Virus record (IMG/VR): IMGVR_UViG_3300045988_150292
Location: 1 to 64,000 of that record
Length of the DNA: 64,000 nt
Strand: one strand, 5' to 3'
Source of the DNA: a virus
Every line of letters begins with the position of its first letter. The stretch's first letter is position 1. Positions 1 through 64,000 of this stretch are shown one piece after another. Under the pieces are notes generated by a model. That model did not search any database. It was not told the DNA's origin and saw only the letters and a list, made by a program, of their open reading frames with translations. A program made the position numbers and the translations under genes.

Positions 1-86
1 TCATCGGCTTCGAGCTCAACAAGGAGTATTACGACAAGGCTTGCAAGCGCATCAAGTTGGAGCAAGCGCAACCCACGCTGTTCTGA
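1..86 (+). CDS. 3' end of a DNA methyltransferase-like gene (partial; starts upstream of the window)
   Basis: Frame 3..83 plus TGA at 84-86 reads IGFELNKEYYDKACKRIKLEQAQPTLF*. This resembles the C-terminal tail of phage N4/N6 DNA methylases. Confidence 0.4.
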   Translation, partial: IGFELNKEYYDKACKRIKLEQAQPTLF

Positions 87-180
87 ATCGCGGACAGCAT
101 ACAGTTGTACTGATAGAATGCAACTGAACTCATAGTATATATACCCGCAAGCCTCCGGTGCATCCACATGGCAGCCGAAT

Positions 181-228
181 AGCAAGCCGTGTAGGGCCGG
201 ACGGCTTGCTTTCTTAAAACCGCATCAC
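181..228 (+). promoter_or_regulatory. Intergenic hairpin plus A/T leader unit upstream of the 229 CDS
   Basis: Perfect 10-bp stem AGCAAGCCGT(181-190)/ACGGCTTGCT(201-210), followed by TTCTTAAAACCGCATCAC-ATG. Same layout as the units at 55.5-63.6 kb. Confidence 0.45.
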
Positions 229-561
229 ATGAAGAAATTCAAGAACAACAATGACATCCCTTTCGAGAGGCAGATGCTACCCATCATACAGTCATACGAC
301 CAACTCAGAAGCCTCGTACAGGAGCTCAGAAAGGAGAACATCCAACTCCAGAATGAAAGGGATCTCGCAGAGAGATGCCGCAGGGATTTCCAAAGCGAGA
401 ACTCAAAGCTGAAAAAGAAAGTCCAGTTCCTTGAAAAGATACAACACAGGGAAGCGGAAAAACAGGCTGCAGAAGACATGAAAAAAACTCCAGAACAGCA
501 GTCCTTCGCACAACGGATGAAAAATCTTTTTTTTTGGAAAAAAGCTAATAACCTAAATTAG
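229..561 (+). CDS. Hypothetical coiled-coil protein
   Basis: 110-aa ORF, charged and heptad-like (LRSLVQELRKENIQLQNERDLAE). No family recognised. Confidence 0.55.
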   Translation: MKKFKNNNDIPFERQMLPIIQSYDQLRSLVQELRKENIQLQNERDLAERCRRDFQSENSKLKKKVQFLEKIQHREAEKQAAEDMKKTPEQQSFAQRMKNLFFWKKANNLN

Positions 562-586
562 GATATTAGGTTTTTCAGAACCTAAA
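550..586. repeat. AACCTAA/TTAGGTT half-site cluster (candidate initiator or repressor binding sites)
   Basis: AACCTAAATTAGG (550-562, palindromic), TTAGGTT (566-572) and AACCTAAAA (579-587), directly upstream of the replisome-organizer-like gene. Confidence 0.45.
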
Positions 587-601
587 ATGCTAAATTAGCA
601 T

Positions 602-1585
602 ATGAGAAAAATAACCCTGACATCCCAACACGCAAGCCTCTTGAGGAAAGTACCTGAAGAACACCTCGGAGATATACTTCTTGCAATAACGCAATTCCTT
701 GAAGGTCAGCAAGATATAACGTTTTCAGACCCTCTTTCAGACATCGTTTTTACGGCTCTCACAATGGACGCAAAAACCGAAGACAGAAGGAAATATACAT
801 CGGCGGAAAACGGCAGAAAACATACAAAAAACCTAATTTCAAAAATAGGTTCTGAAAAACCTAATTCTGAAAATAGGTTCAAAGAAAAAGAATCACACAA
901 TAATAATAATATATTTATTAAAGATGTAAATATAGATAATGGGAATTATACTATCCAGGATGATAATAATAATATACAGGATAATATACAAGACTTATCT
1001 GTAGATAATATAATTCAAGAAAAAACCAACATAAATGTTGGTAAAAAAGAAGTTCTTTTTTCGGAAGAAAACGAGAAGAAACCAAGCAAAGAAGACATCG
1101 ACTTCGACATGCTCCGGCTCTATTTCAACTCCAAGATGAAAGGACAGGCCATACGTCCCGTAAAGACAATGACCGACGTCAGAAAAAGGGCAGTTTCGGC
1201 GCGCGCGCGTATGCACGGGAAACAGAGCATCCAGACCGCCATCGACAAGGCGGCGGCTTCCGACTTCCTCAACGGACACAACAACTGCAACTGGGTGGCT
1301 GACTTCAACTGGATATTCCAGGAGAACCGCTTCGTGGATATACTTGAGGGGAAATATGACAACAATAAACAGCAAAGCTATGCAACAGGACAGAACAACG
1401 GATATGCCTGCCGTGACGAACAGCGGGAGGCGGAAAGACAACGGCGTCTTGAAGGTTACGCCGAAATCATCAGAGAAGGTCTCGAAGACGCTGCAAGCGA
1501 TCCTCGGGCGCTGGCCAACAGGCTCGGAACTTCTGGCGACTTTCCACGTGACACGCCAGGCACAGATAGCATCGAACCCTTTTAG
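602..1585 (+). CDS. Replication initiator / replisome-organizer-like protein
   Basis: The N-terminus (HLGDILLAITQFLEG...) resembles DUF6291-type phage replication proteins. The C-terminus (DFDMLRLYFNSKMKGQAIRPV...RKRAVSARARMHG...WVADFNWIFQENRFVDILEGKYDN) resembles the conserved phage C-terminal domain of DnaD-like organizers. A low-complexity N/D/I linker lies in the middle. Confidence 0.55.
   Translation: MRKITLTSQHASLLRKVPEEHLGDILLAITQFLEGQQDITFSDPLSDIVFTALTMDAKTEDRRKYTSAENGRKHTKNLISKIGSEKPNSENRFKEKESHNNNNIFIKDVNIDNGNYTIQDDNNNIQDNIQDLSVDNIIQEKTNINVGKKEVLFSEENEKKPSKEDIDFDMLRLYFNSKMKGQAIRPVKTMTDVRKRAVSARARMHGKQSIQTAIDKAAASDFLNGHNNCNWVADFNWIFQENRFVDILEGKYDNNKQQSYATGQNNGYACRDEQREAERQRRLEGYAEIIREGLEDAASDPRALANRLGTSGDFPRDTPGTDSIEPF
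826..880. repeat. Two 28-bp-spaced iteron-like repeats inside the organizer gene
   Basis: AAAAACCTAATTTCAAAAATAGGTTC and AAAAACCTAATTCTGAAAATAGGTTC. Each is an AACCTA/TAGGTT inverted pair. An AT-rich stretch follows at ~898-1030. Confidence 0.55.
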
Positions 1586-2021
1586 ATGCCATTTCTCCAA
1601 CGCACCCACACTCGCACAGGTGACACGGCTCTACGGAGAAGGGCTCACAAGAGGATGGCTCACGGCACAGTTGGTAAACCTCTCGGAGTTCAGCGGAGCG
1701 AGAGACAAGATAAACGATATGCAGCTGCGTGAGCTGGTGCAGCTCATAATCTCTGACAAGTATTTCCTCAACATGGCGGAGATAATGCTCTTCTGCCACC
1801 GGTTCAAGACCGGCAGATACGAGAAGCTCTACGGCACGGTAGACCCAATGGCGATAATGCGCTCTCTCCGGGAGTTCCTGTACGAACGCAACGACGCCTT
1901 CCACGAGAAGGAACAGAAGGCGCTCGACGAGAAGATGCGCAGGGACAGTCTCAACGCCGTGAGCTATCGGGAATATCGCGAACGAAAAAAAATGAAAGAC
2001 GAATGTAAAACCACTGACTGA
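1548..2021 (+). CDS. Conserved phage protein; start uncertain (GTG 1548 proposed)
   Basis: The track ORF 1344..2021 overlaps the previous gene by 240 nt out of frame. Protein-like sequence starts around FSNAPTLAQVTRLYGEG...MLFCHRFKTGRYEKLYGTVDP. The first plausible in-frame start near the upstream stop is GTG at 1548. Confidence 0.5.
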   Translation: MTRQAQIASNPFRCHFSNAPTLAQVTRLYGEGLTRGWLTAQLVNLSEFSGARDKINDMQLRELVQLIISDKYFLNMAEIMLFCHRFKTGRYEKLYGTVDPMAIMRSLREFLYERNDAFHEKEQKALDEKMRRDSLNAVSYREYRERKKMKDECKTTD

Positions 2022-2022
2022 C

Positions 2023-2316
2023 ATGGAAGACAAGACAAGGGAAATGGCGGAGGCTTTCGCCGACAGGATAGACGACGGGCAGCGCACCGCAAGGCAATGC
2101 GCAGTGCTCGCATACATGAAAGGGGCTGAAGGAAGGGCAAAGGCGGCTTGGCATCCTGCCGATGAGCTGCCGGAACATCCGGAAAAGGGCATCGTGATTG
2201 TCACGAAGGTAAGACGGCGCTTCGTACACGCGACATTCAACGGAGTGGAGCCCTGGAACGCCAAAATCAAGAACATCAACGCCTGGAAGTGGGCATACAA
2301 GGAGGACTTGCTATGA
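2023..2316 (+). CDS. Hypothetical protein, DUF551-like
   Basis: 97-aa ORF starting 2 nt after the previous stop. The WHPADELPEHPEKGIVIV pattern resembles the phage DUF551 domain. Confidence 0.5.
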   Translation: MEDKTREMAEAFADRIDDGQRTARQCAVLAYMKGAEGRAKAAWHPADELPEHPEKGIVIVTKVRRRFVHATFNGVEPWNAKIKNINAWKWAYKEDLL

Positions 2317-2441
2317 AATATCGCCGTAGAGGCTGCTGCGATTGTCTGTGGCGCGATGAACCGCACAATGTGGGCAATTGTCCCACCCCTGACGAGAAAT
2401 GCGGCGAGAAGTGCCCGAAATGGGAGTGGAGATACGAATGA
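2313..2441 (+). CDS. Small Cys-rich protein (42 aa; below the ORF-track cutoff)
   Basis: ATGA overlap with the previous stop. Reads MKYRRRGCCDCLWRDEPHNVGNCPTPDEKCGEKCPKWEWRYE*, with 7 Cys. Confidence 0.45.
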   Translation: MKYRRRGCCDCLWRDEPHNVGNCPTPDEKCGEKCPKWEWRYE

Positions 2442-2461
2442 ACTTTTAAAAACAAGACAAA

Positions 2462-2890
2462 ATGGAAAAAATCACAAGAAAGACAGGAACCTTCTTCGTC
2501 TGCACAGTGGCATACGAGAACGTGGAAGCAAAGAAAGTAAAAGAGCCTTATGTAATCGACGCACAGAGCTTCGCAGAGGCCGAAGCAAAGGTCCTCGGAG
2601 AAATGGACGGGTTCCACGACGTCGAGATGGCCGACATCAGCAGGGCGCAGTTCTCGGAGATATTCTCCGTGCAGAGTGACGAAGACATGAAATACTACAA
2701 GGTTAAGATAAACATTGTCGCACCCGACGAACGCACAGGAAAGGACAGGAAACAGACGATGTGTTTCCTCGTCATGGGAACTTCCACGAGAAACGCACAG
2801 ACGAACTTCGACGAGGCAATGAGGGAGACGCAGGTTGACTTCTCGGTCGAAGCGATAATTGAAAACCAAAAAATCGTCACGGTCCTCTGA
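2462..2890 (+). CDS. DUF4494-like protein
   Basis: 142 aa. FFVCTVAYENVEAKKVKEPYVIDAQSFAEAEAKV matches the Bacteroidota DUF4494 pattern from memory. Confidence 0.6.
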   Translation: MEKITRKTGTFFVCTVAYENVEAKKVKEPYVIDAQSFAEAEAKVLGEMDGFHDVEMADISRAQFSEIFSVQSDEDMKYYKVKINIVAPDERTGKDRKQTMCFLVMGTSTRNAQTNFDEAMRETQVDFSVEAIIENQKIVTVL

Positions 2891-2891
2891 T

Positions 2892-3044
2892 ATGACGCAG
2901 CGTGAAAGGAACATAATACAGATAATCCTCAAAATGGAAGACGGTGAGCTCTGCCAAGTACTTGACCTGGCAAAAGCGGTGTCTTCTCCCGATGCGAGGA
3001 ACATGATCAACAGAATATTGGAGAAGAGAAACAATGGCAACTAA
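2892..3044 (+). CDS. Small hypothetical protein
   Basis: An internal ATG at 2892 follows the upstream stop by 1 nt (MTQRERNIIQIILKMEDGEL...). The track ORF begins at 2859. Confidence 0.4.
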   Translation: MTQRERNIIQIILKMEDGELCQVLDLAKAVSSPDARNMINRILEKRNNGN

Positions 3045-3780
3045 AAAACAGACAGAACAGGCTGAACTGGCGGCGCAGCAGGAACAGAAGAATAAAACAG
3101 CCGCAATGGAACTTTACAACAGACTCCGCAAAGTGCCGCAGGAGGCGCTGAAGAATATACAGGCAGGACGTCTGAAAGGCATGAGTGACATCAACCCGAT
3201 GTGGAGAATACAGATGATGACTGAAGCGTTCGGGACCTGCGGCTTCGGATGGAAATACGAAATCGTGAAGCAATGGGCTGAAACCTACGGAAACGAGACA
3301 AAGGTGTTCTGTAACATCAATCTCTTCGTCATGGTTGAAGGCCACTGGTCTGATCCGATACCGGGAACTGGAGGTTCCGCCGTGGTCAGCTCGGAGCGTA
3401 ACGGTGTCTATGTCAACGACGAGGCTTACAAGATGGCGCTCACCGACGCTCTCTCGGTGGCGATGAAGGCGCTTGGCGTAGGTGCTGACGTCTACTACTC
3501 CAAAGGGGCACAGATAGTGGACTCTTCCACTAAATACAACATGAACGAGCAGCTGGCAATGGGCCAGGTGCAGCCATCGCAGCAGACTCCACAGAAACAG
3601 CCGGCGAAGAACGGAAACAGCATAAACCCAAACGACATCTTCCAGGCACAGGAGTTCCTTGCAAAGGCAACCACAAAGGAACAGCTGAAATGGATTTACG
3701 TCACTTTCGCACCATTGCAGAAGGACCCTACTTTCATGGGATTGTGCACCCAGAAAAAGAAGGAACTGAAAATCGGATGA
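3034..3780 (+). CDS. Single-strand annealing protein, Rad52 superfamily (Sak/Erf-like)
   Basis: GRLKGMSDINPMWRIQMMTEAFGTCGFGWKYEI ... GTGGSAVV ... DEAYKMALTDALSVAMKALGVGADVYY is the pattern of Rad52-like phage recombinases. It sits next to an exonuclease and an SSB. Confidence 0.6.
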   Translation: MATKKQTEQAELAAQQEQKNKTAAMELYNRLRKVPQEALKNIQAGRLKGMSDINPMWRIQMMTEAFGTCGFGWKYEIVKQWAETYGNETKVFCNINLFVMVEGHWSDPIPGTGGSAVVSSERNGVYVNDEAYKMALTDALSVAMKALGVGADVYYSKGAQIVDSSTKYNMNEQLAMGQVQPSQQTPQKQPAKNGNSINPNDIFQAQEFLAKATTKEQLKWIYVTFAPLQKDPTFMGLCTQKKKELKIG

Positions 3781-3824
3781 AAACTTTAGCATATTCTCAT
3801 AACACGTTGTAAACAAATGATATA

Positions 3825-4766
3825 ATGGAAAAGGAAAATCCTACGGAAGGTAACATCTCTCTGGCTGACTCCGGGGTGGTTTTTGACCAGTCGCAACACC
3901 GTTATTTCCTCGGGGGGAAAGAGTTGTCGGGTGTTACGTCTACACTCATAAAAAGAGCGTTCCCTTCCACTTACGACAACATTCCGCAGGCTGTGCTTGA
4001 CGCTGCGGCTCAGAGGGGGTCGGTGGTACATGCGTCGATTGAAATGTTCAACGGCATCTTCGACGGAGACGACTCGATGTTCCCTGCCGACGACTGGACG
4101 CCGGAACTGAGGTCTTACGTCGGAATGGTAAAGACCAACGGACTCAGATGTCTGGCTTCTGAATACATCGTCACCGACTTTAAGGACTACGCTTCGGCAA
4201 TCGACGGGGTGTATGCGGACTCCGACGGAGGGATTGTGTTGGTTGACTACAAGACCACCTCGCAGCTCTACTACGAGAGTGTGGCGCTGCAGCTCTCAAT
4301 CTATGCCCGCTTCTTCGAGATGGTGAACCGCGGACTAAAGGTCAAGTCCATAGCCTGCATGTGGCTAAGAGGCGACAAGGGCAGGTATGTGGAACTGGGC
4401 AGGGTAAGCGACGGAGTGCTCGATGAACTCATCCGTGCCGACCTTAACGAGGACCTGTCTTATTCCTACACTCCTGAAATACCGGGCGGCTTCTACGCTC
4501 TTGAACAGGAGTTCGTGGAGCTCTCGCGGAAGATCGGAGGATTGCAGGAACGGCAGACTGCCGTGAAGGACAAGATCCTGGCGCTCATGCGGCAGAACAA
4601 CGCCAAGTCTTACAAGACGGCGGCAGGCTCTTTCACTTACGTTCCTCCTACAACGGGGAAGAAATTCGATTCGGCCAAGTTGAAGGAGGATGACCCTGAC
4701 CTCTACGACAAGTATGCCAAGGAAAGCACAATCGCGGCATCCCTGAGAATTAAACTTAAAAAATAA
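3825..4766 (+). CDS. PD-(D/E)XK (RecB/Cas4-like) recombination exonuclease
   Basis: Motifs GSVVHASIE, IDGVY...GGIVLVDYKTT and QLSIYA. Located immediately downstream of the annealing protein gene. Confidence 0.6.
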   Translation: MEKENPTEGNISLADSGVVFDQSQHRYFLGGKELSGVTSTLIKRAFPSTYDNIPQAVLDAAAQRGSVVHASIEMFNGIFDGDDSMFPADDWTPELRSYVGMVKTNGLRCLASEYIVTDFKDYASAIDGVYADSDGGIVLVDYKTTSQLYYESVALQLSIYARFFEMVNRGLKVKSIACMWLRGDKGRYVELGRVSDGVLDELIRADLNEDLSYSYTPEIPGGFYALEQEFVELSRKIGGLQERQTAVKDKILALMRQNNAKSYKTAAGSFTYVPPTTGKKFDSAKLKEDDPDLYDKYAKESTIAASLRIKLKK

Positions 4767-4778
4767 AAACTTGAAAAA

Positions 4779-5162
4779 ATGGATATACAAGGAAAAATCA
4801 TCGCGGTGCTGGAGACTCGCTCCGGCGTTTCCGCAACCGGCACACAGTGGCAGGTCGCCTCTTATGTGCTTGAAACTGATGGTATGTACCCGAAGAAAAT
4901 GGTGTTCGAGGTCTACGGCCCTGACCGCATAGCGCAGATGAACATCCGGCAGGGGGAGGAACTGAAGGTGTATTTCGATGTGGATGCACATGAATGGAAC
5001 GGCAAATGGTTCAATTCCATAAAGGCATGGAAGGTGGAACGTCCCGGAGCAGGACAGACACAACAACCGGTACCACAGCAGACGGCGTTCCCAGAAGCTC
5101 CGGCGGCTCCGGCAGTAACGCAGCAGCCACCGCAGAGCGGAGACGACGACCTGCCATTTTGA
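4779..5162 (+). CDS. DUF3127-type OB-fold ssDNA-binding protein with an SSB-like acidic tail
   Basis: MDIQGKIIAVLETRSGVS..GTQWQVASYVLETDGMYPKKMVFEVYG...WFNSIKAWKV is DUF3127-like. The P/Q-rich linker ends in DDDLPF, like the SSB C-terminal tip. Confidence 0.7.
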   Translation: MDIQGKIIAVLETRSGVSATGTQWQVASYVLETDGMYPKKMVFEVYGPDRIAQMNIRQGEELKVYFDVDAHEWNGKWFNSIKAWKVERPGAGQTQQPVPQQTAFPEAPAAPAVTQQPPQSGDDDLPF

Positions 5163-5200
5163 CGAGACGGCGGACATGGTGATACGAATAGCCGAAAAGT

Positions 5201-5656
5201 ATGGTATACGACTTGTCAGACTGTCTTGAACGTGAACAGTTCACCGCCAGAGTGGAGTACCTCATGGGGAAATCTTCCCCTGGGGGAAACACTTTCCGGG
5301 TGGAACTTACGGAGAAGAAGCAGCGCACGTTGGCGCAGAACGCATATCTGCATTGCGCCATGGCTTATTTCGCATTGCAGATCGGACTGCCGATGCAGGA
5401 GGTCAAGGAGGTGTATTTCAAGGCAGTGTGCAATCCCGACCTGTTCCAGCGAACAAGGTTTGACAATATCCTGGGATGCGAACGTACCTTCATGAGGTCT
5501 TCCAAGGATCTCACCAAGGAGGAGATGACCACGGCAATCGACAGGTTCCTCAAATTCGCATCCGAAAAGGCAGGGATATACATTCCGCCGTCCGACGAAT
5601 ATATCGCAGTGCAGAGGATGCAGCACGAAGTGGAACGAAACAGCAGATATTTATGA
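5201..5656 (+). CDS. NinB/Orf-like recombination mediator (tentative)
   Basis: 151 aa. The KKQRTLAQNAYLHCAM motif resembles the RSLxQN motif of NinB-family proteins. Sits within the recombination module. Confidence 0.35.
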   Translation: MVYDLSDCLEREQFTARVEYLMGKSSPGGNTFRVELTEKKQRTLAQNAYLHCAMAYFALQIGLPMQEVKEVYFKAVCNPDLFQRTRFDNILGCERTFMRSSKDLTKEEMTTAIDRFLKFASEKAGIYIPPSDEYIAVQRMQHEVERNSRYL

Positions 5657-5931
5657 ACAGAAAACACAACAGAAACTTTCTCGACATCCTCACGGAGGAG
5701 GAGAAGGTGTATTATACGAACTACAAACTACAAATCGGGGGGGGGGGACTCGTCACTTCGTATGATGTGAAGATGCAGAACTCGATTTGCAGAAAACAGA
5801 AAAGATACAAGAAGGAAAAGGAATGGGCGGAAAGGATGGCCTATGACATAGCAATCGACTTCGGTGTTTCCGCCGGACTTGTCTCTGATGTTCTCTACTC
5901 TGCAATGGTGTGGGGAGAAACGATAAAATAA
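5653..5931 (+). CDS. Hypothetical protein containing a G11 homopolymer
   Basis: ATGA overlap with the upstream stop (MNRKHNRNFLDILTEEEKVYYTNYKLQIGGGGLV...). Confidence 0.5.
   Translation: MNRKHNRNFLDILTEEEKVYYTNYKLQIGGGGLVTSYDVKMQNSICRKQKRYKKEKEWAERMAYDIAIDFGVSAGLVSDVLYSAMVWGETIK
5737..5747 (+). repeat. Poly-G tract (11 nt) inside a CDS
   Basis: ATC GGG GGG GGG GGA encodes IGGGG. A length change would frameshift the ORF. Confidence 0.9.
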
Positions 5932-5946
5932 TATATTGAATCTTTC

Positions 5947-6144
5947 ATGATGCAGAAAGTTATCTATTGGCACAGAAGACTGAGCCAAAACGCTCTGGAT
6001 AAAATAAAGCGACGCTTTCACATCACCGGCACTACGGTAAACGGAGAAAGCATCGCTACCATCGACGAAGGTGATGAAGAAGCATTCCGGAAATGCATCG
6101 ACGGAGGCTTCTTTATAGTGAGAAACAAAACAATAAAACTTTAA
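5947..6144 (+). CDS. Hypothetical protein
   Basis: 65-aa ORF in the same-strand gene train. Confidence 0.4.
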   Translation: MMQKVIYWHRRLSQNALDKIKRRFHITGTTVNGESIATIDEGDEEAFRKCIDGGFFIVRNKTIKL

Positions 6145-6437
6145 TGTCTATGACAGAACAGACAATAACATTCACTCCCTCTGCCTCATTGCGCAAGGGT
6201 CTGAAACTAATCGCAAAGGGCATCTGGCTGACCATCGCGTCAATCGGCAGACTGATCGACGCAAGCATCCGCCGCTTCCCTTACGTATGGATTGCTGCCA
6301 TACTGGTCTTTTCGCTAATCACTGCCTATGTCAACATCGGCAAGGCGAGAGCCGAACGTGACCGCCTTAACAAGCAGAACTATGAACTAACACAGAAGGT
6401 AGAAAAACTCTCTTATGGAAAATTCGATGGAAAATAA
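6144..6437 (+). CDS. Small membrane/coiled-coil protein
   Basis: TAATG overlap with the previous stop. Hydrophobic segments GIWLTIASIG and YVWIAAILVFSLITAYV are followed by a coiled coil. Confidence 0.5.
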   Translation: MSMTEQTITFTPSASLRKGLKLIAKGIWLTIASIGRLIDASIRRFPYVWIAAILVFSLITAYVNIGKARAERDRLNKQNYELTQKVEKLSYGKFDGK

Positions 6438-7387
6438 GGACTGCAACATAAAGGCTGACATACGTAAGCCGAAAAAAGTGCTGAATGTCAGCACAAGCAG
6501 CGAACTGTCGCAGGCTCGCTTCACTCGCAGAAGGCAACACACAGAGCTAATCGCAAAGCGAATCAACTATCAGAAAGCTTGCGACAGTGTAGGCTGCCTC
6601 CTGTTCCTCGTCAACGACCAGGCAGGCTTCGCCATCTTTGATGCAATGGATAGGCTGAAACGCTCACCTCTCTACAAGCAGAAGGTGAAGCAACTGGCAA
6701 ACAAGGCGAGCAAGGCATACGACCTGTATGAGAAGACACGCCGCTCCATGTTCCTAAACAAGGACGTGGAGGAAGCTGAACTACATCCTGCAGGACAAGT
6801 ACCAGGACTGGTTGCAGAAGCACGTCAATATGCTCCGCTTCGCAGCATACAACGTGCTTACCCGGCTACAGGTGCCTGAACGTGAAGCCATTTCCTATGC
6901 CATCGCAGCCTACGGTGTCCTCTATCTCGCTGAGACGACCTTCGACATGCAGTTCGAAGCGCAGAGAATCCAGTACGGTGTAGATGTACGTAAGGAATAT
7001 GCCTTCGCTTCCATGCACGGCATCAAGCGGACGTGGAATGATCTCCTTGCATATCTCGTCCCGGAAGACGGGACAAGGGCGGTCAGCGATGACCATGATT
7101 TCCGCCTTGCAATGGAAATCCTCACCAAGAAGGCTTCGGATGTTGACGTCCTCAACGACATAGCCGGAGAGGTGATAGTCGAGAACAAGGAAAAGCTGCT
7201 CGCCAATGCCAGTAGCGACGAAGTAAGAGAATACATCGAAAAGGAATACATCGAAAAAAACTACAGGAACAATGACAACACTACTAATTTTCATCATCGC
7301 CTGCCTCTTCGTAGCAGACATCATCCTCCTCGTCTCTCTCAACCGCATAATGGGGGAGAACGAAAGACTGAAGGAGAAATACAATAA
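6415..7387 (+). pseudogene. Split gene: two overlapping frames that read as one protein across a +1 shift near 6758-6775
   Basis: Frame 1 (6415..) is protein-like up to ...RRSMFLNKD, then becomes junk (EEAELHPAGQVPG...). Frame 2 opens at 6758 and reads (T)WRKLNYILQDKYQDWLQKHVNMLRFAAYNVL... through to 7387. Confidence 0.5.
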
Positions 7388-7472
7388 ACTGGATAAGCGT
7401 CTCACTGACAAGCTCTACGAGTCTGCCGGTATCATCCAGGCGCTCCAGCGTCACATCAACGGAATAAAATAA
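7272..7472 (+). CDS. Small membrane protein
   Basis: N-terminal TM segment (TTLLIFIIACLFVADIILLVSL) followed by a coiled coil. Confidence 0.5.
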   Translation: MTTLLIFIIACLFVADIILLVSLNRIMGENERLKEKYNKLDKRLTDKLYESAGIIQALQRHINGIK

Positions 7473-7479
7473 AAGCCTT

Positions 7480-7788
7480 ATGATAACATACAGACTCAAC
7501 CAGCTTCCTCCCGAATACGGACTGATGGGTGTCGAACGAACCTTGATATTCCGATTGCTGGAAGCGGGGTTCAAGGTTAAATTTCTGAATGAGGCAGGGG
7601 AGATACACATTTGGGGCAAAGCATTCCATCTCTGCGAATGTGAAATCACCTTTCTTGAACTCCTCGACCTTATCAAGTTCATCAACTTTGTCGGCAGAAT
7701 TGAAATCGGTATTGACAGCATCACGATGCTCGAAGCCGAGCTAAAGAAATACAAATATCCAGAACATCCAATAACCTTGAAACAGTAA
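7480..7788 (+). CDS. Hypothetical protein
   Basis: 102-aa ORF, tightly packed with its neighbours. Confidence 0.5.
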   Translation: MITYRLNQLPPEYGLMGVERTLIFRLLEAGFKVKFLNEAGEIHIWGKAFHLCECEITFLELLDLIKFINFVGRIEIGIDSITMLEAELKKYKYPEHPITLKQ

Positions 7789-7795
7789 GAATAAT

Positions 7796-8410
7796 ATGAA
7801 AAGATACATTATCAAAAATGCGGATGGAAGCGAGCAAAGTGAAATGCAAGCCATCCACAATACACGCAACGAAGCTGTGGAAACCTTGATGGACTACATT
7901 TGCAACCACAACGAAGATTTGGACGTTGACGATGACGATTATTTGTCGCCGTTTGATTTCGCCCTTGAAGAAGTTGAATGCACGGAAGTGAATGAAGAAA
8001 TCACGGACTTTGAGAGCGCAAGAAAAGCCCTTGGCTTCAAGCCGAACACAGACTTTACCATTAAGGAGGTTCTTTCTGGAAACGTTGTTGAGCTTGAAGA
8101 TGTTAGAAGACTTGTGACCGGCATCAACCCCAAGCACATTGAAGCGTTGATTGCCCTTAACAGGTTGTTCACTATTGCCGAAGTATGGAACAAGGAAGAA
8201 GGCTTTGTACCCGATTTCTCGGATAGGAAACAATACAAGTGGATCCCTTGGTTCGAGTATGACAAGAGTGCTGCGGAGTTCGTGTGCACGGATACGGAGA
8301 TCGCGTCTACGGCTGTGGCTGTCGGTTCTCGGCTTTGCTTCAAATCGTCCGCGCGCGCCGCGCAATTCGGCAAGCAATTCATCGACCTTTACAACAAGGT
8401 TTTCTTGTAA
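7796..8410 (+). CDS. Hypothetical protein
   Basis: 204-aa ORF with an acidic N-terminal half. No family recognised. Confidence 0.55.
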   Translation: MKRYIIKNADGSEQSEMQAIHNTRNEAVETLMDYICNHNEDLDVDDDDYLSPFDFALEEVECTEVNEEITDFESARKALGFKPNTDFTIKEVLSGNVVELEDVRRLVTGINPKHIEALIALNRLFTIAEVWNKEEGFVPDFSDRKQYKWIPWFEYDKSAAEFVCTDTEIASTAVAVGSRLCFKSSARAAQFGKQFIDLYNKVFL

Positions 8411-8462
8411 TGTAATAGGCGAGAGTGAAATAGGTAACAATGATTATCCAAGATGCAATGAT

Positions 8463-8645
8463 ATGAATGCAAGACTTTTTTTCGACAAGGTGGTGGAAAT
8501 GCGCCGCCTACAAAAAGAATATTTCAAGTCAAGAAGTCTGTCTATCCTTGATAAGTCAAAGAAGATTGAAAGGGAGATTGACGATGAAATAAAGCGGGTG
8601 CAAACGATTGAATCCGCCAAGAAACAAAAAGGTCTATTTGATTAA
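8463..8645 (+). CDS. Small hypothetical protein
   Basis: Internal ATG of track ORF 8151..8645 (MNARLFFDKVVEMRRLQKEYF...). The upstream part of that ORF overlaps the previous gene. Confidence 0.4.
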   Translation: MNARLFFDKVVEMRRLQKEYFKSRSLSILDKSKKIEREIDDEIKRVQTIESAKKQKGLFD

Positions 8646-8673
8646 ATATGTTTCACTATAAAACAAAGCAGCA

Positions 8674-9171
8674 ATGAACAACAAGACAATGGGCAAGGAA
8701 ATTGCCAACCCAATCCAGCGTGAACAGTTCATCAAGGACAACGCGGATGCGTGCGAGAACAAGGGTTACATGAAGAAGTATATTGGAACTAAAGAAGTGA
8801 GTGCCACACCTGCATGGCAGATTGATGGAACAGTTTACCCGAAAGATGGTGTTGTCCCAAGATCAATGAACCGCAAGGATGGCTACAAAGTGGTTTATGA
8901 AGATGGCTACGAAAGCTGGTCTCCAAAAGATGTCTTTGAGAAGGCATACAAGCCTTCAGACACAGTTCTTGACAGACTCAAAATAGAGCGTGATGAACTA
9001 AAAGAGCGCATAGAGAAAATTGAAGCTTTATTAGGAAACGGCATTTACGAAGTGGTAAAAAAGGAAGGCGGTATACCACAGGCAGTACTGCTAATCCTAC
9101 AGGATTCCTATATGACAACCTACCTGAAAGTACTGGAAACGAGAATTGACTTGATGGAAGAGGGGAAGTAA
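8674..9171 (+). CDS. Hypothetical phage protein
   Basis: 165 aa. The DGYKVVYEDGYESWSPKDVFEKAY motif is common in small phage proteins. C-terminal coiled coil. Confidence 0.55.
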   Translation: MNNKTMGKEIANPIQREQFIKDNADACENKGYMKKYIGTKEVSATPAWQIDGTVYPKDGVVPRSMNRKDGYKVVYEDGYESWSPKDVFEKAYKPSDTVLDRLKIERDELKERIEKIEALLGNGIYEVVKKEGGIPQAVLLILQDSYMTTYLKVLETRIDLMEEGK

Positions 9172-9190
9172 CTAACCATCCTCTCCTTGG
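9168..9190 (+). repeat. Left copy of a ~20-nt direct repeat flanking the phosphatase cassette
   Basis: GTAACTAACCATCCTCTCCT here versus GTAACTAATCACCCTCTCCT at 9964-9983 (18/20 identical). Both start at a TAA stop codon. Confidence 0.6.
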
Positions 9191-9424
9191 TGAAATTAAG
9201 ATAATAATGAAGAAGTCGTGCTCAAATTAGATTGGTTGGCATTAGGTGTAGCCGTAAAATATCAATTACCGTTTGACAATTCACCTCAGAGCACTCTTAT
9301 GTGGAAAAGGCATCAAGCATTTAGTACACATCGAAGACCGTTAATGAGTGAAAGGCTCATAAAGACTCCAATCCGTTATTATTTTGGTGACAGCTGGGGG
9401 AGGATTTAAAATAGAAGAACAGTT

Positions 9425-9958
9425 ATGAATATAATGTTTGACAAGAGTGTGCTATTTATTGATTTGGATGGTACTTTAATCAAAACGGCATCAGGGAGTA
9501 CATTCCCCAAAGATTGCACTGACTTCATTATCCGAAAAGAAGTATTGGATAAAATCGCAGAAAAACTGCCAAATTTGTTTTGGATAGGTATCGTTACCAA
9601 TCAAGGAGGAATACCACAATTCATTTCAAAAAGAGACTTTAAAGCAAAGTTTGAAAGTATTATTCAATTTGTTGGCTCATATCTAGGAAGTAGAATCCCA
9701 AAGCTTTGTATTGAAGCAAAAGTTTTCGTAACGGGGTTGTACTGCTATTCTATAAAAGAGAGCGATAAGTACAGAAAACCGAATACAGGAATGCTAGAAA
9801 GGCTTCAAAAAGATTTTGGTGAATATTCTAAAAGTTCAATGATAATGATAGGTGATGCTAGTGGGAAGCCTGGAGACTTCTCTGACTCAGATAAGAAATG
9901 TGCTGAGAATTTTGGTATTGACTATATTGATGTTGAAGATTTTTTGAAACCATGGTAA
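9425..9958 (+). CDS. HAD-family polynucleotide/DNA 3'-phosphatase (PNK3P-like)
   Basis: FIDLDGTLIKTASGSTFPKD (motif I), IVTNQGGI (motif II), YRKPNTGM, and MIGDASGKPGDFSDSDKKCAENFGIDYIDVEDF match the PNKP phosphatase-domain pattern. Confidence 0.75.
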   Translation: MNIMFDKSVLFIDLDGTLIKTASGSTFPKDCTDFIIRKEVLDKIAEKLPNLFWIGIVTNQGGIPQFISKRDFKAKFESIIQFVGSYLGSRIPKLCIEAKVFVTGLYCYSIKESDKYRKPNTGMLERLQKDFGEYSKSSMIMIGDASGKPGDFSDSDKKCAENFGIDYIDVEDFLKPW

Positions 9959-9962
9959 CAGC

Positions 9963-9999
9963 GGTAACTAATCACCCTCTCCTGTAAAAGGTAGAGGGT
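9963..9999 (+). repeat. Right copy of the direct repeat plus a hairpin
   Basis: GGTAACTAATCACCCTCTCCTG, then the stem ACCCTCT(9973-9979)/AGAGGGT(9993-9999). Confidence 0.55.
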
Positions 10000-10015
10000 A
10001 AAAATATAAAGAATC

Positions 10016-10222
10016 ATGAAAATACTATACAGAATACTGGTAATCCTGCTTTGGATTCCTGTGTTAGTCAATGTTGCCATAGGACTGCCGATATGCTTTC
10101 TGATTTCTCCATTCGTTTTCCTTTTTACAGGAAAGACTAAAGGTCTTTTTTTTGAAATGTATCTTATGCTTCTTGACAAGATGATAGATATACTTGAATA
10201 TTATATAAAGAAAGGAGAGTAA
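10016..10222 (+). CDS. Small membrane protein
   Basis: 68 aa with two hydrophobic helices, in the AT-rich island. Confidence 0.5.
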   Translation: MKILYRILVILLWIPVLVNVAIGLPICFLISPFVFLFTGKTKGLFFEMYLMLLDKMIDILEYYIKKGE

Positions 10223-10223
10223 T

Positions 10224-10523
10224 ATGACAATTATCCTTATTATTGGAATGCTATATATGGTTGTGGGTCTTTTAATAAGTCTCATTTGTTTATTCTTAAA
10301 ACGATATGATAGTATAGGTTGGACAATAGCTCTCACCCTTAATATAGCAGGAATATTAAATGTTATAATTTATCATGCTACTGAAGCCCCATCAGCCCTT
10401 GATGATGAAGGCAAAATCTCCTTTGCCCACATCGTAGACCCTAACATAGCAAAATACTACAAAGGTTGGAATATCCCAGGCGTGCTTTATTGGATGCCAT
10501 TTAGTAACCCTTTAGAATTTTAA
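10224..10523 (+). CDS. Small membrane protein
   Basis: 99 aa with two or three hydrophobic helices. Starts 2 nt after the previous stop. Confidence 0.5.
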   Translation: MTIILIIGMLYMVVGLLISLICLFLKRYDSIGWTIALTLNIAGILNVIIYHATEAPSALDDEGKISFAHIVDPNIAKYYKGWNIPGVLYWMPFSNPLEF

Positions 10524-10527
10524 GATT

Positions 10528-10692
10528 ATGACAAACGTCGAATTAATAAAAAAACTACTGACAACAGTAGAAAATCGTGGTGTGCTTCCTGTTTATATAG
10601 ACGCAGCAATACTCATAGATTATAGATGTGGCGAAGATTCTGTTAAAGATGTTGTATGCCATGATGAATATGTAACACTTTATAATTATTAG
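10528..10692 (+). CDS. Small protein, tandem paralog A (54 aa; below the ORF-track cutoff)
   Basis: MTNVELIKKLLTTVENRGVLPVYIDAAILIDYRCGEDSVKDVVCHDEYVTLYNY*. Similar to the next ORF. Confidence 0.55.
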   Translation: MTNVELIKKLLTTVENRGVLPVYIDAAILIDYRCGEDSVKDVVCHDEYVTLYNY

Positions 10693-10695
10693 AAT

Positions 10696-10848
10696 ATGAC
10701 GAATGTAGAGTTGATAGAAGAATTGCAGAAATCAGTAGGCAAATATGGGGAACTGCCTGTTAAAATAGACATAGAAGCCCTCAAAAATGAAATGTCTATT
10801 GAAGATGTTAGATGTAATGGTGTGTATGTAACAATTTATGATTATTAG
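10696..10848 (+). CDS. Small protein, tandem paralog B (50 aa)
   Basis: MTNVELIEELQKSVGKYGELPVKIDIEALKNEMSIEDVRCNGVYVTIYDY*. Shares the same TTAGAATATG start context. Confidence 0.55.
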   Translation: MTNVELIEELQKSVGKYGELPVKIDIEALKNEMSIEDVRCNGVYVTIYDY

Positions 10849-10851
10849 AAT

Positions 10852-11271
10852 ATGGACAGAGAACAAGCTAAAGCCCTTCTGCCTATCATGCAGGCTTATT
10901 CAGAAGGCAAAACAATACAGTTTCTAAAACCTGATAGCGATGAATGGAGAGATGTCTTGAGAAACGAAAATAATGAAATCAACTTTGAAGACCTTGCAAG
11001 ATATGAGGTCTGTTATCGGGTAAAGCCAGAGCCAAAATGTCGTCCTTTCAAAAACGCAGAGGAGTGTTGGGCTGAAATGTTGAAGCATACACCCTTCGGA
11101 TGGGTAGAAAGTTTAAAGTCAAACGCTATGTATGAAATACAATGTCTGAAAAGAGGGGGTGGTGGTAAAATATATTCATACGATGATATTTTCTTTAGCA
11201 ATTTTGAAGAATTTTTTAAAGGTTATAAGTTTGCCGATGGAACTCCTTTCGGTATTTTAGAGGAGGAATGA
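10852..11271 (+). CDS. Hypothetical protein; its C-terminal domain is paralogous to 11711..12205
   Basis: YRVKPEPKCRPFKNAEECWAEMLKHTPFGW...FADGTPFGILEE versus YRIKPEYRPFANAQECLEEMKKHIPFGW...FLDGTPFGIRENF. Confidence 0.6.
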   Translation: MDREQAKALLPIMQAYSEGKTIQFLKPDSDEWRDVLRNENNEINFEDLARYEVCYRVKPEPKCRPFKNAEECWAEMLKHTPFGWVESLKSNAMYEIQCLKRGGGGKIYSYDDIFFSNFEEFFKGYKFADGTPFGILEEE

Positions 11272-11468
11272 ATATGGCATGGTTAGCAGTAGATAAAGAT
11301 GGTACAGAATGTATATGTAGCACTGAGCCTTATCGAGATTGGGTGGATTTTATGTGGTGCGTTGAAAATATTTTCGACTCCTGTGCTATAGGACTTCCAA
11401 AAGGTACAATTAAAAAAATTCTTGGAAGAAAACTTACATGGGAAGACGAACCTGTGGAACTTACATAG
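11268..11468 (+). CDS. Small hypothetical protein
   Basis: 66 aa. ATGA overlap with the upstream gene. Confidence 0.5.
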   Translation: MNMAWLAVDKDGTECICSTEPYRDWVDFMWCVENIFDSCAIGLPKGTIKKILGRKLTWEDEPVELT

Positions 11469-11508
11469 AATTAATAACTTGCAGATATGACAAAGACAAA
11501 GTAACAAT

Positions 11509-11703
11509 ATGAAAGAACTTAAAATAGGTGAAAAGGTAACAATAACCCTTGAAGTAGTAGAACAAAAAGGCTGTGACGGATGTTTTTTTTATGATAGAAT
11601 CAATTGCTATACCACGCCTATTAATGAAGGCATGGAAGGTCTTCAGTGTTCCGCAAGATACCGTTCTGACGGTAAAGATGTAATTTTTAAATTGATAAAT
11701 TAG
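11509..11703 (+). CDS. Small hypothetical protein
   Basis: 64-aa ORF. Confidence 0.45.
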   Translation: MKELKIGEKVTITLEVVEQKGCDGCFFYDRINCYTTPINEGMEGLQCSARYRSDGKDVIFKLIN

Positions 11704-11710
11704 TGAATGT

Positions 11711-12205
11711 ATGATAAATCTTATAGAAAAACTTAAAGACTGTCCTAAAAGGACAAAACTCTATTCCCCTGTATTTGGAGAAGTGGAGCTTATAAAAATT
11801 GAAACAGAAGATTTTGTCTGTCCTATTATAGTTAGAGTGTTAGATGATAAGGCTCCATATAACAAAACAGCTTTTACAGCTGAAGGCAAATGGTATAACA
11901 CTGAACAAAGTGAATGTTTGCTATTTCCATCAAAAGATAACAGAGATTGGAATAAGTTTGATTACCGCATTAAACCTGAATATCGTCCATTTGCTAATGC
12001 ACAAGAGTGCCTTGAGGAGATGAAAAAACATATACCATTCGGATGGCTTAAAAACAAGGATTCTTCTTATCCCATTGAAATGATTGGTACTAACTTTAGT
12101 AAGGGATGGATAAAATGCTATGGAATATGGTTTACTCCAGAGAAAATGTTTAAAGATACCACCTTCCTTGATGGAACACCCTTCGGTATTAGGGAGAATT
12201 TCTAA
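11711..12205 (+). CDS. Hypothetical protein, paralog of 10852..11271
   Basis: Shares the C-terminal domain described for 10852..11271. Confidence 0.6.
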   Translation: MINLIEKLKDCPKRTKLYSPVFGEVELIKIETEDFVCPIIVRVLDDKAPYNKTAFTAEGKWYNTEQSECLLFPSKDNRDWNKFDYRIKPEYRPFANAQECLEEMKKHIPFGWLKNKDSSYPIEMIGTNFSKGWIKCYGIWFTPEKMFKDTTFLDGTPFGIRENF

Positions 12206-12285
12206 TAAAGGTATTTTATCGAAGAAGACGGCGTTCCACTATTGCTTAGTTCAGAAGAAATATCGAAATTTAAAACAAAACAACA

Positions 12286-12615
12286 ATGAAAAAACTCACT
12301 TGCAAACTCAAAGCCCTGTGGAATATCCTCACGGCTCACGCATCTTGGTATTGCACATTCAGCAAGAAGGATGCTCCCTTCGTAGAAGCCGACATGCTGC
12401 ATTCCGTCATCCTCACCGCCGCCAGGAAACTTGTCGAGGCGGAAGTGATAAACGAAACGCGTCTGAATATGATACAGGACATTCTCGAAGACCGTTCCGT
12501 AGTCCTCCACACCGTAGCCTTGTCCGACAAGGATCTGCAAGTCCCCACACACTTTGTCTCCTACGACGCCACCGACGAGGACATTGACCTAATGAAGGAA
12601 GACGAGTTTATCTAA
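12286..12615 (+). CDS. Hypothetical protein
   Basis: 109-aa ORF. GC content returns to the backbone level here. Confidence 0.5.
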   Translation: MKKLTCKLKALWNILTAHASWYCTFSKKDAPFVEADMLHSVILTAARKLVEAEVINETRLNMIQDILEDRSVVLHTVALSDKDLQVPTHFVSYDATDEDIDLMKEDEFI

Positions 12616-12652
12616 AATCCAGAACGTCCAGAACATCTAAAAACAATACAAT

Positions 12653-13096
12653 ATGATAAAAGTAAAAATCCAACTCCTGCATCCCGATGCGAAAATCCCC
12701 TTCAAGACCTACGAAGAAGACTACTGCTACGACTGTGTGGCGGTCTCCGAAGAAGAGCTTGCACCGAACGTGTGGAAATACAAACTCGGCTTCGCCATCC
12801 AAAATGACGAACTGCTGACAGATTTATTCAACGCCGCCTTCACGCTTCGTCCCCGTTCCTCTATATGGGAGACAGGAATGGTGATGAGCAACAGCATTGC
12901 AACGATAGACGAACCGTTCACCGGCGAACTTTCCTGCGTCTTCTACCACGTTATGCCGGATATGCCTCGTTATCGTGTCGGCGACAAGGTCTGCCAGCTT
13001 CATTTCGATTCCACCTATCGCCTTAATTTCGTGCCTGTCAAAGAGCTTACACCCACGGCAAGGGGAAACAAGGGTTACGGCAGCACAGGACATTAA
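12653..13096 (+). CDS. dut: dUTP diphosphatase
   Basis: 147 aa with dUTPase motifs: PRSSI, IATIDEPFTGEL, GDKVCQL and a C-terminal RGNKGYGSTG. Confidence 0.8.
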   Translation: MIKVKIQLLHPDAKIPFKTYEEDYCYDCVAVSEEELAPNVWKYKLGFAIQNDELLTDLFNAAFTLRPRSSIWETGMVMSNSIATIDEPFTGELSCVFYHVMPDMPRYRVGDKVCQLHFDSTYRLNFVPVKELTPTARGNKGYGSTGH

Positions 13097-13110
13097 CCAT
13101 CTAACCCCAA

Positions 13111-13503
13111 ATGCTTATGAACAAATCACACTTAGCACTCCTCCGCTCTAACTACGAGAACGCCTGCAATGCCTACCTCAAAGCCTTCTGCCAAAAGCAC
13201 GGCTTCTCCGAAGCCTACTGGGTAGCCGACAGGGTGGGCGAGATAGCTGACTGCAACGAGACCTACACCTTCGAAATGTCAACCATCCGTACCGACATCG
13301 ACGAGGACGCACCCGAAGAGCAACTCCTTGAGTGGCATTCCTACACTGAGGAAGCCGACCTCTTCAACCTCACCACCCCCAACTTCCATCACTGGCTACA
13401 CGGATGCCCACGCTCCTCTCCCGAGGAACTGCAGAAGCTAAGGGACATGCGGCAGGAGTTTGAAGACAAGATAAAGGAAATCAACAAACACAACTCATTC
13501 TAA
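13111..13503 (+). CDS. Hypothetical protein (last gene of the + block)
   Basis: 130-aa ORF, followed by a convergent junction. Confidence 0.5.
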   Translation: MLMNKSHLALLRSNYENACNAYLKAFCQKHGFSEAYWVADRVGEIADCNETYTFEMSTIRTDIDEDAPEEQLLEWHSYTEEADLFNLTTPNFHHWLHGCPRSSPEELQKLRDMRQEFEDKIKEINKHNSF

Positions 13504-13549
13504 AAAAATCCTCATCAAGTTGTCTGATGCAGCCTGGTGGGGATTTTTT

Positions 13550-14050
13550 TCATTTGCGCCCTTTTCTGATGAAGAGCTTTCCGATCCTCCAACACTGACG
13601 CGTAGCAAAAGCATACACATACAGGGCACAGGTGAGGATGATTAGGATAAGGTCGGCGTCATACATCTCGTTGGTAATAAGCCACGATCCGTAAAACATC
13701 CTTATCACGTTCACACCAATAAGATATACGAACGGAATCCTGTATATCCAGCACAACTGGTAGAAATAGCTTGCCGGCATCATCATCAACACAGGGAATA
13801 CATAGGTCATGCAATACAGGTACACCAGACTACTTTCATTCTCTTCTATGTTCACTATAATCTCACGTGGGTTGGAATGAAAATCGAACACTCCATACCA
13901 ATGTGCGAGCATTATTACCAACGGGACGTATTTCAACGCCCATTCATACCACCAGAACGTTCCTTTGTTCAGTGGTAGCTTGTTTTCCGACTCTTCCATA
14001 AACTTACGGTTTGGTTGGTTATCTTTAGATTTTATTATTTTTCTTTGCAA
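13550..14050 (-). CDS. Multi-pass membrane protein
   Basis: 166 aa with four or more hydrophobic helices. Confidence 0.5.
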   Translation of the reverse strand: MQRKIIKSKDNQPNRKFMEESENKLPLNKGTFWWYEWALKYVPLVIMLAHWYGVFDFHSNPREIIVNIEENESSLVYLYCMTYVFPVLMMMPASYFYQLCWIYRIPFVYLIGVNVIRMFYGSWLITNEMYDADLILIILTCALYVYAFATRQCWRIGKLFIRKGRK

Positions 14051-14139
14051 ATTTAGCCATTAAAACTAAAGAATTGTTATTTCTGTTAGCGTTGGTTAAC
14101 AGATTTAACAACCCTTAGTGATAGAAATGACATATCGTT

Positions 14140-14496
14140 TCATTTCCTCATGGCATTCATATAATGCCATATTTTGCTACCCTCCAGTCCGTAGTCCTCA
14201 TCATTGAAGTAGAACTCATAGGCTGCTTTCAGTATCTCCCCGTCAGAGAGCACGGCGCAGGTGTCGGCATAGAAGCTGTTATATGCCACAAACTTGTCCC
14301 ACTCCGTTGTCCCTTCAGGAAAATCCAGTCCCTTTGTGGCTTCCTCTATCATCAGTGCGCTCCATTTCGGTTCTGTGTGTGTCACTCCGTCCTTGTCGGT
14401 ATATTTCAGCCCCTTCATCGCCATTTCTGCGGTTTTCTCACAAAAATGCGGCTCATGTGCCATTTTTACGGCATTTAAGAATATATACATCACCAT
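14140..14496 (-). CDS. Hypothetical protein
   Basis: 118-aa ORF. An alternative start is at 14463. Confidence 0.5.
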   Translation of the reverse strand: MVMYIFLNAVKMAHEPHFCEKTAEMAMKGLKYTDKDGVTHTEPKWSALMIEEATKGLDFPEGTTEWDKFVAYNSFYADTCAVLSDGEILKAAYEFYFNDEDYGLEGSKIWHYMNAMRK

Positions 14497-14507
14497 AGTC
14501 CTTCCTC

Positions 14508-14984
14508 CTAACTTAGTTTATCCACAAGCGTCCTCACAAGTCCTTTCAGCTCGTTCATGCCGCTTTCAAGCGAACCGATGCGCTCGTCCTGTTTCTTTTT
14601 CTCGGCAAACGCGGGATTCCACTCTTCTTTTATCCTCTCGCAGTCCTTCTTTCTCGCCTCGTGCTTTGCCACACTGTTTATGATGTCGGTGCTCTCGGCC
14701 TCCAGTGCGTCCACTTCTTTGAGTATTCCTTCCCTGTCTACGCTGAGTATCGTGTTTCCTGCGCTCACAACCGAAGAGTCTGCCGGCATGGTGTAGGTGT
14801 TGTTTGCTCCGTTGGTCTCCACGGTCACATCAACAACCGTTGACGATGCCGTTCCGCCGCCGCTGTATTGCGGAAAGCGTGGCTGGGTAATCGCCGTCAC
14901 CCTGCCTATCTCTTCTCTCAGTCCCTCGTCACCCTTGTGCAGCATATACACCGGGTGTCCTTTCTTTATGTCCTTGAACGTCAT
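14508..14984 (-). CDS. Hypothetical protein
   Basis: 158-aa ORF with a C-terminal coiled coil. Confidence 0.5.
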   Translation of the reverse strand: MTFKDIKKGHPVYMLHKGDEGLREEIGRVTAITQPRFPQYSGGGTASSTVVDVTVETNGANNTYTMPADSSVVSAGNTILSVDREGILKEVDALEAESTDIINSVAKHEARKKDCERIKEEWNPAFAEKKKQDERIGSLESGMNELKGLVRTLVDKLS

Positions 14985-15010
14985 AATCTCTGTCTTTTTG
15001 GTTATACAAT

Positions 15011-15041
15011 AAAAGCGGCATCCCGACTTGTGGAATACCGC
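15011..15041. repeat. Cassette-boundary element, copy A
   Basis: AAAAGCGGCATCCCGACTTGTGGAATACCGC is identical over 31 nt to 18096-18126. It is an imperfect inverted copy of 16194-16220. Confidence 0.85.
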
Positions 15042-15102
15042 TTTAGAATAAGGGGGAACAATGCTTTGGCACTGTTCCCTGAATCCCTAATTTGTGTAAA
15101 AG

Positions 15103-16134
15103 TTATAATTTTTCTGGAGGATTTTTCTTATTCCGTTTCAATTTCTTTATATCTTCATCAAGTTCTTTTAAACTCTCGATCTTCCTTTGTTGCTTTAATT
15201 TCTCCTTATATTCCTTATATACAAGTTGGACTTTCTTTTTAGCCATTTCCTTACTGATTTTCCCTTTGGTTTCAAGGATATTCTTCCTGTTCATCGTAAG
15301 AATAACATTCAGGCTCTTCTCCCAGTCTGCCATCATCATTGGTATGTGATTATAAGCCTGAGCTTCGGCAAAAGAAAGATATTGGTCAACTATGTATTTC
15401 AGATTCTCAATTTCCTCTTTATTTAGATAGTTCTTGCCTATACCAACATCAGAAGCTTTGACTATACCCTCATTCTCCGTAGAGGTAAGCCCCATCATTG
15501 GTAGTTCTGCATTTGCACGATAATATACGAGTTCAGCAGCCGTATGACCACTTACCGCCCATATTAATTTATTCTGAATAGCAGCAAAGAACTCTATGGT
15601 TTTCCTATCGTCTTTGTCATAGTCCGCACTGAGTTTGTAGATGTCCTTTATTTGCTGATAAAAGACCCTTTCAGATATACGTATCTGCCTAATGCGACTG
15701 AGTAACTCTTTGAAATAAGTCAAAGACTGCCCTTTGGTGAATCGCTTGTCATCAAGTACATATCCCTTGACAAGATACTCTTTCAAAGTTTTTCTTGCCC
15801 ATATCCTGAATTGAGTGGCACGCTTGCTATTAACACGGAAACCAACAGACACTATAGCATCAAGATTATAGAACTTGACTTTTCTTTTGACGCTACGTTC
15901 CCCTTCTTGACGAACAACTAAAGAATCCTTAGTAGTTGCTTTTTCATCAAGTTCGCCTTCGTTAAAGACATTCCTTAGATGGATAATCACATTCTCTTTG
16001 GTACAGCCGAATAAATCTGCCATACCCTTTTGTGTAAGCCATATAGTTTCGTTGATAGCGTCTATTTGTACGTTTATTTCGCCGTTTTCGCCACTAAATA
16101 TGACTATTTCTCCGAAATTATTATTTTCTTCCAT
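15103..16134 (-). CDS. rhuM: RhuM-family protein
   Basis: IWLTQKGMADLFGCTKENVIIHLRNVF...FYNLDAIVSVGFRVNSKRATQFRIWARKTLKEYLVKGYVLDDKRF is the RhuM-family signature. The start is moved to MEENNNF at 16134, downstream of a -7 box. Confidence 0.75.
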   Translation of the reverse strand: MEENNNFGEIVIFSGENGEINVQIDAINETIWLTQKGMADLFGCTKENVIIHLRNVFNEGELDEKATTKDSLVVRQEGERSVKRKVKFYNLDAIVSVGFRVNSKRATQFRIWARKTLKEYLVKGYVLDDKRFTKGQSLTYFKELLSRIRQIRISERVFYQQIKDIYKLSADYDKDDRKTIEFFAAIQNKLIWAVSGHTAAELVYYRANAELPMMGLTSTENEGIVKASDVGIGKNYLNKEEIENLKYIVDQYLSFAEAQAYNHIPMMMADWEKSLNVILTMNRKNILETKGKISKEMAKKKVQLVYKEYKEKLKQQRKIESLKELDEDIKKLKRNKKNPPEKL

Positions 16135-16156
16135 ATCATTATAACTTTTACATATG

Positions 16157-16164
16157 CAAATATA
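16157..16164 (-). promoter_or_regulatory. Bacteroidota-type -7 box (TATATTTG) for rhuM
   Basis: The reverse complement of CAAATATA matches TAnnTTTG, 22 nt upstream of the ATG. Confidence 0.45.
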
Positions 16165-16193
16165 CTGCAAAATAATGATACTGCAAAATTCAA

Positions 16194-16220
16194 GCGGTAT
16201 TCCAACAAGTCAAAGAACGC
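16194..16220. repeat. Cassette-boundary element, copy C (inverted relative to A)
   Basis: GCGGTATTCCAACAAGTCAAAGAACGC. Its reverse complement shares GACTTGT(T)GGAATACCGC with copy A. It is 26/27 identical to 18953-18979. Confidence 0.8.
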
Positions 16221-16244
16221 TTCATTTCCTTTTCTTTCCTAAAC

Positions 16245-16290
16245 GGAAGAGCCTCCGCACGGACTTCTTCTCCGTAGGCGCAGGCTCCTC
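16245..16290 (-). terminator. Long imperfect hairpin downstream of the 16297 gene
   Basis: GAGCCTCCGCACGGA...TCCGTAGGCGCAGGCTC. The inner stem ACGGA/TCCGT is perfect. Confidence 0.4.
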
Positions 16291-16296
16291 CTTAAT

Positions 16297-17118
16297 TCAT
16301 GTGGTCGCTGTAGTGGCCTTGGTTCCCAATGCCGCTATCAAGGTGGCATTCTGTCTCTGCTGCGACAGCTCAAGCTCTGCCCTGTTCAGGCGAAGCTGCA
16401 GGTCCTCCTGCCAGTGTCCGTTCAGCGTGTCGATGATGCGCTGTGTGTTGGCGTTAGCGTTGGTCTTCAGATCACAAGCCATCTGGCTCATCTGGAATCC
16501 CACGTTGGAGAAGCCTCTCTCCAGTCCTGTGTTCGTGTAGCTGAAACCCTGTTGCATTCCGTTCACGATGTCCTTCTGACCGAGCTGATTCTCATAACCC
16601 ATCTTGATGATGTTCTGCTGTGTCTGGCAGCAGCAGTCCTTCAACTGCTGTACGATGTTCATGTCACCGAGGTTCACGGCGTTGATGACTCTTTCTGCCG
16701 AAAAGCCCACCTGACCGCTAAGACGGTCGATGCCGCCACGAACATCACATATAGCAGAATTGAGAGTGTTGAAATCACAATTCAAGTTACCTGCCAAACG
16801 GTCAATAGCATTATTGTTACCCTTAATGGCATCCATCAGTAGATTTGAGTTCTGGTTGTCTGCCATCTGGGAACGGATAGCGTTTAGCTGACCTTGGATT
16901 TCAGCATTTTGAACTTTACTTCCATCGTCGCCCCACATCTTACGGGCAAACATCATCCATACAAGATAAACGAAGGGGTTATTCCATTGTCCGCCCATAC
17001 CTCCGTTCATCATCGCCGCCATAGCCATAGGGTCGTTACCCTTGTTTGCCATCGCAGCCCATGCCAGAGCGTCATTGTTCCTCGCTCCGTCACAACATAT
17101 AATCTTCTCTGCTTCCAT
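16297..17118 (-). CDS. Hypothetical N/Q-rich protein
   Basis: The start is moved to MEAEKIICCDG at 17118. 273 aa, Asn/Gln/Gly-rich. No family recognised. Confidence 0.5.
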   Translation of the reverse strand: MEAEKIICCDGARNNDALAWAAMANKGNDPMAMAAMMNGGMGGQWNNPFVYLVWMMFARKMWGDDGSKVQNAEIQGQLNAIRSQMADNQNSNLLMDAIKGNNNAIDRLAGNLNCDFNTLNSAICDVRGGIDRLSGQVGFSAERVINAVNLGDMNIVQQLKDCCCQTQQNIIKMGYENQLGQKDIVNGMQQGFSYTNTGLERGFSNVGFQMSQMACDLKTNANANTQRIIDTLNGHWQEDLQLRLNRAELELSQQRQNATLIAALGTKATTATT

Positions 17119-17165
17119 AATAAAAATGTGTTTGTGTCGTTTCGTTCCAAAATCAGAACTTGGTG

Positions 17166-17173
17166 CAAATATA
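17166..17173 (-). promoter_or_regulatory. -7 box TATATTTG
   Basis: Reverse complement of CAAATATA, about 48 nt upstream of the ATG at 17118. Confidence 0.4.
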
Positions 17174-17331
17174 GCCAATGTTCCGCCTAAGACACAACAT
17201 TGCTTTTCGTGGCAACATCCTGCCACATTACGGCACAAAAAAACAGTCCTGCCTCCCGACAGAACTGCCCTCCTGAAAAACAATTCAATAATTACCTTAA
17301 ATTTAGAAAGAAATCGTAGTAAAATAACATA

Positions 17332-17655
17332 TCAACTTAAATGATGAAAAGTATCAAGTTCCTCTTTCGTCCATCGGCGGCTGACATCACCGACGACCTT
17401 CTTCCCTTGCGGTATCTTGCCTTCACGCCGCAGCTTGTCAAACTTGCTCCTCGACATTCCGAGATACCTCATCGCTTCGGTCTTGTTGTAGGTCTTCTCC
17501 CTGCTGCCGGCAAACATCTCCAGGCAGCTGAGAAACCTCTCGTTCTGCTCTTCCGTAGTGCTGCAACGTCCGCTGTCTATGCGGTCTATCAGCTCTTGCA
17601 GCAACGCTCGTATCATCTGTAACGTAACGCTCAAAACCGTCTCTTTATTAGCCAT
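17332..17655 (-). CDS. Helix-turn-helix DNA-binding protein (Xis/AlpA/MerR-like HTH)
   Basis: The C-terminal KTEAMRYLGMSRSKFDKLRREGKIPQGKKVVG..RRWTKEELD pattern is typical of this HTH type. Start proposed at MANKETV. Confidence 0.5.
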   Translation of the reverse strand: MANKETVLSVTLQMIRALLQELIDRIDSGRCSTTEEQNERFLSCLEMFAGSREKTYNKTEAMRYLGMSRSKFDKLRREGKIPQGKKVVGDVSRRWTKEELDTFHHLS

Positions 17656-18068
17656 AGCAAAGATAATAAAATTATTGCTAATACACAACAGATTGGCACG
17701 AAATAATCCACCTTAATCTGCTCCCATCTCCCCAGTTTCTTCTCCACAGGGAACGGCACTCTCACGGAGTCCGTCTTCATCACCGTGTCCGTCTTGTTCG
17801 TATAAATATAGTGGTCCTCATGTTCCGTCCTTACCTTGTCCTTGAACACGGTATCTCCCTTCATCCACACGCTCACACTGTCATGCACCCACACGGAATC
17901 CCTTTTGATGAAGCTGTCCGTCCTCACCTTATATTCTGTGTGATATTCCGGCACACTCACATACCTCACGCTCCTACATCCCGTCAGCAGCGTCATTAGT
18001 CCGCACAACACGCATCCTACCAAGAATGCGGCAAACAGCCTTGCAACTCTTATCATTGCCTGTTCCAT
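17631..18068 (-). CDS. Unimolecular spanin (u-spanin) candidate
   Basis: MEQAMIRVARLFAAFLVGCVLCGLMTLLTGC provides a signal peptide with lipobox LTGC. The middle is beta-rich. A C-terminal TM helix (YFVPICCVLAIILLSLLWLI) is followed by KRRF. The gene sits downstream of holin and amidase. Confidence 0.55.
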   Translation of the reverse strand: MEQAMIRVARLFAAFLVGCVLCGLMTLLTGCRSVRYVSVPEYHTEYKVRTDSFIKRDSVWVHDSVSVWMKGDTVFKDKVRTEHEDHYIYTNKTDTVMKTDSVRVPFPVEKKLGRWEQIKVDYFVPICCVLAIILLSLLWLIKRRF

Positions 18069-18095
18069 AACATTTCCCTTTCTTTTATATACAAC

Positions 18096-18126
18096 AAAAG
18101 CGGCATCCCGACTTGTGGAATACCGC
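18096..18126. repeat. Cassette-boundary element, copy B
   Basis: Identical over 31 nt to 15011-15041. Lies 27 nt upstream of the u-spanin ATG. Confidence 0.85.
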
Positions 18127-18213
18127 CTGCTTAGTGATTCACCTCGACAGATTGCCTTTGCATATCTACACGAGTGAGCTACGGACACGTAGCCTTTCAA
18201 TATGACAAAGACT

Positions 18214-18660
18214 TTATTTGACTCTTGTAACGACCCAATTCCTTGTTCTCGGGTCGTAAGAAATTGCATCTCTGAACATGTTAAGTAAAAGAAGAGCAGA
18301 ATCAACCTTGTCTGCCTTGACTTTATAAAGACCGTTTTTGTTTTCTACATGTATATCATAGTTCCGTTCTATCAAGTCAAGACGTGTCTTATATTCGGAT
18401 ATGTCGTTTATAAGGTTCGCATTTTCCTTTACAAGGCTGTCTACGGAAATCTTGTTGCCGTTCCTGTCAGAAACCATCTTCGGCTCTGATACAAGACGGG
18501 TGTAATCTTGTATGATTTCATCTTTCTGTTCTATATCTTTCCTTAATCCGTCTATATGATAGTTGCTGATAAGGAAATAAGTTACGGAAAATACAGCCGT
18601 AACTATAAACAGTAGCCAACCCAGTGAATTACTATTTTTCTTTTCCATAACCGTATTCAT
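18214..18660 (-). CDS. Type-II membrane/coiled-coil protein (cassette 2)
   Basis: 148 aa. An N-terminal TM helix (LGWLLFIVTAVFSVTYFLI) is followed by a coiled coil. AT-rich. Confidence 0.55.
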   Translation of the reverse strand: MNTVMEKKNSNSLGWLLFIVTAVFSVTYFLISNYHIDGLRKDIEQKDEIIQDYTRLVSEPKMVSDRNGNKISVDSLVKENANLINDISEYKTRLDLIERNYDIHVENKNGLYKVKADKVDSALLLLNMFRDAISYDPRTRNWVVTRVK

Positions 18661-18904
18661 TTATTATCTCAATATTCTTTTCTCTCAGCTCAAAATATTT
18701 CTCCATATATTTCTCTTTCTGTTCAAGCAATTCTTTGGTGTGTCCGTTTCTCATCTCGGTAATCTCACGTTCTTTCTTTATGTTCTCGTAATACATCCCG
18801 AGTCTGAAAGATGTAACGGCAACGGCAAGAATAAAACCGACAAGCAAAGACAATTCCTTGTGGAGGGTGTTGAACTTCTGTAAAATGCCAACCTTTCTTG
18901 TCAT
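18632..18904 (-). CDS. Small membrane/coiled-coil protein (cassette 2)
   Basis: 90 aa. A TM helix (LSLLVGFILAVAVTSF) is followed by a charged coiled coil. Confidence 0.5.
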   Translation of the reverse strand: MTRKVGILQKFNTLHKELSLLVGFILAVAVTSFRLGMYYENIKKEREITEMRNGHTKELLEQKEKYMEKYFELREKNIEIINEYGYGKEK

Positions 18905-18921
18905 CAGCTTTTATTTTCTTG

Positions 18922-18929
18922 CAAAGATA
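18922..18929 (-). promoter_or_regulatory. -7 box TATCTTTG for cassette 2
   Basis: The reverse complement of CAAAGATA matches TAnnTTTG, 17 nt upstream of the ATG at 18904. Confidence 0.45.
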
Positions 18930-18952
18930 AAGAAAATTCTTGAATAGCACAA

Positions 18953-18979
18953 GCGGTATTCCAGCAAGTCAAAGAACGC
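18953..18979. repeat. Cassette-boundary element, copy D (inverted relative to B)
   Basis: GCGGTATTCCAGCAAGTCAAAGAACGC, 26/27 identical to copy C. Confidence 0.8.
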
Positions 18980-19054
18980 CTTTTTGAAAAGCCCCTATCC
19001 TCACGGACCGAGGCTTGAAAAAATTAACTAACACTTAAAACTATGAAGAAAAAA

Positions 19055-19489
19055 CTAAATATCCTTATATTCCTCCACCGCGTTGAAGCAAGGACAGCTC
19101 TTCTCCCATTTCTTCGGTGTGTCCTCTCCCCAGATGCTGCGGTGCCCCATTATCCTTGCGGCAGGGTACTTCTTGTGCAGTATGCCAAGCAGCTTCCTCA
19201 GTGTCGCTTTCTGCGCAGGAGTCCTGTTGTCAACTGCCACAATCTTCTTGTTCGGTCGCTCTATTCCTCCCACATAAGCCACATTGATGGCAGTGGAATT
19301 GTAGCCCTTCACTCCATTGCTCACCTCTTCCACTGCGAGCATCTGATGTACGCCTCCGTCAGCAGTCACTACATAGTGATAGCCCGGCTGTTTCCATCCT
19401 TTCGCCTTGAACTCCGCCCAAAGCTCCTTCGTTCCCCAGTTCTGGTTGCTTGCCGTGCAATGCACGAAAATCCTTTCTATCTTTCTCAT
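19055..19489 (-). CDS. N-acetylmuramoyl-L-alanine amidase endolysin (Amidase_2/PGRP type)
   Basis: IFVHCTAS..., GYHYVV..DG, NSTAINVAYVGG and a C-terminal CPCF pattern, as in T7-lysozyme-type amidases. Start proposed at 19489, 1 nt after the holin stop. Confidence 0.75.
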   Translation of the reverse strand: MRKIERIFVHCTASNQNWGTKELWAEFKAKGWKQPGYHYVVTADGGVHQMLAVEEVSNGVKGYNSTAINVAYVGGIERPNKKIVAVDNRTPAQKATLRKLLGILHKKYPAARIMGHRSIWGEDTPKKWEKSCPCFNAVEEYKDI

Positions 19490-19490
19490 T

Positions 19491-19994
19491 TTAATTCTGT
19501 TTTTTGTCATCTTCTTCCTCAAGTGCCTCCTCGATCGCATCGCCTACGTCATTGTTGCGCTTGCGAATAAGGCAGATGATGAATTTCTTTATACTCAGTT
19601 TGTTTGTCACTCCGTGCAGGGCGCAGATATGCCCCACGATGCTGTCCACTTCCCAGATACACCCGAAGCCGAGTCCCACCGCCGCCGTTGTCACGTGGTT
19701 GGCGATGCCCAGCGGCTCGAAGATGCCCAGACCGAAGAATGTTCCAAGCAGCAGGTAGCCGATGTAGTCCATGAACTTGTTACAGGTTCGTCTTCCTGCT
19801 CTGGAAAATCTGAAATGCTCCTTCTTCTGAAGGCTCTCGCTCAGTCCGTACCAGAAGTCCGCCACTATCAGCACTGCTATCAGTATCAGCATCCACCGCA
19901 GGTCATACACTACGCCCAGTGCTTCCTTCGAAAATGTTCCGCTACTTATGAACAGGAAAATCCCTCCTCTCGCCAGTCCCTCATTCATGCGCAC
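19491..19994 (-). CDS. Holin-family membrane protein
   Basis: 167 aa with three or four TM helices and a charged C-terminal tail (EEALEEEDDKKQN). Lies immediately upstream of the endolysin. Confidence 0.6.
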   Translation of the reverse strand: MRMNEGLARGGIFLFISSGTFSKEALGVVYDLRWMLILIAVLIVADFWYGLSESLQKKEHFRFSRAGRRTCNKFMDYIGYLLLGTFFGLGIFEPLGIANHVTTAAVGLGFGCIWEVDSIVGHICALHGVTNKLSIKKFIICLIRKRNNDVGDAIEEALEEEDDKKQN

Positions 19995-20046
19995 CTCCTT
20001 TCGTTATTCTATTCATAATCTTTCTCATTCAATTCCATTTATAAGG

Positions 20047-20517
20047 TTAAACCATCAACTTGTAAACACACACACCATACACCATCCCCATCCCTGCCAG
20101 TTCCGCAGCGAGCCATGCCCAGCGACTTTTAGTCACCTGCATCACGGCTACGTAAGCCACAAGGCTCAAAGCAACTATCTCCCAACAGGTTGCCATTCCC
20201 CAGGCCACTGCGCACACCCCTGCCACCTTTGCAGCAGTCTTGTGCAGCTTCGCCTCGTCACCTTTGTAGTGTGGAGCAACGGCAACGAACACCAGTGCCG
20301 CGGCAGCGAGGAAGCCGAGGAATTTCCAGTTTTCGGGAGCCACTGCCACCATCACCGGCATCAGCAGTGCTGCGCTCGACCCTATACAGGCAGTGAAGAG
20401 CGTCATCCCTCCTTCGTAGGCATATTCGCTCACCACCTCCTTGGCTCCGTATCTCATCGCCATTGCGATTACGTATGCCGTGAATATCACGCAGCTCAAG
20501 ATTACCATCCACATCAT
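20047..20517 (-). CDS. Multi-pass membrane protein
   Basis: 156 aa with about five hydrophobic helices. Lies next to the holin. Confidence 0.5.
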   Translation of the reverse strand: MMWMVILSCVIFTAYVIAMAMRYGAKEVVSEYAYEGGMTLFTACIGSSAALLMPVMVAVAPENWKFLGFLAAAALVFVAVAPHYKGDEAKLHKTAAKVAGVCAVAWGMATCWEIVALSLVAYVAVMQVTKSRWAWLAAELAGMGMVYGVCVYKLMV

Positions 20518-21104
20518 AGGCTTACCTCCATTCTTAGCTGTTCTGGATAGCCCTTGGTGTAGTCATAGCCAAGCACCTCTTCCACGGTATTCAGTTCCGC
20601 CACCGCCTTCTTGTGCGCTGCCGTCACATTGAAGCACTCTAAGGCATACATCTCCAAAGCAGAGAGCAGTCCGATAGCCTTGTCGCAGTTCACTTCTATC
20701 TCCATTCCTCCGAACCACAGCGTTGTTGTCGTCTTTCCCATCGCCTTTGCAATGGAGGTGGAGTTCATCAATCCCACACGCGTATCTTTGTTCAGCCACA
20801 CCCTCTGTCCGTTCAGCATGAAGCCGTTAACGGAAGGGGAGGTGTCGTATTTGTCTATCTGTTCCAGCACCATCTTCTGTGCCGCAGCAGTCAGAGCAGC
20901 CTCCGATGTCATTCCGCCTGTTTCCAGACGCACACCGTCATACACCCACACCTTACGTTCTACAGCTTCGGTAGTCTCCAGTCCGTTCCCGTCAGGCATA
21001 CCACCCATTGTTGCCGTCTCCTGCTTGCCATTCACAAGCAGCAGAACAACACCATCGCCAACAGTCAGTCTTGGCTGCGGATTGTCAAAATAATACTTCT
21101 CCAT
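20514..21104 (-). CDS. DUF4376-like tail-fibre-associated protein
   Basis: NGQRVWLNKDTRVGL...ALEMYALECFNVTAAHKKAVAEL.TVEEVLGYDYTKGYPEQL resembles DUF4376. Lies downstream of the fibre gene. Confidence 0.5.
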   Translation of the reverse strand: MEKYYFDNPQPRLTVGDGVVLLLVNGKQETATMGGMPDGNGLETTEAVERKVWVYDGVRLETGGMTSEAALTAAAQKMVLEQIDKYDTSPSVNGFMLNGQRVWLNKDTRVGLMNSTSIAKAMGKTTTTLWFGGMEIEVNCDKAIGLLSALEMYALECFNVTAAHKKAVAELNTVEEVLGYDYTKGYPEQLRMEVSL

Positions 21105-21143
21105 TTTTCTTTTCGTTTTTTCTGGTTTGTAAGATATTTCTGA

Positions 21144-24100
21144 TTATTCGCCACGTTGCACGATTCGGCACTGGGCGGAACCTCCAGTAAACGCAGCCAT
21201 ATCATTCGACGGATAGAGAGCATACAAAGTCCGAGGCGAACAAGACACAGCATTCGCAGTGTTACGTAAACGCAAGCAAATACGGACACGCTCGTCTTTA
21301 CGACGGCTCCAATATGGATAGGATTGTGCAAAAAAACACTGCCAGCTCTGTATGTTGCCACCATTTGCAATTTTGTAAGGAGTAAAGCCGAGGCGGTCTT
21401 GTGTATATCCTTCTGAGAGGATAGGAGGACCGAAGGTTCCCACCTTGGGATATAGAGACTCAAAGCTGAAGGTTCCGAGGTTCGCCTTGGTGTATGTATT
21501 TTCGTCCACCCATTTCCTCTGATCTGTCTCCAGGTAGAAATCCACATAGGCGTCTCTTAACTGCTCCGGATTATATCTGCCTCCAGTATCGAGTTTGTTG
21601 GTTCCCACCATCTCCAAACCGCCACCCCAATAGGCATAGATGTCACCACTGAGATTCATGCCGTGTATCAGACTCATTCTTAACGACAGTTCGAGGTCGT
21701 AGGTCACTTGTGTGCTGGCATCCTTGTAGCCTTTACAGGTGCCTTTCTTGATACGGTAAACCTTGCAGTTCATCACTCCGTCAGAAAGTTTTTCTGCACC
21801 GGGGATATTCTTATATCGGTAGACAGCTCCGTATGCATCAAAATCCGTATCTTCTGCCACACCGAACTCCGTAGCCCACGATGCTGCCATCTGGCTCTCC
21901 ATGCACTGTTCCTTCGGTCTGCCATAGTTGATGTAATAACTGAAGTTGTTCGTGTCCATATTGGCATTCGCTCCAAAGTACGCTTGTCTGCCCAAAATGG
22001 AATAAACCCAGTCTTGGGTGCCCTGCTCCTTGGTGCGCACTCCGCCGTTCTCTCTCCAATCGTTTTCGTTTTTTACGTTGTCGTTGCTCGATATTCCCGA
22101 ACCGAAGAGTGCGTTGGCGTGAAGATTTTTCGTACCATAGAGCAATTCCATACAAATGATGAATACATTCAGAGAGTGATAGCCACCCTCGGCAAACGGC
22201 ACCGGCGATTGTGAATTGACATTAGACACACGGGCTACAGCCTTATTCATTGCCTGGGAAATATCACTGCTTCTCGGATATGTGCGTCCGTCGTCTACGA
22301 ACATCGAGCATACATCCTTTCCATATTGGCTTACGTGGTTCATCGTGTTCGTATCACCCACGGCATAGGTATAGAAAAAATTCCTTGCATTGCCGCCCAA
22401 CGTAGTAATAGGACATGGCGACATTGCAGTGCCGAGAAATGGAAATCTGCCGGTGTCTATACCATCATACTTCACGGGTTTTTTGAATATTCCTGTCAGC
22501 ATCTTGCCGCTGTCGCCTGTCTGACGGTCTACAGGATAGAGGGTGTCGTATCTGCCTATCATCACCGAATACTTCGTCTCCGTGGTCTCCCATGGCAACA
22601 ACTGGCGCACCTTGTTACCCTCGCCATCGTATAGGTCAACAAGTCCCAGGGAATTATAAACCTCCGCTGCGTCGTAAGGGTGCTCACCTGCCTTATCGGT
22701 TACAATAACACCATTTTTCAGCGTCAATGGAGTAGTGTGCTCAGCATCGGTATAGAGCTGCACGTCACACGCAGCACGCATCTCCTCCGTAATGCCCACG
22801 GTAGGTGCGAACGCTCCACTCTTGAAGCGGAAGAGATTGTTACCCATCAGCTCACCCACAGGGTGCGTAGCCTCTCCTGTGTTGTCGGTGTGGTCGATGA
22901 GATAGAAGTGCCAGTCGGATAAGATTTCCTTGTTGCCTTTGCAGTTCTTGAAATTTGGATCACCTGTCTTCTCGTCGTTCTCGCCGACATAATAGTCGGC
23001 CATGCCCTCCATCTCGCTTCTCAGAGTCTCGATGTTTGCCTTCGTTTCGTCCACCTTCTGATTAATCTTGCTGAGCTGCGTACACATACTCGCCGTCATT
23101 CCGTCCCTCACAACCTTCATCGTAAGGTCGGCAACGTCAACCTTATAGCTCACCACCACCTTGATGGCACTGCGAGACTGAAAGTTTGACACAAAGCGAC
23201 AATATCCGTCCTCTGGAAGTTCAGCATCGGCATTGAGCAGAGTCATCGGCTGATAGCTGCCCACGGTAGTTTGGAATGTAGCAGGCAGATAATCCACGGT
23301 CTGCCCTGTCTGGTCGTCGGTAATCACGCAGCTCTCTACAGCCGCAGCATCAGCATCGTATGCGTAGGTGTAAGAATGAGTCTTGCCATCGTATGTAGCC
23401 TTGGCAGAGGCTATGCGTCCCTTCTCGTCGTATGTGTATGTATATTCAATCGCCCTACGCTCAATCTTGTCGATATACTCGGCAAACACGCACACATTTC
23501 CGTCTGTAGCCCCCGGCTTGAACAGGTATTCGTTGCCAAGCTCGGCAGTAAACACCGCAATCGCCCAGCCCTGCTTGCTCACCTTCACACCGTCGGCAGA
23601 AATAGCCACGTTCTGCTCCGAAGGAGTGAGCACAATGTCAGGACGCTCCGAATACGGACCAAGGCTCTTTTTCATTCTCGCTACATCGCTCACATCACCT
23701 AAATCGGCAGTCTTCACTGTTCCTGTGCGGTCGGTAACGGTCAGCACATGGTCGTCGTCCATCACGGCGTTCACCTTGCTTGCTCCGTTGGCGGCGGCAT
23801 TGGCATTAGCCGTTGCCGTGTCGGCATTTGTCGCTGCCGTGTCCGCCTTGCCCGTAGCAGTGTAAGCAGCAGCAGTAGCGGCTTCGGCAGCAGCCACCGC
23901 AGCATCATTGGCAGCCTTGTTATCTTTCGCAGCCTGCTCACGCTTTGCCTCTGCACGCTGTCGTGAGAGCTCGGCAAGTACACGTTCGGTTTCGGCGGAC
24001 ACTCTTGTCGTCTCGTTCTCCTGTCTCGCCTGTTCCGAAGTGGTGCGCTCCCTTTCGGCTGCCGTGCGTTCCTGTTCAGCTGATTTGCGCTCTGTTTCAG

Positions 24101-25208
24101 CAGTTATGCGCTCGGTCTCATTCTTGCCACGTTCGGTTTCAGCGGTCACTCTTGCAGTTTCGTTCTCCTGTCTTGTCTGTTCAGAAGCAGTGCGTTCCTG
24201 CTCGGTAGCCACACGTGAGGCTTCGCTGTCCTTCCTTGTCTGCTCTGCCGTGGTGCGTTCCTGCTCGGCATTGTCCCTGCCAGTCTCAGCCTGCTTGCGC
24301 AGCGTTTCGGCAGCGTCGCGCTTGCCCTCAGCGTCTGCTCTCACATTTTCGTGCTGACGGCGCTCCTGCTCGGCATCATTGCGGTCGTTCTCTGCCGTAT
24401 CACGGAGCTTTTCGGTTGCCTTGCGGCTTGTCTCCGCATCCTCACGCTCTTTCTCGTTGCGGATGCGGTCTGCCTCGTCACTCTTGCGCATCTTCTCCGC
24501 TTTCTCACGTGATGTCTCGTTTGCATCGCGGCGCTGCTCGGCATCGCTTCTGCCGGTCTCGGCGCTCGCTCTGTTCTCCTCTGCGGTCTTGCGCAGGTTC
24601 TCGTCGCCCTGCCTTGCCTGTTCCGCCTTGTCGCGTGCGGTTTCGGCAGTAGTGCGCTCCTGCTCTGAGGTGATACGACCTTCTTCCGCCTCCTGTCTTG
24701 CCGTTTCCGCTGCCTTGCGTTCCGCTTCTGCTTCCGCTACATCTGCGGCGATGTCGGTGGCTGGCTTGCGCAGAAAAGCGTACCAGTCTGCGAGTGTTCC
24801 CGTGTTGCCCTCACTGAGCCACACTTCGTATGCCGAAAGTCCGGGCTTGCCTATGAGCACGTTGCTCTGTAGACTCACCATAAAATCCTCGAACTCCACA
24901 TCGTCGTCGCTCTCCTCGCAGGAATGTGCCACGAGTATGAATGCCTGGTCTGCACAGACTGTCCTACGTGGTGCTCCTTCGGTAGCGTCTTCGAGTATCA
25001 CCGCCCTTGCTCCCGTCATGCGCTGCATGGAAGCAGGGTAGACAAAGCTCACCACGCAGCCTTCCACTGTGAAGGTCGTGATTTCTTCTTTCCTATACGC
25101 CGACCTCAGGTAGAGCTTCAGCGCCTTCCCTTCGAGGCTCACGGCTTGTCCGTCCGTCTTCACCTCCCATCTGACATTGATGTCATTGCCGATTCTTACC
25201 TTTCTCAT
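21144..25208 (-). CDS. Tail fibre / receptor-binding protein (1354 aa)
   Basis: The N-terminal Ig-like part resembles BppU_N. The GKPGLSAYEVWLSEGNTGTLADWYAFL motif is common in fibres. A long heptad coiled coil is followed by a ~900-aa C-terminal globular part. Confidence 0.65.
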   Translation of the reverse strand: MRKVRIGNDINVRWEVKTDGQAVSLEGKALKLYLRSAYRKEEITTFTVEGCVVSFVYPASMQRMTGARAVILEDATEGAPRRTVCADQAFILVAHSCEESDDDVEFEDFMVSLQSNVLIGKPGLSAYEVWLSEGNTGTLADWYAFLRKPATDIAADVAEAEAERKAAETARQEAEEGRITSEQERTTAETARDKAEQARQGDENLRKTAEENRASAETGRSDAEQRRDANETSREKAEKMRKSDEADRIRNEKEREDAETSRKATEKLRDTAENDRNDAEQERRQHENVRADAEGKRDAAETLRKQAETGRDNAEQERTTAEQTRKDSEASRVATEQERTASEQTRQENETARVTAETERGKNETERITAETERKSAEQERTAAERERTTSEQARQENETTRVSAETERVLAELSRQRAEAKREQAAKDNKAANDAAVAAAEAATAAAYTATGKADTAATNADTATANANAAANGASKVNAVMDDDHVLTVTDRTGTVKTADLGDVSDVARMKKSLGPYSERPDIVLTPSEQNVAISADGVKVSKQGWAIAVFTAELGNEYLFKPGATDGNVCVFAEYIDKIERRAIEYTYTYDEKGRIASAKATYDGKTHSYTYAYDADAAAVESCVITDDQTGQTVDYLPATFQTTVGSYQPMTLLNADAELPEDGYCRFVSNFQSRSAIKVVVSYKVDVADLTMKVVRDGMTASMCTQLSKINQKVDETKANIETLRSEMEGMADYYVGENDEKTGDPNFKNCKGNKEILSDWHFYLIDHTDNTGEATHPVGELMGNNLFRFKSGAFAPTVGITEEMRAACDVQLYTDAEHTTPLTLKNGVIVTDKAGEHPYDAAEVYNSLGLVDLYDGEGNKVRQLLPWETTETKYSVMIGRYDTLYPVDRQTGDSGKMLTGIFKKPVKYDGIDTGRFPFLGTAMSPCPITTLGGNARNFFYTYAVGDTNTMNHVSQYGKDVCSMFVDDGRTYPRSSDISQAMNKAVARVSNVNSQSPVPFAEGGYHSLNVFIICMELLYGTKNLHANALFGSGISSNDNVKNENDWRENGGVRTKEQGTQDWVYSILGRQAYFGANANMDTNNFSYYINYGRPKEQCMESQMAASWATEFGVAEDTDFDAYGAVYRYKNIPGAEKLSDGVMNCKVYRIKKGTCKGYKDASTQVTYDLELSLRMSLIHGMNLSGDIYAYWGGGLEMVGTNKLDTGGRYNPEQLRDAYVDFYLETDQRKWVDENTYTKANLGTFSFESLYPKVGTFGPPILSEGYTQDRLGFTPYKIANGGNIQSWQCFFAQSYPYWSRRKDERVRICLRLRNTANAVSCSPRTLYALYPSNDMAAFTGGSAQCRIVQRGE
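23949..24731 (-). repeat. About 35 consecutive 21-nt (heptad) coding repeats, [A/S/T/N/D]E-x-x-R-x-x
   Basis: AETARDK AEQARQG DENLRKT AEENRAS AETGRSD ... AETERVL, spanning roughly aa 160-420 of the fibre. Confidence 0.85.
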
Positions 25209-25228
25209 GTTTTTTATTGTTTTTTTGT

Positions 25229-28200
25229 TTATTCCACAAAAACTTCCACTCTCTCTCTCGTTCCGTCCACGTCGGTATAGTAGTTATACACGTAGATGGC
25301 GAGCACATTCAGTCCGTTCTTCTTCGTTCCCCAATGCAGTTTCTCGCCCTTTTCGATATACACTCCCGAGGTGATAAGTTGCAAACTGCCGTTCAAATAC
25401 AGCGGTCGGCGGTTAAACCATTTTCCGTCTGCCTGTTGTGCCAGAGCAGGGGTGTTGATGCCGTTGGCAGTGTCTGCTACATAAGCGTTGCTAACCCTCG
25501 CAGCACGATAGTAATAGATGTCGGCAGACTGGTTCATTCTCGATTTCGGCTCGTAGCCTGCTCCTGTAGCGGCGCTTGGCATGAGCTGACTCTTGAACTT
25601 GCTGTCTATGATATTGTCTCCGTCGGAATTGGTGTGATACACATCATCGTCGTATGAGGTCACACCGCCCATCACAATCACATTCGCGAAGAAGGTGCCG
25701 AGTCTTTCTGCCGAATAGGTTGACACACTGGCGGTCTGCAAGCCCTTGTTCTCAAGTCCGCCGGGACCGAGATTGTAAAGAAGGTTGCCGAGGTTGTCGT
25801 AATACGAGAGCACCATCATTCCGCTGTTCGGATCGAGACCGAACTGGATGTTCAGCTGACCCTTGCCGTTGAACACTTCCATGAGTCCGTCCTGTGCTTT
25901 CACGTAGCCCTCGCCTCTGTTCATCGTTGCGAGTATGCCTGCCGTGAGCTGCCCGTCGGCAGTGATTGCCGTGGTGGTCTCGCCCAGCCTGTTCCTCACG
26001 AGGAAATTGTCCGCCGTGGCGATTATCTTCTGTGCCTCGATGTCGATGCCGACGGGCAGAAGCTGACCTGCCGTGAGGGTACGCTCTGTGTATTCCGTGG
26101 CCCTGTAGCTCTTTTCGAGCTTCACTCCTGCCACCCACACTTCGCCGCCGGCAGAGAGCTGCACGGGGACAAGGGTGTCTTTCACGTCTTCCAGCGTGTG
26201 GTACACCGATGGGATGTGTCCTTCGTTGAGCATCACTTTGCCGATGCCGGCGTATTTCTGCGTAAAACGGAATATCACGAGCTGTGAGTTGCCCTTCACA
26301 TTCTTTGCCTGGAAGGTCACTGTGTGGTTTGTGATAGTCTCGTCTGCGGCTATCGTTATGCTGCCGCTGCTGGTCGCCGTGACTGCCTTTCCGTCGAGAT
26401 ACACTTCCGCAAGGGTCGTGTTGGCGAGCAGTAGTGTGAGTCCGAAACTGGTGACGCTGAACTGCAGGGTGTATATCTTGCCGGCAGAGAGAGAGACCGT
26501 CTGCGAAATCTGACCGTAGCCTGTGCTTGTGGGTAAAGCCGTGAGATAAGCCATACCGTTGGCTCTCACCTCCCATGTTCCCATCCTGTTCCATGACGTG
26601 AGCTGTCCTGCCGCGTCGTTGTAGCCGGAGTTCTTTATCATGTTGTAGACGCTGAATGCCGTTGACCATCTTACGATTATCTTCCTCCAGTCTGCCGTGA
26701 GGGTGTTTGCCACTCCTCCTGCCGCACCTGTAGATTCGTGTCCTTGGTTGTCTTCTGTGAGCGCGCAACATGCAGGTCCGAGTATCGTTCCTAAGGTGCC
26801 CGTGCCCTTCACCCACATAGACAGGGTGTAAGCGGATTCTCCGTCCAGTGTCACAGGGCATTGCAGCAGCATGAGCGCCTTGTTCTTCGTATCTTTGTAG
26901 TGGGCTACCGTAGTGTGTCTTCCGTCCACCACGTAAGCGTCGGTGGTGAGCTCCGTTCCCGATGCCTTCACCCATCCTCCTTCATCGAGACAGGGCAGAA
27001 GATTGCCTGTTACGGCAGGGTCTTCTTCGGCTGGGGTCCAGGGTGTCGCCGTGTCTCCTTCTTCTATCTGCATATAGTCGAGACGGAAGAATCCTTTTTC
27101 CTGCGCCCGTCTGTTGCCGTAAACGCTTACTGACTCATTGTGCCAAGCGTAGGCTGCCACATTGTAGTTTCCGCTTTCGGTAATGTCGAAGGTGACGCTC
27201 GCGGTCTGGTCTTCGCCGGTGATTTCCACTGCCTGTACGAATGACCATCCGTCATTGTAGAGGTAGACTCTCAGACTGCCTCCTGTGCTTGTCAGACTGT
27301 TTTCCGCCGTGCCTCTCGTGCTGAGCGTGTAGACAGTCCCTGCTTCAAGTCTCACTGTCCTGCGACACACTTCATAGCCGTTGCTCCTCAGCATCACCTT
27401 GGAGTCGGGGATGAGGTTGCGGTATGTCCTCGCCACGTTATCCACCTTCGCGGAAATTTTGTCGGCTTCTACTTTCAGCTCGGCGATGGTCTTCGACAGT
27501 CCGTCAAGTGCTTTTCCCTGCTCGTCAAGTGCTTTTCCCTGCTCGTCAAGTGCGAACGACAGTTCCTTCGTGCCGTTCTGCGCATAGAAAGCGCCACGGA
27601 TGATGTTGCCGCTCGGGGAGAGTTTCGTCACCTCCTTGCCCGTCAGGGTGTAATCATTGATGCCGGCATACTGGATGAAGCTCGGCGCTCCATCGCCAGT
27701 AGTGTTTATCATCACGGCATTGCCTCTTTCCGTCGCATGTGTCTTGCTTCCCAAGCAGCAGATGTCGTCGCCTGCCGACGGGATGTCACTGCCTGTCATG
27801 CAGTCGGTGCCGCTCAGCACTATCAGGTGGAATTTCCGTCCGGCAAGGATCGTCTTGCCGCTGTTGTCGTTTTCGTAGGTGTTTGGCGATACCCACGTCA
27901 CCTTGCGCCAGTAGTCCTTGTTCTGCACATTCTGGTACACTCCTGTCTTCACGTTGAAGGTCTTGCATCTTGCCAAGTCGCCTTCCTTCCAAAGATTCTC
28001 TGTAGCCTTCTCTCCGTCGTCGGCAAGGATATAGCACCAGTAGTCCCCTTCCACCAGCTCTACGTGATACAGACTGCTTCCTGCCGGGGAGAAAACGAAA
28101 TTACCGCCGACATACGACAGCTTGCGTATCTCAAGTTCATGGAACACCGCCTTGCCCCATACTTCAAGGTCTGTAAGCGAGAGCTTGTATTTTCCGTCAT

Positions 28201-30727
28201 TCCTTTTCTTCAGTCCGTAGCCGCTCTGTTCGTCTGCGTTATAGTCCGTCGATGCTATCTCTCCCAGTGTCGCGTCTCCCGTGCTTGTGATGCCGTATTT
28301 CCCCAGAGTGAGGCTTTTCAGCACCGCCTCTCCCAGCTCGCTGATGGAATACTCGCTGCCAAGCTGGATGCCGCGGAGGAATGTTATCAGTCCTTTGGCT
28401 GTATCTGCCTCCGTCTTCGACAGGAAATGGTTCTTGCCTGCCTGGGCTACCATCTGTTCTATCTGTCTGCTCGTGAAGCTGCCGAGACCCAAGGAACCGC
28501 TGACGATGCTTGATACCTGGTTCTGGATCTTCTTGATGGTGCTGACTTCCTTTTCTTCTTTCAGGGTTATCTCAAAGGTGGGAATCTTGCCGTCCTGCTC
28601 CTTTATCACGAGGTTGTTGATGGTTATCCTCGTGTCAATGGAAAGGTCGTCGTCCCTGAACTGGAGGATGTCGCCTTCTTTCAGTGTCTTGTAGAGGGAA
28701 ATGGTGGTGCCTGTCGTATCGCTTTCGGCAGCATCATCCTGGCGTGCCATGAATATCTCGTCTACTTTCGGGGTGTAGGTCTTGCGGGTGTAGTCATTGT
28801 CGTCAAGCTTGGCGATGGCGTATTTCAGCATCTCTATGGAGGCGTTTTCGATGTATTCTTTCGGCAGGTCGATGCCGGTAAGGACGAAATGGTCGCCTTT
28901 GCTTATAGGGAAATCCTTGTAGGGGAAATAGAGGTTGAGGTCGCTGTCTTTCGCTCTTTCAAGTTTCAGACGCCATCTTCCGTCTTTCTCGTGGTGGATG
29001 GCGGCTACATTGAAACTCCTGCCGCCGCACATACCGTCTTTCATGTTGACCTGGAAATCGCTCTGGGCAAGGAGCTGTAAATCGAAATTTATCTGTGATT
29101 TCAGATAGATGTCGAAATTGGGGATGTCTTTCACGGTGTCCTTGAACACACCGGGGTCGGTAACGCTTTCTTCCGTTCCGGTCTCTATTTCGTCGATGCG
29201 CTGACCGTCCACTTTCATTTCTTCTATCGTGGGATAGATGTCCTTCAAGCCTTCTTTTTCGTTGTCGGTGTCGAAAAACACTGATGACGGACGTATGCCT
29301 ATCTTGTCGCGGTTCTCTGACTCTATGTAGGGCCTGTATTTGTCGGTGGAGAAATAATGTTTGCGGCCGTTGGGATTCACATAGTTCTTTATATCGTCAC
29401 TCTGGGCTTCCCACCACTCCTGGAGGGATTTCTCCGGGAAGCCGGGCAGCATAAGGACATTTACTGACATCCTGTCGGGAACGAGGCTCGTACCGTCGAG
29501 GTTGCCTGACGGGATGTTGGTCTTCACTGTACCTTCGTCAAAATACACGCGCTTGCCAACGCCGCTGCCTCTGATGAAGGCTTCAACATTCGTGGGGTTG
29601 CTGTCGGCGATGGGGTAGTGGGTGGGGTTGGCGGTGTTCCTGGCTTCTACTTGCAACAGGGTGTATTTGGTGCCTTCACTATGGTAATTGCCGTCGAGGT
29701 CATAGTAACTGCGCTCCACGAAGCCTTTTACTGCCTCTCCTGTTGACAGACGGACTTTCACCAGATGGGCATCGTGGCACAGTCCTTCGATGTCGTCTAT
29801 CTTGTTCGTGAAATACTTGTCGTCGTATTCCAGCGCAAGGACGAGCCTCACCCATCTGCTTTCAAGGGAGTATGTCTTGTTCTTGATGATGGCGTAGCTC
29901 AGCGTGCCTATCTCGGCGTAGTAATGGTTGGGGAGGTTCTTGTCTGAACCGTAGGCGCGGAGTCTCGTGATTACGAGCTGACTGCTGTCTGCGGCTTCTT
30001 CTATCTCATACAGGCCCTTGCCCCTGCCATACTCGAAAATGTGGTCGGCCCATATCTCGGCTGGCTCGATGTAGATGTTCCTGCCGCGGACCACGAAATT
30101 CACGTCAAACTGGCTGTTCACGAGACTCAACACGTCCCAACAGCTCTGGCTGCTTACCGAAAGGGAGGTGCTTTCTATTGTCTTGCCTGCTCCTGCGCCT
30201 TTGTAGCGCTCGTCCCACAAAGTGCCGTCGCAGCCGCGGTCGGTGACGCTCTTCACGCGGTCGCGCGTATATACGTGCCACAATCCGTCGCCGAACTGTT
30301 CGTTCAGGTTGGCCTGCAGACGGTCGGCGATGTCGTCGAGACTGCTCACGTAGAACACGAACTTGGGAAGGGCGGTGTAATGGATGTTGTTGTCGTTCAA
30401 CACGATGTCGAGGAACTCTGAACGGGAGAGCTCGTCTACAGGGCTGTTGAAAACTATGTTGCTGTACTTGAAACCGTCGCCTTTCACACCGGACGGGGCG
30501 TTCTTGATCTTGCCGGGGTCGTAGTTTATCTCGAAACGCTCGCCACGGTAGTCCAGATAGTCGCCGATACTGAAAGGGATGGGGCGCTCGTTCTCGATGG
30601 TGACGCTGACATTGCACGCTCCCATCCATTCACCGCTGTATTCAAGGGTGCTGACGGATATTTCCTTGCCGCCGGTGTCTTTCAGCGGGGTGCCGTCTTT
30701 CTTGTATATGGTTATCTTGCTCTTCAT
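25229..30727 (-). CDS. Tal-like tail tip / baseplate hub protein with a long C-terminal extension (1832 aa)
   Basis: The gene follows TMP and Dit. The N-terminal ~350 aa resemble the prophage tail endopeptidase (Tal) domain. The remainder is beta-rich. Confidence 0.6.
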   Translation of the reverse strand: MKSKITIYKKDGTPLKDTGGKEISVSTLEYSGEWMGACNVSVTIENERPIPFSIGDYLDYRGERFEINYDPGKIKNAPSGVKGDGFKYSNIVFNSPVDELSRSEFLDIVLNDNNIHYTALPKFVFYVSSLDDIADRLQANLNEQFGDGLWHVYTRDRVKSVTDRGCDGTLWDERYKGAGAGKTIESTSLSVSSQSCWDVLSLVNSQFDVNFVVRGRNIYIEPAEIWADHIFEYGRGKGLYEIEEAADSSQLVITRLRAYGSDKNLPNHYYAEIGTLSYAIIKNKTYSLESRWVRLVLALEYDDKYFTNKIDDIEGLCHDAHLVKVRLSTGEAVKGFVERSYYDLDGNYHSEGTKYTLLQVEARNTANPTHYPIADSNPTNVEAFIRGSGVGKRVYFDEGTVKTNIPSGNLDGTSLVPDRMSVNVLMLPGFPEKSLQEWWEAQSDDIKNYVNPNGRKHYFSTDKYRPYIESENRDKIGIRPSSVFFDTDNEKEGLKDIYPTIEEMKVDGQRIDEIETGTEESVTDPGVFKDTVKDIPNFDIYLKSQINFDLQLLAQSDFQVNMKDGMCGGRSFNVAAIHHEKDGRWRLKLERAKDSDLNLYFPYKDFPISKGDHFVLTGIDLPKEYIENASIEMLKYAIAKLDDNDYTRKTYTPKVDEIFMARQDDAAESDTTGTTISLYKTLKEGDILQFRDDDLSIDTRITINNLVIKEQDGKIPTFEITLKEEKEVSTIKKIQNQVSSIVSGSLGLGSFTSRQIEQMVAQAGKNHFLSKTEADTAKGLITFLRGIQLGSEYSISELGEAVLKSLTLGKYGITSTGDATLGEIASTDYNADEQSGYGLKKRNDGKYKLSLTDLEVWGKAVFHELEIRKLSYVGGNFVFSPAGSSLYHVELVEGDYWCYILADDGEKATENLWKEGDLARCKTFNVKTGVYQNVQNKDYWRKVTWVSPNTYENDNSGKTILAGRKFHLIVLSGTDCMTGSDIPSAGDDICCLGSKTHATERGNAVMINTTGDGAPSFIQYAGINDYTLTGKEVTKLSPSGNIIRGAFYAQNGTKELSFALDEQGKALDEQGKALDGLSKTIAELKVEADKISAKVDNVARTYRNLIPDSKVMLRSNGYEVCRRTVRLEAGTVYTLSTRGTAENSLTSTGGSLRVYLYNDGWSFVQAVEITGEDQTASVTFDITESGNYNVAAYAWHNESVSVYGNRRAQEKGFFRLDYMQIEEGDTATPWTPAEEDPAVTGNLLPCLDEGGWVKASGTELTTDAYVVDGRHTTVAHYKDTKNKALMLLQCPVTLDGESAYTLSMWVKGTGTLGTILGPACCALTEDNQGHESTGAAGGVANTLTADWRKIIVRWSTAFSVYNMIKNSGYNDAAGQLTSWNRMGTWEVRANGMAYLTALPTSTGYGQISQTVSLSAGKIYTLQFSVTSFGLTLLLANTTLAEVYLDGKAVTATSSGSITIAADETITNHTVTFQAKNVKGNSQLVIFRFTQKYAGIGKVMLNEGHIPSVYHTLEDVKDTLVPVQLSAGGEVWVAGVKLEKSYRATEYTERTLTAGQLLPVGIDIEAQKIIATADNFLVRNRLGETTTAITADGQLTAGILATMNRGEGYVKAQDGLMEVFNGKGQLNIQFGLDPNSGMMVLSYYDNLGNLLYNLGPGGLENKGLQTASVSTYSAERLGTFFANVIVMGGVTSYDDDVYHTNSDGDNIIDSKFKSQLMPSAATGAGYEPKSRMNQSADIYYYRAARVSNAYVADTANGINTPALAQQADGKWFNRRPLYLNGSLQLITSGVYIEKGEKLHWGTKKNGLNVLAIYVYNYYTDVDGTRERVEVFVE
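27503..27553 (-). repeat. 21-nt tandem repeat, 2.4 copies, in-frame
   Basis: GTCAAGTGCTTTTCCCTGCTC x2 plus a partial copy. Encodes (GKALDEQ)2GKALD. Confidence 0.9.
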
Positions 30728-31233
30728 CCCAGTCTGGTTATTATGCCTTTTTTGTTGGTGATGGTGGATATTGATATTGAGGTGACGGGGTCGTCTGCCT
30801 TGAACTCAAACTCGGCGACGAGGATGTCGCCTTCATCGCCGTTCCTCACAAGCTCGGCTTCACCCGGTAGCTTCGTGAGGCGCACATGGCGTCTGCCTAT
30901 GCCTGTATAGTCGCAGTACAGCTTCATGTAAACGCCGCTGCCGTCTGCTCCCGTGAGGTAGTCCACAAATTCCTTGAGCTTGGGGTTGGCGCCGTATTTC
31001 GCACCTTTGTAGCCGAACTTTATCTTTATCGTGTAGGCTTCGAGGCTCAAACGGCCGGGTACATAGGTGTCAAGACCGTCTTCGCCTGCCCAGCTCCTCT
31101 CACTCAGGGCCTTGATGCCGTCGCCGACGCTCATCGGGATGCTCATGCAGTACATGCCGAAAGCGGCGATAGTCTCTTTCAATGGGGCTCCGTCGCCTTC
31201 TTTCTGCATATATACTTTGTAATAATCGGTCAT
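30724..31233 (-). CDS. Distal tail protein (Dit) candidate
   Basis: 169 aa. Lies between the TMP-proximal gene and Tal, with a 4-nt overlap with Tal. Confidence 0.45.
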   Translation of the reverse strand: MTDYYKVYMQKEGDGAPLKETIAAFGMYCMSIPMSVGDGIKALSERSWAGEDGLDTYVPGRLSLEAYTIKIKFGYKGAKYGANPKLKEFVDYLTGADGSGVYMKLYCDYTGIGRRHVRLTKLPGEAELVRNGDEGDILVAEFEFKADDPVTSISISTITNKKGIITRLG

Positions 31234-31298
31234 AACGCAATATTTTACAACAAAGTTAATAATTTATGTATAAATATATAATAAATATCGCATTTTTA

Positions 31299-31814
31299 TT
31301 ACTCTTTCATTCTTTCCCTGACTGTCACTCTGCCTTCACTCGTCAGTCTTCCGCCGTAGTGGTACACGAAACACCTTGCTCTTCCTTCGCAGTGGATGGT
31401 TGCTTCGCTGTCGTCGTAGAGGTTCACTCTTACGTATGACTGGTCGCCTGCGGTTATCCTCACTTTGCTCTTGTGACGCACGTAGATGTTGCTGACGGCG
31501 TAGTCACGGCAGGTTACGGAGGCATCGCAATGGCCGTTGAATATAGCAGTGAAAGGATTGAGGAGACTGGTGCTTTCGTCAACATATACTCCGTGCCGGT
31601 GGATGACGTCGCCGAAGCTCTTTTTCATCACTTCCACACTGGGCCAGTTGTGTTGGATGCAGAAGTCTATGCCTTCAACGAATTTTTCTACCATATCGTC
31701 TTTGTTCGTGCCGTCTTGCCACTCGGCGGTCCATTGGGCGCACAGACCCAATGTGACTGCTTCGTGTTTCATCTTGTCGGAGAGACGGCGCTCCTTGTTG
31801 CTTGTCTTGCTCAT
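31299..31814 (-). CDS. Hypothetical tail-module protein
   Basis: 171-aa ORF immediately downstream of the TMP gene. Confidence 0.45.
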   Translation of the reverse strand: MSKTSNKERRLSDKMKHEAVTLGLCAQWTAEWQDGTNKDDMVEKFVEGIDFCIQHNWPSVEVMKKSFGDVIHRHGVYVDESTSLLNPFTAIFNGHCDASVTCRDYAVSNIYVRHKSKVRITAGDQSYVRVNLYDDSEATIHCEGRARCFVYHYGGRLTSEGRVTVRERMKE

Positions 31815-31817
31815 GTC

Positions 31818-34800
31818 TTATGCTATGTATAGTTTTCTTGTTCCGTTGGTGGTCGAACGCATCCAGTCGTACATCTGGTCGAGCTTGTCGTTACGCGCCT
31901 GCGAAAGGCTTACAAGGGTATTTAGCTGGGTGAGCTGCGACTGGGCGATGACATTGAGGTTAGGGAGAAGCTTCACGGCTTCAACGACAATGGAGAGGTT
32001 GGCGCGGTTCACGCTCACGTCGAGCCTTATGGCGTTGATGTAACTGGCGAGAAGGTCGGCGGTCTCTTCGGTGACTCCCTTGATGGTGTTGCTTGTCGAA
32101 AGACTGCCGTTCTCACTCAGATCGAGACCTTTTTCTTTCAGACTGTCAAGGATGGAGACGATGGAGTCGATGGCATTGCCTTCGGCATCTATCAGACTGT
32201 CGGTGATGGAGAGCACGTCTTCGGCTTCCAGTTTGCCGCCGTTGGCCTTTAGCTTGTTCTCAAGATTGTCAAGGGTCGGCTTCAATGCCACTTCCAGGAT
32301 CTTCTGCGAAAGGATGTTCTTCGTCAGACTGTTCATCAGCTCTTTCACCTTGTCTTCGTAGGCATCAACGGCATCTTCGCCTTTCTGCCAGGCTTCAATA
32401 ATGGCGTCCGTCAACTGGCTCGCCCAGTCTTTGAGGTCAATGCTGTAGATGGTCTTGGCCCACTCCTGTGCAAATTCGGAAATCTGTTGGTTGGCTTCTT
32501 CTATCTGCGCGTCGTAGTCACTGATGGCGTTCTTGTCTTTCTTCTTCTTGTTGTTTTCGGAGTCGCGTTGCTTCTGGAGCTCGTCGCGCTGGACCATAAG
32601 GGAGGCGAGCTGGGCATCGAAATTGCTGTCCTTGTTTTGCAGCGACTTCTCCACCTGCTCTGCGGTCTGTTCGCTGTAACGGCTCTTGTTCTTGTTGGTC
32701 TTCTCCCATTTCTGGGTCTGGAAATTGAATTTGGTGTTCTCTTTCCGGAAGGTTTCAAGAACTTCCGTGAGCTTGTCGCGGGTCTTGTCATTCATAGTGT
32801 ATGAATACACTCCTCCCAGGGCAATCTCGATGGCGTGCTGGAGGTTCTTGGTCAGATTCTCCATCTCTTTCTGACGCTGCTTGCTGGCTTCTATCTCGCG
32901 TTCCAAAGCGGCGTCATGGGCGGCGGCGAAACTGCTGATGATACTGATGGCGGCAGCGGCAGCGGCTCCGTACGGACCGGCTTGCTCCAGACCGAGGTTG
33001 TTCAAGGCTCCGGCTGTACTGCCTGCTGCACTCAAGGCGTCACTGCCACCTTGTATTATACCGCCGGCCACGGTGTCTTCCTTGCCGAAAGCGGCGAAGA
33101 GGTCTACCACGGGCGACATGATGCTTTCCAATGCCTTGAACTTGTTGGCGACGCTCTGGAGGCTCTTGCTGAAATCCGTGTACTTGCCTTGCTGCCCGTT
33201 CTCAAGCTCGCCTTTGGTATACTTGCCTTCCTGCATGCCCATACGTTTGCCCGCTTCGGCACTGACTATATATTTGCCGTCCTTGCCGGGTTCGCTGCGT
33301 TTCAGAAAGTCACCGATAGCATTGCCCTGGCCTATGGTGTTGAACATCACACCGAACGGGCTGCGGTCAATCTGCTCGTTGCGCAGCTTGTCAAGGGCAT
33401 CACGGAGCTGCTTCACCACCTCTACGCTCAGACCGGCTTTCTTCGAGAATTTCTCTATCTCCGTGCACATGGTGTCGATAGTGTTCGATGACACCCTGTC
33501 AAGGTCGTCGAAAATCGTCACCCAGTCGGTGTTGTTCTTGAACTGTTCGAACTCAAGCTTGGCGCGTTTGTCCTGCCATTCCTTGTTCTCGCCTTCCGAA
33601 GCGCGTTTCTTCATTTCGGTGGTGGTGCTGCTTCCCCATATCTTTGTCTGGTTGCTTTCGTGCTCCCTGTCGAGGTCGGCAATCTGCTGATCCAAGGTCC
33701 TGTTGTCCTTGATGAGGTCTGTCATTTTCTTGATGGTGTCGAGGCGCACCTTGTCACTCTCTTTCTTGTAGCGCTGCACCAATACGCTCAACGCTTCGCT
33801 CTTTTCTCCGAAAAGCTTGTTGAAATCGTTGTCAGACAGTGCTGTGACATCTGCGGCTTTAGTTCCCGGATGGCTCTTGTCAAGCTCGTCCTGTATCTGT
33901 TTCATAAGCGACTGCAGGAGGCTCTGGCTTTGTACGGTATTCCCCTGGAAGGCTACTTGCATAGCGCCTTGGCTGTCGCCTGTCAGATCATAGAGCTGCT
34001 TGTATAGGTCGTATTCTTCTGACAGCAGGTCGAGCTTGCGCGACAACTCGCTGTTCACGTCTTCTATTCTCTTCTGCTCTTCTTCACGCTCTTTGGACGA
34101 GATTCCGGCGATGGACTGCTCGACGAACGACTTGCGCTCTTCCGTGTTCTTCGGCAGTCTGCCTACAAGCTGACGGATACTGCCGCCGTAGTCACTGCGG
34201 TCTTTCAGGCCATATCCCTTGATAGGAGCGAAGTTCTTGTCCTTCATCAGCTCCTTGTCGGCATCGGCTCCATACAGCTTTCGGTATTTCTGCAGCTCTG
34301 TGTAGTAGGTCTTATACAGCGACACCTTGTCTTTCAGGGCCTTCAGTACCTTGTCGTCCTTGTTGCCGCCGTCTTTGCCGAAATCTCCGCTTACCTTGTC
34401 CTTGCCGACATCAAGGGAAACGCCTATCTTGGCCGCGGCTTCTTCAAGTAGCTTCATCTTGTAGTAATAGGGCTGCTTCTCCCCGGCTTTCCTGGCCTGG
34501 TTGTTCTCATCACGCCATTCTTTGTATTGCTTGCGGATGGCTTCTCCGTACTCGTGCCAGCCGGAACTCTTGCCCTGGTCTATGTTAAACAGGACATTGG
34601 CCATGTCTCTGTGCTTGTTCTTTAGCAGACCGGCGGCTTCGAGCTTGTCGTATGTCTTTCTGCCTATCGTGCCTTCTCTTAAAGGGTTCGTCCAACCTTT
34701 CGGCTTCTTGGGTTTCGGGGTCTCTGGAACAACCATATCGGCGGCTTCATACCACATTCTTTTCAGTGCCTCGCGTATCTTCGGCGCTGAAATGTTGGCG

Positions 34801-37800
34801 ATTGACAGGAGACTGTCAAACATCGCCTGGAACTTTTTAGGGTTGCGCTGGCAGAAGGTCTTGAACTCACTTTCGGTCATACCAAGGTCTTTGCGCCAGC
34901 TTTCCATTATCTTCGGGAAGTCGTCTTCGGCTATCTCTTTCAGGTCTTTTGACATATTCTTGCCTGCTTTGCCGATGTTCTTGAGGTGCTTGGCGGTTGT
35001 CTCGTCTCCGTTGGCTACTCTCTTGACTATCTCTTCCCAAGCGTCACTGTTGTACTTGGCGAGGTAGGCGATTTTCTCCTCAAGTGACATTACACGTTGT
35101 TCCGGGCTCAAGAAAGCATCGGCGACGCTTTCAAGCTTGCTCCTCGCATCGCTTGACAATATGTCAAGTTGGGCTGAGACTTTCATCAGACTGTTGTTCA
35201 GGTCGTTGCTGTTCTTCTCCAGATCATCATTAAATAGACCGCTGATATAACCGAAAACACCGCCGTGTTCGGAAAGACCTGCAGCGTCGGATATACGGGA
35301 TAGTATATCGTACTGACCAGCCCACGCTCCTCCTCTCTGGCTCTCGAACATGGCATTGGCGGCCATCTGGGTGTACTGCCCTTGGGCTTTGGCATTTTCA
35401 GATGACTCCTTTGTCTTGGAAACCAGAAGGTCGTATTCTTCGTTGATGTCACCACATGCCTCAAGCTGCTCGTTGAGTTCGTCTGTGAAATAGCCTGTCT
35501 GTGTCAGCAGGTCTTTCATATTGTCTATTCCGGCAATCTTGTCGCCTTCACCTGGACTGGCAGGGAGTCCTTTTACATAATCGCTGAGCTGCTTGAAATG
35601 GTCTTCGGCTGACTTGCGCATGTTTTCCATGCTTTGCTCAAGCTTGCTCGTATATTGGTCATAGCCCATCCATATCGCAGCTCCTACGGCGGCTCCTACG
35701 GCGGCTACATTGCCACCTGTGAGAAGGCTTCCCAACTTGCTCGTAGCTTGGTTCCAGGCGAGCTGACTGCGGGCTATAAGACCGCTTTTGAGAATAAGCT
35801 CTGACTGCTTGCTGCTTATCATACCCATCAGCTCAAGCTGCTTGATAAGCTCTGGGGAGATCATGCGCTCTTGGACAAGACGTTGCATCTGCAACATTGA
35901 GAGTTTGCCTTTTATCGCAAGCTCTTCCATCGCATTCCTCTTGTTTATCGTGCCATTCAGGAAACCTGCTCTGGCGACAAGATTCTGTCTTAGCTCTTCC
36001 TGCGTAATCTTTCCTTCTACCAACAGACGTTGCTGTGCTATCGCATAGCGTCTCAATTCGGCTGCCTGTGCCGCTTTCATCGCCGTGAGTTCCTGTGCTA
36101 TACCTGTTCTTGCAGCTACTGCACCTAAACCTTTACGCAGGGCGAACATCGCACCGAATGATACCAAAGCCGGGGAAAGTTTGTCGAGCATAAGGACAAG
36201 ATTGGCGGCTTGTTTGACTATCGAAGTGAATACGCCTCCGATAACGTTGTTGCCTTCGGCAAACTTGCCCAACATGATGTCCCATGCGTCGATAAGCTTG
36301 TTCCACTGGCCTAAAAGGGTATTTGACAACACAAGCTGCATATTATAGAACTTGCCGCCTTCGTCGGTCATGCCCCACAATACTTTCTGCACGTCTTCAA
36401 ATGACACCTGGCGCTGACTGATCATCTTCTTGATGTCACTTTCGGTATAGTCGGTCTTGCCGCTCCTGCCTGTTTCGTTATACATCTCTGCGATGCTCTT
36501 CAACAATGGAAGACCGGCGTAGGCGAACTGGCGTAACTCTTTTCCGTCAAGCCATGAACGGGCTTTTACCTGACCGTAGGCAAGTCCCAAGCGCTCGAAG
36601 CTGACTCCAAGTCCTGACGCGATGTCGGCAAGACGTTTCGTCGTGTCGTAAAGGTCGTTGGCTTCTACGCCGAAGGCGGCAAGCTGCTTGACGTCTCGGT
36701 TCAACTCTCCGAACTTGAAGGGTGACTGCAGGGCAAGCTGCTGGGTCTGGGCGAAGAGTTCGTCTGCCTTGGCTATGTCTCCGATGATGGAACGGAGGGC
36801 TACATGCTGCTGTACAATTTCACCTCCGGTCTGTATTATACTGTCTGCAAACTGCTTCGCGCCGTATATCAGACCGCCCTGCAGGAAGAGGCTCTTCAAA
36901 TCCTGCACTGCGGAGCTCATACCCCCGGCTGACTTCTTCGCCTGCTCGAAGGCGCTTACAAGGTCACTCCTTACACGGGCGGCGGTGGCGGCGACTTCCT
37001 GGCGGTGTCTCTCTTCCAGGGCGATGGCTTGTCTCTTCTCGCTGTTTGCCTTGGCTTGCTCTGAGGACAGGCGCTTCGCTCCTTCGGCGAGGGTGCCGAA
37101 ATAGTTGTAGTTCAAGCTTCCGAGGCTGCTTTGCCAACCGACGCCCTTGTTGCCAAGCATATTGCTGTATTCACGCAATGTGCGCAGGGCGCTTATCATT
37201 GAACGTATCTTGGCATCGGCTTCGGAGGTGTCAAGCCCCAAAGCTTTTCCTGCCTGGCGCTCTCCCCATAATCTGTTCAGAGCGTCTTTCAGTGCTTTGA
37301 TTTTCTGTTGGCTCTTGTCAAGTTCCGCCTGTCGCTGCTTCTCGTTCTTGGCAGCTTCAGCGGCTTCCCTCTTCTCGGCTTCCATCCTCTCAAGAATGGC
37401 GTTCTTCAAGGCGTTAGTTTCCTGCAGACGCCTCTGGGCTTGTTCTTGCGGAGTGGTAGCGTTGGGCTTGTATGTGGCATCGAGTCGGGCGGCAGTCTGC
37501 ATTGACAGTCGCTCGGAGGCGGCGACAAGGCGCTGCATCTGACTTTCCACTTCTGCAAGCTGTGCTTTTGTCTTCACAAGCCATTCGTCGTCTTTAGGGC
37601 CGTGGAAACTGGAAATCTTCTGCTGTAGCCGGTCGTATCTCTCTCCAAGGGCGTCAAAGGCTTTGCCGTAGGCTTTCTGGACTTCATTTATCTGGTCCAT
37701 ATTGCCGGCAAACGGAACGTAATAACGGGTTGGCTCAGAAGCAAAGGATGCCCTGACCGCACGACGTCTATCAAATTCCGTTCCTCCCACCCTGGAGCGA

Positions 37801-38390
37801 CGGAGCTTCTCCTCTGCTTCCATCTGCTTCTGTAGGGCTTGGGCGAAGGCACGCGACTTCTGTTCGGCGGCGGCTATCTCCTGCCGGTATGCCTCCTGCG
37901 CCATCTGTGCGGAGATTTTCTGGCGTTCCTGCTTCTGCTTCTCAAGCTCCTCCTCCCTCTTGGCTTGCTGTTCCTGGGCATGGCGGCGTTGCTGTAAAAG
38001 TTCTTCAACGCGCTGCATGTCTTGGTAGTCGGAAAAACCTGCGTGGCCTTTCCCGGTTGCATTTATTCTTTGTAGTATTTGCAACACTTTCCCATATTGC
38101 TCTGCTATGGCGGTTATATTATTGACCGTCTTGGAATCAACCCCCAGACCCTCAGCTCTGGCGGCAAACGCCTGATATTGCGCTATAGCATCTTGCAGTT
38201 TCTTGATGTCGGCAACTCCCTTGCTGCTAAGGGTACTTGTTGCTTCCGTTATCAGATTCAGTGCGTCCTGGGCTCGCTTGCCGGTGACGTCAATCTTGTT
38301 GAGAGCGTTAATAAGCTTCTTGGATTCTTCCTCCATGCGCGTCTTCAACGTGAGCGTCATGCTCAAATCTCCTAAATTTCCTCCTGCCAT
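31818..38390 (-). CDS. Tail tape measure protein (2190 aa)
   Basis: Size, extensive coiled coil, and a TP901-type tape-measure core (VALRSIIGDIAKADELFAQTQQLALQSPFKFGEL...LGLAYGQVKARSWLDGKELRQFAYAGLPL). Lies downstream of the chaperone genes. Confidence 0.85.
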   Translation of the reverse strand: MAGGNLGDLSMTLTLKTRMEEESKKLINALNKIDVTGKRAQDALNLITEATSTLSSKGVADIKKLQDAIAQYQAFAARAEGLGVDSKTVNNITAIAEQYGKVLQILQRINATGKGHAGFSDYQDMQRVEELLQQRRHAQEQQAKREEELEKQKQERQKISAQMAQEAYRQEIAAAEQKSRAFAQALQKQMEAEEKLRRSRVGGTEFDRRRAVRASFASEPTRYYVPFAGNMDQINEVQKAYGKAFDALGERYDRLQQKISSFHGPKDDEWLVKTKAQLAEVESQMQRLVAASERLSMQTAARLDATYKPNATTPQEQAQRRLQETNALKNAILERMEAEKREAAEAAKNEKQRQAELDKSQQKIKALKDALNRLWGERQAGKALGLDTSEADAKIRSMISALRTLREYSNMLGNKGVGWQSSLGSLNYNYFGTLAEGAKRLSSEQAKANSEKRQAIALEERHRQEVAATAARVRSDLVSAFEQAKKSAGGMSSAVQDLKSLFLQGGLIYGAKQFADSIIQTGGEIVQQHVALRSIIGDIAKADELFAQTQQLALQSPFKFGELNRDVKQLAAFGVEANDLYDTTKRLADIASGLGVSFERLGLAYGQVKARSWLDGKELRQFAYAGLPLLKSIAEMYNETGRSGKTDYTESDIKKMISQRQVSFEDVQKVLWGMTDEGGKFYNMQLVLSNTLLGQWNKLIDAWDIMLGKFAEGNNVIGGVFTSIVKQAANLVLMLDKLSPALVSFGAMFALRKGLGAVAARTGIAQELTAMKAAQAAELRRYAIAQQRLLVEGKITQEELRQNLVARAGFLNGTINKRNAMEELAIKGKLSMLQMQRLVQERMISPELIKQLELMGMISSKQSELILKSGLIARSQLAWNQATSKLGSLLTGGNVAAVGAAVGAAIWMGYDQYTSKLEQSMENMRKSAEDHFKQLSDYVKGLPASPGEGDKIAGIDNMKDLLTQTGYFTDELNEQLEACGDINEEYDLLVSKTKESSENAKAQGQYTQMAANAMFESQRGGAWAGQYDILSRISDAAGLSEHGGVFGYISGLFNDDLEKNSNDLNNSLMKVSAQLDILSSDARSKLESVADAFLSPEQRVMSLEEKIAYLAKYNSDAWEEIVKRVANGDETTAKHLKNIGKAGKNMSKDLKEIAEDDFPKIMESWRKDLGMTESEFKTFCQRNPKKFQAMFDSLLSIANISAPKIREALKRMWYEAADMVVPETPKPKKPKGWTNPLREGTIGRKTYDKLEAAGLLKNKHRDMANVLFNIDQGKSSGWHEYGEAIRKQYKEWRDENNQARKAGEKQPYYYKMKLLEEAAAKIGVSLDVGKDKVSGDFGKDGGNKDDKVLKALKDKVSLYKTYYTELQKYRKLYGADADKELMKDKNFAPIKGYGLKDRSDYGGSIRQLVGRLPKNTEERKSFVEQSIAGISSKEREEEQKRIEDVNSELSRKLDLLSEEYDLYKQLYDLTGDSQGAMQVAFQGNTVQSQSLLQSLMKQIQDELDKSHPGTKAADVTALSDNDFNKLFGEKSEALSVLVQRYKKESDKVRLDTIKKMTDLIKDNRTLDQQIADLDREHESNQTKIWGSSTTTEMKKRASEGENKEWQDKRAKLEFEQFKNNTDWVTIFDDLDRVSSNTIDTMCTEIEKFSKKAGLSVEVVKQLRDALDKLRNEQIDRSPFGVMFNTIGQGNAIGDFLKRSEPGKDGKYIVSAEAGKRMGMQEGKYTKGELENGQQGKYTDFSKSLQSVANKFKALESIMSPVVDLFAAFGKEDTVAGGIIQGGSDALSAAGSTAGALNNLGLEQAGPYGAAAAAAISIISSFAAAHDAALEREIEASKQRQKEMENLTKNLQHAIEIALGGVYSYTMNDKTRDKLTEVLETFRKENTKFNFQTQKWEKTNKNKSRYSEQTAEQVEKSLQNKDSNFDAQLASLMVQRDELQKQRDSENNKKKKDKNAISDYDAQIEEANQQISEFAQEWAKTIYSIDLKDWASQLTDAIIEAWQKGEDAVDAYEDKVKELMNSLTKNILSQKILEVALKPTLDNLENKLKANGGKLEAEDVLSITDSLIDAEGNAIDSIVSILDSLKEKGLDLSENGSLSTSNTIKGVTEETADLLASYINAIRLDVSVNRANLSIVVEAVKLLPNLNVIAQSQLTQLNTLVSLSQARNDKLDQMYDWMRSTTNGTRKLYIA

Positions 38391-38452
38391 ATTCCTACCA
38401 TTTTTGTGTTTTTTTAATCAAGTCCATATCTCTCCAGAATACCTGTTTACAC

Positions 38453-39174
38453 TCACTTCAGGAAATCCCCGAACGTCACTCCTTCTTTTCCTACAAGCTT
38501 GTCGCCGCCTTCCTTCTCCTTGCGTGCCTTCCAACGTGCATAGGCGGAGGCGAGTTTCTTGCGGGTCGGCCCCTTGTCTTTCTTCGGATATACCACCAAT
38601 GGCTGATCGGCGACCATAAGGTCTATCTGCGCTGACGTGTAGCCCCACCAGTAGTCGTAGGCACGGATGCCGTAACGGCGCTCGAAGAGGAAAGGGAACT
38701 TCTCGGCTAACGAATATGCGGCTCCCCAGCTTGTTCGGCTTGGATAGCATCGACTTCCTTCGTCGTCATCGTCATCGTCATCGTCATCCTCAGATTCGTC
38801 ATTCCTATCACTAATATGGTAAGCAGTGAGGATGCTGTCGATTGAGTTTTTTTTTTCGCAGTTTCCAAAAGACGCAACACTTCCACATCGTCAAGGTCGC
38901 AGAAGTAATACAGCCAACGCCAATAGATACCGTAGAAGGCACGGATCTTCCAGATGTTGTTAAGAAGCACAACGGCGCATATCTTCGCATTGCGACGGTT
39001 CTCGTTCTTCTCTCTCGCCACGATATGACTGAATTTCATTATCGTACCCTTGTGGAGCCAACCTATAGTACGGCGCTTGCCTCTGAACTCCACGTCAAGG
39101 GGCTCGGCGGCAAGAACGGCATCAAGCATCTTCTGGTATTCTACGGAGGGTTGCTCTATCTTTTTTTCTGACAT
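38453..39174 (-). CDS. Tail assembly chaperone, -1 frameshift product (gpGT-like)
   Basis: From the A10 run the -1 frame stays open for 133 codons with protein-like sequence (...ESEDDDDDDDDDEG...AAYSLAEKFPFLFERRYGIRAYDYWWGYTSAQIDLMVADQPLVVYPKK...GDFLK*). It ends at 38453, 62 nt before the TMP ATG. Confidence 0.65.
38707..39174 (-). CDS. Tail assembly chaperone, frame-0 product (gpG-like)
   Basis: Lies between the major tail and TMP genes. Start proposed at MSEKKIEQ (39174). Contains the A10 slippery run. Confidence 0.6.
   Translation of the reverse strand: MSEKKIEQPSVEYQKMLDAVLAAEPLDVEFRGKRRTIGWLHKGTIMKFSHIVAREKNENRRNAKICAVVLLNNIWKIRAFYGIYWRWLYYFCDLDDVEVLRLLETAKKKTQSTASSLLTILVIGMTNLRMTMTMTMTTKEVDAIQAEQAGEPHIR
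38847..38856 (-). promoter_or_regulatory. Slippery A10 run (programmed -1 frameshift site)
   Basis: The minus strand reads GCG AAA AAA AAA ACT, which contains an A_AAA_AAA heptamer. Confidence 0.65.
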
Positions 39175-39203
39175 GATATTTGGCTTAGTGTGATTGATAC
39201 AAT

Positions 39204-39240
39204 TAAAAAGGCGGCACGGCATTTCTTATGCCTGCCGCCT
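39204..39240 (-). terminator. Intrinsic terminator after the major tail gene
   Basis: 13-bp stem with one bulge (AGGCGGCAGGCAT/ATGCCGTGCCGCCT on the minus strand), followed by TTTTT. Confidence 0.75.
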
Positions 39241-39299
39241 CTAAGGTTCTGTGGTGTCTCAGACTGTCGGTTTTTCTTCCTTTTTAGCCGACTGTGTCG

Positions 39300-39884
39300 C
39301 TACGCTGACTTTTTTTTTAGATAAGCGAAGCTCTTCTTGCCTGCACCTTCAATACTGCCGGTCAGCTGGATGGCAAACGGCTGTGTGCCTGGGTTGTCAT
39401 ACAACTGCTTGGCGTAAAGGGCGAGGTTGGTAATTACCACAAGGTTCTTCTTCTCTGAGTCTACAAGGAAGAAGGTTCCTGTAATCTTCTTCTTCTTCAG
39501 CTCCCATGCGTGACCTTCAAAACCGGTTGTGCCGTCAAGCTCGGTGTCACCGGTGGTCATAGTGGCTGTAGGGACATCCTTCACGGCGTCTGCGCCGTAG
39601 AAAATCTTCATCACTTCCTTGTCAAGGGTTGGGACGGTGAGCTGGATTTTCACGTCTCCGGAGGTTGAACTTGAGGTCCAGTCGGCATCAAGGCCGATTA
39701 CCTTGTAGTGGTTGATGGTCGGGTCGTCCTGGGTGATCTGCAGTGTGTCTACAGTCACCGGAAGGTTGAACTCTGGGGCAAACTTCAATGTAGTCTGCTC
39801 GAAGTCCACAACGGCCTGCTGATAGTAAAGGTCGGCGATGTCATTGAAAACGACCTTCAATTCCTGTTTTGTCTTTGCTGCCAT
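39300..39884 (-). CDS. Major tail protein (candidate)
   Basis: 194 aa, beta-rich. Lies upstream of the chaperones and TMP, with a strong terminator downstream. Confidence 0.55.
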   Translation of the reverse strand: MAAKTKQELKVVFNDIADLYYQQAVVDFEQTTLKFAPEFNLPVTVDTLQITQDDPTINHYKVIGLDADWTSSSTSGDVKIQLTVPTLDKEVMKIFYGADAVKDVPTATMTTGDTELDGTTGFEGHAWELKKKKITGTFFLVDSEKKNLVVITNLALYAKQLYDNPGTQPFAIQLTGSIEGAGKKSFAYLKKKSA

Positions 39885-39912
39885 ATACTTATAAGTTTTT
39901 GGTTGGTTATTG

Positions 39913-40317
39913 TTATCTTGTCCTTAAACGGCCTTGTATCATCGTGATGTCGAATCCGTCTCCGTCATCGGTCTGCAGTATCACCTTGGGCTTCGTGACG
40001 ATTATCCGGGGGGTACGGATGGGGAAGACGGACAGCACACGCTCAAGCTTCTCGTCCATGGCGTCAAGGTCTGTGCAGTTGCCGAGACCGGAGGAAACAC
40101 GGTTCCTCGTGTAGATGCTTATCTGGACGGTAGTGCTGTAGTCGTTGTATGAGCCGTCATCGCTTATCTCGTTGTTACGGATGGCGTAGGGCAGGCTCAC
40201 GACGATAAAGCTGTCATAGCGCTTGTCTACCGTGTCGGGACGGTTGCGGGCTATGACGACATCACAGATGCCTTTCACGGCATTGCCCAAATCGTAGTAT
40301 ATCTGTTTCAGGTCCAT
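39913..40317 (-). CDS. Tail terminator / tail completion protein (by position)
   Basis: 134-aa ORF in the neck module. Confidence 0.35.
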   Translation of the reverse strand: MDLKQIYYDLGNAVKGICDVVIARNRPDTVDKRYDSFIVVSLPYAIRNNEISDDGSYNDYSTTVQISIYTRNRVSSGLGNCTDLDAMDEKLERVLSVFPIRTPRIIVTKPKVILQTDDGDGFDITMIQGRLRTR

Positions 40318-40323
40318 CTTGCA

Positions 40324-40890
40324 TTATATGTCAAAGTTTAGCGTTCCGTTGGTTTCTGCTATGCCGATTTGCAAAAGGAATGGAACGTCTTCGTAGGTGC
40401 TGTAGACGGTTTCGACGATTTTCTCATTGAACTTGGCGTATTCCACAGGGCACACGCACATCAATGCCCATTCGCCTCCGGGCTTGAACTTGCCGATGCG
40501 GCCGTAGATGAGGTTCGGACCCCATTGTCCGCCTTTGCCTGTCTTTCCTCTGAATGGAGGATCTGCTTCGTCGCCTTCATAATAGGATGGCTTGTCGTAG
40601 ATTTCGCCTTTACGGAGGGTGGGACGGGTTGGAGGGGCTTCGCCGTCTGCGGAACGGGAGACGTACATCAGCTTGCCGCGGTAGTAGACGGAGGCATAGA
40701 ACGAGGTGAAGGTGTTTCCTGTCACATTATAGAACTCACGGTTCTTCTTGAATGCCTCTACCACCTTGTCGGCGGCCTTCTTCATGATGGCGTAGGCTCG
40801 CTCGTAGGCGTATTTGTTTATCTTGCCGAGCATCTCGTGCTCGAACTGCAAGCCTAACGACAGTCTGCGTTCATATCCTCCCATTGTCAC
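40324..40890 (-). CDS. Neck protein, HK97 gp10-like (tentative)
   Basis: 188 aa. The NVTGNTFTSF motif and position suggest this family. Confidence 0.35.
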   Translation of the reverse strand: MTMGGYERRLSLGLQFEHEMLGKINKYAYERAYAIMKKAADKVVEAFKKNREFYNVTGNTFTSFYASVYYRGKLMYVSRSADGEAPPTRPTLRKGEIYDKPSYYEGDEADPPFRGKTGKGGQWGPNLIYGRIGKFKPGGEWALMCVCPVEYAKFNEKIVETVYSTYEDVPFLLQIGIAETNGTLNFDI

Positions 40891-41261
40891 ACTCTTTTCA
40901 AACTCCAGTACACTACGGTCCTGTTATTGTCTCCCTCGCAGTCTTTCACGATGCCTTCTTCCGTGTGGTTGCCTATCCTGCAACGGATGATGTCACCGTC
41001 CAAAGGAAACTTGCAGCCGGACCAGGCATCGAAACGTATCGGGATGCTGGCCTTCCGCTTGTTCTCGTCTATACGGCTGTCTCCGGTCGTGGTGGTGTCG
41101 GTGTAGATACGACACTTTCCGCAGTACAGCTCTTCTTCCACATCGAGTAGGGGGGCGTCGGCTTCACAGAACGGGTTGTCCGGGTCTTTCCTGCCGTGGA
41201 TGACGCGCACGATGCTCACATAGTGGGGGTAGCGGGGGTTGTCAATACGGGACTCTCTCAT
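40887..41261 (-). CDS. Head closure / head-tail adaptor (by position)
   Basis: 124 aa. 4-nt overlap with its neighbour. Confidence 0.35.
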   Translation of the reverse strand: MRESRIDNPRYPHYVSIVRVIHGRKDPDNPFCEADAPLLDVEEELYCGKCRIYTDTTTTGDSRIDENKRKASIPIRFDAWSGCKFPLDGDIIRCRIGNHTEEGIVKDCEGDNNRTVVYWSLKRV

Positions 41262-41265
41262 ACGC

Positions 41266-41697
41266 TCAATGCTTTATGACGTGGGGCAACGGCATACCAT
41301 ACGATGTGTAGGTGGCTCGCTTGATGCCGTGGGAGACAATCTTGAAGGAGGACTGGCTCTTGAATACTGACGAGGGCTCAAGTTCCTGGTAGATGGCGTT
41401 GGCCTCTTCCTTCAACTCGCGCCGGTCGGTGTCGCTGAGCTCGTAACCTCCTCCCGAATGACTCCAGCCGTTATCGGAATCGGAGGTGTTGTTCACCTTG
41501 CTCGCACCAAGGACAAACCATTTCAATATGTCGGCGTAGGCAAGACGCAGGGCGGACTTGTCGGCGTCGCCGTATTGAATGTCAAGGTCGAGACCGCGGT
41601 CCAACAGTATCGGGCGCAGCGCTTCGTCGTTGACGCCGAACTTCACTTTGCCTGAAAGATAATCGGCCACGGTGTATGTTTCACACTCCTTTTCCAT
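41266..41697 (-). CDS. Head-tail connector protein (by position)
   Basis: 143 aa, immediately downstream of the capsid gene. Confidence 0.35.
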   Translation of the reverse strand: MEKECETYTVADYLSGKVKFGVNDEALRPILLDRGLDLDIQYGDADKSALRLAYADILKWFVLGASKVNNTSDSDNGWSHSGGGYELSDTDRRELKEEANAIYQELEPSSVFKSQSSFKIVSHGIKRATYTSYGMPLPHVIKH

Positions 41698-41718
41698 GTC
41701 GTTTCTCGGTATTTAGGG

Positions 41719-42900
41719 TTAGCCCTTTCCCTTGATGTTGATGATCCAACGGTAAGGGAAGTCGAGCATCGCGGGAACAGCAGCGAGGAACAGGTCTGTC
41801 TTGAACTCCTTATACAATCCGTTAGGAGTGGTCATGTTCCTCAACAGACCGAGGCCGTTGTTGGTGGTTGCCCAAACTACGTCTACCATCTTGTTGCCCA
41901 AGGCTTCGAATATCACCTTGTCGCTGATCTGCTTGCGCTTGAAGGTGAATGCCTTGCCTGCCGGACGCAATACTACCGTACCGTCAGCCCAGCCCTGGAT
42001 GGTCTCGACGCTGCCGTCGAAACGGATGTTCTGCTCCTGCTCCTCCACAATCTCGATTGGAGAAAGACCGTTGAGGTCGGTCACGGACTTCAGGAACATC
42101 TCCTTGTTCACGCCGTAGTTCTGCAACACTGCTACATAGTTGGCGGCTGCCCAGCTCTTCCAAAGCTCCTGCACCTGCTTGTTCTTCAGAAGAACGTTGT
42201 TGAAGTCGTTCTTCGTCATCTGCCATACAAGTGGGGTCTTGGCGTACTGTGGGTATGCCTTGCGCCAGTTTTCCTCAAACTGGCGCATCTGCTCCAGAAT
42301 GTCGCAGTCCTTGTTGGCCCACTCCAGCTTGCCGGCTTTCTTGAAGTTCTCCTTCGGAATGTTGGCGGTGTGGAGAGGTGCCTGGATGCCGCGGCCAATG
42401 TTCGTGTAGTCGAGCTCACCGGTAGAAGCGAGACGGGCGGTCATGAAGGTCATGGTACTGTTCAGGGAGTCCACAAGGTCCTGAAGCTTGTCGGTATACT
42501 CGTCCACGAGGTCGGCGTCGTCACCGAACTCCTCACCGAGCATCTTCATGCGATACCAACGCTCTGTGGCGGTCTCGCGGAAACCGTCGGCGGCGAAGTC
42601 GGGGATGGTGGCGGTATACCAGTTCATGTTGCCCTTCTCTTTCTGATAGCCTTCACTGAGCGGAGCACGGAGGTTCATCAGAGTGGCGGCTTTCAGCTCG
42701 CGGGATTTCACCGAGAAGGTGGCAAGTCCCTTGTTGTCGGTAGGAGTAACGTCGGTGGCGATGGTTCCCTGGGTGAGATACCAGTCGTAGTTACTGAGAA
42801 GGATGCCTTCTTTGTTGATGTATGTCTGCAAATAGTCACGGTTTATCTTCGAAGAGAAGAACTTGGCCATTCGAGAATCGTTGAAATTGAATTTTCCCAT
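41719..42900 (-). CDS. Major capsid protein (gpE-like)
   Basis: 393 aa. Follows the scaffold and decoration genes. Overall similarity to lambda-E-type capsid proteins, judged from memory. Confidence 0.65.
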   Translation of the reverse strand: MGKFNFNDSRMAKFFSSKINRDYLQTYINKEGILLSNYDWYLTQGTIATDVTPTDNKGLATFSVKSRELKAATLMNLRAPLSEGYQKEKGNMNWYTATIPDFAADGFRETATERWYRMKMLGEEFGDDADLVDEYTDKLQDLVDSLNSTMTFMTARLASTGELDYTNIGRGIQAPLHTANIPKENFKKAGKLEWANKDCDILEQMRQFEENWRKAYPQYAKTPLVWQMTKNDFNNVLLKNKQVQELWKSWAAANYVAVLQNYGVNKEMFLKSVTDLNGLSPIEIVEEQEQNIRFDGSVETIQGWADGTVVLRPAGKAFTFKRKQISDKVIFEALGNKMVDVVWATTNNGLGLLRNMTTPNGLYKEFKTDLFLAAVPAMLDFPYRWIINIKGKG

Positions 42901-42938
42901 ATCCTGTTACAATCTTTTTACGTTATACTTTGCGTTGG

Positions 42939-43700
42939 TTAAATGCGCCAGAACTCTGGGTACAAGCTCTTGTTCATGGCAGCAACGGCCGGACATACGG
43001 GACCCATCTTGTCTTTCCACATCACAAGGTCGGGGTGCAACATACAGAAGTTGATGTTGTAACGGGGCTTGTGATACTTGTCGCCACCGAGGTCGAAGAA
43101 CGGAAGGTCGTAGTCGTTCGGGGCGAAACAGTTAGGGTTTGTAACCATTGGCAAAACACTGGCACCTGCTGCAGATGCCTCGACAAGAACTGTCTTTTTC
43201 TCCAGTGTGCCTAATGTGGCGGAAAGGGTTACTTTCCATACGTCACCGGCTGTAGCGTCTGTCTCGGTCTCTACCTTGGTCACGGTAACACCGGTGCCCT
43301 TGGTGGTGAAGTCTTTCTGGCCTATCATAATGTTGTCGCCGACAAACGGGATGTGGACGAAACCGTTGCGGGTAAGGTATATCACCGTGTCTGTGGCGCT
43401 TCCGGTTGCTTTGGCCACCTCGTAGGCTTTCAGCACTTTCACTGTCGCACCCTTGCCGCTTACAATGCCAAGGTCGTGCTCGATGAGGTCTCCTGCGTAG
43501 ATCTTGGCGGGACCGGGGAACGGATTGGCAAGCTGACCGCCGATTGGTGGACGGTTGAAAGCGTTCTTGACAAGGGCCTCAAGACCGGCGAACACATAAC
43601 GCTGACCGCCGATGGAACCTTCGGCCTGCAGCATCACACCGCCGTTCATCACGGCTCCCTGGGCGAGCATCTGGTCGTAGTAATTCATAGAGTTATCCAT
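42939..43700 (-). CDS. Head decoration / auxiliary capsid protein (by position)
   Basis: 253 aa, between the scaffold and major capsid genes. Confidence 0.35.
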   Translation of the reverse strand: MDNSMNYYDQMLAQGAVMNGGVMLQAEGSIGGQRYVFAGLEALVKNAFNRPPIGGQLANPFPGPAKIYAGDLIEHDLGIVSGKGATVKVLKAYEVAKATGSATDTVIYLTRNGFVHIPFVGDNIMIGQKDFTTKGTGVTVTKVETETDATAGDVWKVTLSATLGTLEKKTVLVEASAAGASVLPMVTNPNCFAPNDYDLPFFDLGGDKYHKPRYNINFCMLHPDLVMWKDKMGPVCPAVAAMNKSLYPEFWRI

Positions 43701-43730
43701 AATCAGTCTTTTTTGTTTTTGTTTGTTCTG

Positions 43731-44417
43731 TTACTTCTTTTCGTCTACCTTTCCGAAACGGCGCTTCCTACGCTCTATGATGTCGTCAAACTCATGGTCG
43801 TCAACCTTGCCGGTGTCATTGCCCGGGGTGACATGCTTGGTTGGGATGGCGGCACCGCCGTTGGCGCGCTTGTAATCGGTGGTGTAGATACTCTCGGCCT
43901 TCGCCGTCAGTTCTGCGATGTCGGCATCATCGTCTGGAACGGCGAGCTTCGAAAGCGCGGTTTCAAGGAAGAAGTCGTTCATCTCAAGGTTCGCCTTGCT
44001 GAACTTGTCCTTCAAACCGCTTCTTACGGAGTCAAGGGCGGCCTGCTTTGCTGCGCGCTTGTCTCGCTCTTCGTTGGCGGCAAGGAGCTTGTTGAGCTTA
44101 TTTTCCAGAGCCTGGTAACGGTCGTCTTCGCTTTCCTCTCCCTGCTTCTGGCGCTCGTCTTCCTCCTTCTTCTTCTTGCGCTCTGCCTCGGCTCTGTTCT
44201 TCTTCATCTCGTCGGAGACGTTCTTGTGAAGGTTGCCGTCCATGCGCTTCAAGCGGTTCGCCAACTTGGTGACTATCTTGGAATTGGCTTCCTCGTCATC
44301 ACCGAAATCTTCCAGGACATCATCAAGTTCTTCATTGATGGTCTTCTGGCTTAATGATGTGAACTTGGTAGTGTCTGCTTCCTTGTTCACAAGGTTCAAG
44401 AGTTCTTCCCTTGTCAT
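43731..44417 (-). CDS. Scaffolding protein
   Basis: 228 aa, highly charged coiled coil (KKNRAEAERKKKKEEDERQKQGEESEDD). First gene of the minus-strand virion operon. Confidence 0.55.
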   Translation of the reverse strand: MTREELLNLVNKEADTTKFTSLSQKTINEELDDVLEDFGDDEEANSKIVTKLANRLKRMDGNLHKNVSDEMKKNRAEAERKKKKEEDERQKQGEESEDDRYQALENKLNKLLAANEERDKRAAKQAALDSVRSGLKDKFSKANLEMNDFFLETALSKLAVPDDDADIAELTAKAESIYTTDYKRANGGAAIPTKHVTPGNDTGKVDDHEFDDIIERRKRRFGKVDEKK

Positions 44418-44494
44418 GGTGTAAAATGTTTAGTTTTTGTGTCGGTTACATCGGGGTGCTTCCCCGGAATGCATAAGTATAAATATTTACATCG

Positions 44495-44502
44495 CAAAAA
44501 TA
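44495..44502 (-). promoter_or_regulatory. -7 box TATTTTTG for the virion operon
   Basis: Reverse complement of CAAAAATA, in the 153-bp AT-rich divergent region. Confidence 0.4.
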
Positions 44503-44536
44503 TGTATAAATATGCAATTATACAAATAAAATTCGA

Positions 44537-44544
44537 TATTTTTG
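44537..44544 (+). promoter_or_regulatory. -7 box TATTTTTG for the terL operon
   Basis: Matches TAnnTTTG, 27 nt upstream of the TerL ATG. Confidence 0.45.
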
Positions 44545-44570
44545 CATTTAGAATATATATATATACCTAA

Positions 44571-46211
44571 ATGGAGACTTTTACTGGACTTAAACTTGAC
44601 AATGGAGCTCCTGTTTATACGCAGGAGTACATACAATCTCTGCGCGACGCTGACCGCAAGCATCCTGACAGACTCAAAATCGTGGCGCAGCGTGGAGGAC
44701 AGGAACGTATGCTCTCTATCAACGCTGACATCAAAATTGTTGGAGGTTCAAGAGGTGGTTCTAAATCGTTCTCTTCTCTCATGGAGGTTCTGAAAGACAT
44801 CAAGAAACCTGACTTCCATGCAGTTATTGTCAGAAAGGAGAAGGATGACTTGCAGTCGCTGATTACCGACTCTTACACGCTGTTCTCGCAGTTCGGCACT
44901 TACAACAAGTCTCCGAACGACATGACTTGGAACTTCACTAACGGAGGATGGCTGAAATTCTCGTATTACTCCGGGTCATTCAAGGACTTCAAGGACAGGT
45001 TCCAGGGAAGGCAGTTCGCATATATCTGCATTGATGAGGGTACGCAGTGCCCGTACAAGAAATTCAAATACCTGCTCACAAACAACCGTAACGCGGCGCA
45101 CATAAGAAACAGATTCTGGATCACTTGCAACCCGGACCCGGAATCCTGGGTGAGGAAGTTCATCGACTGGGGGGTGGACGAGGACGGATATATCATACCT
45201 GAACGTGATGGTGTCATAAGGTATTGCTTTATGGATGGCTACACACCGGACTCGATATACTGGGGTAACACCAGAGAGGAGGTCTACGAACAGTGCTCAC
45301 ACCTCATAGACAGACTATGGAACAAATACAGGGACAGCTATGAACCGCTTGGGTACACGAAATATGACGTGTTCATAAAATCGGCAACATTCATAAGGGC
45401 TGACGTTTCGGAGAACATAAAGCTGATTTCTACCGACCCTTCGTATATAGCGAACCTCGCACAGCAGGACGAGGAGCAGAGAATGCGCGACCTTGAGGGT
45501 AACTGGAACTGGAAAGCGGCGGGCGATGACTTGATAAAGATGGGGGACATGGAGGCTGTCTTTGAAAACGCAGAGCAGGAGGGGGACGGTATCGACAGGG
45601 CATCGGCGGACATCGCCTTCACTGGTGGCGACAACTTCGTGATGTGGCACTGGAAAGGATTCCACATCAAGGACCTTGTGGTTTTGAGACTCGACGCAAA
45701 GAGACTGGTGTCGTGCATTCAGACGAAACTCAGGGAGTGGGGAGTGGAGGAGTGTAACTTCACATACGACTTGCAGGGTATCGGACAGTACCTCAAAGGA
45801 TTCATGCCGGAGGCTGTGCCGTTCAACAACCAGGCGGCACCGATGGCGAAGAACAAAAAGGAACAGGAGGGAGTGAAATACTTGTACAAGAACCTGAAAT
45901 CGCAATGCGCATGGCTGTTCTACAGGCTTGTCAAGGACAAAGGGCTGTCAATAGACAGGGGGCTGCTTGACAGGAAATTCTCTGGTGACGGCTTCAAGAA
46001 CTGGACTCTGAGGCAGATTCTGCAGAAGGAGAGGAAAATGCTACGGCGTGACGAGAACGGGGATGACAAGGGATTCAACCTGCTGGCAAAGACCAAGGCG
46101 AAGAAATATGTCGGACACTCGCCTGACTTCTTCGAGTCGCTGATATACATGATGATTTTCTCACTCACAAAAACTAAAAACAAAAATATTAAAGGATTAT
46201 GGAGGATTTGA
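44571..46211 (+). CDS. terL: Terminase large subunit
   Basis: Walker A GGSRGGSKS, Walker B FAYICIDEG, and a C-terminal nuclease-like half. The portal gene follows. Confidence 0.8.
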   Translation: METFTGLKLDNGAPVYTQEYIQSLRDADRKHPDRLKIVAQRGGQERMLSINADIKIVGGSRGGSKSFSSLMEVLKDIKKPDFHAVIVRKEKDDLQSLITDSYTLFSQFGTYNKSPNDMTWNFTNGGWLKFSYYSGSFKDFKDRFQGRQFAYICIDEGTQCPYKKFKYLLTNNRNAAHIRNRFWITCNPDPESWVRKFIDWGVDEDGYIIPERDGVIRYCFMDGYTPDSIYWGNTREEVYEQCSHLIDRLWNKYRDSYEPLGYTKYDVFIKSATFIRADVSENIKLISTDPSYIANLAQQDEEQRMRDLEGNWNWKAAGDDLIKMGDMEAVFENAEQEGDGIDRASADIAFTGGDNFVMWHWKGFHIKDLVVLRLDAKRLVSCIQTKLREWGVEECNFTYDLQGIGQYLKGFMPEAVPFNNQAAPMAKNKKEQEGVKYLYKNLKSQCAWLFYRLVKDKGLSIDRGLLDRKFSGDGFKNWTLRQILQKERKMLRRDENGDDKGFNLLAKTKAKKYVGHSPDFFESLIYMMIFSLTKTKNKNIKGLWRI

Positions 46212-47911
46212 AAGTAACGGATTTGAGGGAACTGCTCGTGAAAAAGCCGTTCTTCGAAGTGACGCCTAAAGGCTACATGAAACACGACCTGTTCAACAGG
46301 GAGGTGACGGACAAGGAGAACCCTTCGATGCCGGAGGACACGCTCTACAGAAGGATCAAGACGCAGGCGGACTTCCTCAGGGAGTTCTATCCTTCTGGAC
46401 ACCGCATCTGGGATGAGGAGGAATATCCTGACATATACAAGCAGAACCCGGAGGACGGGAAATGGTACGTACAGAAGATAATGAGGACGGCGTTCGCATT
46501 CCAGTTCCTGATATGGGTGAAGCATGTACTGCACGTGACGGGAAATGACATCCAGTTCGAACTTACCGACAGCGAAAACGATAAGGGCATCGAAGATGAC
46601 CTGAAACTGCTTTCCAAGTTCAAGAAGGGATGGCTGACACACAACGTCGAGATAAGGTTCTTCGAAGCGGTTTGTGCGTATATGAAGGTCGCCGAGGGGG
46701 CTATTGTGGGTTTCTTTGACAAAAACAAGAGGTTTGGACTGAAAACTCTGTCTTACGATAACGGGGACATTTTATACCCGCATTATGACTCGCTGACAGG
46801 TGAGACGGCAGCTTTCGCAAGAAAATACTACGACTATGATGATGACGGAAAGGAAATCACTGAATGGGTCGAAGTGTGGGATGACAGGAAATTCTACAGG
46901 TTCAAGAAGGGACTCGGTAAAGGGAAACTGGCTAATACGGTCGTAAGGATAGCGAGGATTTTCGGAATCAGTGACTATACGCTTGTCAATGAGGAACTGC
47001 ACGGATTCCTGTTCGTGCCTGTGGCTTACAAAAGGAATGATGACGGACCGTGCTGGAGCCCGGTGCAGAGAAACATTGAAGACTATGAGGAGGCGTATGC
47101 TTACCTGTGCGAGAACAACAAGGCGTATGCGTTCCCTATACTGTCTCTGACGGGTGACGGAGAGAGCATTTCTGTGACAGGAGACAATACGGGAGCGGCT
47201 AAGACTATTCTTATCACCGACCCTGACGGAAAAGCGCAGTTCCTCAACGGAACGGATGCATCTAACGCTTTCGCAACTCAGCTGAACAAATCGTATGACC
47301 TTATTTATGAATTGTCGTTCACTGTAAAGCCTCCTGAGCTGAAATCGGGTGACTTGCCTGGGGTCGCTCTGAAACTGCTGTATTCTCCGGCTATAGAAAT
47401 GGCTACCAATGATGCACAGAAACTGCAGCCGTTCCTCGACCAGATTGTGCGTATTTGCAAGTTCGGAATAGGAACAGAGGAGGACTGCATGGCGTCGATG
47501 ACGGGGTTGTCTGTAAACGCATGGATTGAACCGTATGTGCATCAGAATGACACGGAGCTGGTGACGAACCTCGCAACGGCGGTACAGAACAGCTTCCTGT
47601 CGAAACAGACGGCTTCGGAACGTAATTCCAAGTTCAGCAAGAATGATGAGTTTACTCGCATCATGAGGGAAAAGAAGGAGGAGCAACAGCAGGATCTGCT
47701 TATGGACATCGAAAGGGCGGACAACGAGACGGAAAACGCTATCCAACAACAGAAGGAAGCGGCAAAGATAAACCAACAGTCTTCGGGAAGCGATATGAAT
47801 ACCGGTAACGGAAGGAAAGCGGGAAGACCGAACAAGTCCGGAAAGGAATATGACGAAAACAGAAACTGGGACGGACGCAACAACTGGCAGAATTACAACC
47901 GTAGTCATTGA
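46199..47911 (+). CDS. Portal protein
   Basis: 570 aa, directly after TerL with an overlap. Acidic, Q-rich C-terminus. Confidence 0.65.
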   Translation: MEDLKVTDLRELLVKKPFFEVTPKGYMKHDLFNREVTDKENPSMPEDTLYRRIKTQADFLREFYPSGHRIWDEEEYPDIYKQNPEDGKWYVQKIMRTAFAFQFLIWVKHVLHVTGNDIQFELTDSENDKGIEDDLKLLSKFKKGWLTHNVEIRFFEAVCAYMKVAEGAIVGFFDKNKRFGLKTLSYDNGDILYPHYDSLTGETAAFARKYYDYDDDGKEITEWVEVWDDRKFYRFKKGLGKGKLANTVVRIARIFGISDYTLVNEELHGFLFVPVAYKRNDDGPCWSPVQRNIEDYEEAYAYLCENNKAYAFPILSLTGDGESISVTGDNTGAAKTILITDPDGKAQFLNGTDASNAFATQLNKSYDLIYELSFTVKPPELKSGDLPGVALKLLYSPAIEMATNDAQKLQPFLDQIVRICKFGIGTEEDCMASMTGLSVNAWIEPYVHQNDTELVTNLATAVQNSFLSKQTASERNSKFSKNDEFTRIMREKKEEQQQDLLMDIERADNETENAIQQQKEAAKINQQSSGSDMNTGNGRKAGRPNKSGKEYDENRNWDGRNNWQNYNRSH

Positions 47912-48690
47912 TGCTTATGGACGAGAAAAGACGTGGAGCTGAATATGCGGCGAAAAGGGCGCAGGCTCTCAGAAACATGGAACGAAGAATACAGAAAGAA
48001 CTGTTCCCAAAAGCGAAGCTCATCATTGCAGCGGCAAGGAAATACCGGCGCGGAAACAAACTCTACAGACAGGAGAAGCTGCTTGAAGAGGCGAGGGGGA
48101 TAACGAGAGAGGCGGCAGGGAACATCTTGAAGTTCACGGAGGCTTATGCCTACGCTTCGGCTGACATTCTCGGCACTGAAGGGAACGGCATCGCTTCCCT
48201 GCTCTCCGGGAAGGTGTACGGAAGGACCATCAGCGAGAGGATGATGGCGTACCTTGACAATTTCGCAGAGGATATGGTGAGAATGGTCAAGGCTGGCGTG
48301 ATGATGGACTACAAGGAGGAGCAGATTCTTTCGGCTATAAGGACTGGCTATAAGGACCCTTACCGAACTTCGGTAATCACAAAGGCGAGGAGAAAGGATG
48401 TTAACATCGCTACGCCTTCTTACGGGAAGGGTGTATTCCGCAATGCATACAGGAACATCGTCAGAAACTCTACGCAGGTGATTGCATTGGCGTGGGGACT
48501 GGCAGAGAAGGAATATGGCATGGAAATGGAAGCTGTCGGATTCCGGGTGTATCGGGGGTCAAGCTTTCCGTGCGACCAATGCGACCATGAGTGTTCTTAT
48601 GTTCACAAATGGACGGACCCGTTCCCGCCTTTCCACGTATCGTGCGTGTGCTATGTGGAGTTTGTGTTTGAAGATGATTTAATTTCTTGA
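47908..48690 (+). CDS. Head morphogenesis protein (Mu F / SPP1 gp7-like)
   Basis: Lies after the portal gene. The C-terminal FPCDQCDHEC...PPFHVSCVCYV motif is typical of MuF-like proteins. Confidence 0.6.
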   Translation: MMLMDEKRRGAEYAAKRAQALRNMERRIQKELFPKAKLIIAAARKYRRGNKLYRQEKLLEEARGITREAAGNILKFTEAYAYASADILGTEGNGIASLLSGKVYGRTISERMMAYLDNFAEDMVRMVKAGVMMDYKEEQILSAIRTGYKDPYRTSVITKARRKDVNIATPSYGKGVFRNAYRNIVRNSTQVIALAWGLAEKEYGMEMEAVGFRVYRGSSFPCDQCDHECSYVHKWTDPFPPFHVSCVCYVEFVFEDDLIS

Positions 48691-48696
48691 AGATAA

Positions 48697-49215
48697 TTGT
48701 GTATGGATGGATATACTTTGACGGTACAGGCGCTGAAAACAGCGAAATCGTATGGAATGAAGGCACCGGAATATCTTATTTACGCTGACCTCAGAGCAGC
48801 GGGATGGTGCAAGCGTGATGCATGGAGCGTGGCGTTCCAGGGAATAGGGCTGAACTGGGAGAAAGCGGAGCTTGAAAGGGAGATGAACAAGCTGGAGGCG
48901 CTCGGCTCGGTGCAGAGGCGCGTGGCGGAACAACAGGAGAAAAGCAGAGGGGATGAAATATCTCCGGAGGAACTGGCGAAGGAGACTTCAAAGGAGACTA
49001 TTCTCAAAAAACTGGTAAGGGCAGAGAAAAAGGCTAAATTCGGCTCTACGGAGTGGATGAAGATTGTGGCGCTTGAAGCTGACTACAACAAGATTAAGCA
49101 GGATGAGATTGATACGGAGAACAATACCGTACACTATTACTTGCCTAAAGACTATCCTACGTGCAAGGAGGACTGTCTGTTGTTCAAGAACAATCTCTGC
49201 AAAGGGGGAAAATAG
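48697..49215 (+). CDS. Hypothetical protein; possible small terminase subunit
   Basis: 172 aa. An N-terminal HTH-like part (EYLIYADLRAAGWCKRDAWSVAF) is followed by a coiled coil. No other TerS candidate lies near TerL. Confidence 0.3.
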   Translation: MCMDGYTLTVQALKTAKSYGMKAPEYLIYADLRAAGWCKRDAWSVAFQGIGLNWEKAELEREMNKLEALGSVQRRVAEQQEKSRGDEISPEELAKETSKETILKKLVRAEKKAKFGSTEWMKIVALEADYNKIKQDEIDTENNTVHYYLPKDYPTCKEDCLLFKNNLCKGGK

Positions 49216-49334
49216 TTAATTTAATGTTAAAGGCAACAGGCAATTGGGAATAAGTGGAAGAATTGGTTACTTTTGCAACAACTTTTAATGAGCGGGGAGC
49301 TTTCCTCGTTTCATAATTCTAAAATTTTCAGTTG

Positions 49335-49367
49335 AGGCGGTGCTGTGAAGCATCGCCTTCTTTTATT
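49335..49367 (+). terminator. Intrinsic terminator at a convergent junction
   Basis: 9-bp stem AGGCGGTGC/GCATCGCCT with a 6-nt loop, followed by TCTTTTATTT. Confidence 0.6.
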
Positions 49368-49560
49368 TGTACTCCTTGCCGGTGATGCGCTCAAGAATGG
49401 CGAAGAATGTTTCGTTCACAAGACTGTCACTGAAAAGCGGAAGGCTGCTTTCTGGTGGAAGTTGTCTGGTTCCCAAAGACCAAAGGATAATGCGCATGGC
49501 TTGCTCCATAGCGTAGCGGTCTTCTATGATTTCTACAAGTCTGTCAATTCCGTTGATCAT
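49363..49560 (-). CDS. Small hypothetical protein
   Basis: 65-aa ORF overlapping the end of the upstream gene. Confidence 0.4.
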   Translation of the reverse strand: MINGIDRLVEIIEDRYAMEQAMRIILWSLGTRQLPPESSLPLFSDSLVNETFFAILERITGKEYK

Positions 49561-50116
49561 CTCCTGTCTCCTTTCTCATTATTTCTTCTGCCATGTCAAG
49601 AAGGGTATTGGCGTGGGTCTCTCTCGCTGCGGTTTCTTCAACGGCGGCTTCGTTCTCCTTGCGAAGTTCTTCGTCGCTCTTGCCGGTATCGGCTTTCTTG
49701 TTCAGCTCCTTGCCTGCACGGTCAAGGTATTCTGACAGGAGCTTCTGTTTGGCTACCTGGTATTCGTAGTCACCTACAACGGTGGTGTCGGCGAACATCG
49801 CAACGAACATGGCTTCGGCGTTCTTGGCTTCTACTCCATACAACTGTCTCTCGCCGGTTTCGTCCATAACAACACGCAGTGCGTCGATGGCGTCATACAT
49901 GGATGTGCCCATGATATACTCAACCGACCACGAACCGCTGATTGTACCTACCTTGATGAAAGGCAGTGTACGGCCGTTGCCAAGATGTTTCTGCACTTTC
50001 CTGGGGATGCCTGACGCGTTTCTCAAACGGCTAAGTTCTTTCTTGCCAAGACCTTTGGCATACTTCAAGATGTAGTAGTTGCCTACTTTGACTTTTACTC
50101 CAAACTCTAATTTCAT
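49544..50116 (-). CDS. Hypothetical protein
   Basis: 190-aa ORF with an acidic C-terminal tail. Confidence 0.5.
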   Translation of the reverse strand: MKLEFGVKVKVGNYYILKYAKGLGKKELSRLRNASGIPRKVQKHLGNGRTLPFIKVGTISGSWSVEYIMGTSMYDAIDALRVVMDETGERQLYGVEAKNAEAMFVAMFADTTVVGDYEYQVAKQKLLSEYLDRAGKELNKKADTGKSDEELRKENEAAVEETAARETHANTLLDMAEEIMRKETGDDQRN

Positions 50117-50133
50117 ATTCCTCTTTTTTTATG

Positions 50134-50586
50134 TTATAAATTCTGTCTTCTTCCGTACTCGCAAATAAGCAGGGCGTCGCAGGTGGCAAGCGTTATCTTC
50201 TTGCCCAAATGCGGGAACATCTGCTGCGCCTTGGCTTTTAGCCTGTTCTTCCACTCTGTCTTTGTGTACTTGCCGCTGCTGCCAAGCTGGTATGCCTTCT
50301 CCCACTTGTTCGGCGTGACGTCTTCTGTGGGGATATGCAGGGCGAGCAACGCCATCTGCAGGTGGCCGTAGCCCTTGCCGAAGTTGAACATCGCACTGCC
50401 GCCGTTGCCGGGCATTCCGCCTACTCGCTCCAGTGTGCAGAAGCTGTCGTCCTTGTACTGCTCCAGGAAGTCAAGCAAATCCTGCGGCGTTTCCGGCATC
50501 TTCACTACATCAAGCACCTCCCCGTCGGCTCCCATCACTGCGATGCCACCGTGCTTGCCTGGGTCTATTCCTATATATCTCTTCAT
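50134..50586 (-). CDS. RuvC-like Holliday junction resolvase
   Basis: RYIGIDPGKHGGIAV (catalytic Asp), CTLERVGG, and a C-terminal ATCDALLICEYG, as in phage RuvC-type resolvases. Confidence 0.7.
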   Translation of the reverse strand: MKRYIGIDPGKHGGIAVMGADGEVLDVVKMPETPQDLLDFLEQYKDDSFCTLERVGGMPGNGGSAMFNFGKGYGHLQMALLALHIPTEDVTPNKWEKAYQLGSSGKYTKTEWKNRLKAKAQQMFPHLGKKITLATCDALLICEYGRRQNL

Positions 50587-51116
50587 TTCTCCTCCTTTCT
50601 TTCAAGTTCCATAATCGTCAGGATGGCGTAGTTTGCAAGGTCTTTAAGACTGTCCTTCATCCCTTCGCCTTTCACCTTCGCCTCATCCTTCATAAGCGAC
50701 TTCACTCGCTCCAGTTTCTCCTTCATGTGTCCGTAGGCGTATGTCATGCCGCACTCCTTGAACAGATTGCTGAAGCTATTCCCGTAGTCTTGATTCTTAG
50801 CCTTATAGGTATCGAGCATCTTGTCAGTGATAGTTTTGAAGCAGTCTGCATCGCTTTTCTCGGTTTCTGTTTTAAAAACCAAGAGATCAGCAACCTTCGC
50901 CAGTGAGACTATATCCACATTATAGGAATACAACGTAGATATGGTTGCTTTAATCCTACACATTTTGTTTCCTATATCAATAATCTTGATGAAGAACGAA
51001 CCAATATTATGTAGAGGATCTATTACGTCAACAAACGACAAACTTGTAATCTCTATCAAATCAAACCTCTCTATCTGCAAGATTGAACCAACCTTAATAT
51101 ATTCTTCCTTAATCAT
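50583..51116 (-). CDS. DUF1599-like domain protein with an AT-rich N-terminal extension
   Basis: The C-terminal half (KAKNQDYGNSF...MKEKLERVKSL...SLKDLANYAILTIMEL) resembles DUF1599. The N-terminal ~90 aa are encoded by much more AT-rich DNA. Confidence 0.5.
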   Translation of the reverse strand: MIKEEYIKVGSILQIERFDLIEITSLSFVDVIDPLHNIGSFFIKIIDIGNKMCRIKATISTLYSYNVDIVSLAKVADLLVFKTETEKSDADCFKTITDKMLDTYKAKNQDYGNSFSNLFKECGMTYAYGHMKEKLERVKSLMKDEAKVKGEGMKDSLKDLANYAILTIMELERKEEK

Positions 51117-51119
51117 AAT

Positions 51120-51464
51120 CTATTCCTCCTCTTGAAACGTATGAATCTTTTGAATCATATCCTTAGGCGGATTATGGAAGAGAATAATGCAGAAGTCGCC
51201 ATGCTCTTTCGTATGCACCTTTTTCAGGCCACAACCGACAAGCCAGCCAGCACCATTAATAAACGGTTTAAGAATCTCGTGTACCGCACTCTTTGCGTCC
51301 GGCTTAACGATAATAACTCCGCCGGTCTTACGAAGCCCTTCAAGTTTCTCCCACTGGGCTTCAATATTTTTATCACCTACAAAAAGCTCGTATCCATAAG
51401 GATTAACAACCTCTTTGTCTATACCCATTCCCTCTACAATTTCTATTACAATAATCGGTTTCAT
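51120..51464 (-). CDS. Hypothetical protein
   Basis: 114-aa ORF, AT-rich. Confidence 0.45.
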   Translation of the reverse strand: MKPIIVIEIVEGMGIDKEVVNPYGYELFVGDKNIEAQWEKLEGLRKTGGVIIVKPDAKSAVHEILKPFINGAGWLVGCGLKKVHTKEHGDFCIILFHNPPKDMIQKIHTFQEEE

Positions 51465-51469
51465 ATTTC

Positions 51470-51817
51470 TTATTCTTTTATATCTTTAATTTCAATAAAA
51501 TTACCAATGCCCAAACGAGCCTTGTTGATGCAAGATGCAATCCAACCCATAAGGTAGGCGGAAGCCTCATGGCAACAAAGCCCCATCTTCATAGAACCCT
51601 TGCTTTCAAAATTAATAAATGAACAAATCTTCTTATTCGCCTTATCTCTAACGCAATCGTAGGTTACTGCGTCATAATTAGTGAAATCAACCATCAAAAC
51701 CTCGCCATTTCTGCCTTCAAAACACTTATTAGCGTCCTCTTGGTTCATACCAATAGCGACACACAACCTCCTCGGATAGATAACAGGGTCGTATTCGTAA
51801 TATCCTTTCTTCTTCAT
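51470..51817 (-). CDS. Hypothetical protein
   Basis: 115-aa ORF, AT-rich. Confidence 0.45.
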   Translation of the reverse strand: MKKKGYYEYDPVIYPRRLCVAIGMNQEDANKCFEGRNGEVLMVDFTNYDAVTYDCVRDKANKKICSFINFESKGSMKMGLCCHEASAYLMGWIASCINKARLGIGNFIEIKDIKE

Positions 51818-52170
51818 TATAATTCACGAATTAGCTTAGTTATACGTTTGTATACCTTGATCATTGGAGCATTAAAAAATTCAGTTTTAACAATATATGT
51901 TCTACCTTGTTTTATAACTCCAACAAGTTGAGGATTAGCCCATATCCCATACAAATCTATACGATACGCCCCCTTGTCTGTAGCCACAAGATAATAGGTC
52001 TCTGTGCTAAACTTTTCTTTGCTTCCAGACGTTTCTACGATTTTGTCTACAGAGTACACCGTAATGGTGTCATACAACTCACGATTGCCCTCTTGGAATC
52101 TCTGATCCCTGCTGCACATTGCCAATAGCAACGTCATAGCGATTAATGCAATGAATAAATATTTCCTCAT
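51817..52170 (-). CDS. Lipoprotein
   Basis: Signal peptide with lipobox LAMC (MRKYLFIALIAMTLLLAMCS). Confidence 0.55.
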   Translation of the reverse strand: MRKYLFIALIAMTLLLAMCSRDQRFQEGNRELYDTITVYSVDKIVETSGSKEKFSTETYYLVATDKGAYRIDLYGIWANPQLVGVIKQGRTYIVKTEFFNAPMIKVYKRITKLIREL

Positions 52171-52280
52171 ATCTCAACTATTTTATTATTAAAAATCCAG
52201 TTTCTTCCTCAATGGCTCGCTCAGTTTCTGTATCACCTCGCTATAATCAAATGTCATCTCTGAATTTATCATCATCTATA

Positions 52281-52493
52281 CTATCTTTTATGTCCTATAT
52301 GCCACATACTGCATACATGGCACTTGTATACTGTCATTCCCTGTCCGGCAAGTCTCGGATTCTGCTGCAGGTATTCCCATGCTTCATCCTCGCTCCTGTA
52401 CGCCACCTTAGCCTTCCACGACCTCGACTTCCTCGTCCAGTGCTCAGAGTCTGGAGTGAAAGGAGGCATCTTGTTCCTGTATCTCCCCGCCAT
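52281..52493 (-). CDS. Small conserved phage protein
   Basis: 70 aa. The C-terminal YKCHVCSMWHIGH motif suggests a zinc-binding-like fold. Confidence 0.45.
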   Translation of the reverse strand: MAGRYRNKMPPFTPDSEHWTRKSRSWKAKVAYRSEDEAWEYLQQNPRLAGQGMTVYKCHVCSMWHIGHKR

Positions 52494-52494
52494 A

Positions 52495-54042
52495 TCAGTC
52501 GTCGTCTCTGATGAAACTCTCGCTGTCCTCCTTCTTCACCGGAAGCTCGGAAAGCAACACCTGCTCCATAACCCTATCCTCAGTGGCTCCGTATACCTTA
52601 TAGACCATGCCGGAAGGTGTCTTCCTCTTGAAGAAACGCTCCTTGTCCCTCATAAGCCTGCCGAAACGCTGTATAGAAGGGATGTCCCTCTCGTCAACGT
52701 CATTGTCCCTGCAGAACGTAGTGAAGCTCGTATACATCTTCGCAGCGGGTATCTCAACGCCTATCTCGTTCTGCGCCTCCTTGCCCGGACGCATACCGTA
52801 AGCCGCTACCCAGGCAGTAATTGGCTGGCTGCTCATCAGACTCAACAGCTTCTGCCTGTCGTTCAAGTCTGACTCCGGGAACACGAAACGACGCTTCCTC
52901 AGCTCCTGTGCACCGCGAAGGACCCAGTTGAAGACTCCGCTGAGCTCGGAAGAGACTATCTTTGAAGACAATGCCTTGTCCTCCTTCTCCTTGGGGACTA
53001 CGACGTTGAAGCTCACGAACTGAAGCCTTCGTATGAATCCGAAAGAGGCATCCTCGGAAAAAGGAAGCTCGTTCATGTTGAAGATCATATACGGAAGCCT
53101 GCGGGTCTCAAGGATATTCTTCCCCAATTCCCTCATAGGGACAGGCTCTCCGCTGACAAGTCTCTTGAACATTCCGTTGTCTCCCCTGCCGAACTTCTTA
53201 GCGTCAGAGTCCATTGACCAGTTGAAGATGGCGTTCCTTATAGGGAACCTCCCTCTCATTCCCTCGTCTCCCTGCGCAGTCAGCGCCCCGTAGTCCATGG
53301 AACTTATCCTCTCCTTGCCGAAAAGGGCACTCATGACCTCATACACTACGCTCTTGCCGTTCTTTCCGGTACCGAGGAGTATAAGGCACAACTCTATCTT
53401 GGAAGTCGTCTTCCCGTCATATTTGTTATACGCATCACCCCTCTGCACAAGACCGAGTCCGAGGAACATCTGAAGTATCAGACGGGAGGTCTTGTCCGGA
53501 AGCATCTCGTGAAGGAAACTCTGCCATCTCAAACACTTCGCCTTGGGGTCGAAATCATAAGGGTGGTAGTATATGACGTGCCACTCGGGACCGAATGGCA
53601 TCACCTGAGGGTCTATCCTGTTAGTGCCGAAATCAACAACACCGTTCTTGAAAGCTACGACATCAAACTGCGGACTCAATACATTATACAGCTTTATCGT
53701 AGCCAGAAACACATCCCTCATCACTGTAACGTTGTCAACCATCCTCGCAAGCGCAAGACCTTCAAGCAACAGCCTGTACGCCTGCTTCACCACATCATCG
53801 TCACACCTCTCGTATATCACTCCGTTGAAAAGATAGAAACTGCCGTTATACCACTTCACAGGACAGTCCTTCGCAAGCTCCCTTATGCCACGGCAGAAAG
53901 AAAGCTTCTTGCTGTTATACAACTCACCATTGGTACGTCCCCACTCACTCCGCAGAGAGTCAAGACCGTAACGCGGATTCCTCGACAACGTAAGCAACTG
54001 CTGGTACAGAGTGTCTATCATCAATCCTGTATTCCTGCTCAT
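52495..54042 (-). CDS. P4-type primase/helicase (D5-like SF3 NTPase)
   Basis: Walker A LLGTGKNGKS and Walker B-like IFNWSMDSD. Layout matches the phage/plasmid primase P4 C-terminal domain. Confidence 0.7.
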   Translation of the reverse strand: MSRNTGLMIDTLYQQLLTLSRNPRYGLDSLRSEWGRTNGELYNSKKLSFCRGIRELAKDCPVKWYNGSFYLFNGVIYERCDDDVVKQAYRLLLEGLALARMVDNVTVMRDVFLATIKLYNVLSPQFDVVAFKNGVVDFGTNRIDPQVMPFGPEWHVIYYHPYDFDPKAKCLRWQSFLHEMLPDKTSRLILQMFLGLGLVQRGDAYNKYDGKTTSKIELCLILLGTGKNGKSVVYEVMSALFGKERISSMDYGALTAQGDEGMRGRFPIRNAIFNWSMDSDAKKFGRGDNGMFKRLVSGEPVPMRELGKNILETRRLPYMIFNMNELPFSEDASFGFIRRLQFVSFNVVVPKEKEDKALSSKIVSSELSGVFNWVLRGAQELRKRRFVFPESDLNDRQKLLSLMSSQPITAWVAAYGMRPGKEAQNEIGVEIPAAKMYTSFTTFCRDNDVDERDIPSIQRFGRLMRDKERFFKRKTPSGMVYKVYGATEDRVMEQVLLSELPVKKEDSESFIRDDD

Positions 54043-54589
54043 ATCAATTCTCTCTTCTCCTCATTTCACAATTATATTATACAATACGCTAAATACATCA
54101 AAACACACGCAAAAACATATGTAAAAACGTATATCCAATGTAAAAATGCACATTATGATTATTCAGTGCACACTTCTGAACATTGTAGAAGATTGACGTT
54201 TTTCATCAAGTCGTTGAAAACCAATGATTTACGAAATTATCCATACCCGTGGTTTTTTGCCTAACCCAATTTTAACTTCAATCTATTGTATAGCAAAGAT
54301 AAGAAAAATTTCTATAAATATGCAGAAGTACTTTAAAATAAGGGGATTATTATGCATTGTTAACATACATAATATGTAGGATAAATATGCTAAGACAAAA
54401 TCTGACATTTTGAGTGTTTGACCACACTCATATTTTCAAAACAAGCCCCTCTGTATACTTATGCAAAATAACAGGTGTTAACAATCAATGAATAAATCTT
54501 GACAATTAACCTAAATTTGCAGTTGAGAAAAACAAGAAAAAGAAAAAATTTTTGTGGGGTGAGTGACCGCGAAAGCGCCCATTTCCCAT

Positions 54590-54598
54590 GGGGGGGGG
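54590..54598 (+). repeat. Poly-G tract (9 nt) in a GC-rich islet of the AT-rich control region
   Basis: CCCATGGGGGGGGGTGGGTG, preceded by a CGC-GAAA-GCG tetraloop hairpin. Confidence 0.9.
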
Positions 54599-55003
54599 TG
54601 GGTGTCCTTCATTTTTGGTGTCATACCAACACTTATTAAACGTCTATCACACACGTTAAACTATGTTATTTTAGATAACCTTGTTTTGTAAAGATTTTTT
54701 CACACTTTGAAAACCCTTTGTTACTTTTGTAATTATATTTTGTAACCCTCTGTCCTTCAACCACTTACATCCGTATATTAATTCTTTTCTTTTGTATATA
54801 TATCCACAAAAGGCTGAATATTGTATAATTGTATTTACACACTCAAACGTTATCATTATTTAATTAAACTTATATAAAATTCACTCTGTTATTGACCCTC
54901 TTTTGTTAACACACCTTTCGTTTCTTAATTTATATTTTGTGTTTATTGTGTAACTTATTGAATATCAGTTATTTACACGTTAGGTTAAAAATCTAAATTT
55001 TTG

Positions 55004-55011
55004 TATATTTG
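55004..55011 (+). promoter_or_regulatory. -7 box TATATTTG; candidate promoter of the + strand early array
   Basis: Matches TAnnTTTG with a TTTTTG stretch just upstream. No + strand gene lies before it in the 1-kb gap. Confidence 0.45.
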
Positions 55012-55142
55012 TTTGGCAGCTACATATATTGTTAGTACCTTGGGGTACGTTCAGCGGAACGCATATATATACCTATGCTATAGGCGTATCTGGTTGTCTG
55101 GTAGAACCGATATTAAATCTGCCACTTAAATTACATAGAATT

Positions 55143-55433
55143 ATGGATATTATTTTAAGAAATGCTTTTTTCTTCGATGAAAAAACTGGAGTGTTAACAG
55201 ATGAGCTAACTACAGATTTTGTAAGGGCTTGCAAGGCGTGTGGCGTGTGGGAAACTTATGGCATCGTATGCCTCCCCAATCGTCTGTTACGTGTCATTTA
55301 CTTCGATGTTGCGGAATTTGATGAATACACTTTAAACGTGTGGCTGAAAAAATTCCCAGAAAATACTTGGGGGCTTGATGATGAACATCAAGCAATTGCC
55401 GTGGTATTCGCAGAGTACCCAATACCGTATTAA
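55143..55433 (+). CDS. Hypothetical early protein
   Basis: An internal ATG sits in the AGAATTATG context (MDIILRNAFFFDEK...). The track ORF begins at 55029. Confidence 0.5.
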   Translation: MDIILRNAFFFDEKTGVLTDELTTDFVRACKACGVWETYGIVCLPNRLLRVIYFDVAEFDEYTLNVWLKKFPENTWGLDDEHQAIAVVFAEYPIPY

Positions 55434-55443
55434 TTAATGGCAA

Positions 55444-55490
55444 TCCGTGTTAGTTCGAGGCTATACCGTGGTTCAAATCCATGGCACGGA
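55444..55490 (+). other. tRNA-like T-arm plus acceptor-like stem (not a complete tRNA)
   Basis: CCGTGG-TTCAAAT-CCATGG (55466-55484) is a canonical GGTTCAAATCC T-arm. It is enclosed by the stem TCCGTG(55444-55449)/CACGGA(55485-55490). No D arm or anticodon arm is present. Confidence 0.35.
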
Positions 55491-55495
55491 ACAAC

Positions 55496-55531
55496 GGCAA
55501 TATTGCCCAATAACTAAAAAAATTCAAAATT
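55496..55531 (+). promoter_or_regulatory. Hairpin + TAAC-box leader unit U0
   Basis: GGCAATATTGCC palindrome, then CAATAACTAAAAAAATTCAAAATT-ATG. Confidence 0.5.
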
Positions 55532-56050
55532 ATGAAAACTCTAAACGAACGTGTGAAAGATGTGGTGCGTACCGTTGTACTCGATGCGGATTATACGGAA
55601 TTAGGTGAACAATCTAAAGCCGTGCAAGAATGGCTACAGAATGATGCTAAATTCATTCAGTTGAAAAAAGCGTTAGAAGCCTACAGACTTAAGGCTTTTG
55701 CAGAAAACGCTGAGTACCAGAAAATAAGCCGTGCTACATTGTTCACCGCTTTTGTAGCGGTAGTAAAGTTGGTAAAAGGTGTCAACATTCCCGAAAACTA
55801 CCTAACTGAGGACGACGGTAATACCCTTGCGCGTCTTGCATCTGAGAATATATGTGATACAGATTCACGTATAGCTTCACTTATATGTCGGATTAACGAC
55901 ACCTTTAAGCCGGCAAAGGTTACACGTACAACAGAATTCATTCCGTACACTATTGCGGAAATTCGCAAATTGGTTGAACTCATTCAGTTGGGTATTTTGG
56001 AACGTGAAGCGGTGCGAAGACAAGTAAGAGAAGGAAAACGGAAACGTTAA
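55532..56050 (+). CDS. Hypothetical early protein
   Basis: 172-aa ORF with a basic C-terminus. Confidence 0.55.
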   Translation: MKTLNERVKDVVRTVVLDADYTELGEQSKAVQEWLQNDAKFIQLKKALEAYRLKAFAENAEYQKISRATLFTAFVAVVKLVKGVNIPENYLTEDDGNTLARLASENICDTDSRIASLICRINDTFKPAKVTRTTEFIPYTIAEIRKLVELIQLGILEREAVRRQVREGKRKR

Positions 56051-56072
56051 CCGCTACAGACAAGACAAAAAA

Positions 56073-56102
56073 AGGATTGCAATATATTGCAGTCCTTTTT
56101 TT
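56073..56102 (+). terminator. Intrinsic (bidirectional-type) terminator
   Basis: 10-bp stem AGGATTGCAA/TTGCAGTCCT, flanked by A7 upstream and T7 downstream. Confidence 0.8.
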
Positions 56103-56118
56103 GATACCAGATTTTTTT

Positions 56119-56144
56119 AGGGTGCCCAAATTGGGTACCCTTTG
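56119..56144 (+). terminator. Second hairpin terminator
   Basis: 9-bp stem AGGGTGCCC/GGGTACCCT, followed by TTTGTT. Confidence 0.5.
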
Positions 56145-56887
56145 TTATATCCTTTTTTTTCAGAGGATGAAGATTCTAAAAACTGTCTAAACCGACATTC
56201 CGTATATCTCAAGTAACGGAACACTTCCAGACGGAAATAAATTTCCGGAGGATGTGGCAGGTGAGAGGACAGACAGAGGGCAAACCTTCATAGTGATATG
56301 GAGGAGCGGAGGAGAAATCCCGTCGAGCTGTCGAGAAAATCAGGAAGGAGTCAAGCGAGCGTTTAAGCGTGCTAACTACCTTTTCCGAGTCAAGCCCTAC
56401 GCACTGAGTAGGAGTAGATGCAGGCACGGAGAGCAGGATCACGGCAAAAGTTGTACGGATCCCGCCACGATCCGAAGGCAAAGGAGAAGGCAAGAGCAGC
56501 CAGCAGAGGCAGGAGCGGAAACTCCCAGGAGAGCAACCCAATGCACCGTGGAGCCTGAGCCTAACATAAAGCGTTATGTGGGTATTGAGAATTAATCATA
56601 ATTCATATTCTATCGTATGAGCGTGCGAGGTGTGGTTAACCAGAAACGCTCAATATCCGTTATCCGTCACGTGTGGCGGAGCGAGTGAAGAAAGTAGATA
56701 CTGAACGGATTAATGAAATCTACCTGAAAGCGGTTATATGTGAGCCGTGTTACCCTTGAGTATGCAGCAGAAAAACATATCGGACCAATCTTGTTTAATT
56801 GGAGGGTGCCGAATGACGTGAGACATTTTGCAACGAGAGCAAAAGGAAATAGAGGCATCCTGGCTAATGGGGTTGAGAAATCAACCC
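56145..56887 (+). ncRNA. Candidate large structured non-coding RNA (class unknown; strand tentative)
   Basis: About 0.75 kb with no credible ORF in an otherwise tightly packed genome. GC content is like coding DNA and the + strand is purine-rich. It contains many short perfect hairpins: 56198-56221, 56232-56247, 56456-56474, 56564-56579, 56664-56679, and 56870-56887 (GAAA loop). Confidence 0.4.
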
Positions 56888-56917
56888 TACAATATAAACC
56901 ATTAAAATTGTAGAATT
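56870..56917 (+). promoter_or_regulatory. Hairpin + AACC-box leader unit U1
   Basis: GGGTTGA-GAAA-TCAACCC, then TACAATATAAACCATTAAAATTGTAGAATT-ATG. Confidence 0.55.
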
Positions 56918-57148
56918 ATGAAGAAGATTGCGTGCAGTTCATTGTGTGTGTTGTTTATCATTTTGGCGTGCTCCCTGATACCTGCCTATATCACAGGTGT
57001 CAGGGAGCTGCTGGATTCAGCCACACTGACGGAGATAGACTGGAGCCTGACAGTGTGGAGCGGTGTATTGTTCACCGTTTCCACTGCCTTCCTCGGTGTT
57101 GTCATTGCAGATGTGTTCATAACTGCATATCTGGCGGTAAAGAAGTAA
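56918..57148 (+). CDS. Small membrane protein
   Basis: 76 aa with two TM helices. Confidence 0.55.
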   Translation: MKKIACSSLCVLFIILACSLIPAYITGVRELLDSATLTEIDWSLTVWSGVLFTVSTAFLGVVIADVFITAYLAVKK

Positions 57149-57158
57149 AGCCTTAACG

Positions 57159-57238
57159 AGCAGGACATCGTGTAATGTGGTGTCCTGCTTTCATCATTAA
57201 CTGAATGATTTGGAATTTAATTTGAAAACTATAGAATT
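57159..57238 (+). promoter_or_regulatory. Hairpin + TAAC-box leader unit U2
   Basis: AGCAGGACA...TGTCCTGCT, then TTCATCATTAACTGAA...TATAGAATT-ATG. Confidence 0.55.
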
Positions 57239-57355
57239 ATGACAAACGACGAGATTTATTACGAGATGGCAGGCGGTTATATCTGCCTCTGCCATTATGG
57301 AGAGCAGCTCCCAGAGACTTCACCAGAGAGAGAAGGAAAGGAGGTGGCACTATGA
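57239..57355 (+). CDS. Very small protein (38 aa; below the track cutoff)
   Basis: MTNDEIYYEMAGGYICLCHYGEQLPETSPEREGKEVAL*. ATGA coupling to the next gene. Confidence 0.4.
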   Translation: MTNDEIYYEMAGGYICLCHYGEQLPETSPEREGKEVAL

Positions 57356-57588
57356 GAAGAGAGAAGATATATTCAAGTACGATAATTCTGCTTGGAATTA
57401 TTCAGGTGCTTCCAATTTTCCTGCTCCTGGGAAGTACGATAATTGGCGGTCTGCTTGGAGTGTTTTATGCCGTTCTGCTCTGGAAATTCTGGAGAAGTAC
57501 GAGAATTGGAAGATGGTTCATGCGAGAGTGGTGGCGTTCCACGCTGCTGCTTGAGAGGATCATCTTCGGAGGCAATGCAGAGTGTTGA
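57352..57588 (+). CDS. Small membrane protein
   Basis: 78 aa with two TM helices. Confidence 0.5.
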   Translation: MRREKIYSSTIILLGIIQVLPIFLLLGSTIIGGLLGVFYAVLLWKFWRSTRIGRWFMREWWRSTLLLERIIFGGNAEC

Positions 57589-57620
57589 AATTCTGCGGTG
57601 AAAATGCCGGAGCCTGAAAA

Positions 57621-57667
57621 CTGCCTGTAATCCGGGCAGTACGATAATAACTAAAAACGAAAGAATT
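57621..57667 (+). promoter_or_regulatory. Hairpin + TAAC-box leader unit U3
   Basis: CTGCC...GGCAG, then TACGATAATAACTAAAAACGAAAGAATT-ATG. Confidence 0.5.
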
Positions 57668-57841
57668 ATGAAAGTATTGATTAGAGAAAGGTATTTTACA
57701 GACAAGTTCACCTGCAACGAGTTTTACAGAGAACATGTCATTACACGCATGGAAGAGCGTGGAGATATGTACCAGTTGTATCAGGGTGCATATACATACA
57801 TGTGTGTCCCAAAAAGTGACATTATAAATATAGAATCATGA
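57668..57841 (+). CDS. Small protein (57 aa; below the track cutoff)
   Basis: MKVLIRERYFTDKFTCNEFYREHVITRMEERGDMYQLYQGAYTYMCVPKSDIINIES*. Confidence 0.45.
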   Translation: MKVLIRERYFTDKFTCNEFYREHVITRMEERGDMYQLYQGAYTYMCVPKSDIINIES

Positions 57842-57990
57842 AAACAAGAAGACAGGCAGCCATGGAGCTGCTTCCATTGTATAATTCAATGGAAACAAGG
57901 AAAATCACATTAGGCACTCTCGCAAGGAAAATGTATAAGTGCGGTGATTGCTGGAGATGTACCGGTGTTGGCTACGACTACACCGTGTAA
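57838..57990 (+). CDS. Small Cys-containing protein (50 aa)
   Basis: ATGA overlap with the upstream gene. Contains ...KMYKCGDCWRCTGVGYDYTV*. Confidence 0.45.
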   Translation: MKTRRQAAMELLPLYNSMETRKITLGTLARKMYKCGDCWRCTGVGYDYTV

Positions 57991-57997
57991 GCCAAAA

Positions 57998-58050
57998 AAG
58001 GCAGTACGATAATCTGTGCTGCCTTCATTGTCTAACTAAAACTTTGAATT
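57998..58050 (+). promoter_or_regulatory. Hairpin + TAAC-box leader unit U4
   Basis: AAGGCAG...CTGCCTT, then CATTGTCTAACTAAAACTTTGAATT-ATG. Shares GGCAGTACGATAAT with U3. Confidence 0.55.
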
Positions 58051-58377
58051 ATGGAATATATCAGAACAAAAGAGTATGACACGCCCATCGACGTGTATTT
58101 CGACGGAGAGAAGTACGTTTTCATCAACCGCTTCATCGGTCTCGTTGCCGTTGCCAGAAGAAAAGGGACATCGGCATTCTCCGATGACGGGAACACCTGT
58201 TATTCCACATTCTCAGTGGAGCACACTGACGGCATCTGCAAGGAGACGATAATAAAGGTGATACAGAAGCAGGAGAGCCAGTATCTCCCGTGCAGCGTCG
58301 CCTACAAATGGAAGGAGGAGCAGAAATATTCCTCTCTTCGTTACTCTGTCTCCGTGAAGCTGGAGAGAATGGGATAA
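58051..58377 (+). CDS. Hypothetical early protein
   Basis: 108-aa ORF. Confidence 0.55.
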   Translation: MEYIRTKEYDTPIDVYFDGEKYVFINRFIGLVAVARRKGTSAFSDDGNTCYSTFSVEHTDGICKETIIKVIQKQESQYLPCSVAYKWKEEQKYSSLRYSVSVKLERMG

Positions 58378-58387
58378 GCCTGAACGG

Positions 58388-58443
58388 TCCTCACCTCAAA
58401 AAGGTGGGGATTTCTTTTTACTAACCCTAAAAAAAGAAGAATT
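58388..58443 (+). promoter_or_regulatory. Hairpin + TAACC-box leader unit U5
   Basis: TCCTCACC-TCAAAAA-GGTGGGGA, then TTTCTTTTTACTAACCCTAAAAAAAGAAGAATT-ATG. Confidence 0.6.
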
Positions 58444-58806
58444 ATGAGAACAAGAAAGTACAAGACCCTGACAGGGCTGCTGAAGGCATACGACAGAAAG
58501 CAGTTCACAATGAACGATTTCTTGTCTGGACGAATCTATGACGGCTACAAGACATTTAAGTTTGAACTGTCTGACGAAGCCCTAAGAGAATTGTCCGACG
58601 GCTTTTGTTATGCCTGCAACTGCCAGAAATCAAAACGCGACACGGTTTTCTTCAACATGAAATTCCATAAGATATTGAACCGTGGTATTCTGGACAGGCT
58701 ATGGGTGGAGTTATGGAATGGCAAACCGAGCTTCACCTTCTGCGTAGGACAGGACGGAGATTATGAGTATCCGCTTGTTAGAAGAACCCTATATCGGGGT
58801 TATTGA
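58444..58806 (+). CDS. Hypothetical early protein
   Basis: 120-aa ORF. Confidence 0.55.
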   Translation: MRTRKYKTLTGLLKAYDRKQFTMNDFLSGRIYDGYKTFKFELSDEALRELSDGFCYACNCQKSKRDTVFFNMKFHKILNRGILDRLWVELWNGKPSFTFCVGQDGDYEYPLVRRTLYRGY

Positions 58807-58813
58807 GCCAAAT

Positions 58814-58869
58814 GGCGTACATTTCCAAGTGTGCGCCTCATTTTACTAACCCTTTAAAACATTAGAATT
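58814..58869 (+). promoter_or_regulatory. Hairpin + TAACC-box leader unit U6
   Basis: GGCGTAC...GTGCGCC, then TCATTTTACTAACCCTTTAAAACATTAGAATT-ATG. Confidence 0.6.
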
Positions 58870-60438
58870 ATGATTTTTATTAAAAGTTTCAAAAACTACG
58901 AAGAGTTCAAGAAGTTGTTTGCAATCGTGGAACACGGCAACGGAGCCAAGTCTCGCAAGAACAAGATTCTGCTTGCATGGCTCAAGGACAGACGCTTCCT
59001 CAAGGCGTGGCTCTCTTTCCAGAGGACCATGCTGAACAAAGGACTGGTGGCTGAAGAGTTCGTCTACAAATACGATTATCTTAACGCCAGAAGTATGGAC
59101 GATGTGAAAAAAGCCGTTCTCCGTATCTCGGAGTCATTCGCCGCATATCATTTTGACGGCGGACAACCTCAATGGATGGAGAATTACGGACCTTTTGTCC
59201 TTAACGACTGGCCATTGCGCCACCGGACTCTCTATATCGACAGCCGCCACGGGTTGTGTGCCGACGGAGACACGAAATCCGTCCGCTACATCAATTCAGA
59301 GCGTGGCGACAGGGTGTTCAAGATGAAGGCAGGAAAATTCATAACTTCCTGTCTCGACAGCCTGCCGTTCACAGAAATCCTACCTGAACAGGTCAAACGA
59401 TGGATAGGCGAGGAGTTCGCCCGTGACTGGCAGGTATATGCAGAGTCCCTTATCGGAGAGTCTGCGTTGACGCTCCACGTGGGATCTGACAAAAGCGACT
59501 TTGAGACCATCTACGACAAAAACCTATACAAGGGAGATTTCCACTCCTGTATGGGAGGCGAGGACCAATACTTCTTCTATGCCGACGCCGTGGATGCCAG
59601 CGCAGCATGGCTGACAGACAGTGACGGAATGATAGTGGCACGTTGTGTCATCTTCAATGACGTCATAGACGAGGAAGGGAAATCCTGGAGACTGGCAGAG
59701 CGTCAATACTCGTCCGATATGGACGAAGTTCTAAAGCAGACGCTTGTGAACAGACTCATCAAGGAAGGCCTCATCGACGGCTACAAGCGTGTCGGTGTCG
59801 ATTGTCACGACAACAGGAATTTCGTCGCCAACAACGGCGAGTCCCTGAGGGCGAAGCGGTTCTCTATCGAATGCCGGCTGTGCGATGGTGATACGTTGTC
59901 GTATCAGGACAGCTTTGTCTGTTACGACTACAACAAGGACATCGCATACAATCATTCCGATGTATACTACACCGACGATCTGGACGTAACCAATCATCAT
60001 TTCTACTGTTCACACGACAACGAAAGATGGTCGGACTATTCGCAAGAGTGGATCGCCGATAATGTCGCCGAGTATGACGACTATCACGAGGACTGGATGC
60101 ACGAGGACTGTTCGACTGATGCTATATATAACGGACACCACATCCATATCAACGAATACCGCACGAATGATTTCGTGTGGTCTGAAGAGGAAGACTGCTA
60201 CATCTATGAGGATGAGGCGGTATGGGTTGAAAACCTCAACGACGACATCCTCAGAAGAAACGCCGTCGAGGACATCCACGGAGAGTGGCAGCGTGCAAAC
60301 GATTGTGTGCACTCTGCATATCACGATGAGTACATCCTCAAAGAGGATGCTATTTACTCCGAAGTCCTCGAAGACTGGTTCGAAGACGAGGATACGATGC
60401 ACGAAGCAGAGAAAGAAGAACTTGAAGTAGAAGCCTGA
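58870..60438 (+). CDS. Large early protein with a hyper-acidic, aromatic-rich C-terminal third
   Basis: 522 aa. The last ~170 aa are dominated by D/E/Y/W/H (DDYHEDWMHEDC..., EEEDCYIYEDEAVWVENLNDD..., EDWFEDEDTMHEAEKEELEVEA). No family recognised. Confidence 0.6.
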   Translation: MIFIKSFKNYEEFKKLFAIVEHGNGAKSRKNKILLAWLKDRRFLKAWLSFQRTMLNKGLVAEEFVYKYDYLNARSMDDVKKAVLRISESFAAYHFDGGQPQWMENYGPFVLNDWPLRHRTLYIDSRHGLCADGDTKSVRYINSERGDRVFKMKAGKFITSCLDSLPFTEILPEQVKRWIGEEFARDWQVYAESLIGESALTLHVGSDKSDFETIYDKNLYKGDFHSCMGGEDQYFFYADAVDASAAWLTDSDGMIVARCVIFNDVIDEEGKSWRLAERQYSSDMDEVLKQTLVNRLIKEGLIDGYKRVGVDCHDNRNFVANNGESLRAKRFSIECRLCDGDTLSYQDSFVCYDYNKDIAYNHSDVYYTDDLDVTNHHFYCSHDNERWSDYSQEWIADNVAEYDDYHEDWMHEDCSTDAIYNGHHIHINEYRTNDFVWSEEEDCYIYEDEAVWVENLNDDILRRNAVEDIHGEWQRANDCVHSAYHDEYILKEDAIYSEVLEDWFEDEDTMHEAEKEELEVEA

Positions 60439-60440
60439 AA

Positions 60441-60500
60441 AAAGGCGGGAGATGTAATGCTCCTGCCTTTACATCATTAACCATTAAAACATTTAGAATT
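60441..60500 (+). promoter_or_regulatory. Hairpin + TAACC-box leader unit U7
   Basis: AAAGGCGGGAG...CTCCTGCCTTT, then ACATCATTAACCATTAAAACATTTAGAATT-ATG. Confidence 0.6.
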
Positions 60501-61442
60501 ATGAAAGAAAAATTGAATTACGAGTTACTTAAAGATCTGTACTGCATCCATTCAAAAAGCGGCAGCGAGAAACGCATCCGTCGATTCATCAAGAAATGGC
60601 TAAAAGCTAATGTTCCTGAAGCTGTCGTGACACAGGACAATATAGGAAACCTCTACATCACGAAAGGTGTTGCGGTTAATTACCCCTGCCTGTGCGCACA
60701 CATGGACCAGGTGCAGGATTTCCATCCTTCTGACTTCACTTGTGTGGAGACTGACGAGGTCATTTTCGGCTATTCGCCCAAGATGCGCAAGCAGTGCGGA
60801 CTGGGAGCCGACGACAAGAACGGGATATTCCTTGCGCTCTCTGCGCTGATGGAATACCCTGTCCTCAAATGTGCCTTCTTCATCGGAGAGGAAATCGGCT
60901 GCATCGGCTCAAGCGCCGCAGACATCGGCTTCTTCATAGACTGCCGTTTCTGCGCCCAGATTGACAGGCGTGGAAGCAGTGACATGGTGACAGAAATCTC
61001 CGGTCCGCTCTGCTCAGATGGTTTCATCAAGGCTGCGGACTGCGAGAGCTGGGGCTACCATGAGTCCGGCGGAATGATGACGGACGTAGAGGCGCTTGCA
61101 GAAGCCGGTGTCAGCGTGTCGTGCATCAATCTGTCCTGCGGATATTACGATCCGCACACCGACTGCGAGTTCACCCACAAGCCCGACCTTGAGAAATGCT
61201 GGGCTTTCGTATGCCATCTCATAGAGGACTGCACTGCGGTCTATCCGTTCGAATACACAAACGGATGTCAAGGTTCAACAAGAACTTTTTACGTCAAAGA
61301 CAGTCTCTTATATGAGATGGAATGTGTCCTTGCAGAAGAACCGAATACCACATTCAGAGACTTCTACGACAACGTGGGATGTATGTATTCTGAGGTCAGT
61401 AGAGAAAGTCAGCACATACTGTTCGACTTTGCTAAGAAGTAA
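60501..61442 (+). CDS. Zinc metallopeptidase-like protein (M20/M28/M42 clan pattern)
   Basis: The ordered ligand-like motifs CAHMDQV, GLGADDKNG, GEEIGCIGS and YDPHT are typical of co-catalytic aminopeptidases. Confidence 0.5.
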   Translation: MKEKLNYELLKDLYCIHSKSGSEKRIRRFIKKWLKANVPEAVVTQDNIGNLYITKGVAVNYPCLCAHMDQVQDFHPSDFTCVETDEVIFGYSPKMRKQCGLGADDKNGIFLALSALMEYPVLKCAFFIGEEIGCIGSSAADIGFFIDCRFCAQIDRRGSSDMVTEISGPLCSDGFIKAADCESWGYHESGGMMTDVEALAEAGVSVSCINLSCGYYDPHTDCEFTHKPDLEKCWAFVCHLIEDCTAVYPFEYTNGCQGSTRTFYVKDSLLYEMECVLAEEPNTTFRDFYDNVGCMYSEVSRESQHILFDFAKK

Positions 61443-61451
61443 GCCTTAAAG

Positions 61452-61508
61452 AGCCCTGCTCCTCACGGAGTGGGGCTTCCTATTTTCTAACCTTTAAATT
61501 TCAAGAAT
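61452..61508 (+). promoter_or_regulatory. Hairpin + TAACC-box leader unit U8
   Basis: AGCCCTGCTCC-TCAC-GGAGTGGGGCT, then TCCTATTTTCTAACCTTTAAATTTCAAGAAT-ATG. Confidence 0.6.
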
Positions 61509-62186
61509 ATGGACAAGAAAAAGTACATTGAAATTCTGTCTTCCGAGGCGGAGAAGAACGGCAGGCCACAAGAGTCTGCCCTGGATGATTTCCTCGACTA
61601 CGTGATAGACTATTTCGACGTCAAGAGCCTGCAGTCCGGTATGGACTCATACGGCAATCACATTCTGGAGCAGAGGCGCAAATCGCACGGCTTCTTCAAT
61701 CTTGTCATAATGTGGCTTCAAGATGTCGCCAAGGCTATGGAGCGTGGAGAATGGCTCGATGTGTTCGGCATTCTTTATGAGGAGATGTACCTCTCTCGCG
61801 GCAAGGCTTCACGCACGGGACAGTTCTTCACTCCCCAGTGCGTGTCAGGCCTCATGGCTCAGGTAATCGACACCGGCAAGGAATGTGGCACGGTCAACGA
61901 CTGCGCTTCCGGCAGCGGACGTCTCCTTCTCGCCCATTATATCAGCAAGAGCAGGACGGATCATTATGCCGGACGCCGCTTCAAGTATGTGGCGCAGGAT
62001 TGCGATCCTATCGCCTGCAAGATGTGCGCCTGCAACATGATGGCGCACGGAATGTACGGAATGGTCATCTGCCAGAACACTCTGACGATGAGCGTGCCCT
62101 CCGTTGTGTACTACATCAACGAGGCTAAATATCCGTTCGACACACCTTACTGCTCCATCCGTGCGGTACGCAACGAAAAAGCCTGA
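61509..62186 (+). CDS. HsdM/N6-methyltransferase-like SAM-binding protein with no recognisable catalytic motif IV
   Basis: FGILYEEMY...TGQFFTPQCVSGLMAQVI, motif I VNDCASGSGRLLLA, and YVAQDCDPIACKMCACNMMAHG. The protein ends ~35 aa after CQNTLTM with no (N/D)PP(F/Y/W). Confidence 0.55.
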   Translation: MDKKKYIEILSSEAEKNGRPQESALDDFLDYVIDYFDVKSLQSGMDSYGNHILEQRRKSHGFFNLVIMWLQDVAKAMERGEWLDVFGILYEEMYLSRGKASRTGQFFTPQCVSGLMAQVIDTGKECGTVNDCASGSGRLLLAHYISKSRTDHYAGRRFKYVAQDCDPIACKMCACNMMAHGMYGMVICQNTLTMSVPSVVYYINEAKYPFDTPYCSIRAVRNEKA

Positions 62187-62190
62187 AACG

Positions 62191-62228
62191 GCCTCCCCTG
62201 TGGAGGCACATGTTTAACCAATTAAAAA
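62191..62228 (+). promoter_or_regulatory. Hairpin + TAACC-box leader unit U9
   Basis: GCCTCC-CCTGT-GGAGGC, then ACATGTTTAACCAATTAAAAA(ATG)ATT-ATG. Confidence 0.6.
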
Positions 62229-62447
62229 ATGATTATGAATACGAATTTAAAAATTGCGCAGTGTGGAATCAGTGATGTTGTCGGTGGCAGAATGTGGTTT
62301 TGTGTAAAGCCCGACAATCCGCGTAAGGTTGAACGTTTTTATACAAAGAGAGAGTGCGAGGCGTATATACGCAAAGAACATAATTCTAATCCTTATCTTC
62401 TGAAAGAATTGCGTAATACTCATGGCAGAGCTTTTATTTACGCCTAA
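62229..62447 (+). CDS. Small early protein
   Basis: 72 aa. An alternative start at 62235 fits the ATTATG context. Confidence 0.5.
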   Translation: MIMNTNLKIAQCGISDVVGGRMWFCVKPDNPRKVERFYTKRECEAYIRKEHNSNPYLLKELRNTHGRAFIYA

Positions 62448-62450
62448 AAA

Positions 62451-62496
62451 CAGAGAGTTTGTGCTCTCTGACATTATTAACCAAAATTCAGAATTT
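62451..62496 (+). promoter_or_regulatory. Hairpin + TAACC-box leader unit U10
   Basis: CAGAGAG-TTTGTG-CTCTCTG, then ACATTATTAACCAAAATTCAGAATTT-ATG. Confidence 0.65.
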
Positions 62497-62769
62497 ATGA
62501 GAAAGATAAAATGTGACTACCATTATGTAGACAACCTCGTCGCACGATACGAAGAGAAGGGAGGATATGCCATACAGCTCAATGAGGGTTCGCTCGCTTC
62601 TGGCGACTGGATTCTGTACGACGACACAGGGAAGCTGAAATGCTTCTATATCTACGAGGAAGCTCTCAGCTCATGGGCTTCTTGCCAGATCGTACAGGTT
62701 TACAGGGACTGGAACGGATTCCCGAAGAAATACAAGAAGATGGTGGAATCCTGCTGTGTCTACGCCTAA
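62497..62769 (+). CDS. Small early protein
   Basis: The start is moved to MRKIKCDYHY. The track start at 62422 would read through the hairpin and box. Confidence 0.5.
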   Translation: MRKIKCDYHYVDNLVARYEEKGGYAIQLNEGSLASGDWILYDDTGKLKCFYIYEEALSSWASCQIVQVYRDWNGFPKKYKKMVESCCVYA

Positions 62770-62772
62770 AAA

Positions 62773-62819
62773 CAGAGGGAGCAATCCCTCTGCCATTATT
62801 AACCAAATTATCAAGAATT
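62773..62819 (+). promoter_or_regulatory. Hairpin + TAACC-box leader unit U11
   Basis: CAGAGGGA-GCAA-TCCCTCTG, then CCATTATTAACCAAATTATCAAGAATT-ATG. The flanks are near-identical to U10 while the stem has compensatory changes. Confidence 0.65.
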
Positions 62820-63047
62820 ATGAAGAGATTTTACGTATCAGTCACAGAGACTTTAAACAAGGTAGTAAGTGTAGATGCCGAGAACGAGAAAGACGCATTG
62901 GAACAAGTAAAAGCAGCCTACTATGATTCGGCTATTGTTCTTGATTCTGACAATTTCTGTGGAGAAACTATAGAGATTGAAGACGACCAGCAGTTCTATA
63001 TCGACTATGAGAAGGACTACGGCAAAACCTATCAGCACGTAGACTGA
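62820..63047 (+). CDS. Small early protein
   Basis: The start is moved to [14 protein letters not shown]... (75 aa). Confidence 0.5.
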
Positions 63048-63054
63048 GCCGGAC

Positions 63055-63097
63055 GGAGGCACACGCCTCCACATCATTAACCAAATTTTTTACAATC
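63055..63097 (+). promoter_or_regulatory. Hairpin + TAACC-box leader unit U12
   Basis: GGAGGC-ACAC-GCCTCC, then ACATCATTAACCAAATTTTTTACAATC-ATG. Confidence 0.6.
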
Positions 63098-63574
63098 ATG
63101 GATATAGCAATAATGAATTATTCGACAGCTGAAATCACAACAATCACAGGCTGTCCCGACAAGTGGGAGAACGAGCAGATCGAAGAATATCTCTTCAAGA
63201 AACTCAATCTCAAAGAGAGTGAAATACACTATATGTGTGCCAAAAGCGTCACCCACAAGACGGAGAAATACCGGACGCTTGAGGTGTGGCCTCTCCTGGA
63301 GCAGTTCCAGGAGCTGAAAGTGAAGCATCCTGATGCCCTGTTGCTCTTCCGTAGCGGCGATTTCTACGAGGCTTATATGGAGGATGCAGTGACAGCCGCC
63401 AATCTCCTCGGAATAACGCTGACACGCTACAGCAAGCAGGTGGACGGCGAAGGCAAGCCGATAAAACTGGCAGGATTCCCTTATCATGCTCTCGACACCT
63501 ATCTGCCGAAACTCATACGGGCAGGACAGCGGATAGCCATCTGCGACTATACGGATATTCTTCCTGAACGATAG
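63098..63574 (+). CDS. Standalone MutS domain I (mismatch-binding domain) protein
   Basis: Residues ~65-150 ([47 protein letters not shown]...[32 protein letters not shown]) align with the MutS N-terminus (TPMMQQYL.LKAQHP..LLFYRMGDFYELF..DA..AS.LL.I.LT.R....G.PIPMAG.PYHA...YL.KLV..G..VAICEQ). The Phe-x-Glu motif is kept. No other MutS domain is present. Confidence 0.75.
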
Positions 63575-63589
63575 CCGCAAGCCTTGAAA

Positions 63590-63636
63590 GGTGGGGTTGA
63601 AAAGCCTCACCGCATACAAACCAAAACTTTAGGAAT
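63590..63636 (+). promoter_or_regulatory. Hairpin + AACC-box leader unit U13
   Basis: GGTGGGG-TTGAAAAG-CCTCACC, then GCATACAAACCAAAACTTTAGGAAT-ATG. Confidence 0.55.
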
Positions 63637-64000
63637 ATGACAGAACAGGAAATCATCAGGAGGGTGGAGAACGGAGAGAAGTTCTTCATAAACCTCGAAA
63701 AGCGCACTCTGCGCATCGCAAACCACCTCGTTGACCTCAAGGAGGTGGAGATGCCCGAATACGACGGCGACGTGTTGAAGGAGATAGAGAGGAGATACAG
63801 GATATACAAGCACTCCGTCCCCTCCGAACGCTCTGAGTCCCACCGTCGCAGGTATTTCAAGGCTCTGCCGGAAAGTAAGCTGTCCGACGAGGCGATGATG
63901 TACGGAGAGCAGCGTGAGGTCGCACGGTGCAGCCTTGAGCTATTCGTCCTTATGGCAATAGTCAGAGGCATCCTCACATGGCACGAGGAATGGGGCTCGT
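63637..64000 (+). CDS. Hypothetical early protein (partial; runs off the window)
   Basis: The frame is open from the ATG at 63637 to the window end (MTEQEIIRRVENGEKFFINLEKRTLRIANHLVDLKEVEMPEYDGD...). It is absent from the track because no stop codon is reached. Confidence 0.55.
   Translation, partial: MTEQEIIRRVENGEKFFINLEKRTLRIANHLVDLKEVEMPEYDGDVLKEIERRYRIYKHSVPSERSESHRRRYFKALPESKLSDEAMMYGEQREVARCSLELFVLMAIVRGILTWHEEWGS

Follow-up and report, generated by a model that had tools for sequence, protein, structure and literature searches.

A phage-encoded MutS domain I protein of the Msl type beside a UG27 reverse transcriptase system

The locus and its genes

The window, by which we mean the whole 64,000-nt stretch of DNA analysed, carries terminase, portal and other phage genes, and its source is a gut Bacteroidota phage. 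Near its 3' end lies a gene for a small MutS-like protein, followed by the first part of a UG27 reverse transcriptase (RT) system (Table 1). An identical 158-aa protein is encoded on 4 public contigs, and five orthologous phage contigs carry the gene intact, the orthologues sharing 91-96% identity with dN/dS values of 0.24-0.47, which indicates purifying selection. A megablast search of window positions 61000-64000 against GenBank phages returned no match and no near-identical genome.

Table 1 Features in and around the MutS-like gene (window coordinates).
Feature	Coordinates	Strand	Basis or remark
DpnD/PcfM-like 75-aa protein, 5' neighbour	62820..63047	+	Identical gene of L002 matches Pfam PF14207 at E=1.2e-13
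Upstream intergenic element: GC-rich stem-loop GGAGGCACACGCCTCC, then ATTAACCAAA (63076-63085), 12 nt before ATG	63050..63097	+	
Msl-type two-domain MutS-like gene, 158 aa	63098..63574	+	ATG-to-TAG ORF, Pfam MutS_I
N-terminal orphan domain, residues 1-60, strand-strand-helix-strand	63098..63277	+	AlphaFold2 (AF2) pLDDT 95
MutS domain I core, residues 65-152	63290..63553	+	Lacks the last ~27 Pfam domain positions
GDFYE motif, G87-E91, with Phe-x-Glu mismatch wedge	63356..63370	+	Alignment to MutS GDFYE
UG27 small accessory protein (sORF, RTas346), 5' part, 121/142 codons	63638..64000	+	Cut by window end

The 10-mer ATTAACCAAA recurs exactly at 62476-62485, 62798-62807 and 63076-63085 (+), each copy 11-12 nt before an ATG. 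The small genes that it precedes are successive (ATGs at 62497, 62820 and 63098), each has a GC-rich stem-loop on its 5' side, and a 47-nt repeat (D5; 62439-62485 and 62761-62807) spans the copies before 62497 and 62820. ATTAACCAAA and its stem-loop look like a putative repeated intergenic regulatory or initiation element. The same arrangement points to 62497 as the likely true start of the 115-aa ORF at 62422. No ArdC homologue was found in the window phage.

The original prediction had placed a Rad52-like annealing protein, an exonuclease and an SSB in one recombination module at 3034-5162. The last two assignments stand, as positions 3825-4766 encode a RecE-like/PD-(D/E)XK exonuclease and 4779-5162 an SSB (PHROG 4932, DUF3127). 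The first is not supported: the ORF at 3034-3780 (+) matches only PHROGs labelled 'unknown' or 'exonuclease', and neither a Pfam family nor a PDB sequence, leaving no evidence of an annealase.

Elsewhere in the window, a 313-aa ORF in the accessory gene block (60501-61442, +) matches PHROG 4191, 'peptidase', at E=2.4e-47, and no Pfam family. In the structural region, a 1354-aa ORF (21144-25208, minus strand) contains diverged direct repeats of 67-83 nt at 23981-24273 and 24599-24665 (60-81% identity, 63-147 nt spacing), which point to an internally repetitive protein. An AT-rich 60-nt direct repeat, its copies 82% identical and 156 nt apart (10639-10698 and 10795-10854), lies 5' of the ORF at 10852.

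A trimmed MutS domain I fused to an orphan domain

From the letters alone, the C-terminal ~90 residues of the protein had been read as MutS's mismatch-recognition domain with its GDFYE motif retained, and this reading holds in full: the homology to domain I is far beyond chance. Residues 65-152 match positions 2-86 of the 113-position Pfam MutS_I profile (PF01624) at E=5.9e-26 and 91.4 bits, the gathering cut-off being 20.6 bits. A phmmer search against PDB sequences recovered MutS of several species at E about 1e-21 and aligned residues 87-91, GDFYE with its Phe-x-Glu, with the GDFYE of E. coli MutS. Structure prediction bore this out. The AlphaFold2 model, built on an alignment of 95 relatives from which the phage B124-14 sequence was left out, has a mean pLDDT of 84, and Foldseek placed its residues ~63-152 on MutS domain I with an rmsd of 1.7-2.2 A over 84-91 residues (E about 1e-9).

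The connector, core/lever, clamp and ABC ATPase domains (II-V) are all missing from the window protein, as originally predicted. The ORF stops at residue 158, NCBIfam MutS equivalogs match only at model positions ~3-87 and far below the model cut-offs, and the gene on the 3' side (from 63638) belongs to a different family. With domains II-V absent, and with them every domain that ATP-driven repair signalling requires, the protein is unable to signal repair.

Overlooked at that stage were a separate, conserved N-terminal domain of 60 residues, the place of the gene at the head of a UG27 locus that the window end cuts, and the fact that proteins of this kind have already been described (polyvalent MutS-I, DGR MSL and ORF064c of phage B124-14). 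The N-terminal 60 residues gave no Pfam match, no PHROG match and no PDB fold match (all E>1). Across 39 sequences, Y8, P20, W23, Y31, L32 and L36 of this domain are invariant. The module also stands free as a 62-aa ORF at the syntenic position in related phages (L034 9488-9676), so we read the window protein as a fusion of this module and a MutS-I core. The free-standing ORF lies just 5' of DpnD and the UG27 RT in L034, and likewise in L040, L044, L051, L053, L059 and L076. Seven apparent tblastn matches in UG27 loci proved to be this free-standing N-terminal domain only and were discarded as MutS-I candidates.

All 38 two-domain relatives (38-95% identity) end at one point, just after AICD, and this shared stop falls ~27 positions short of the Pfam domain end. 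The two-domain subfamily carries a few wedge substitutions, from E to V or C and from F to Y.

A widespread family captured from Bacteroidota hosts

We searched 5.8 billion proteins and obtained 3236 matches at E<=0.001. Without exception, the best 120 are short MutS_I-only proteins (106-280 aa) whose sources are gut and rumen metagenomes and whose contigs belong to phages or mobile elements. Proteins of MutS-I standing alone (Msl) are widespread among the phages and mobile elements of gut Bacteroidota. The mismatch wedge is near-invariant in an alignment of 96 of the best 120, with F89 in 95/96 and E91 in 93/96. In the same alignment R85, D96, A97, L104, G143 and R145 are invariant, and position 110 is basic in 79/96.

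A scan of species-representative genomes gave canonical MutS of Bacteroidota, 870-900 aa long, for 70 of its 80 nearest sequences, and all close genomic relatives of the window domain are from Bacteroidota. The phage core is 60-67% identical to Bacteroidota MutS, compared with 44-47% to the MutS of E. coli and Neisseria, which indicates that the domain was captured from the host lineage. The window protein is therefore an Msl-type mobile-element protein: a C-terminally trimmed MutS domain I of host-lineage origin, fused to an orphan N-terminal domain.

In other phage and mobile-element contigs, MutS-I is found C-terminal to ArdC-N plus a metallopeptidase, or to ParB. ParB-like proteins (ParB_N plus HTH_ParB) with a C-terminal MutS-I are encoded at L135 8210-10309, L156 8204-10270, L168 8303-10276 and L136 4634-5857, an architecture unlike the ArdC-N fusions that the literature stresses. 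Two giant Bacteroidales ORFs of 1658 and 2059 aa carry an internal MutS-I (L277 7929-12902 and L238 8705-14881), the former with two tandem copies; both are presumably polyvalent proteins.

A UG27 system directly downstream

The locus can be followed past the window end on L002, a 25-kb public contig that is 99% identical to window positions 53119-64000 and extends 9.5 kb beyond. L002 10540-14500 holds a complete UG27 system of sORF, bORF, RT and ncRNA array, with everything from bORF onward lying outside the window. The sORF product (142 aa), encoded in the same orientation as the MutS-like gene and starting 63 nt after it, matches PADLOC RTas346 at E=1.6e-49; bORF (333 aa) matches RTas337 at E=6e-101, and the RT (421 aa, YSDD motif) matches RT_UG27 at E=6.7e-222. 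All three genes, and the non-coding stretch that comes after them, share the strand of the MutS-like gene. PADLOC gave no match for the MutS-like protein itself, only for these three downstream neighbours. The + strand of the 63-nt gap has no terminator-like site, and the MutS-like gene is probably expressed from an accessory gene block together with the UG27 genes that follow.

An 890-nt non-coding stretch of the L002 locus folds far better than shuffled sequences (z=-12.8), and the published UG27 unit motif, ATC-N7-TANAG, occurs in three copies at an exact spacing of 155 nt (L002 13849-14173). No Rfam family matches the ncRNA region. Of four predicted cDNA hairpins, for which unit boundaries are approximate, three fold significantly better than shuffles (z of -3.9 to -6.9). 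These three (L002 13755-13852, 13910-14007 and 14065-14162, minus strand) are long and imperfect. The predicted hairpins are interrupted by 1x1 mismatches and small bulges, the interruptions being most regular in the first unit. Mismatches and small bulges of this type are classic MutS-I substrates.

We considered and rejected a DGR at this locus: the downstream RT is UG27, and neither a TR/VR pair nor a DGR-type RT was found. Neither the window nor L002 showed a TR/VR-like repeat, a permissive blastn on the merged 73.5-kb sequence found none either, and the window itself contains no YxDD or other RT motif. No Avd was detected, and neither UG27 accessory protein matches a Pfam family.

MSL genes recur beside UG27 but are not part of its core

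To ask how tightly MutS-like (MSL) genes go with UG27, we collected 80 IMG/VR loci whose RT is 77-99% identical to that of the window locus. The DpnD/PcfM-like gene adjoins the UG27 RT in most of them. A MutS-like gene is present in only the five closest loci and absent from 75/80, and we therefore rejected MutS-I as a core UG27 component. A pooled sample, for which a distant clade with an RT::sORF fusion served as second seed, comprised 135 UG27 loci in 30 RT clusters at 95% identity. Here an MSL gene is present in 8/30 clusters, and all 17 MSL genes lie on the RT strand within 2.9 kb of the RT (+/-10 kb searched). They occur in at least five gene orders: DpnD-MSL-sORF-bORF-RT in the window, MSL-DpnD-sORF-bORF-RT in P0017, MSL-sORF-bORF-ncRNA-RT in L095 and L100, RT-ncRNA-sORF-bORF-MSL in L128, MSL-x-x-RT::sORF-bORF in L125 and bORF-ArdC-DpnD-RT...MSL in P0075.

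In the clade of the second seed, found on contigs of 100-145 kb, RT and sORF are fused into one ORF of 530-555 aa (L125 12291-13883 and L143 13794-15461). A larger MutS-I protein (346-546 aa) is encoded 0.4-2.7 kb upstream in 5/14 loci of this clade. ArdC-like genes (ArdC-N plus a zincin metallopeptidase) lie directly beside the UG27 RT in L170 (7937-8983), L172, L173 and L306 (1489-2523), an adjacency suggesting that UG27 may belong to an island of anti-host 'arrival' genes.

Taken in the reverse direction, UG27 lies no more than 6 kb away in 7/50 phage MSL loci after dereplication. In these 50 loci MSL most often neighbours a separate ArdC gene (14/50) and, next in frequency, an integrase (10/50). 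Other neighbours include PcfK/PcfJ/PcfM, RadC and resolvase genes. No neighbour is universal among the MSL loci, with PcfK/PcfJ, SSB and exonuclease each near only a few, and for many MSL genes the surrounding 6-10 kb hold neither an RT nor a recombinase. MSL genes are thus placed recurrently beside UG27, ArdC and DpnD/PcfM genes. Their linkage to UG27 is suggestive and short of proof, since the data fit a facultative functional partnership and co-residence in one variable accessory island equally.

Possible roles of the window protein

We tentatively favour a reading that we regard as a real possibility, though short of probable: the window protein would attach to phage DNA that contains mismatches or bulges and, as it cannot recruit MutL, would screen that DNA from host MutS. 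Its MutS-I would bind DNA of the phage's own making that is mismatched, bulged or distorted in some other way, candidate substrates being heteroduplexes from the exonuclease/SSB recombination module and/or RT products. By occupying mismatch sites and recruiting no MutL, the protein would keep host MutS off them, which amounts to substrate shielding and not to repair. The MutS-I fold, the near-invariant Phe-x-Glu and the purifying selection among orthologues all count for this reading, as does the fusion of the domain to, or its place beside, DNA-handling 'arrival' proteins (ArdC-N plus metallopeptidase, ParB). So do the facts that MSL is a known DGR accessory and that the window gene lies 63 nt 5' of the UG27 sORF. 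Mismatch binding by full MutS also uses domain IV and both subunits, however, which counts against shielding by domain I alone, and so does the loss of the wedge Glu (to V or C) or the change of Phe to Tyr in a few two-domain relatives. With 75/80 closely related UG27 loci lacking MSL, and many MSL genes lying apart from any RT or recombinase, no single partner pathway is established.

The rationale for shielding comes from DGRs and retrons, host MutS being a known brake on DGR retrohoming and on ssDNA recombineering. MutS knock-out improves retron recombineering, and deletion of host mutS raises DGR retrohoming 5-10 fold in one Bacteroides strain (10.1101/2024.11.15.621889). The same two observations lend indirect support to the original suggestion of an anti-mismatch-repair or pro-recombination factor, an inferred role that is partly supported, although neither demonstrated nor original to the window locus. 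A natural, compact protein that shields DNA from mismatch repair would explain how mismatched DNA products are kept safe by phages that carry retroelements. Recombineering could also gain a tool from it, to be used in place of dominant-negative MutL.

Rather unlikely, in our judgement, is a role as a general module for DNA ends or ssDNA/dsDNA junctions that coats or marks the phage genome, as ArdC-N does, with no relation to mismatches or their repair; its use would be anti-restriction, or replication help for an entering or replicating phage genome. MutS-I is frequently fused to or beside ArdC-N plus MPTase and ParB, and the PcfK/PcfJ/PcfM, RadC and resolvase neighbours are those usual in the arrival regions of mobile elements. 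Iyer et al. (PMC5512222) proposed that the domain recognises short single-stranded stretches in the replicating element. But the near-invariant Phe-x-Glu wedge is specific to the interrogation of mismatches and IDLs and would be superfluous for generic binding, and the window phage has no ArdC homologue.

We also think it unlikely that the protein is a dedicated, facultative UG27 factor that binds the mismatched and bulged cDNA hairpins of UG27, whether to stabilise the hairpins, to deliver them or to read them out; host mismatch repair would then be affected secondarily or not at all. In the window clade the MutS-like gene does lie directly 5' of sORF-bORF-RT. Across the pooled sample, the 8/30 RT clusters with MSL have it on the RT strand, at most 2.9 kb from the RT and in several gene orders, and 5/14 loci of the RT::sORF fusion clade carry it. 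UG27 cDNAs are bulged hairpins, three of the four hairpins predicted here are significant and imperfect, and there is a precedent in DGRs, another RT system that MSL accompanies. Yet RT, sORF and bORF alone suffice for cDNA in E. coli, and MSL is absent from 22/30 RT clusters and 75/80 close relatives. MSL also occurs in many phages, including B124-14, where no RT accompanies it, and the two genes may simply be residents of one variable accessory island that also houses ArdC, DpnD and integrase.

A broader form of this partnership, in which the Msl-type protein and UG27 act together, with the imperfect UG27 cDNA hairpins, rich in mismatches, as natural MutS-I ligands or with both jointly titrating or blinding host sensing of mismatches and DNA structure, seems to us doubtful. 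If it were so, it would be the first proposed biological role for UG27 cDNAs, and the partnership of Msl with retroelements would reach beyond DGRs to a second RT system unrelated to them.

Improbable, to our mind, is mimicry of a protein surface, in which the domain would stop repair by binding host MutS, MutL or the beta clamp. An identity of 60-67% to domain I of the host MutS would accord with imitation of an interaction surface, and the DGR and retron data give it the same rationale. MutS dimerises through its ATPase domain (V) and C-terminus, however, and domain I carries no dimer interface in established structures; conservation in the family also centres on DNA-contacting motifs. The variant in which the protein poisons MutS as a heterodimer, as the original prediction had entertained, is unlikely because that interface lies outside domain I.

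Very improbable, and largely refuted, is that the gene is a functionless, decaying fragment of a captured host mutS: the protein does cover only the first 86 of 113 domain positions, but it has thousands of relatives (the best 120 all being short proteins on phage or mobile-element contigs), an identical truncation point in 38 relatives of 38-95% identity, dN/dS below 0.5 and a confident AF2 fold.

Comparison with known systems

With canonical MutS, compared through E. coli, Taq and Neisseria structures and Bacteroidota proteins, the window protein shares the domain I fold and the GDFYE wedge. It differs in lacking the last part of domain I and domains II-V, and with the latter the ATPase, the clamp, dimerisation and MutL recruitment.

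MutS-derived domain I outside MutS, in mobile elements of Bacteroidetes and Firmicutes, was described by Iyer et al. in 2017 (PMC5512222), who found ~80% of such proteins to carry ArdC-N and proposed that MutS-I binds single-stranded or mismatched stretches of an entering or replicating element. Some relatives of the window protein are likewise fused to ArdC-N plus MPTase. The window protein, in contrast, is not polyvalent and consists of two small domains without ArdC-N, in a phage without ArdC, and the ParB-MutS-I fusions and free-standing forms found here go beyond the '~80% with ArdC-N' picture.

Closer in form is ORF064c of Bacteroides phage B124-14 (NC_016770), a 'putative mismatch repair protein' of 81 aa that is also domain-I-only and belongs to a replication/early module. 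It is 43.5% identical to the window protein over residues 66-150. Unlike the window protein, ORF064c lacks the N-terminal domain, and the 6.8 kb examined around it yielded no UG27 component.

The window locus has all that defines UG27 systems (Mestre et al. 2022; Li et al. 2026 preprint, 10.64898/2026.09.22.753630), namely sORF, bORF, RT and an ncRNA array whose units are spaced at 155 nt. UG27 cDNAs are hairpins of 50-100 nt with bulges and unpaired regions, and RT, sORF and bORF suffice for their synthesis in E. coli (Li et al. 2026 preprint). The MutS-like gene, in contrast, is none of the three components so defined, and most loci lack it; the word 'MutS' occurs 0 times in either UG27 paper.

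The nearest known counterparts are the MSL proteins of DGRs, small MutS-like accessory proteins of 112-283 aa reported in 16 DGRs (Wu et al. 2018, PMC5758913), with Msl since described in three Bacteroides DGRs (2024 preprint, 10.1101/2024.11.15.621889). We found no published functional experiment on any Msl protein in the literature. Like them, the window protein is a small stand-alone homologue of the MutS mismatch-recognition domain beside an RT system in Bacteroidota and their phages. The neighbouring RT, however, is a UG27 RT with a YSDD motif and not a DGR RT, there is no TR/VR pair and no Avd, and the protein has an extra orphan N-terminal domain. The kind of protein is therefore already known, as Msl or mobile-element MutS-I, whereas its link to UG27 in place of a DGR has not yet been described. 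New here are the orphan 60-aa N-terminal domain, the C-terminally shortened domain I and the position beside UG27, and it is the link to UG27 that a specialist would not expect.
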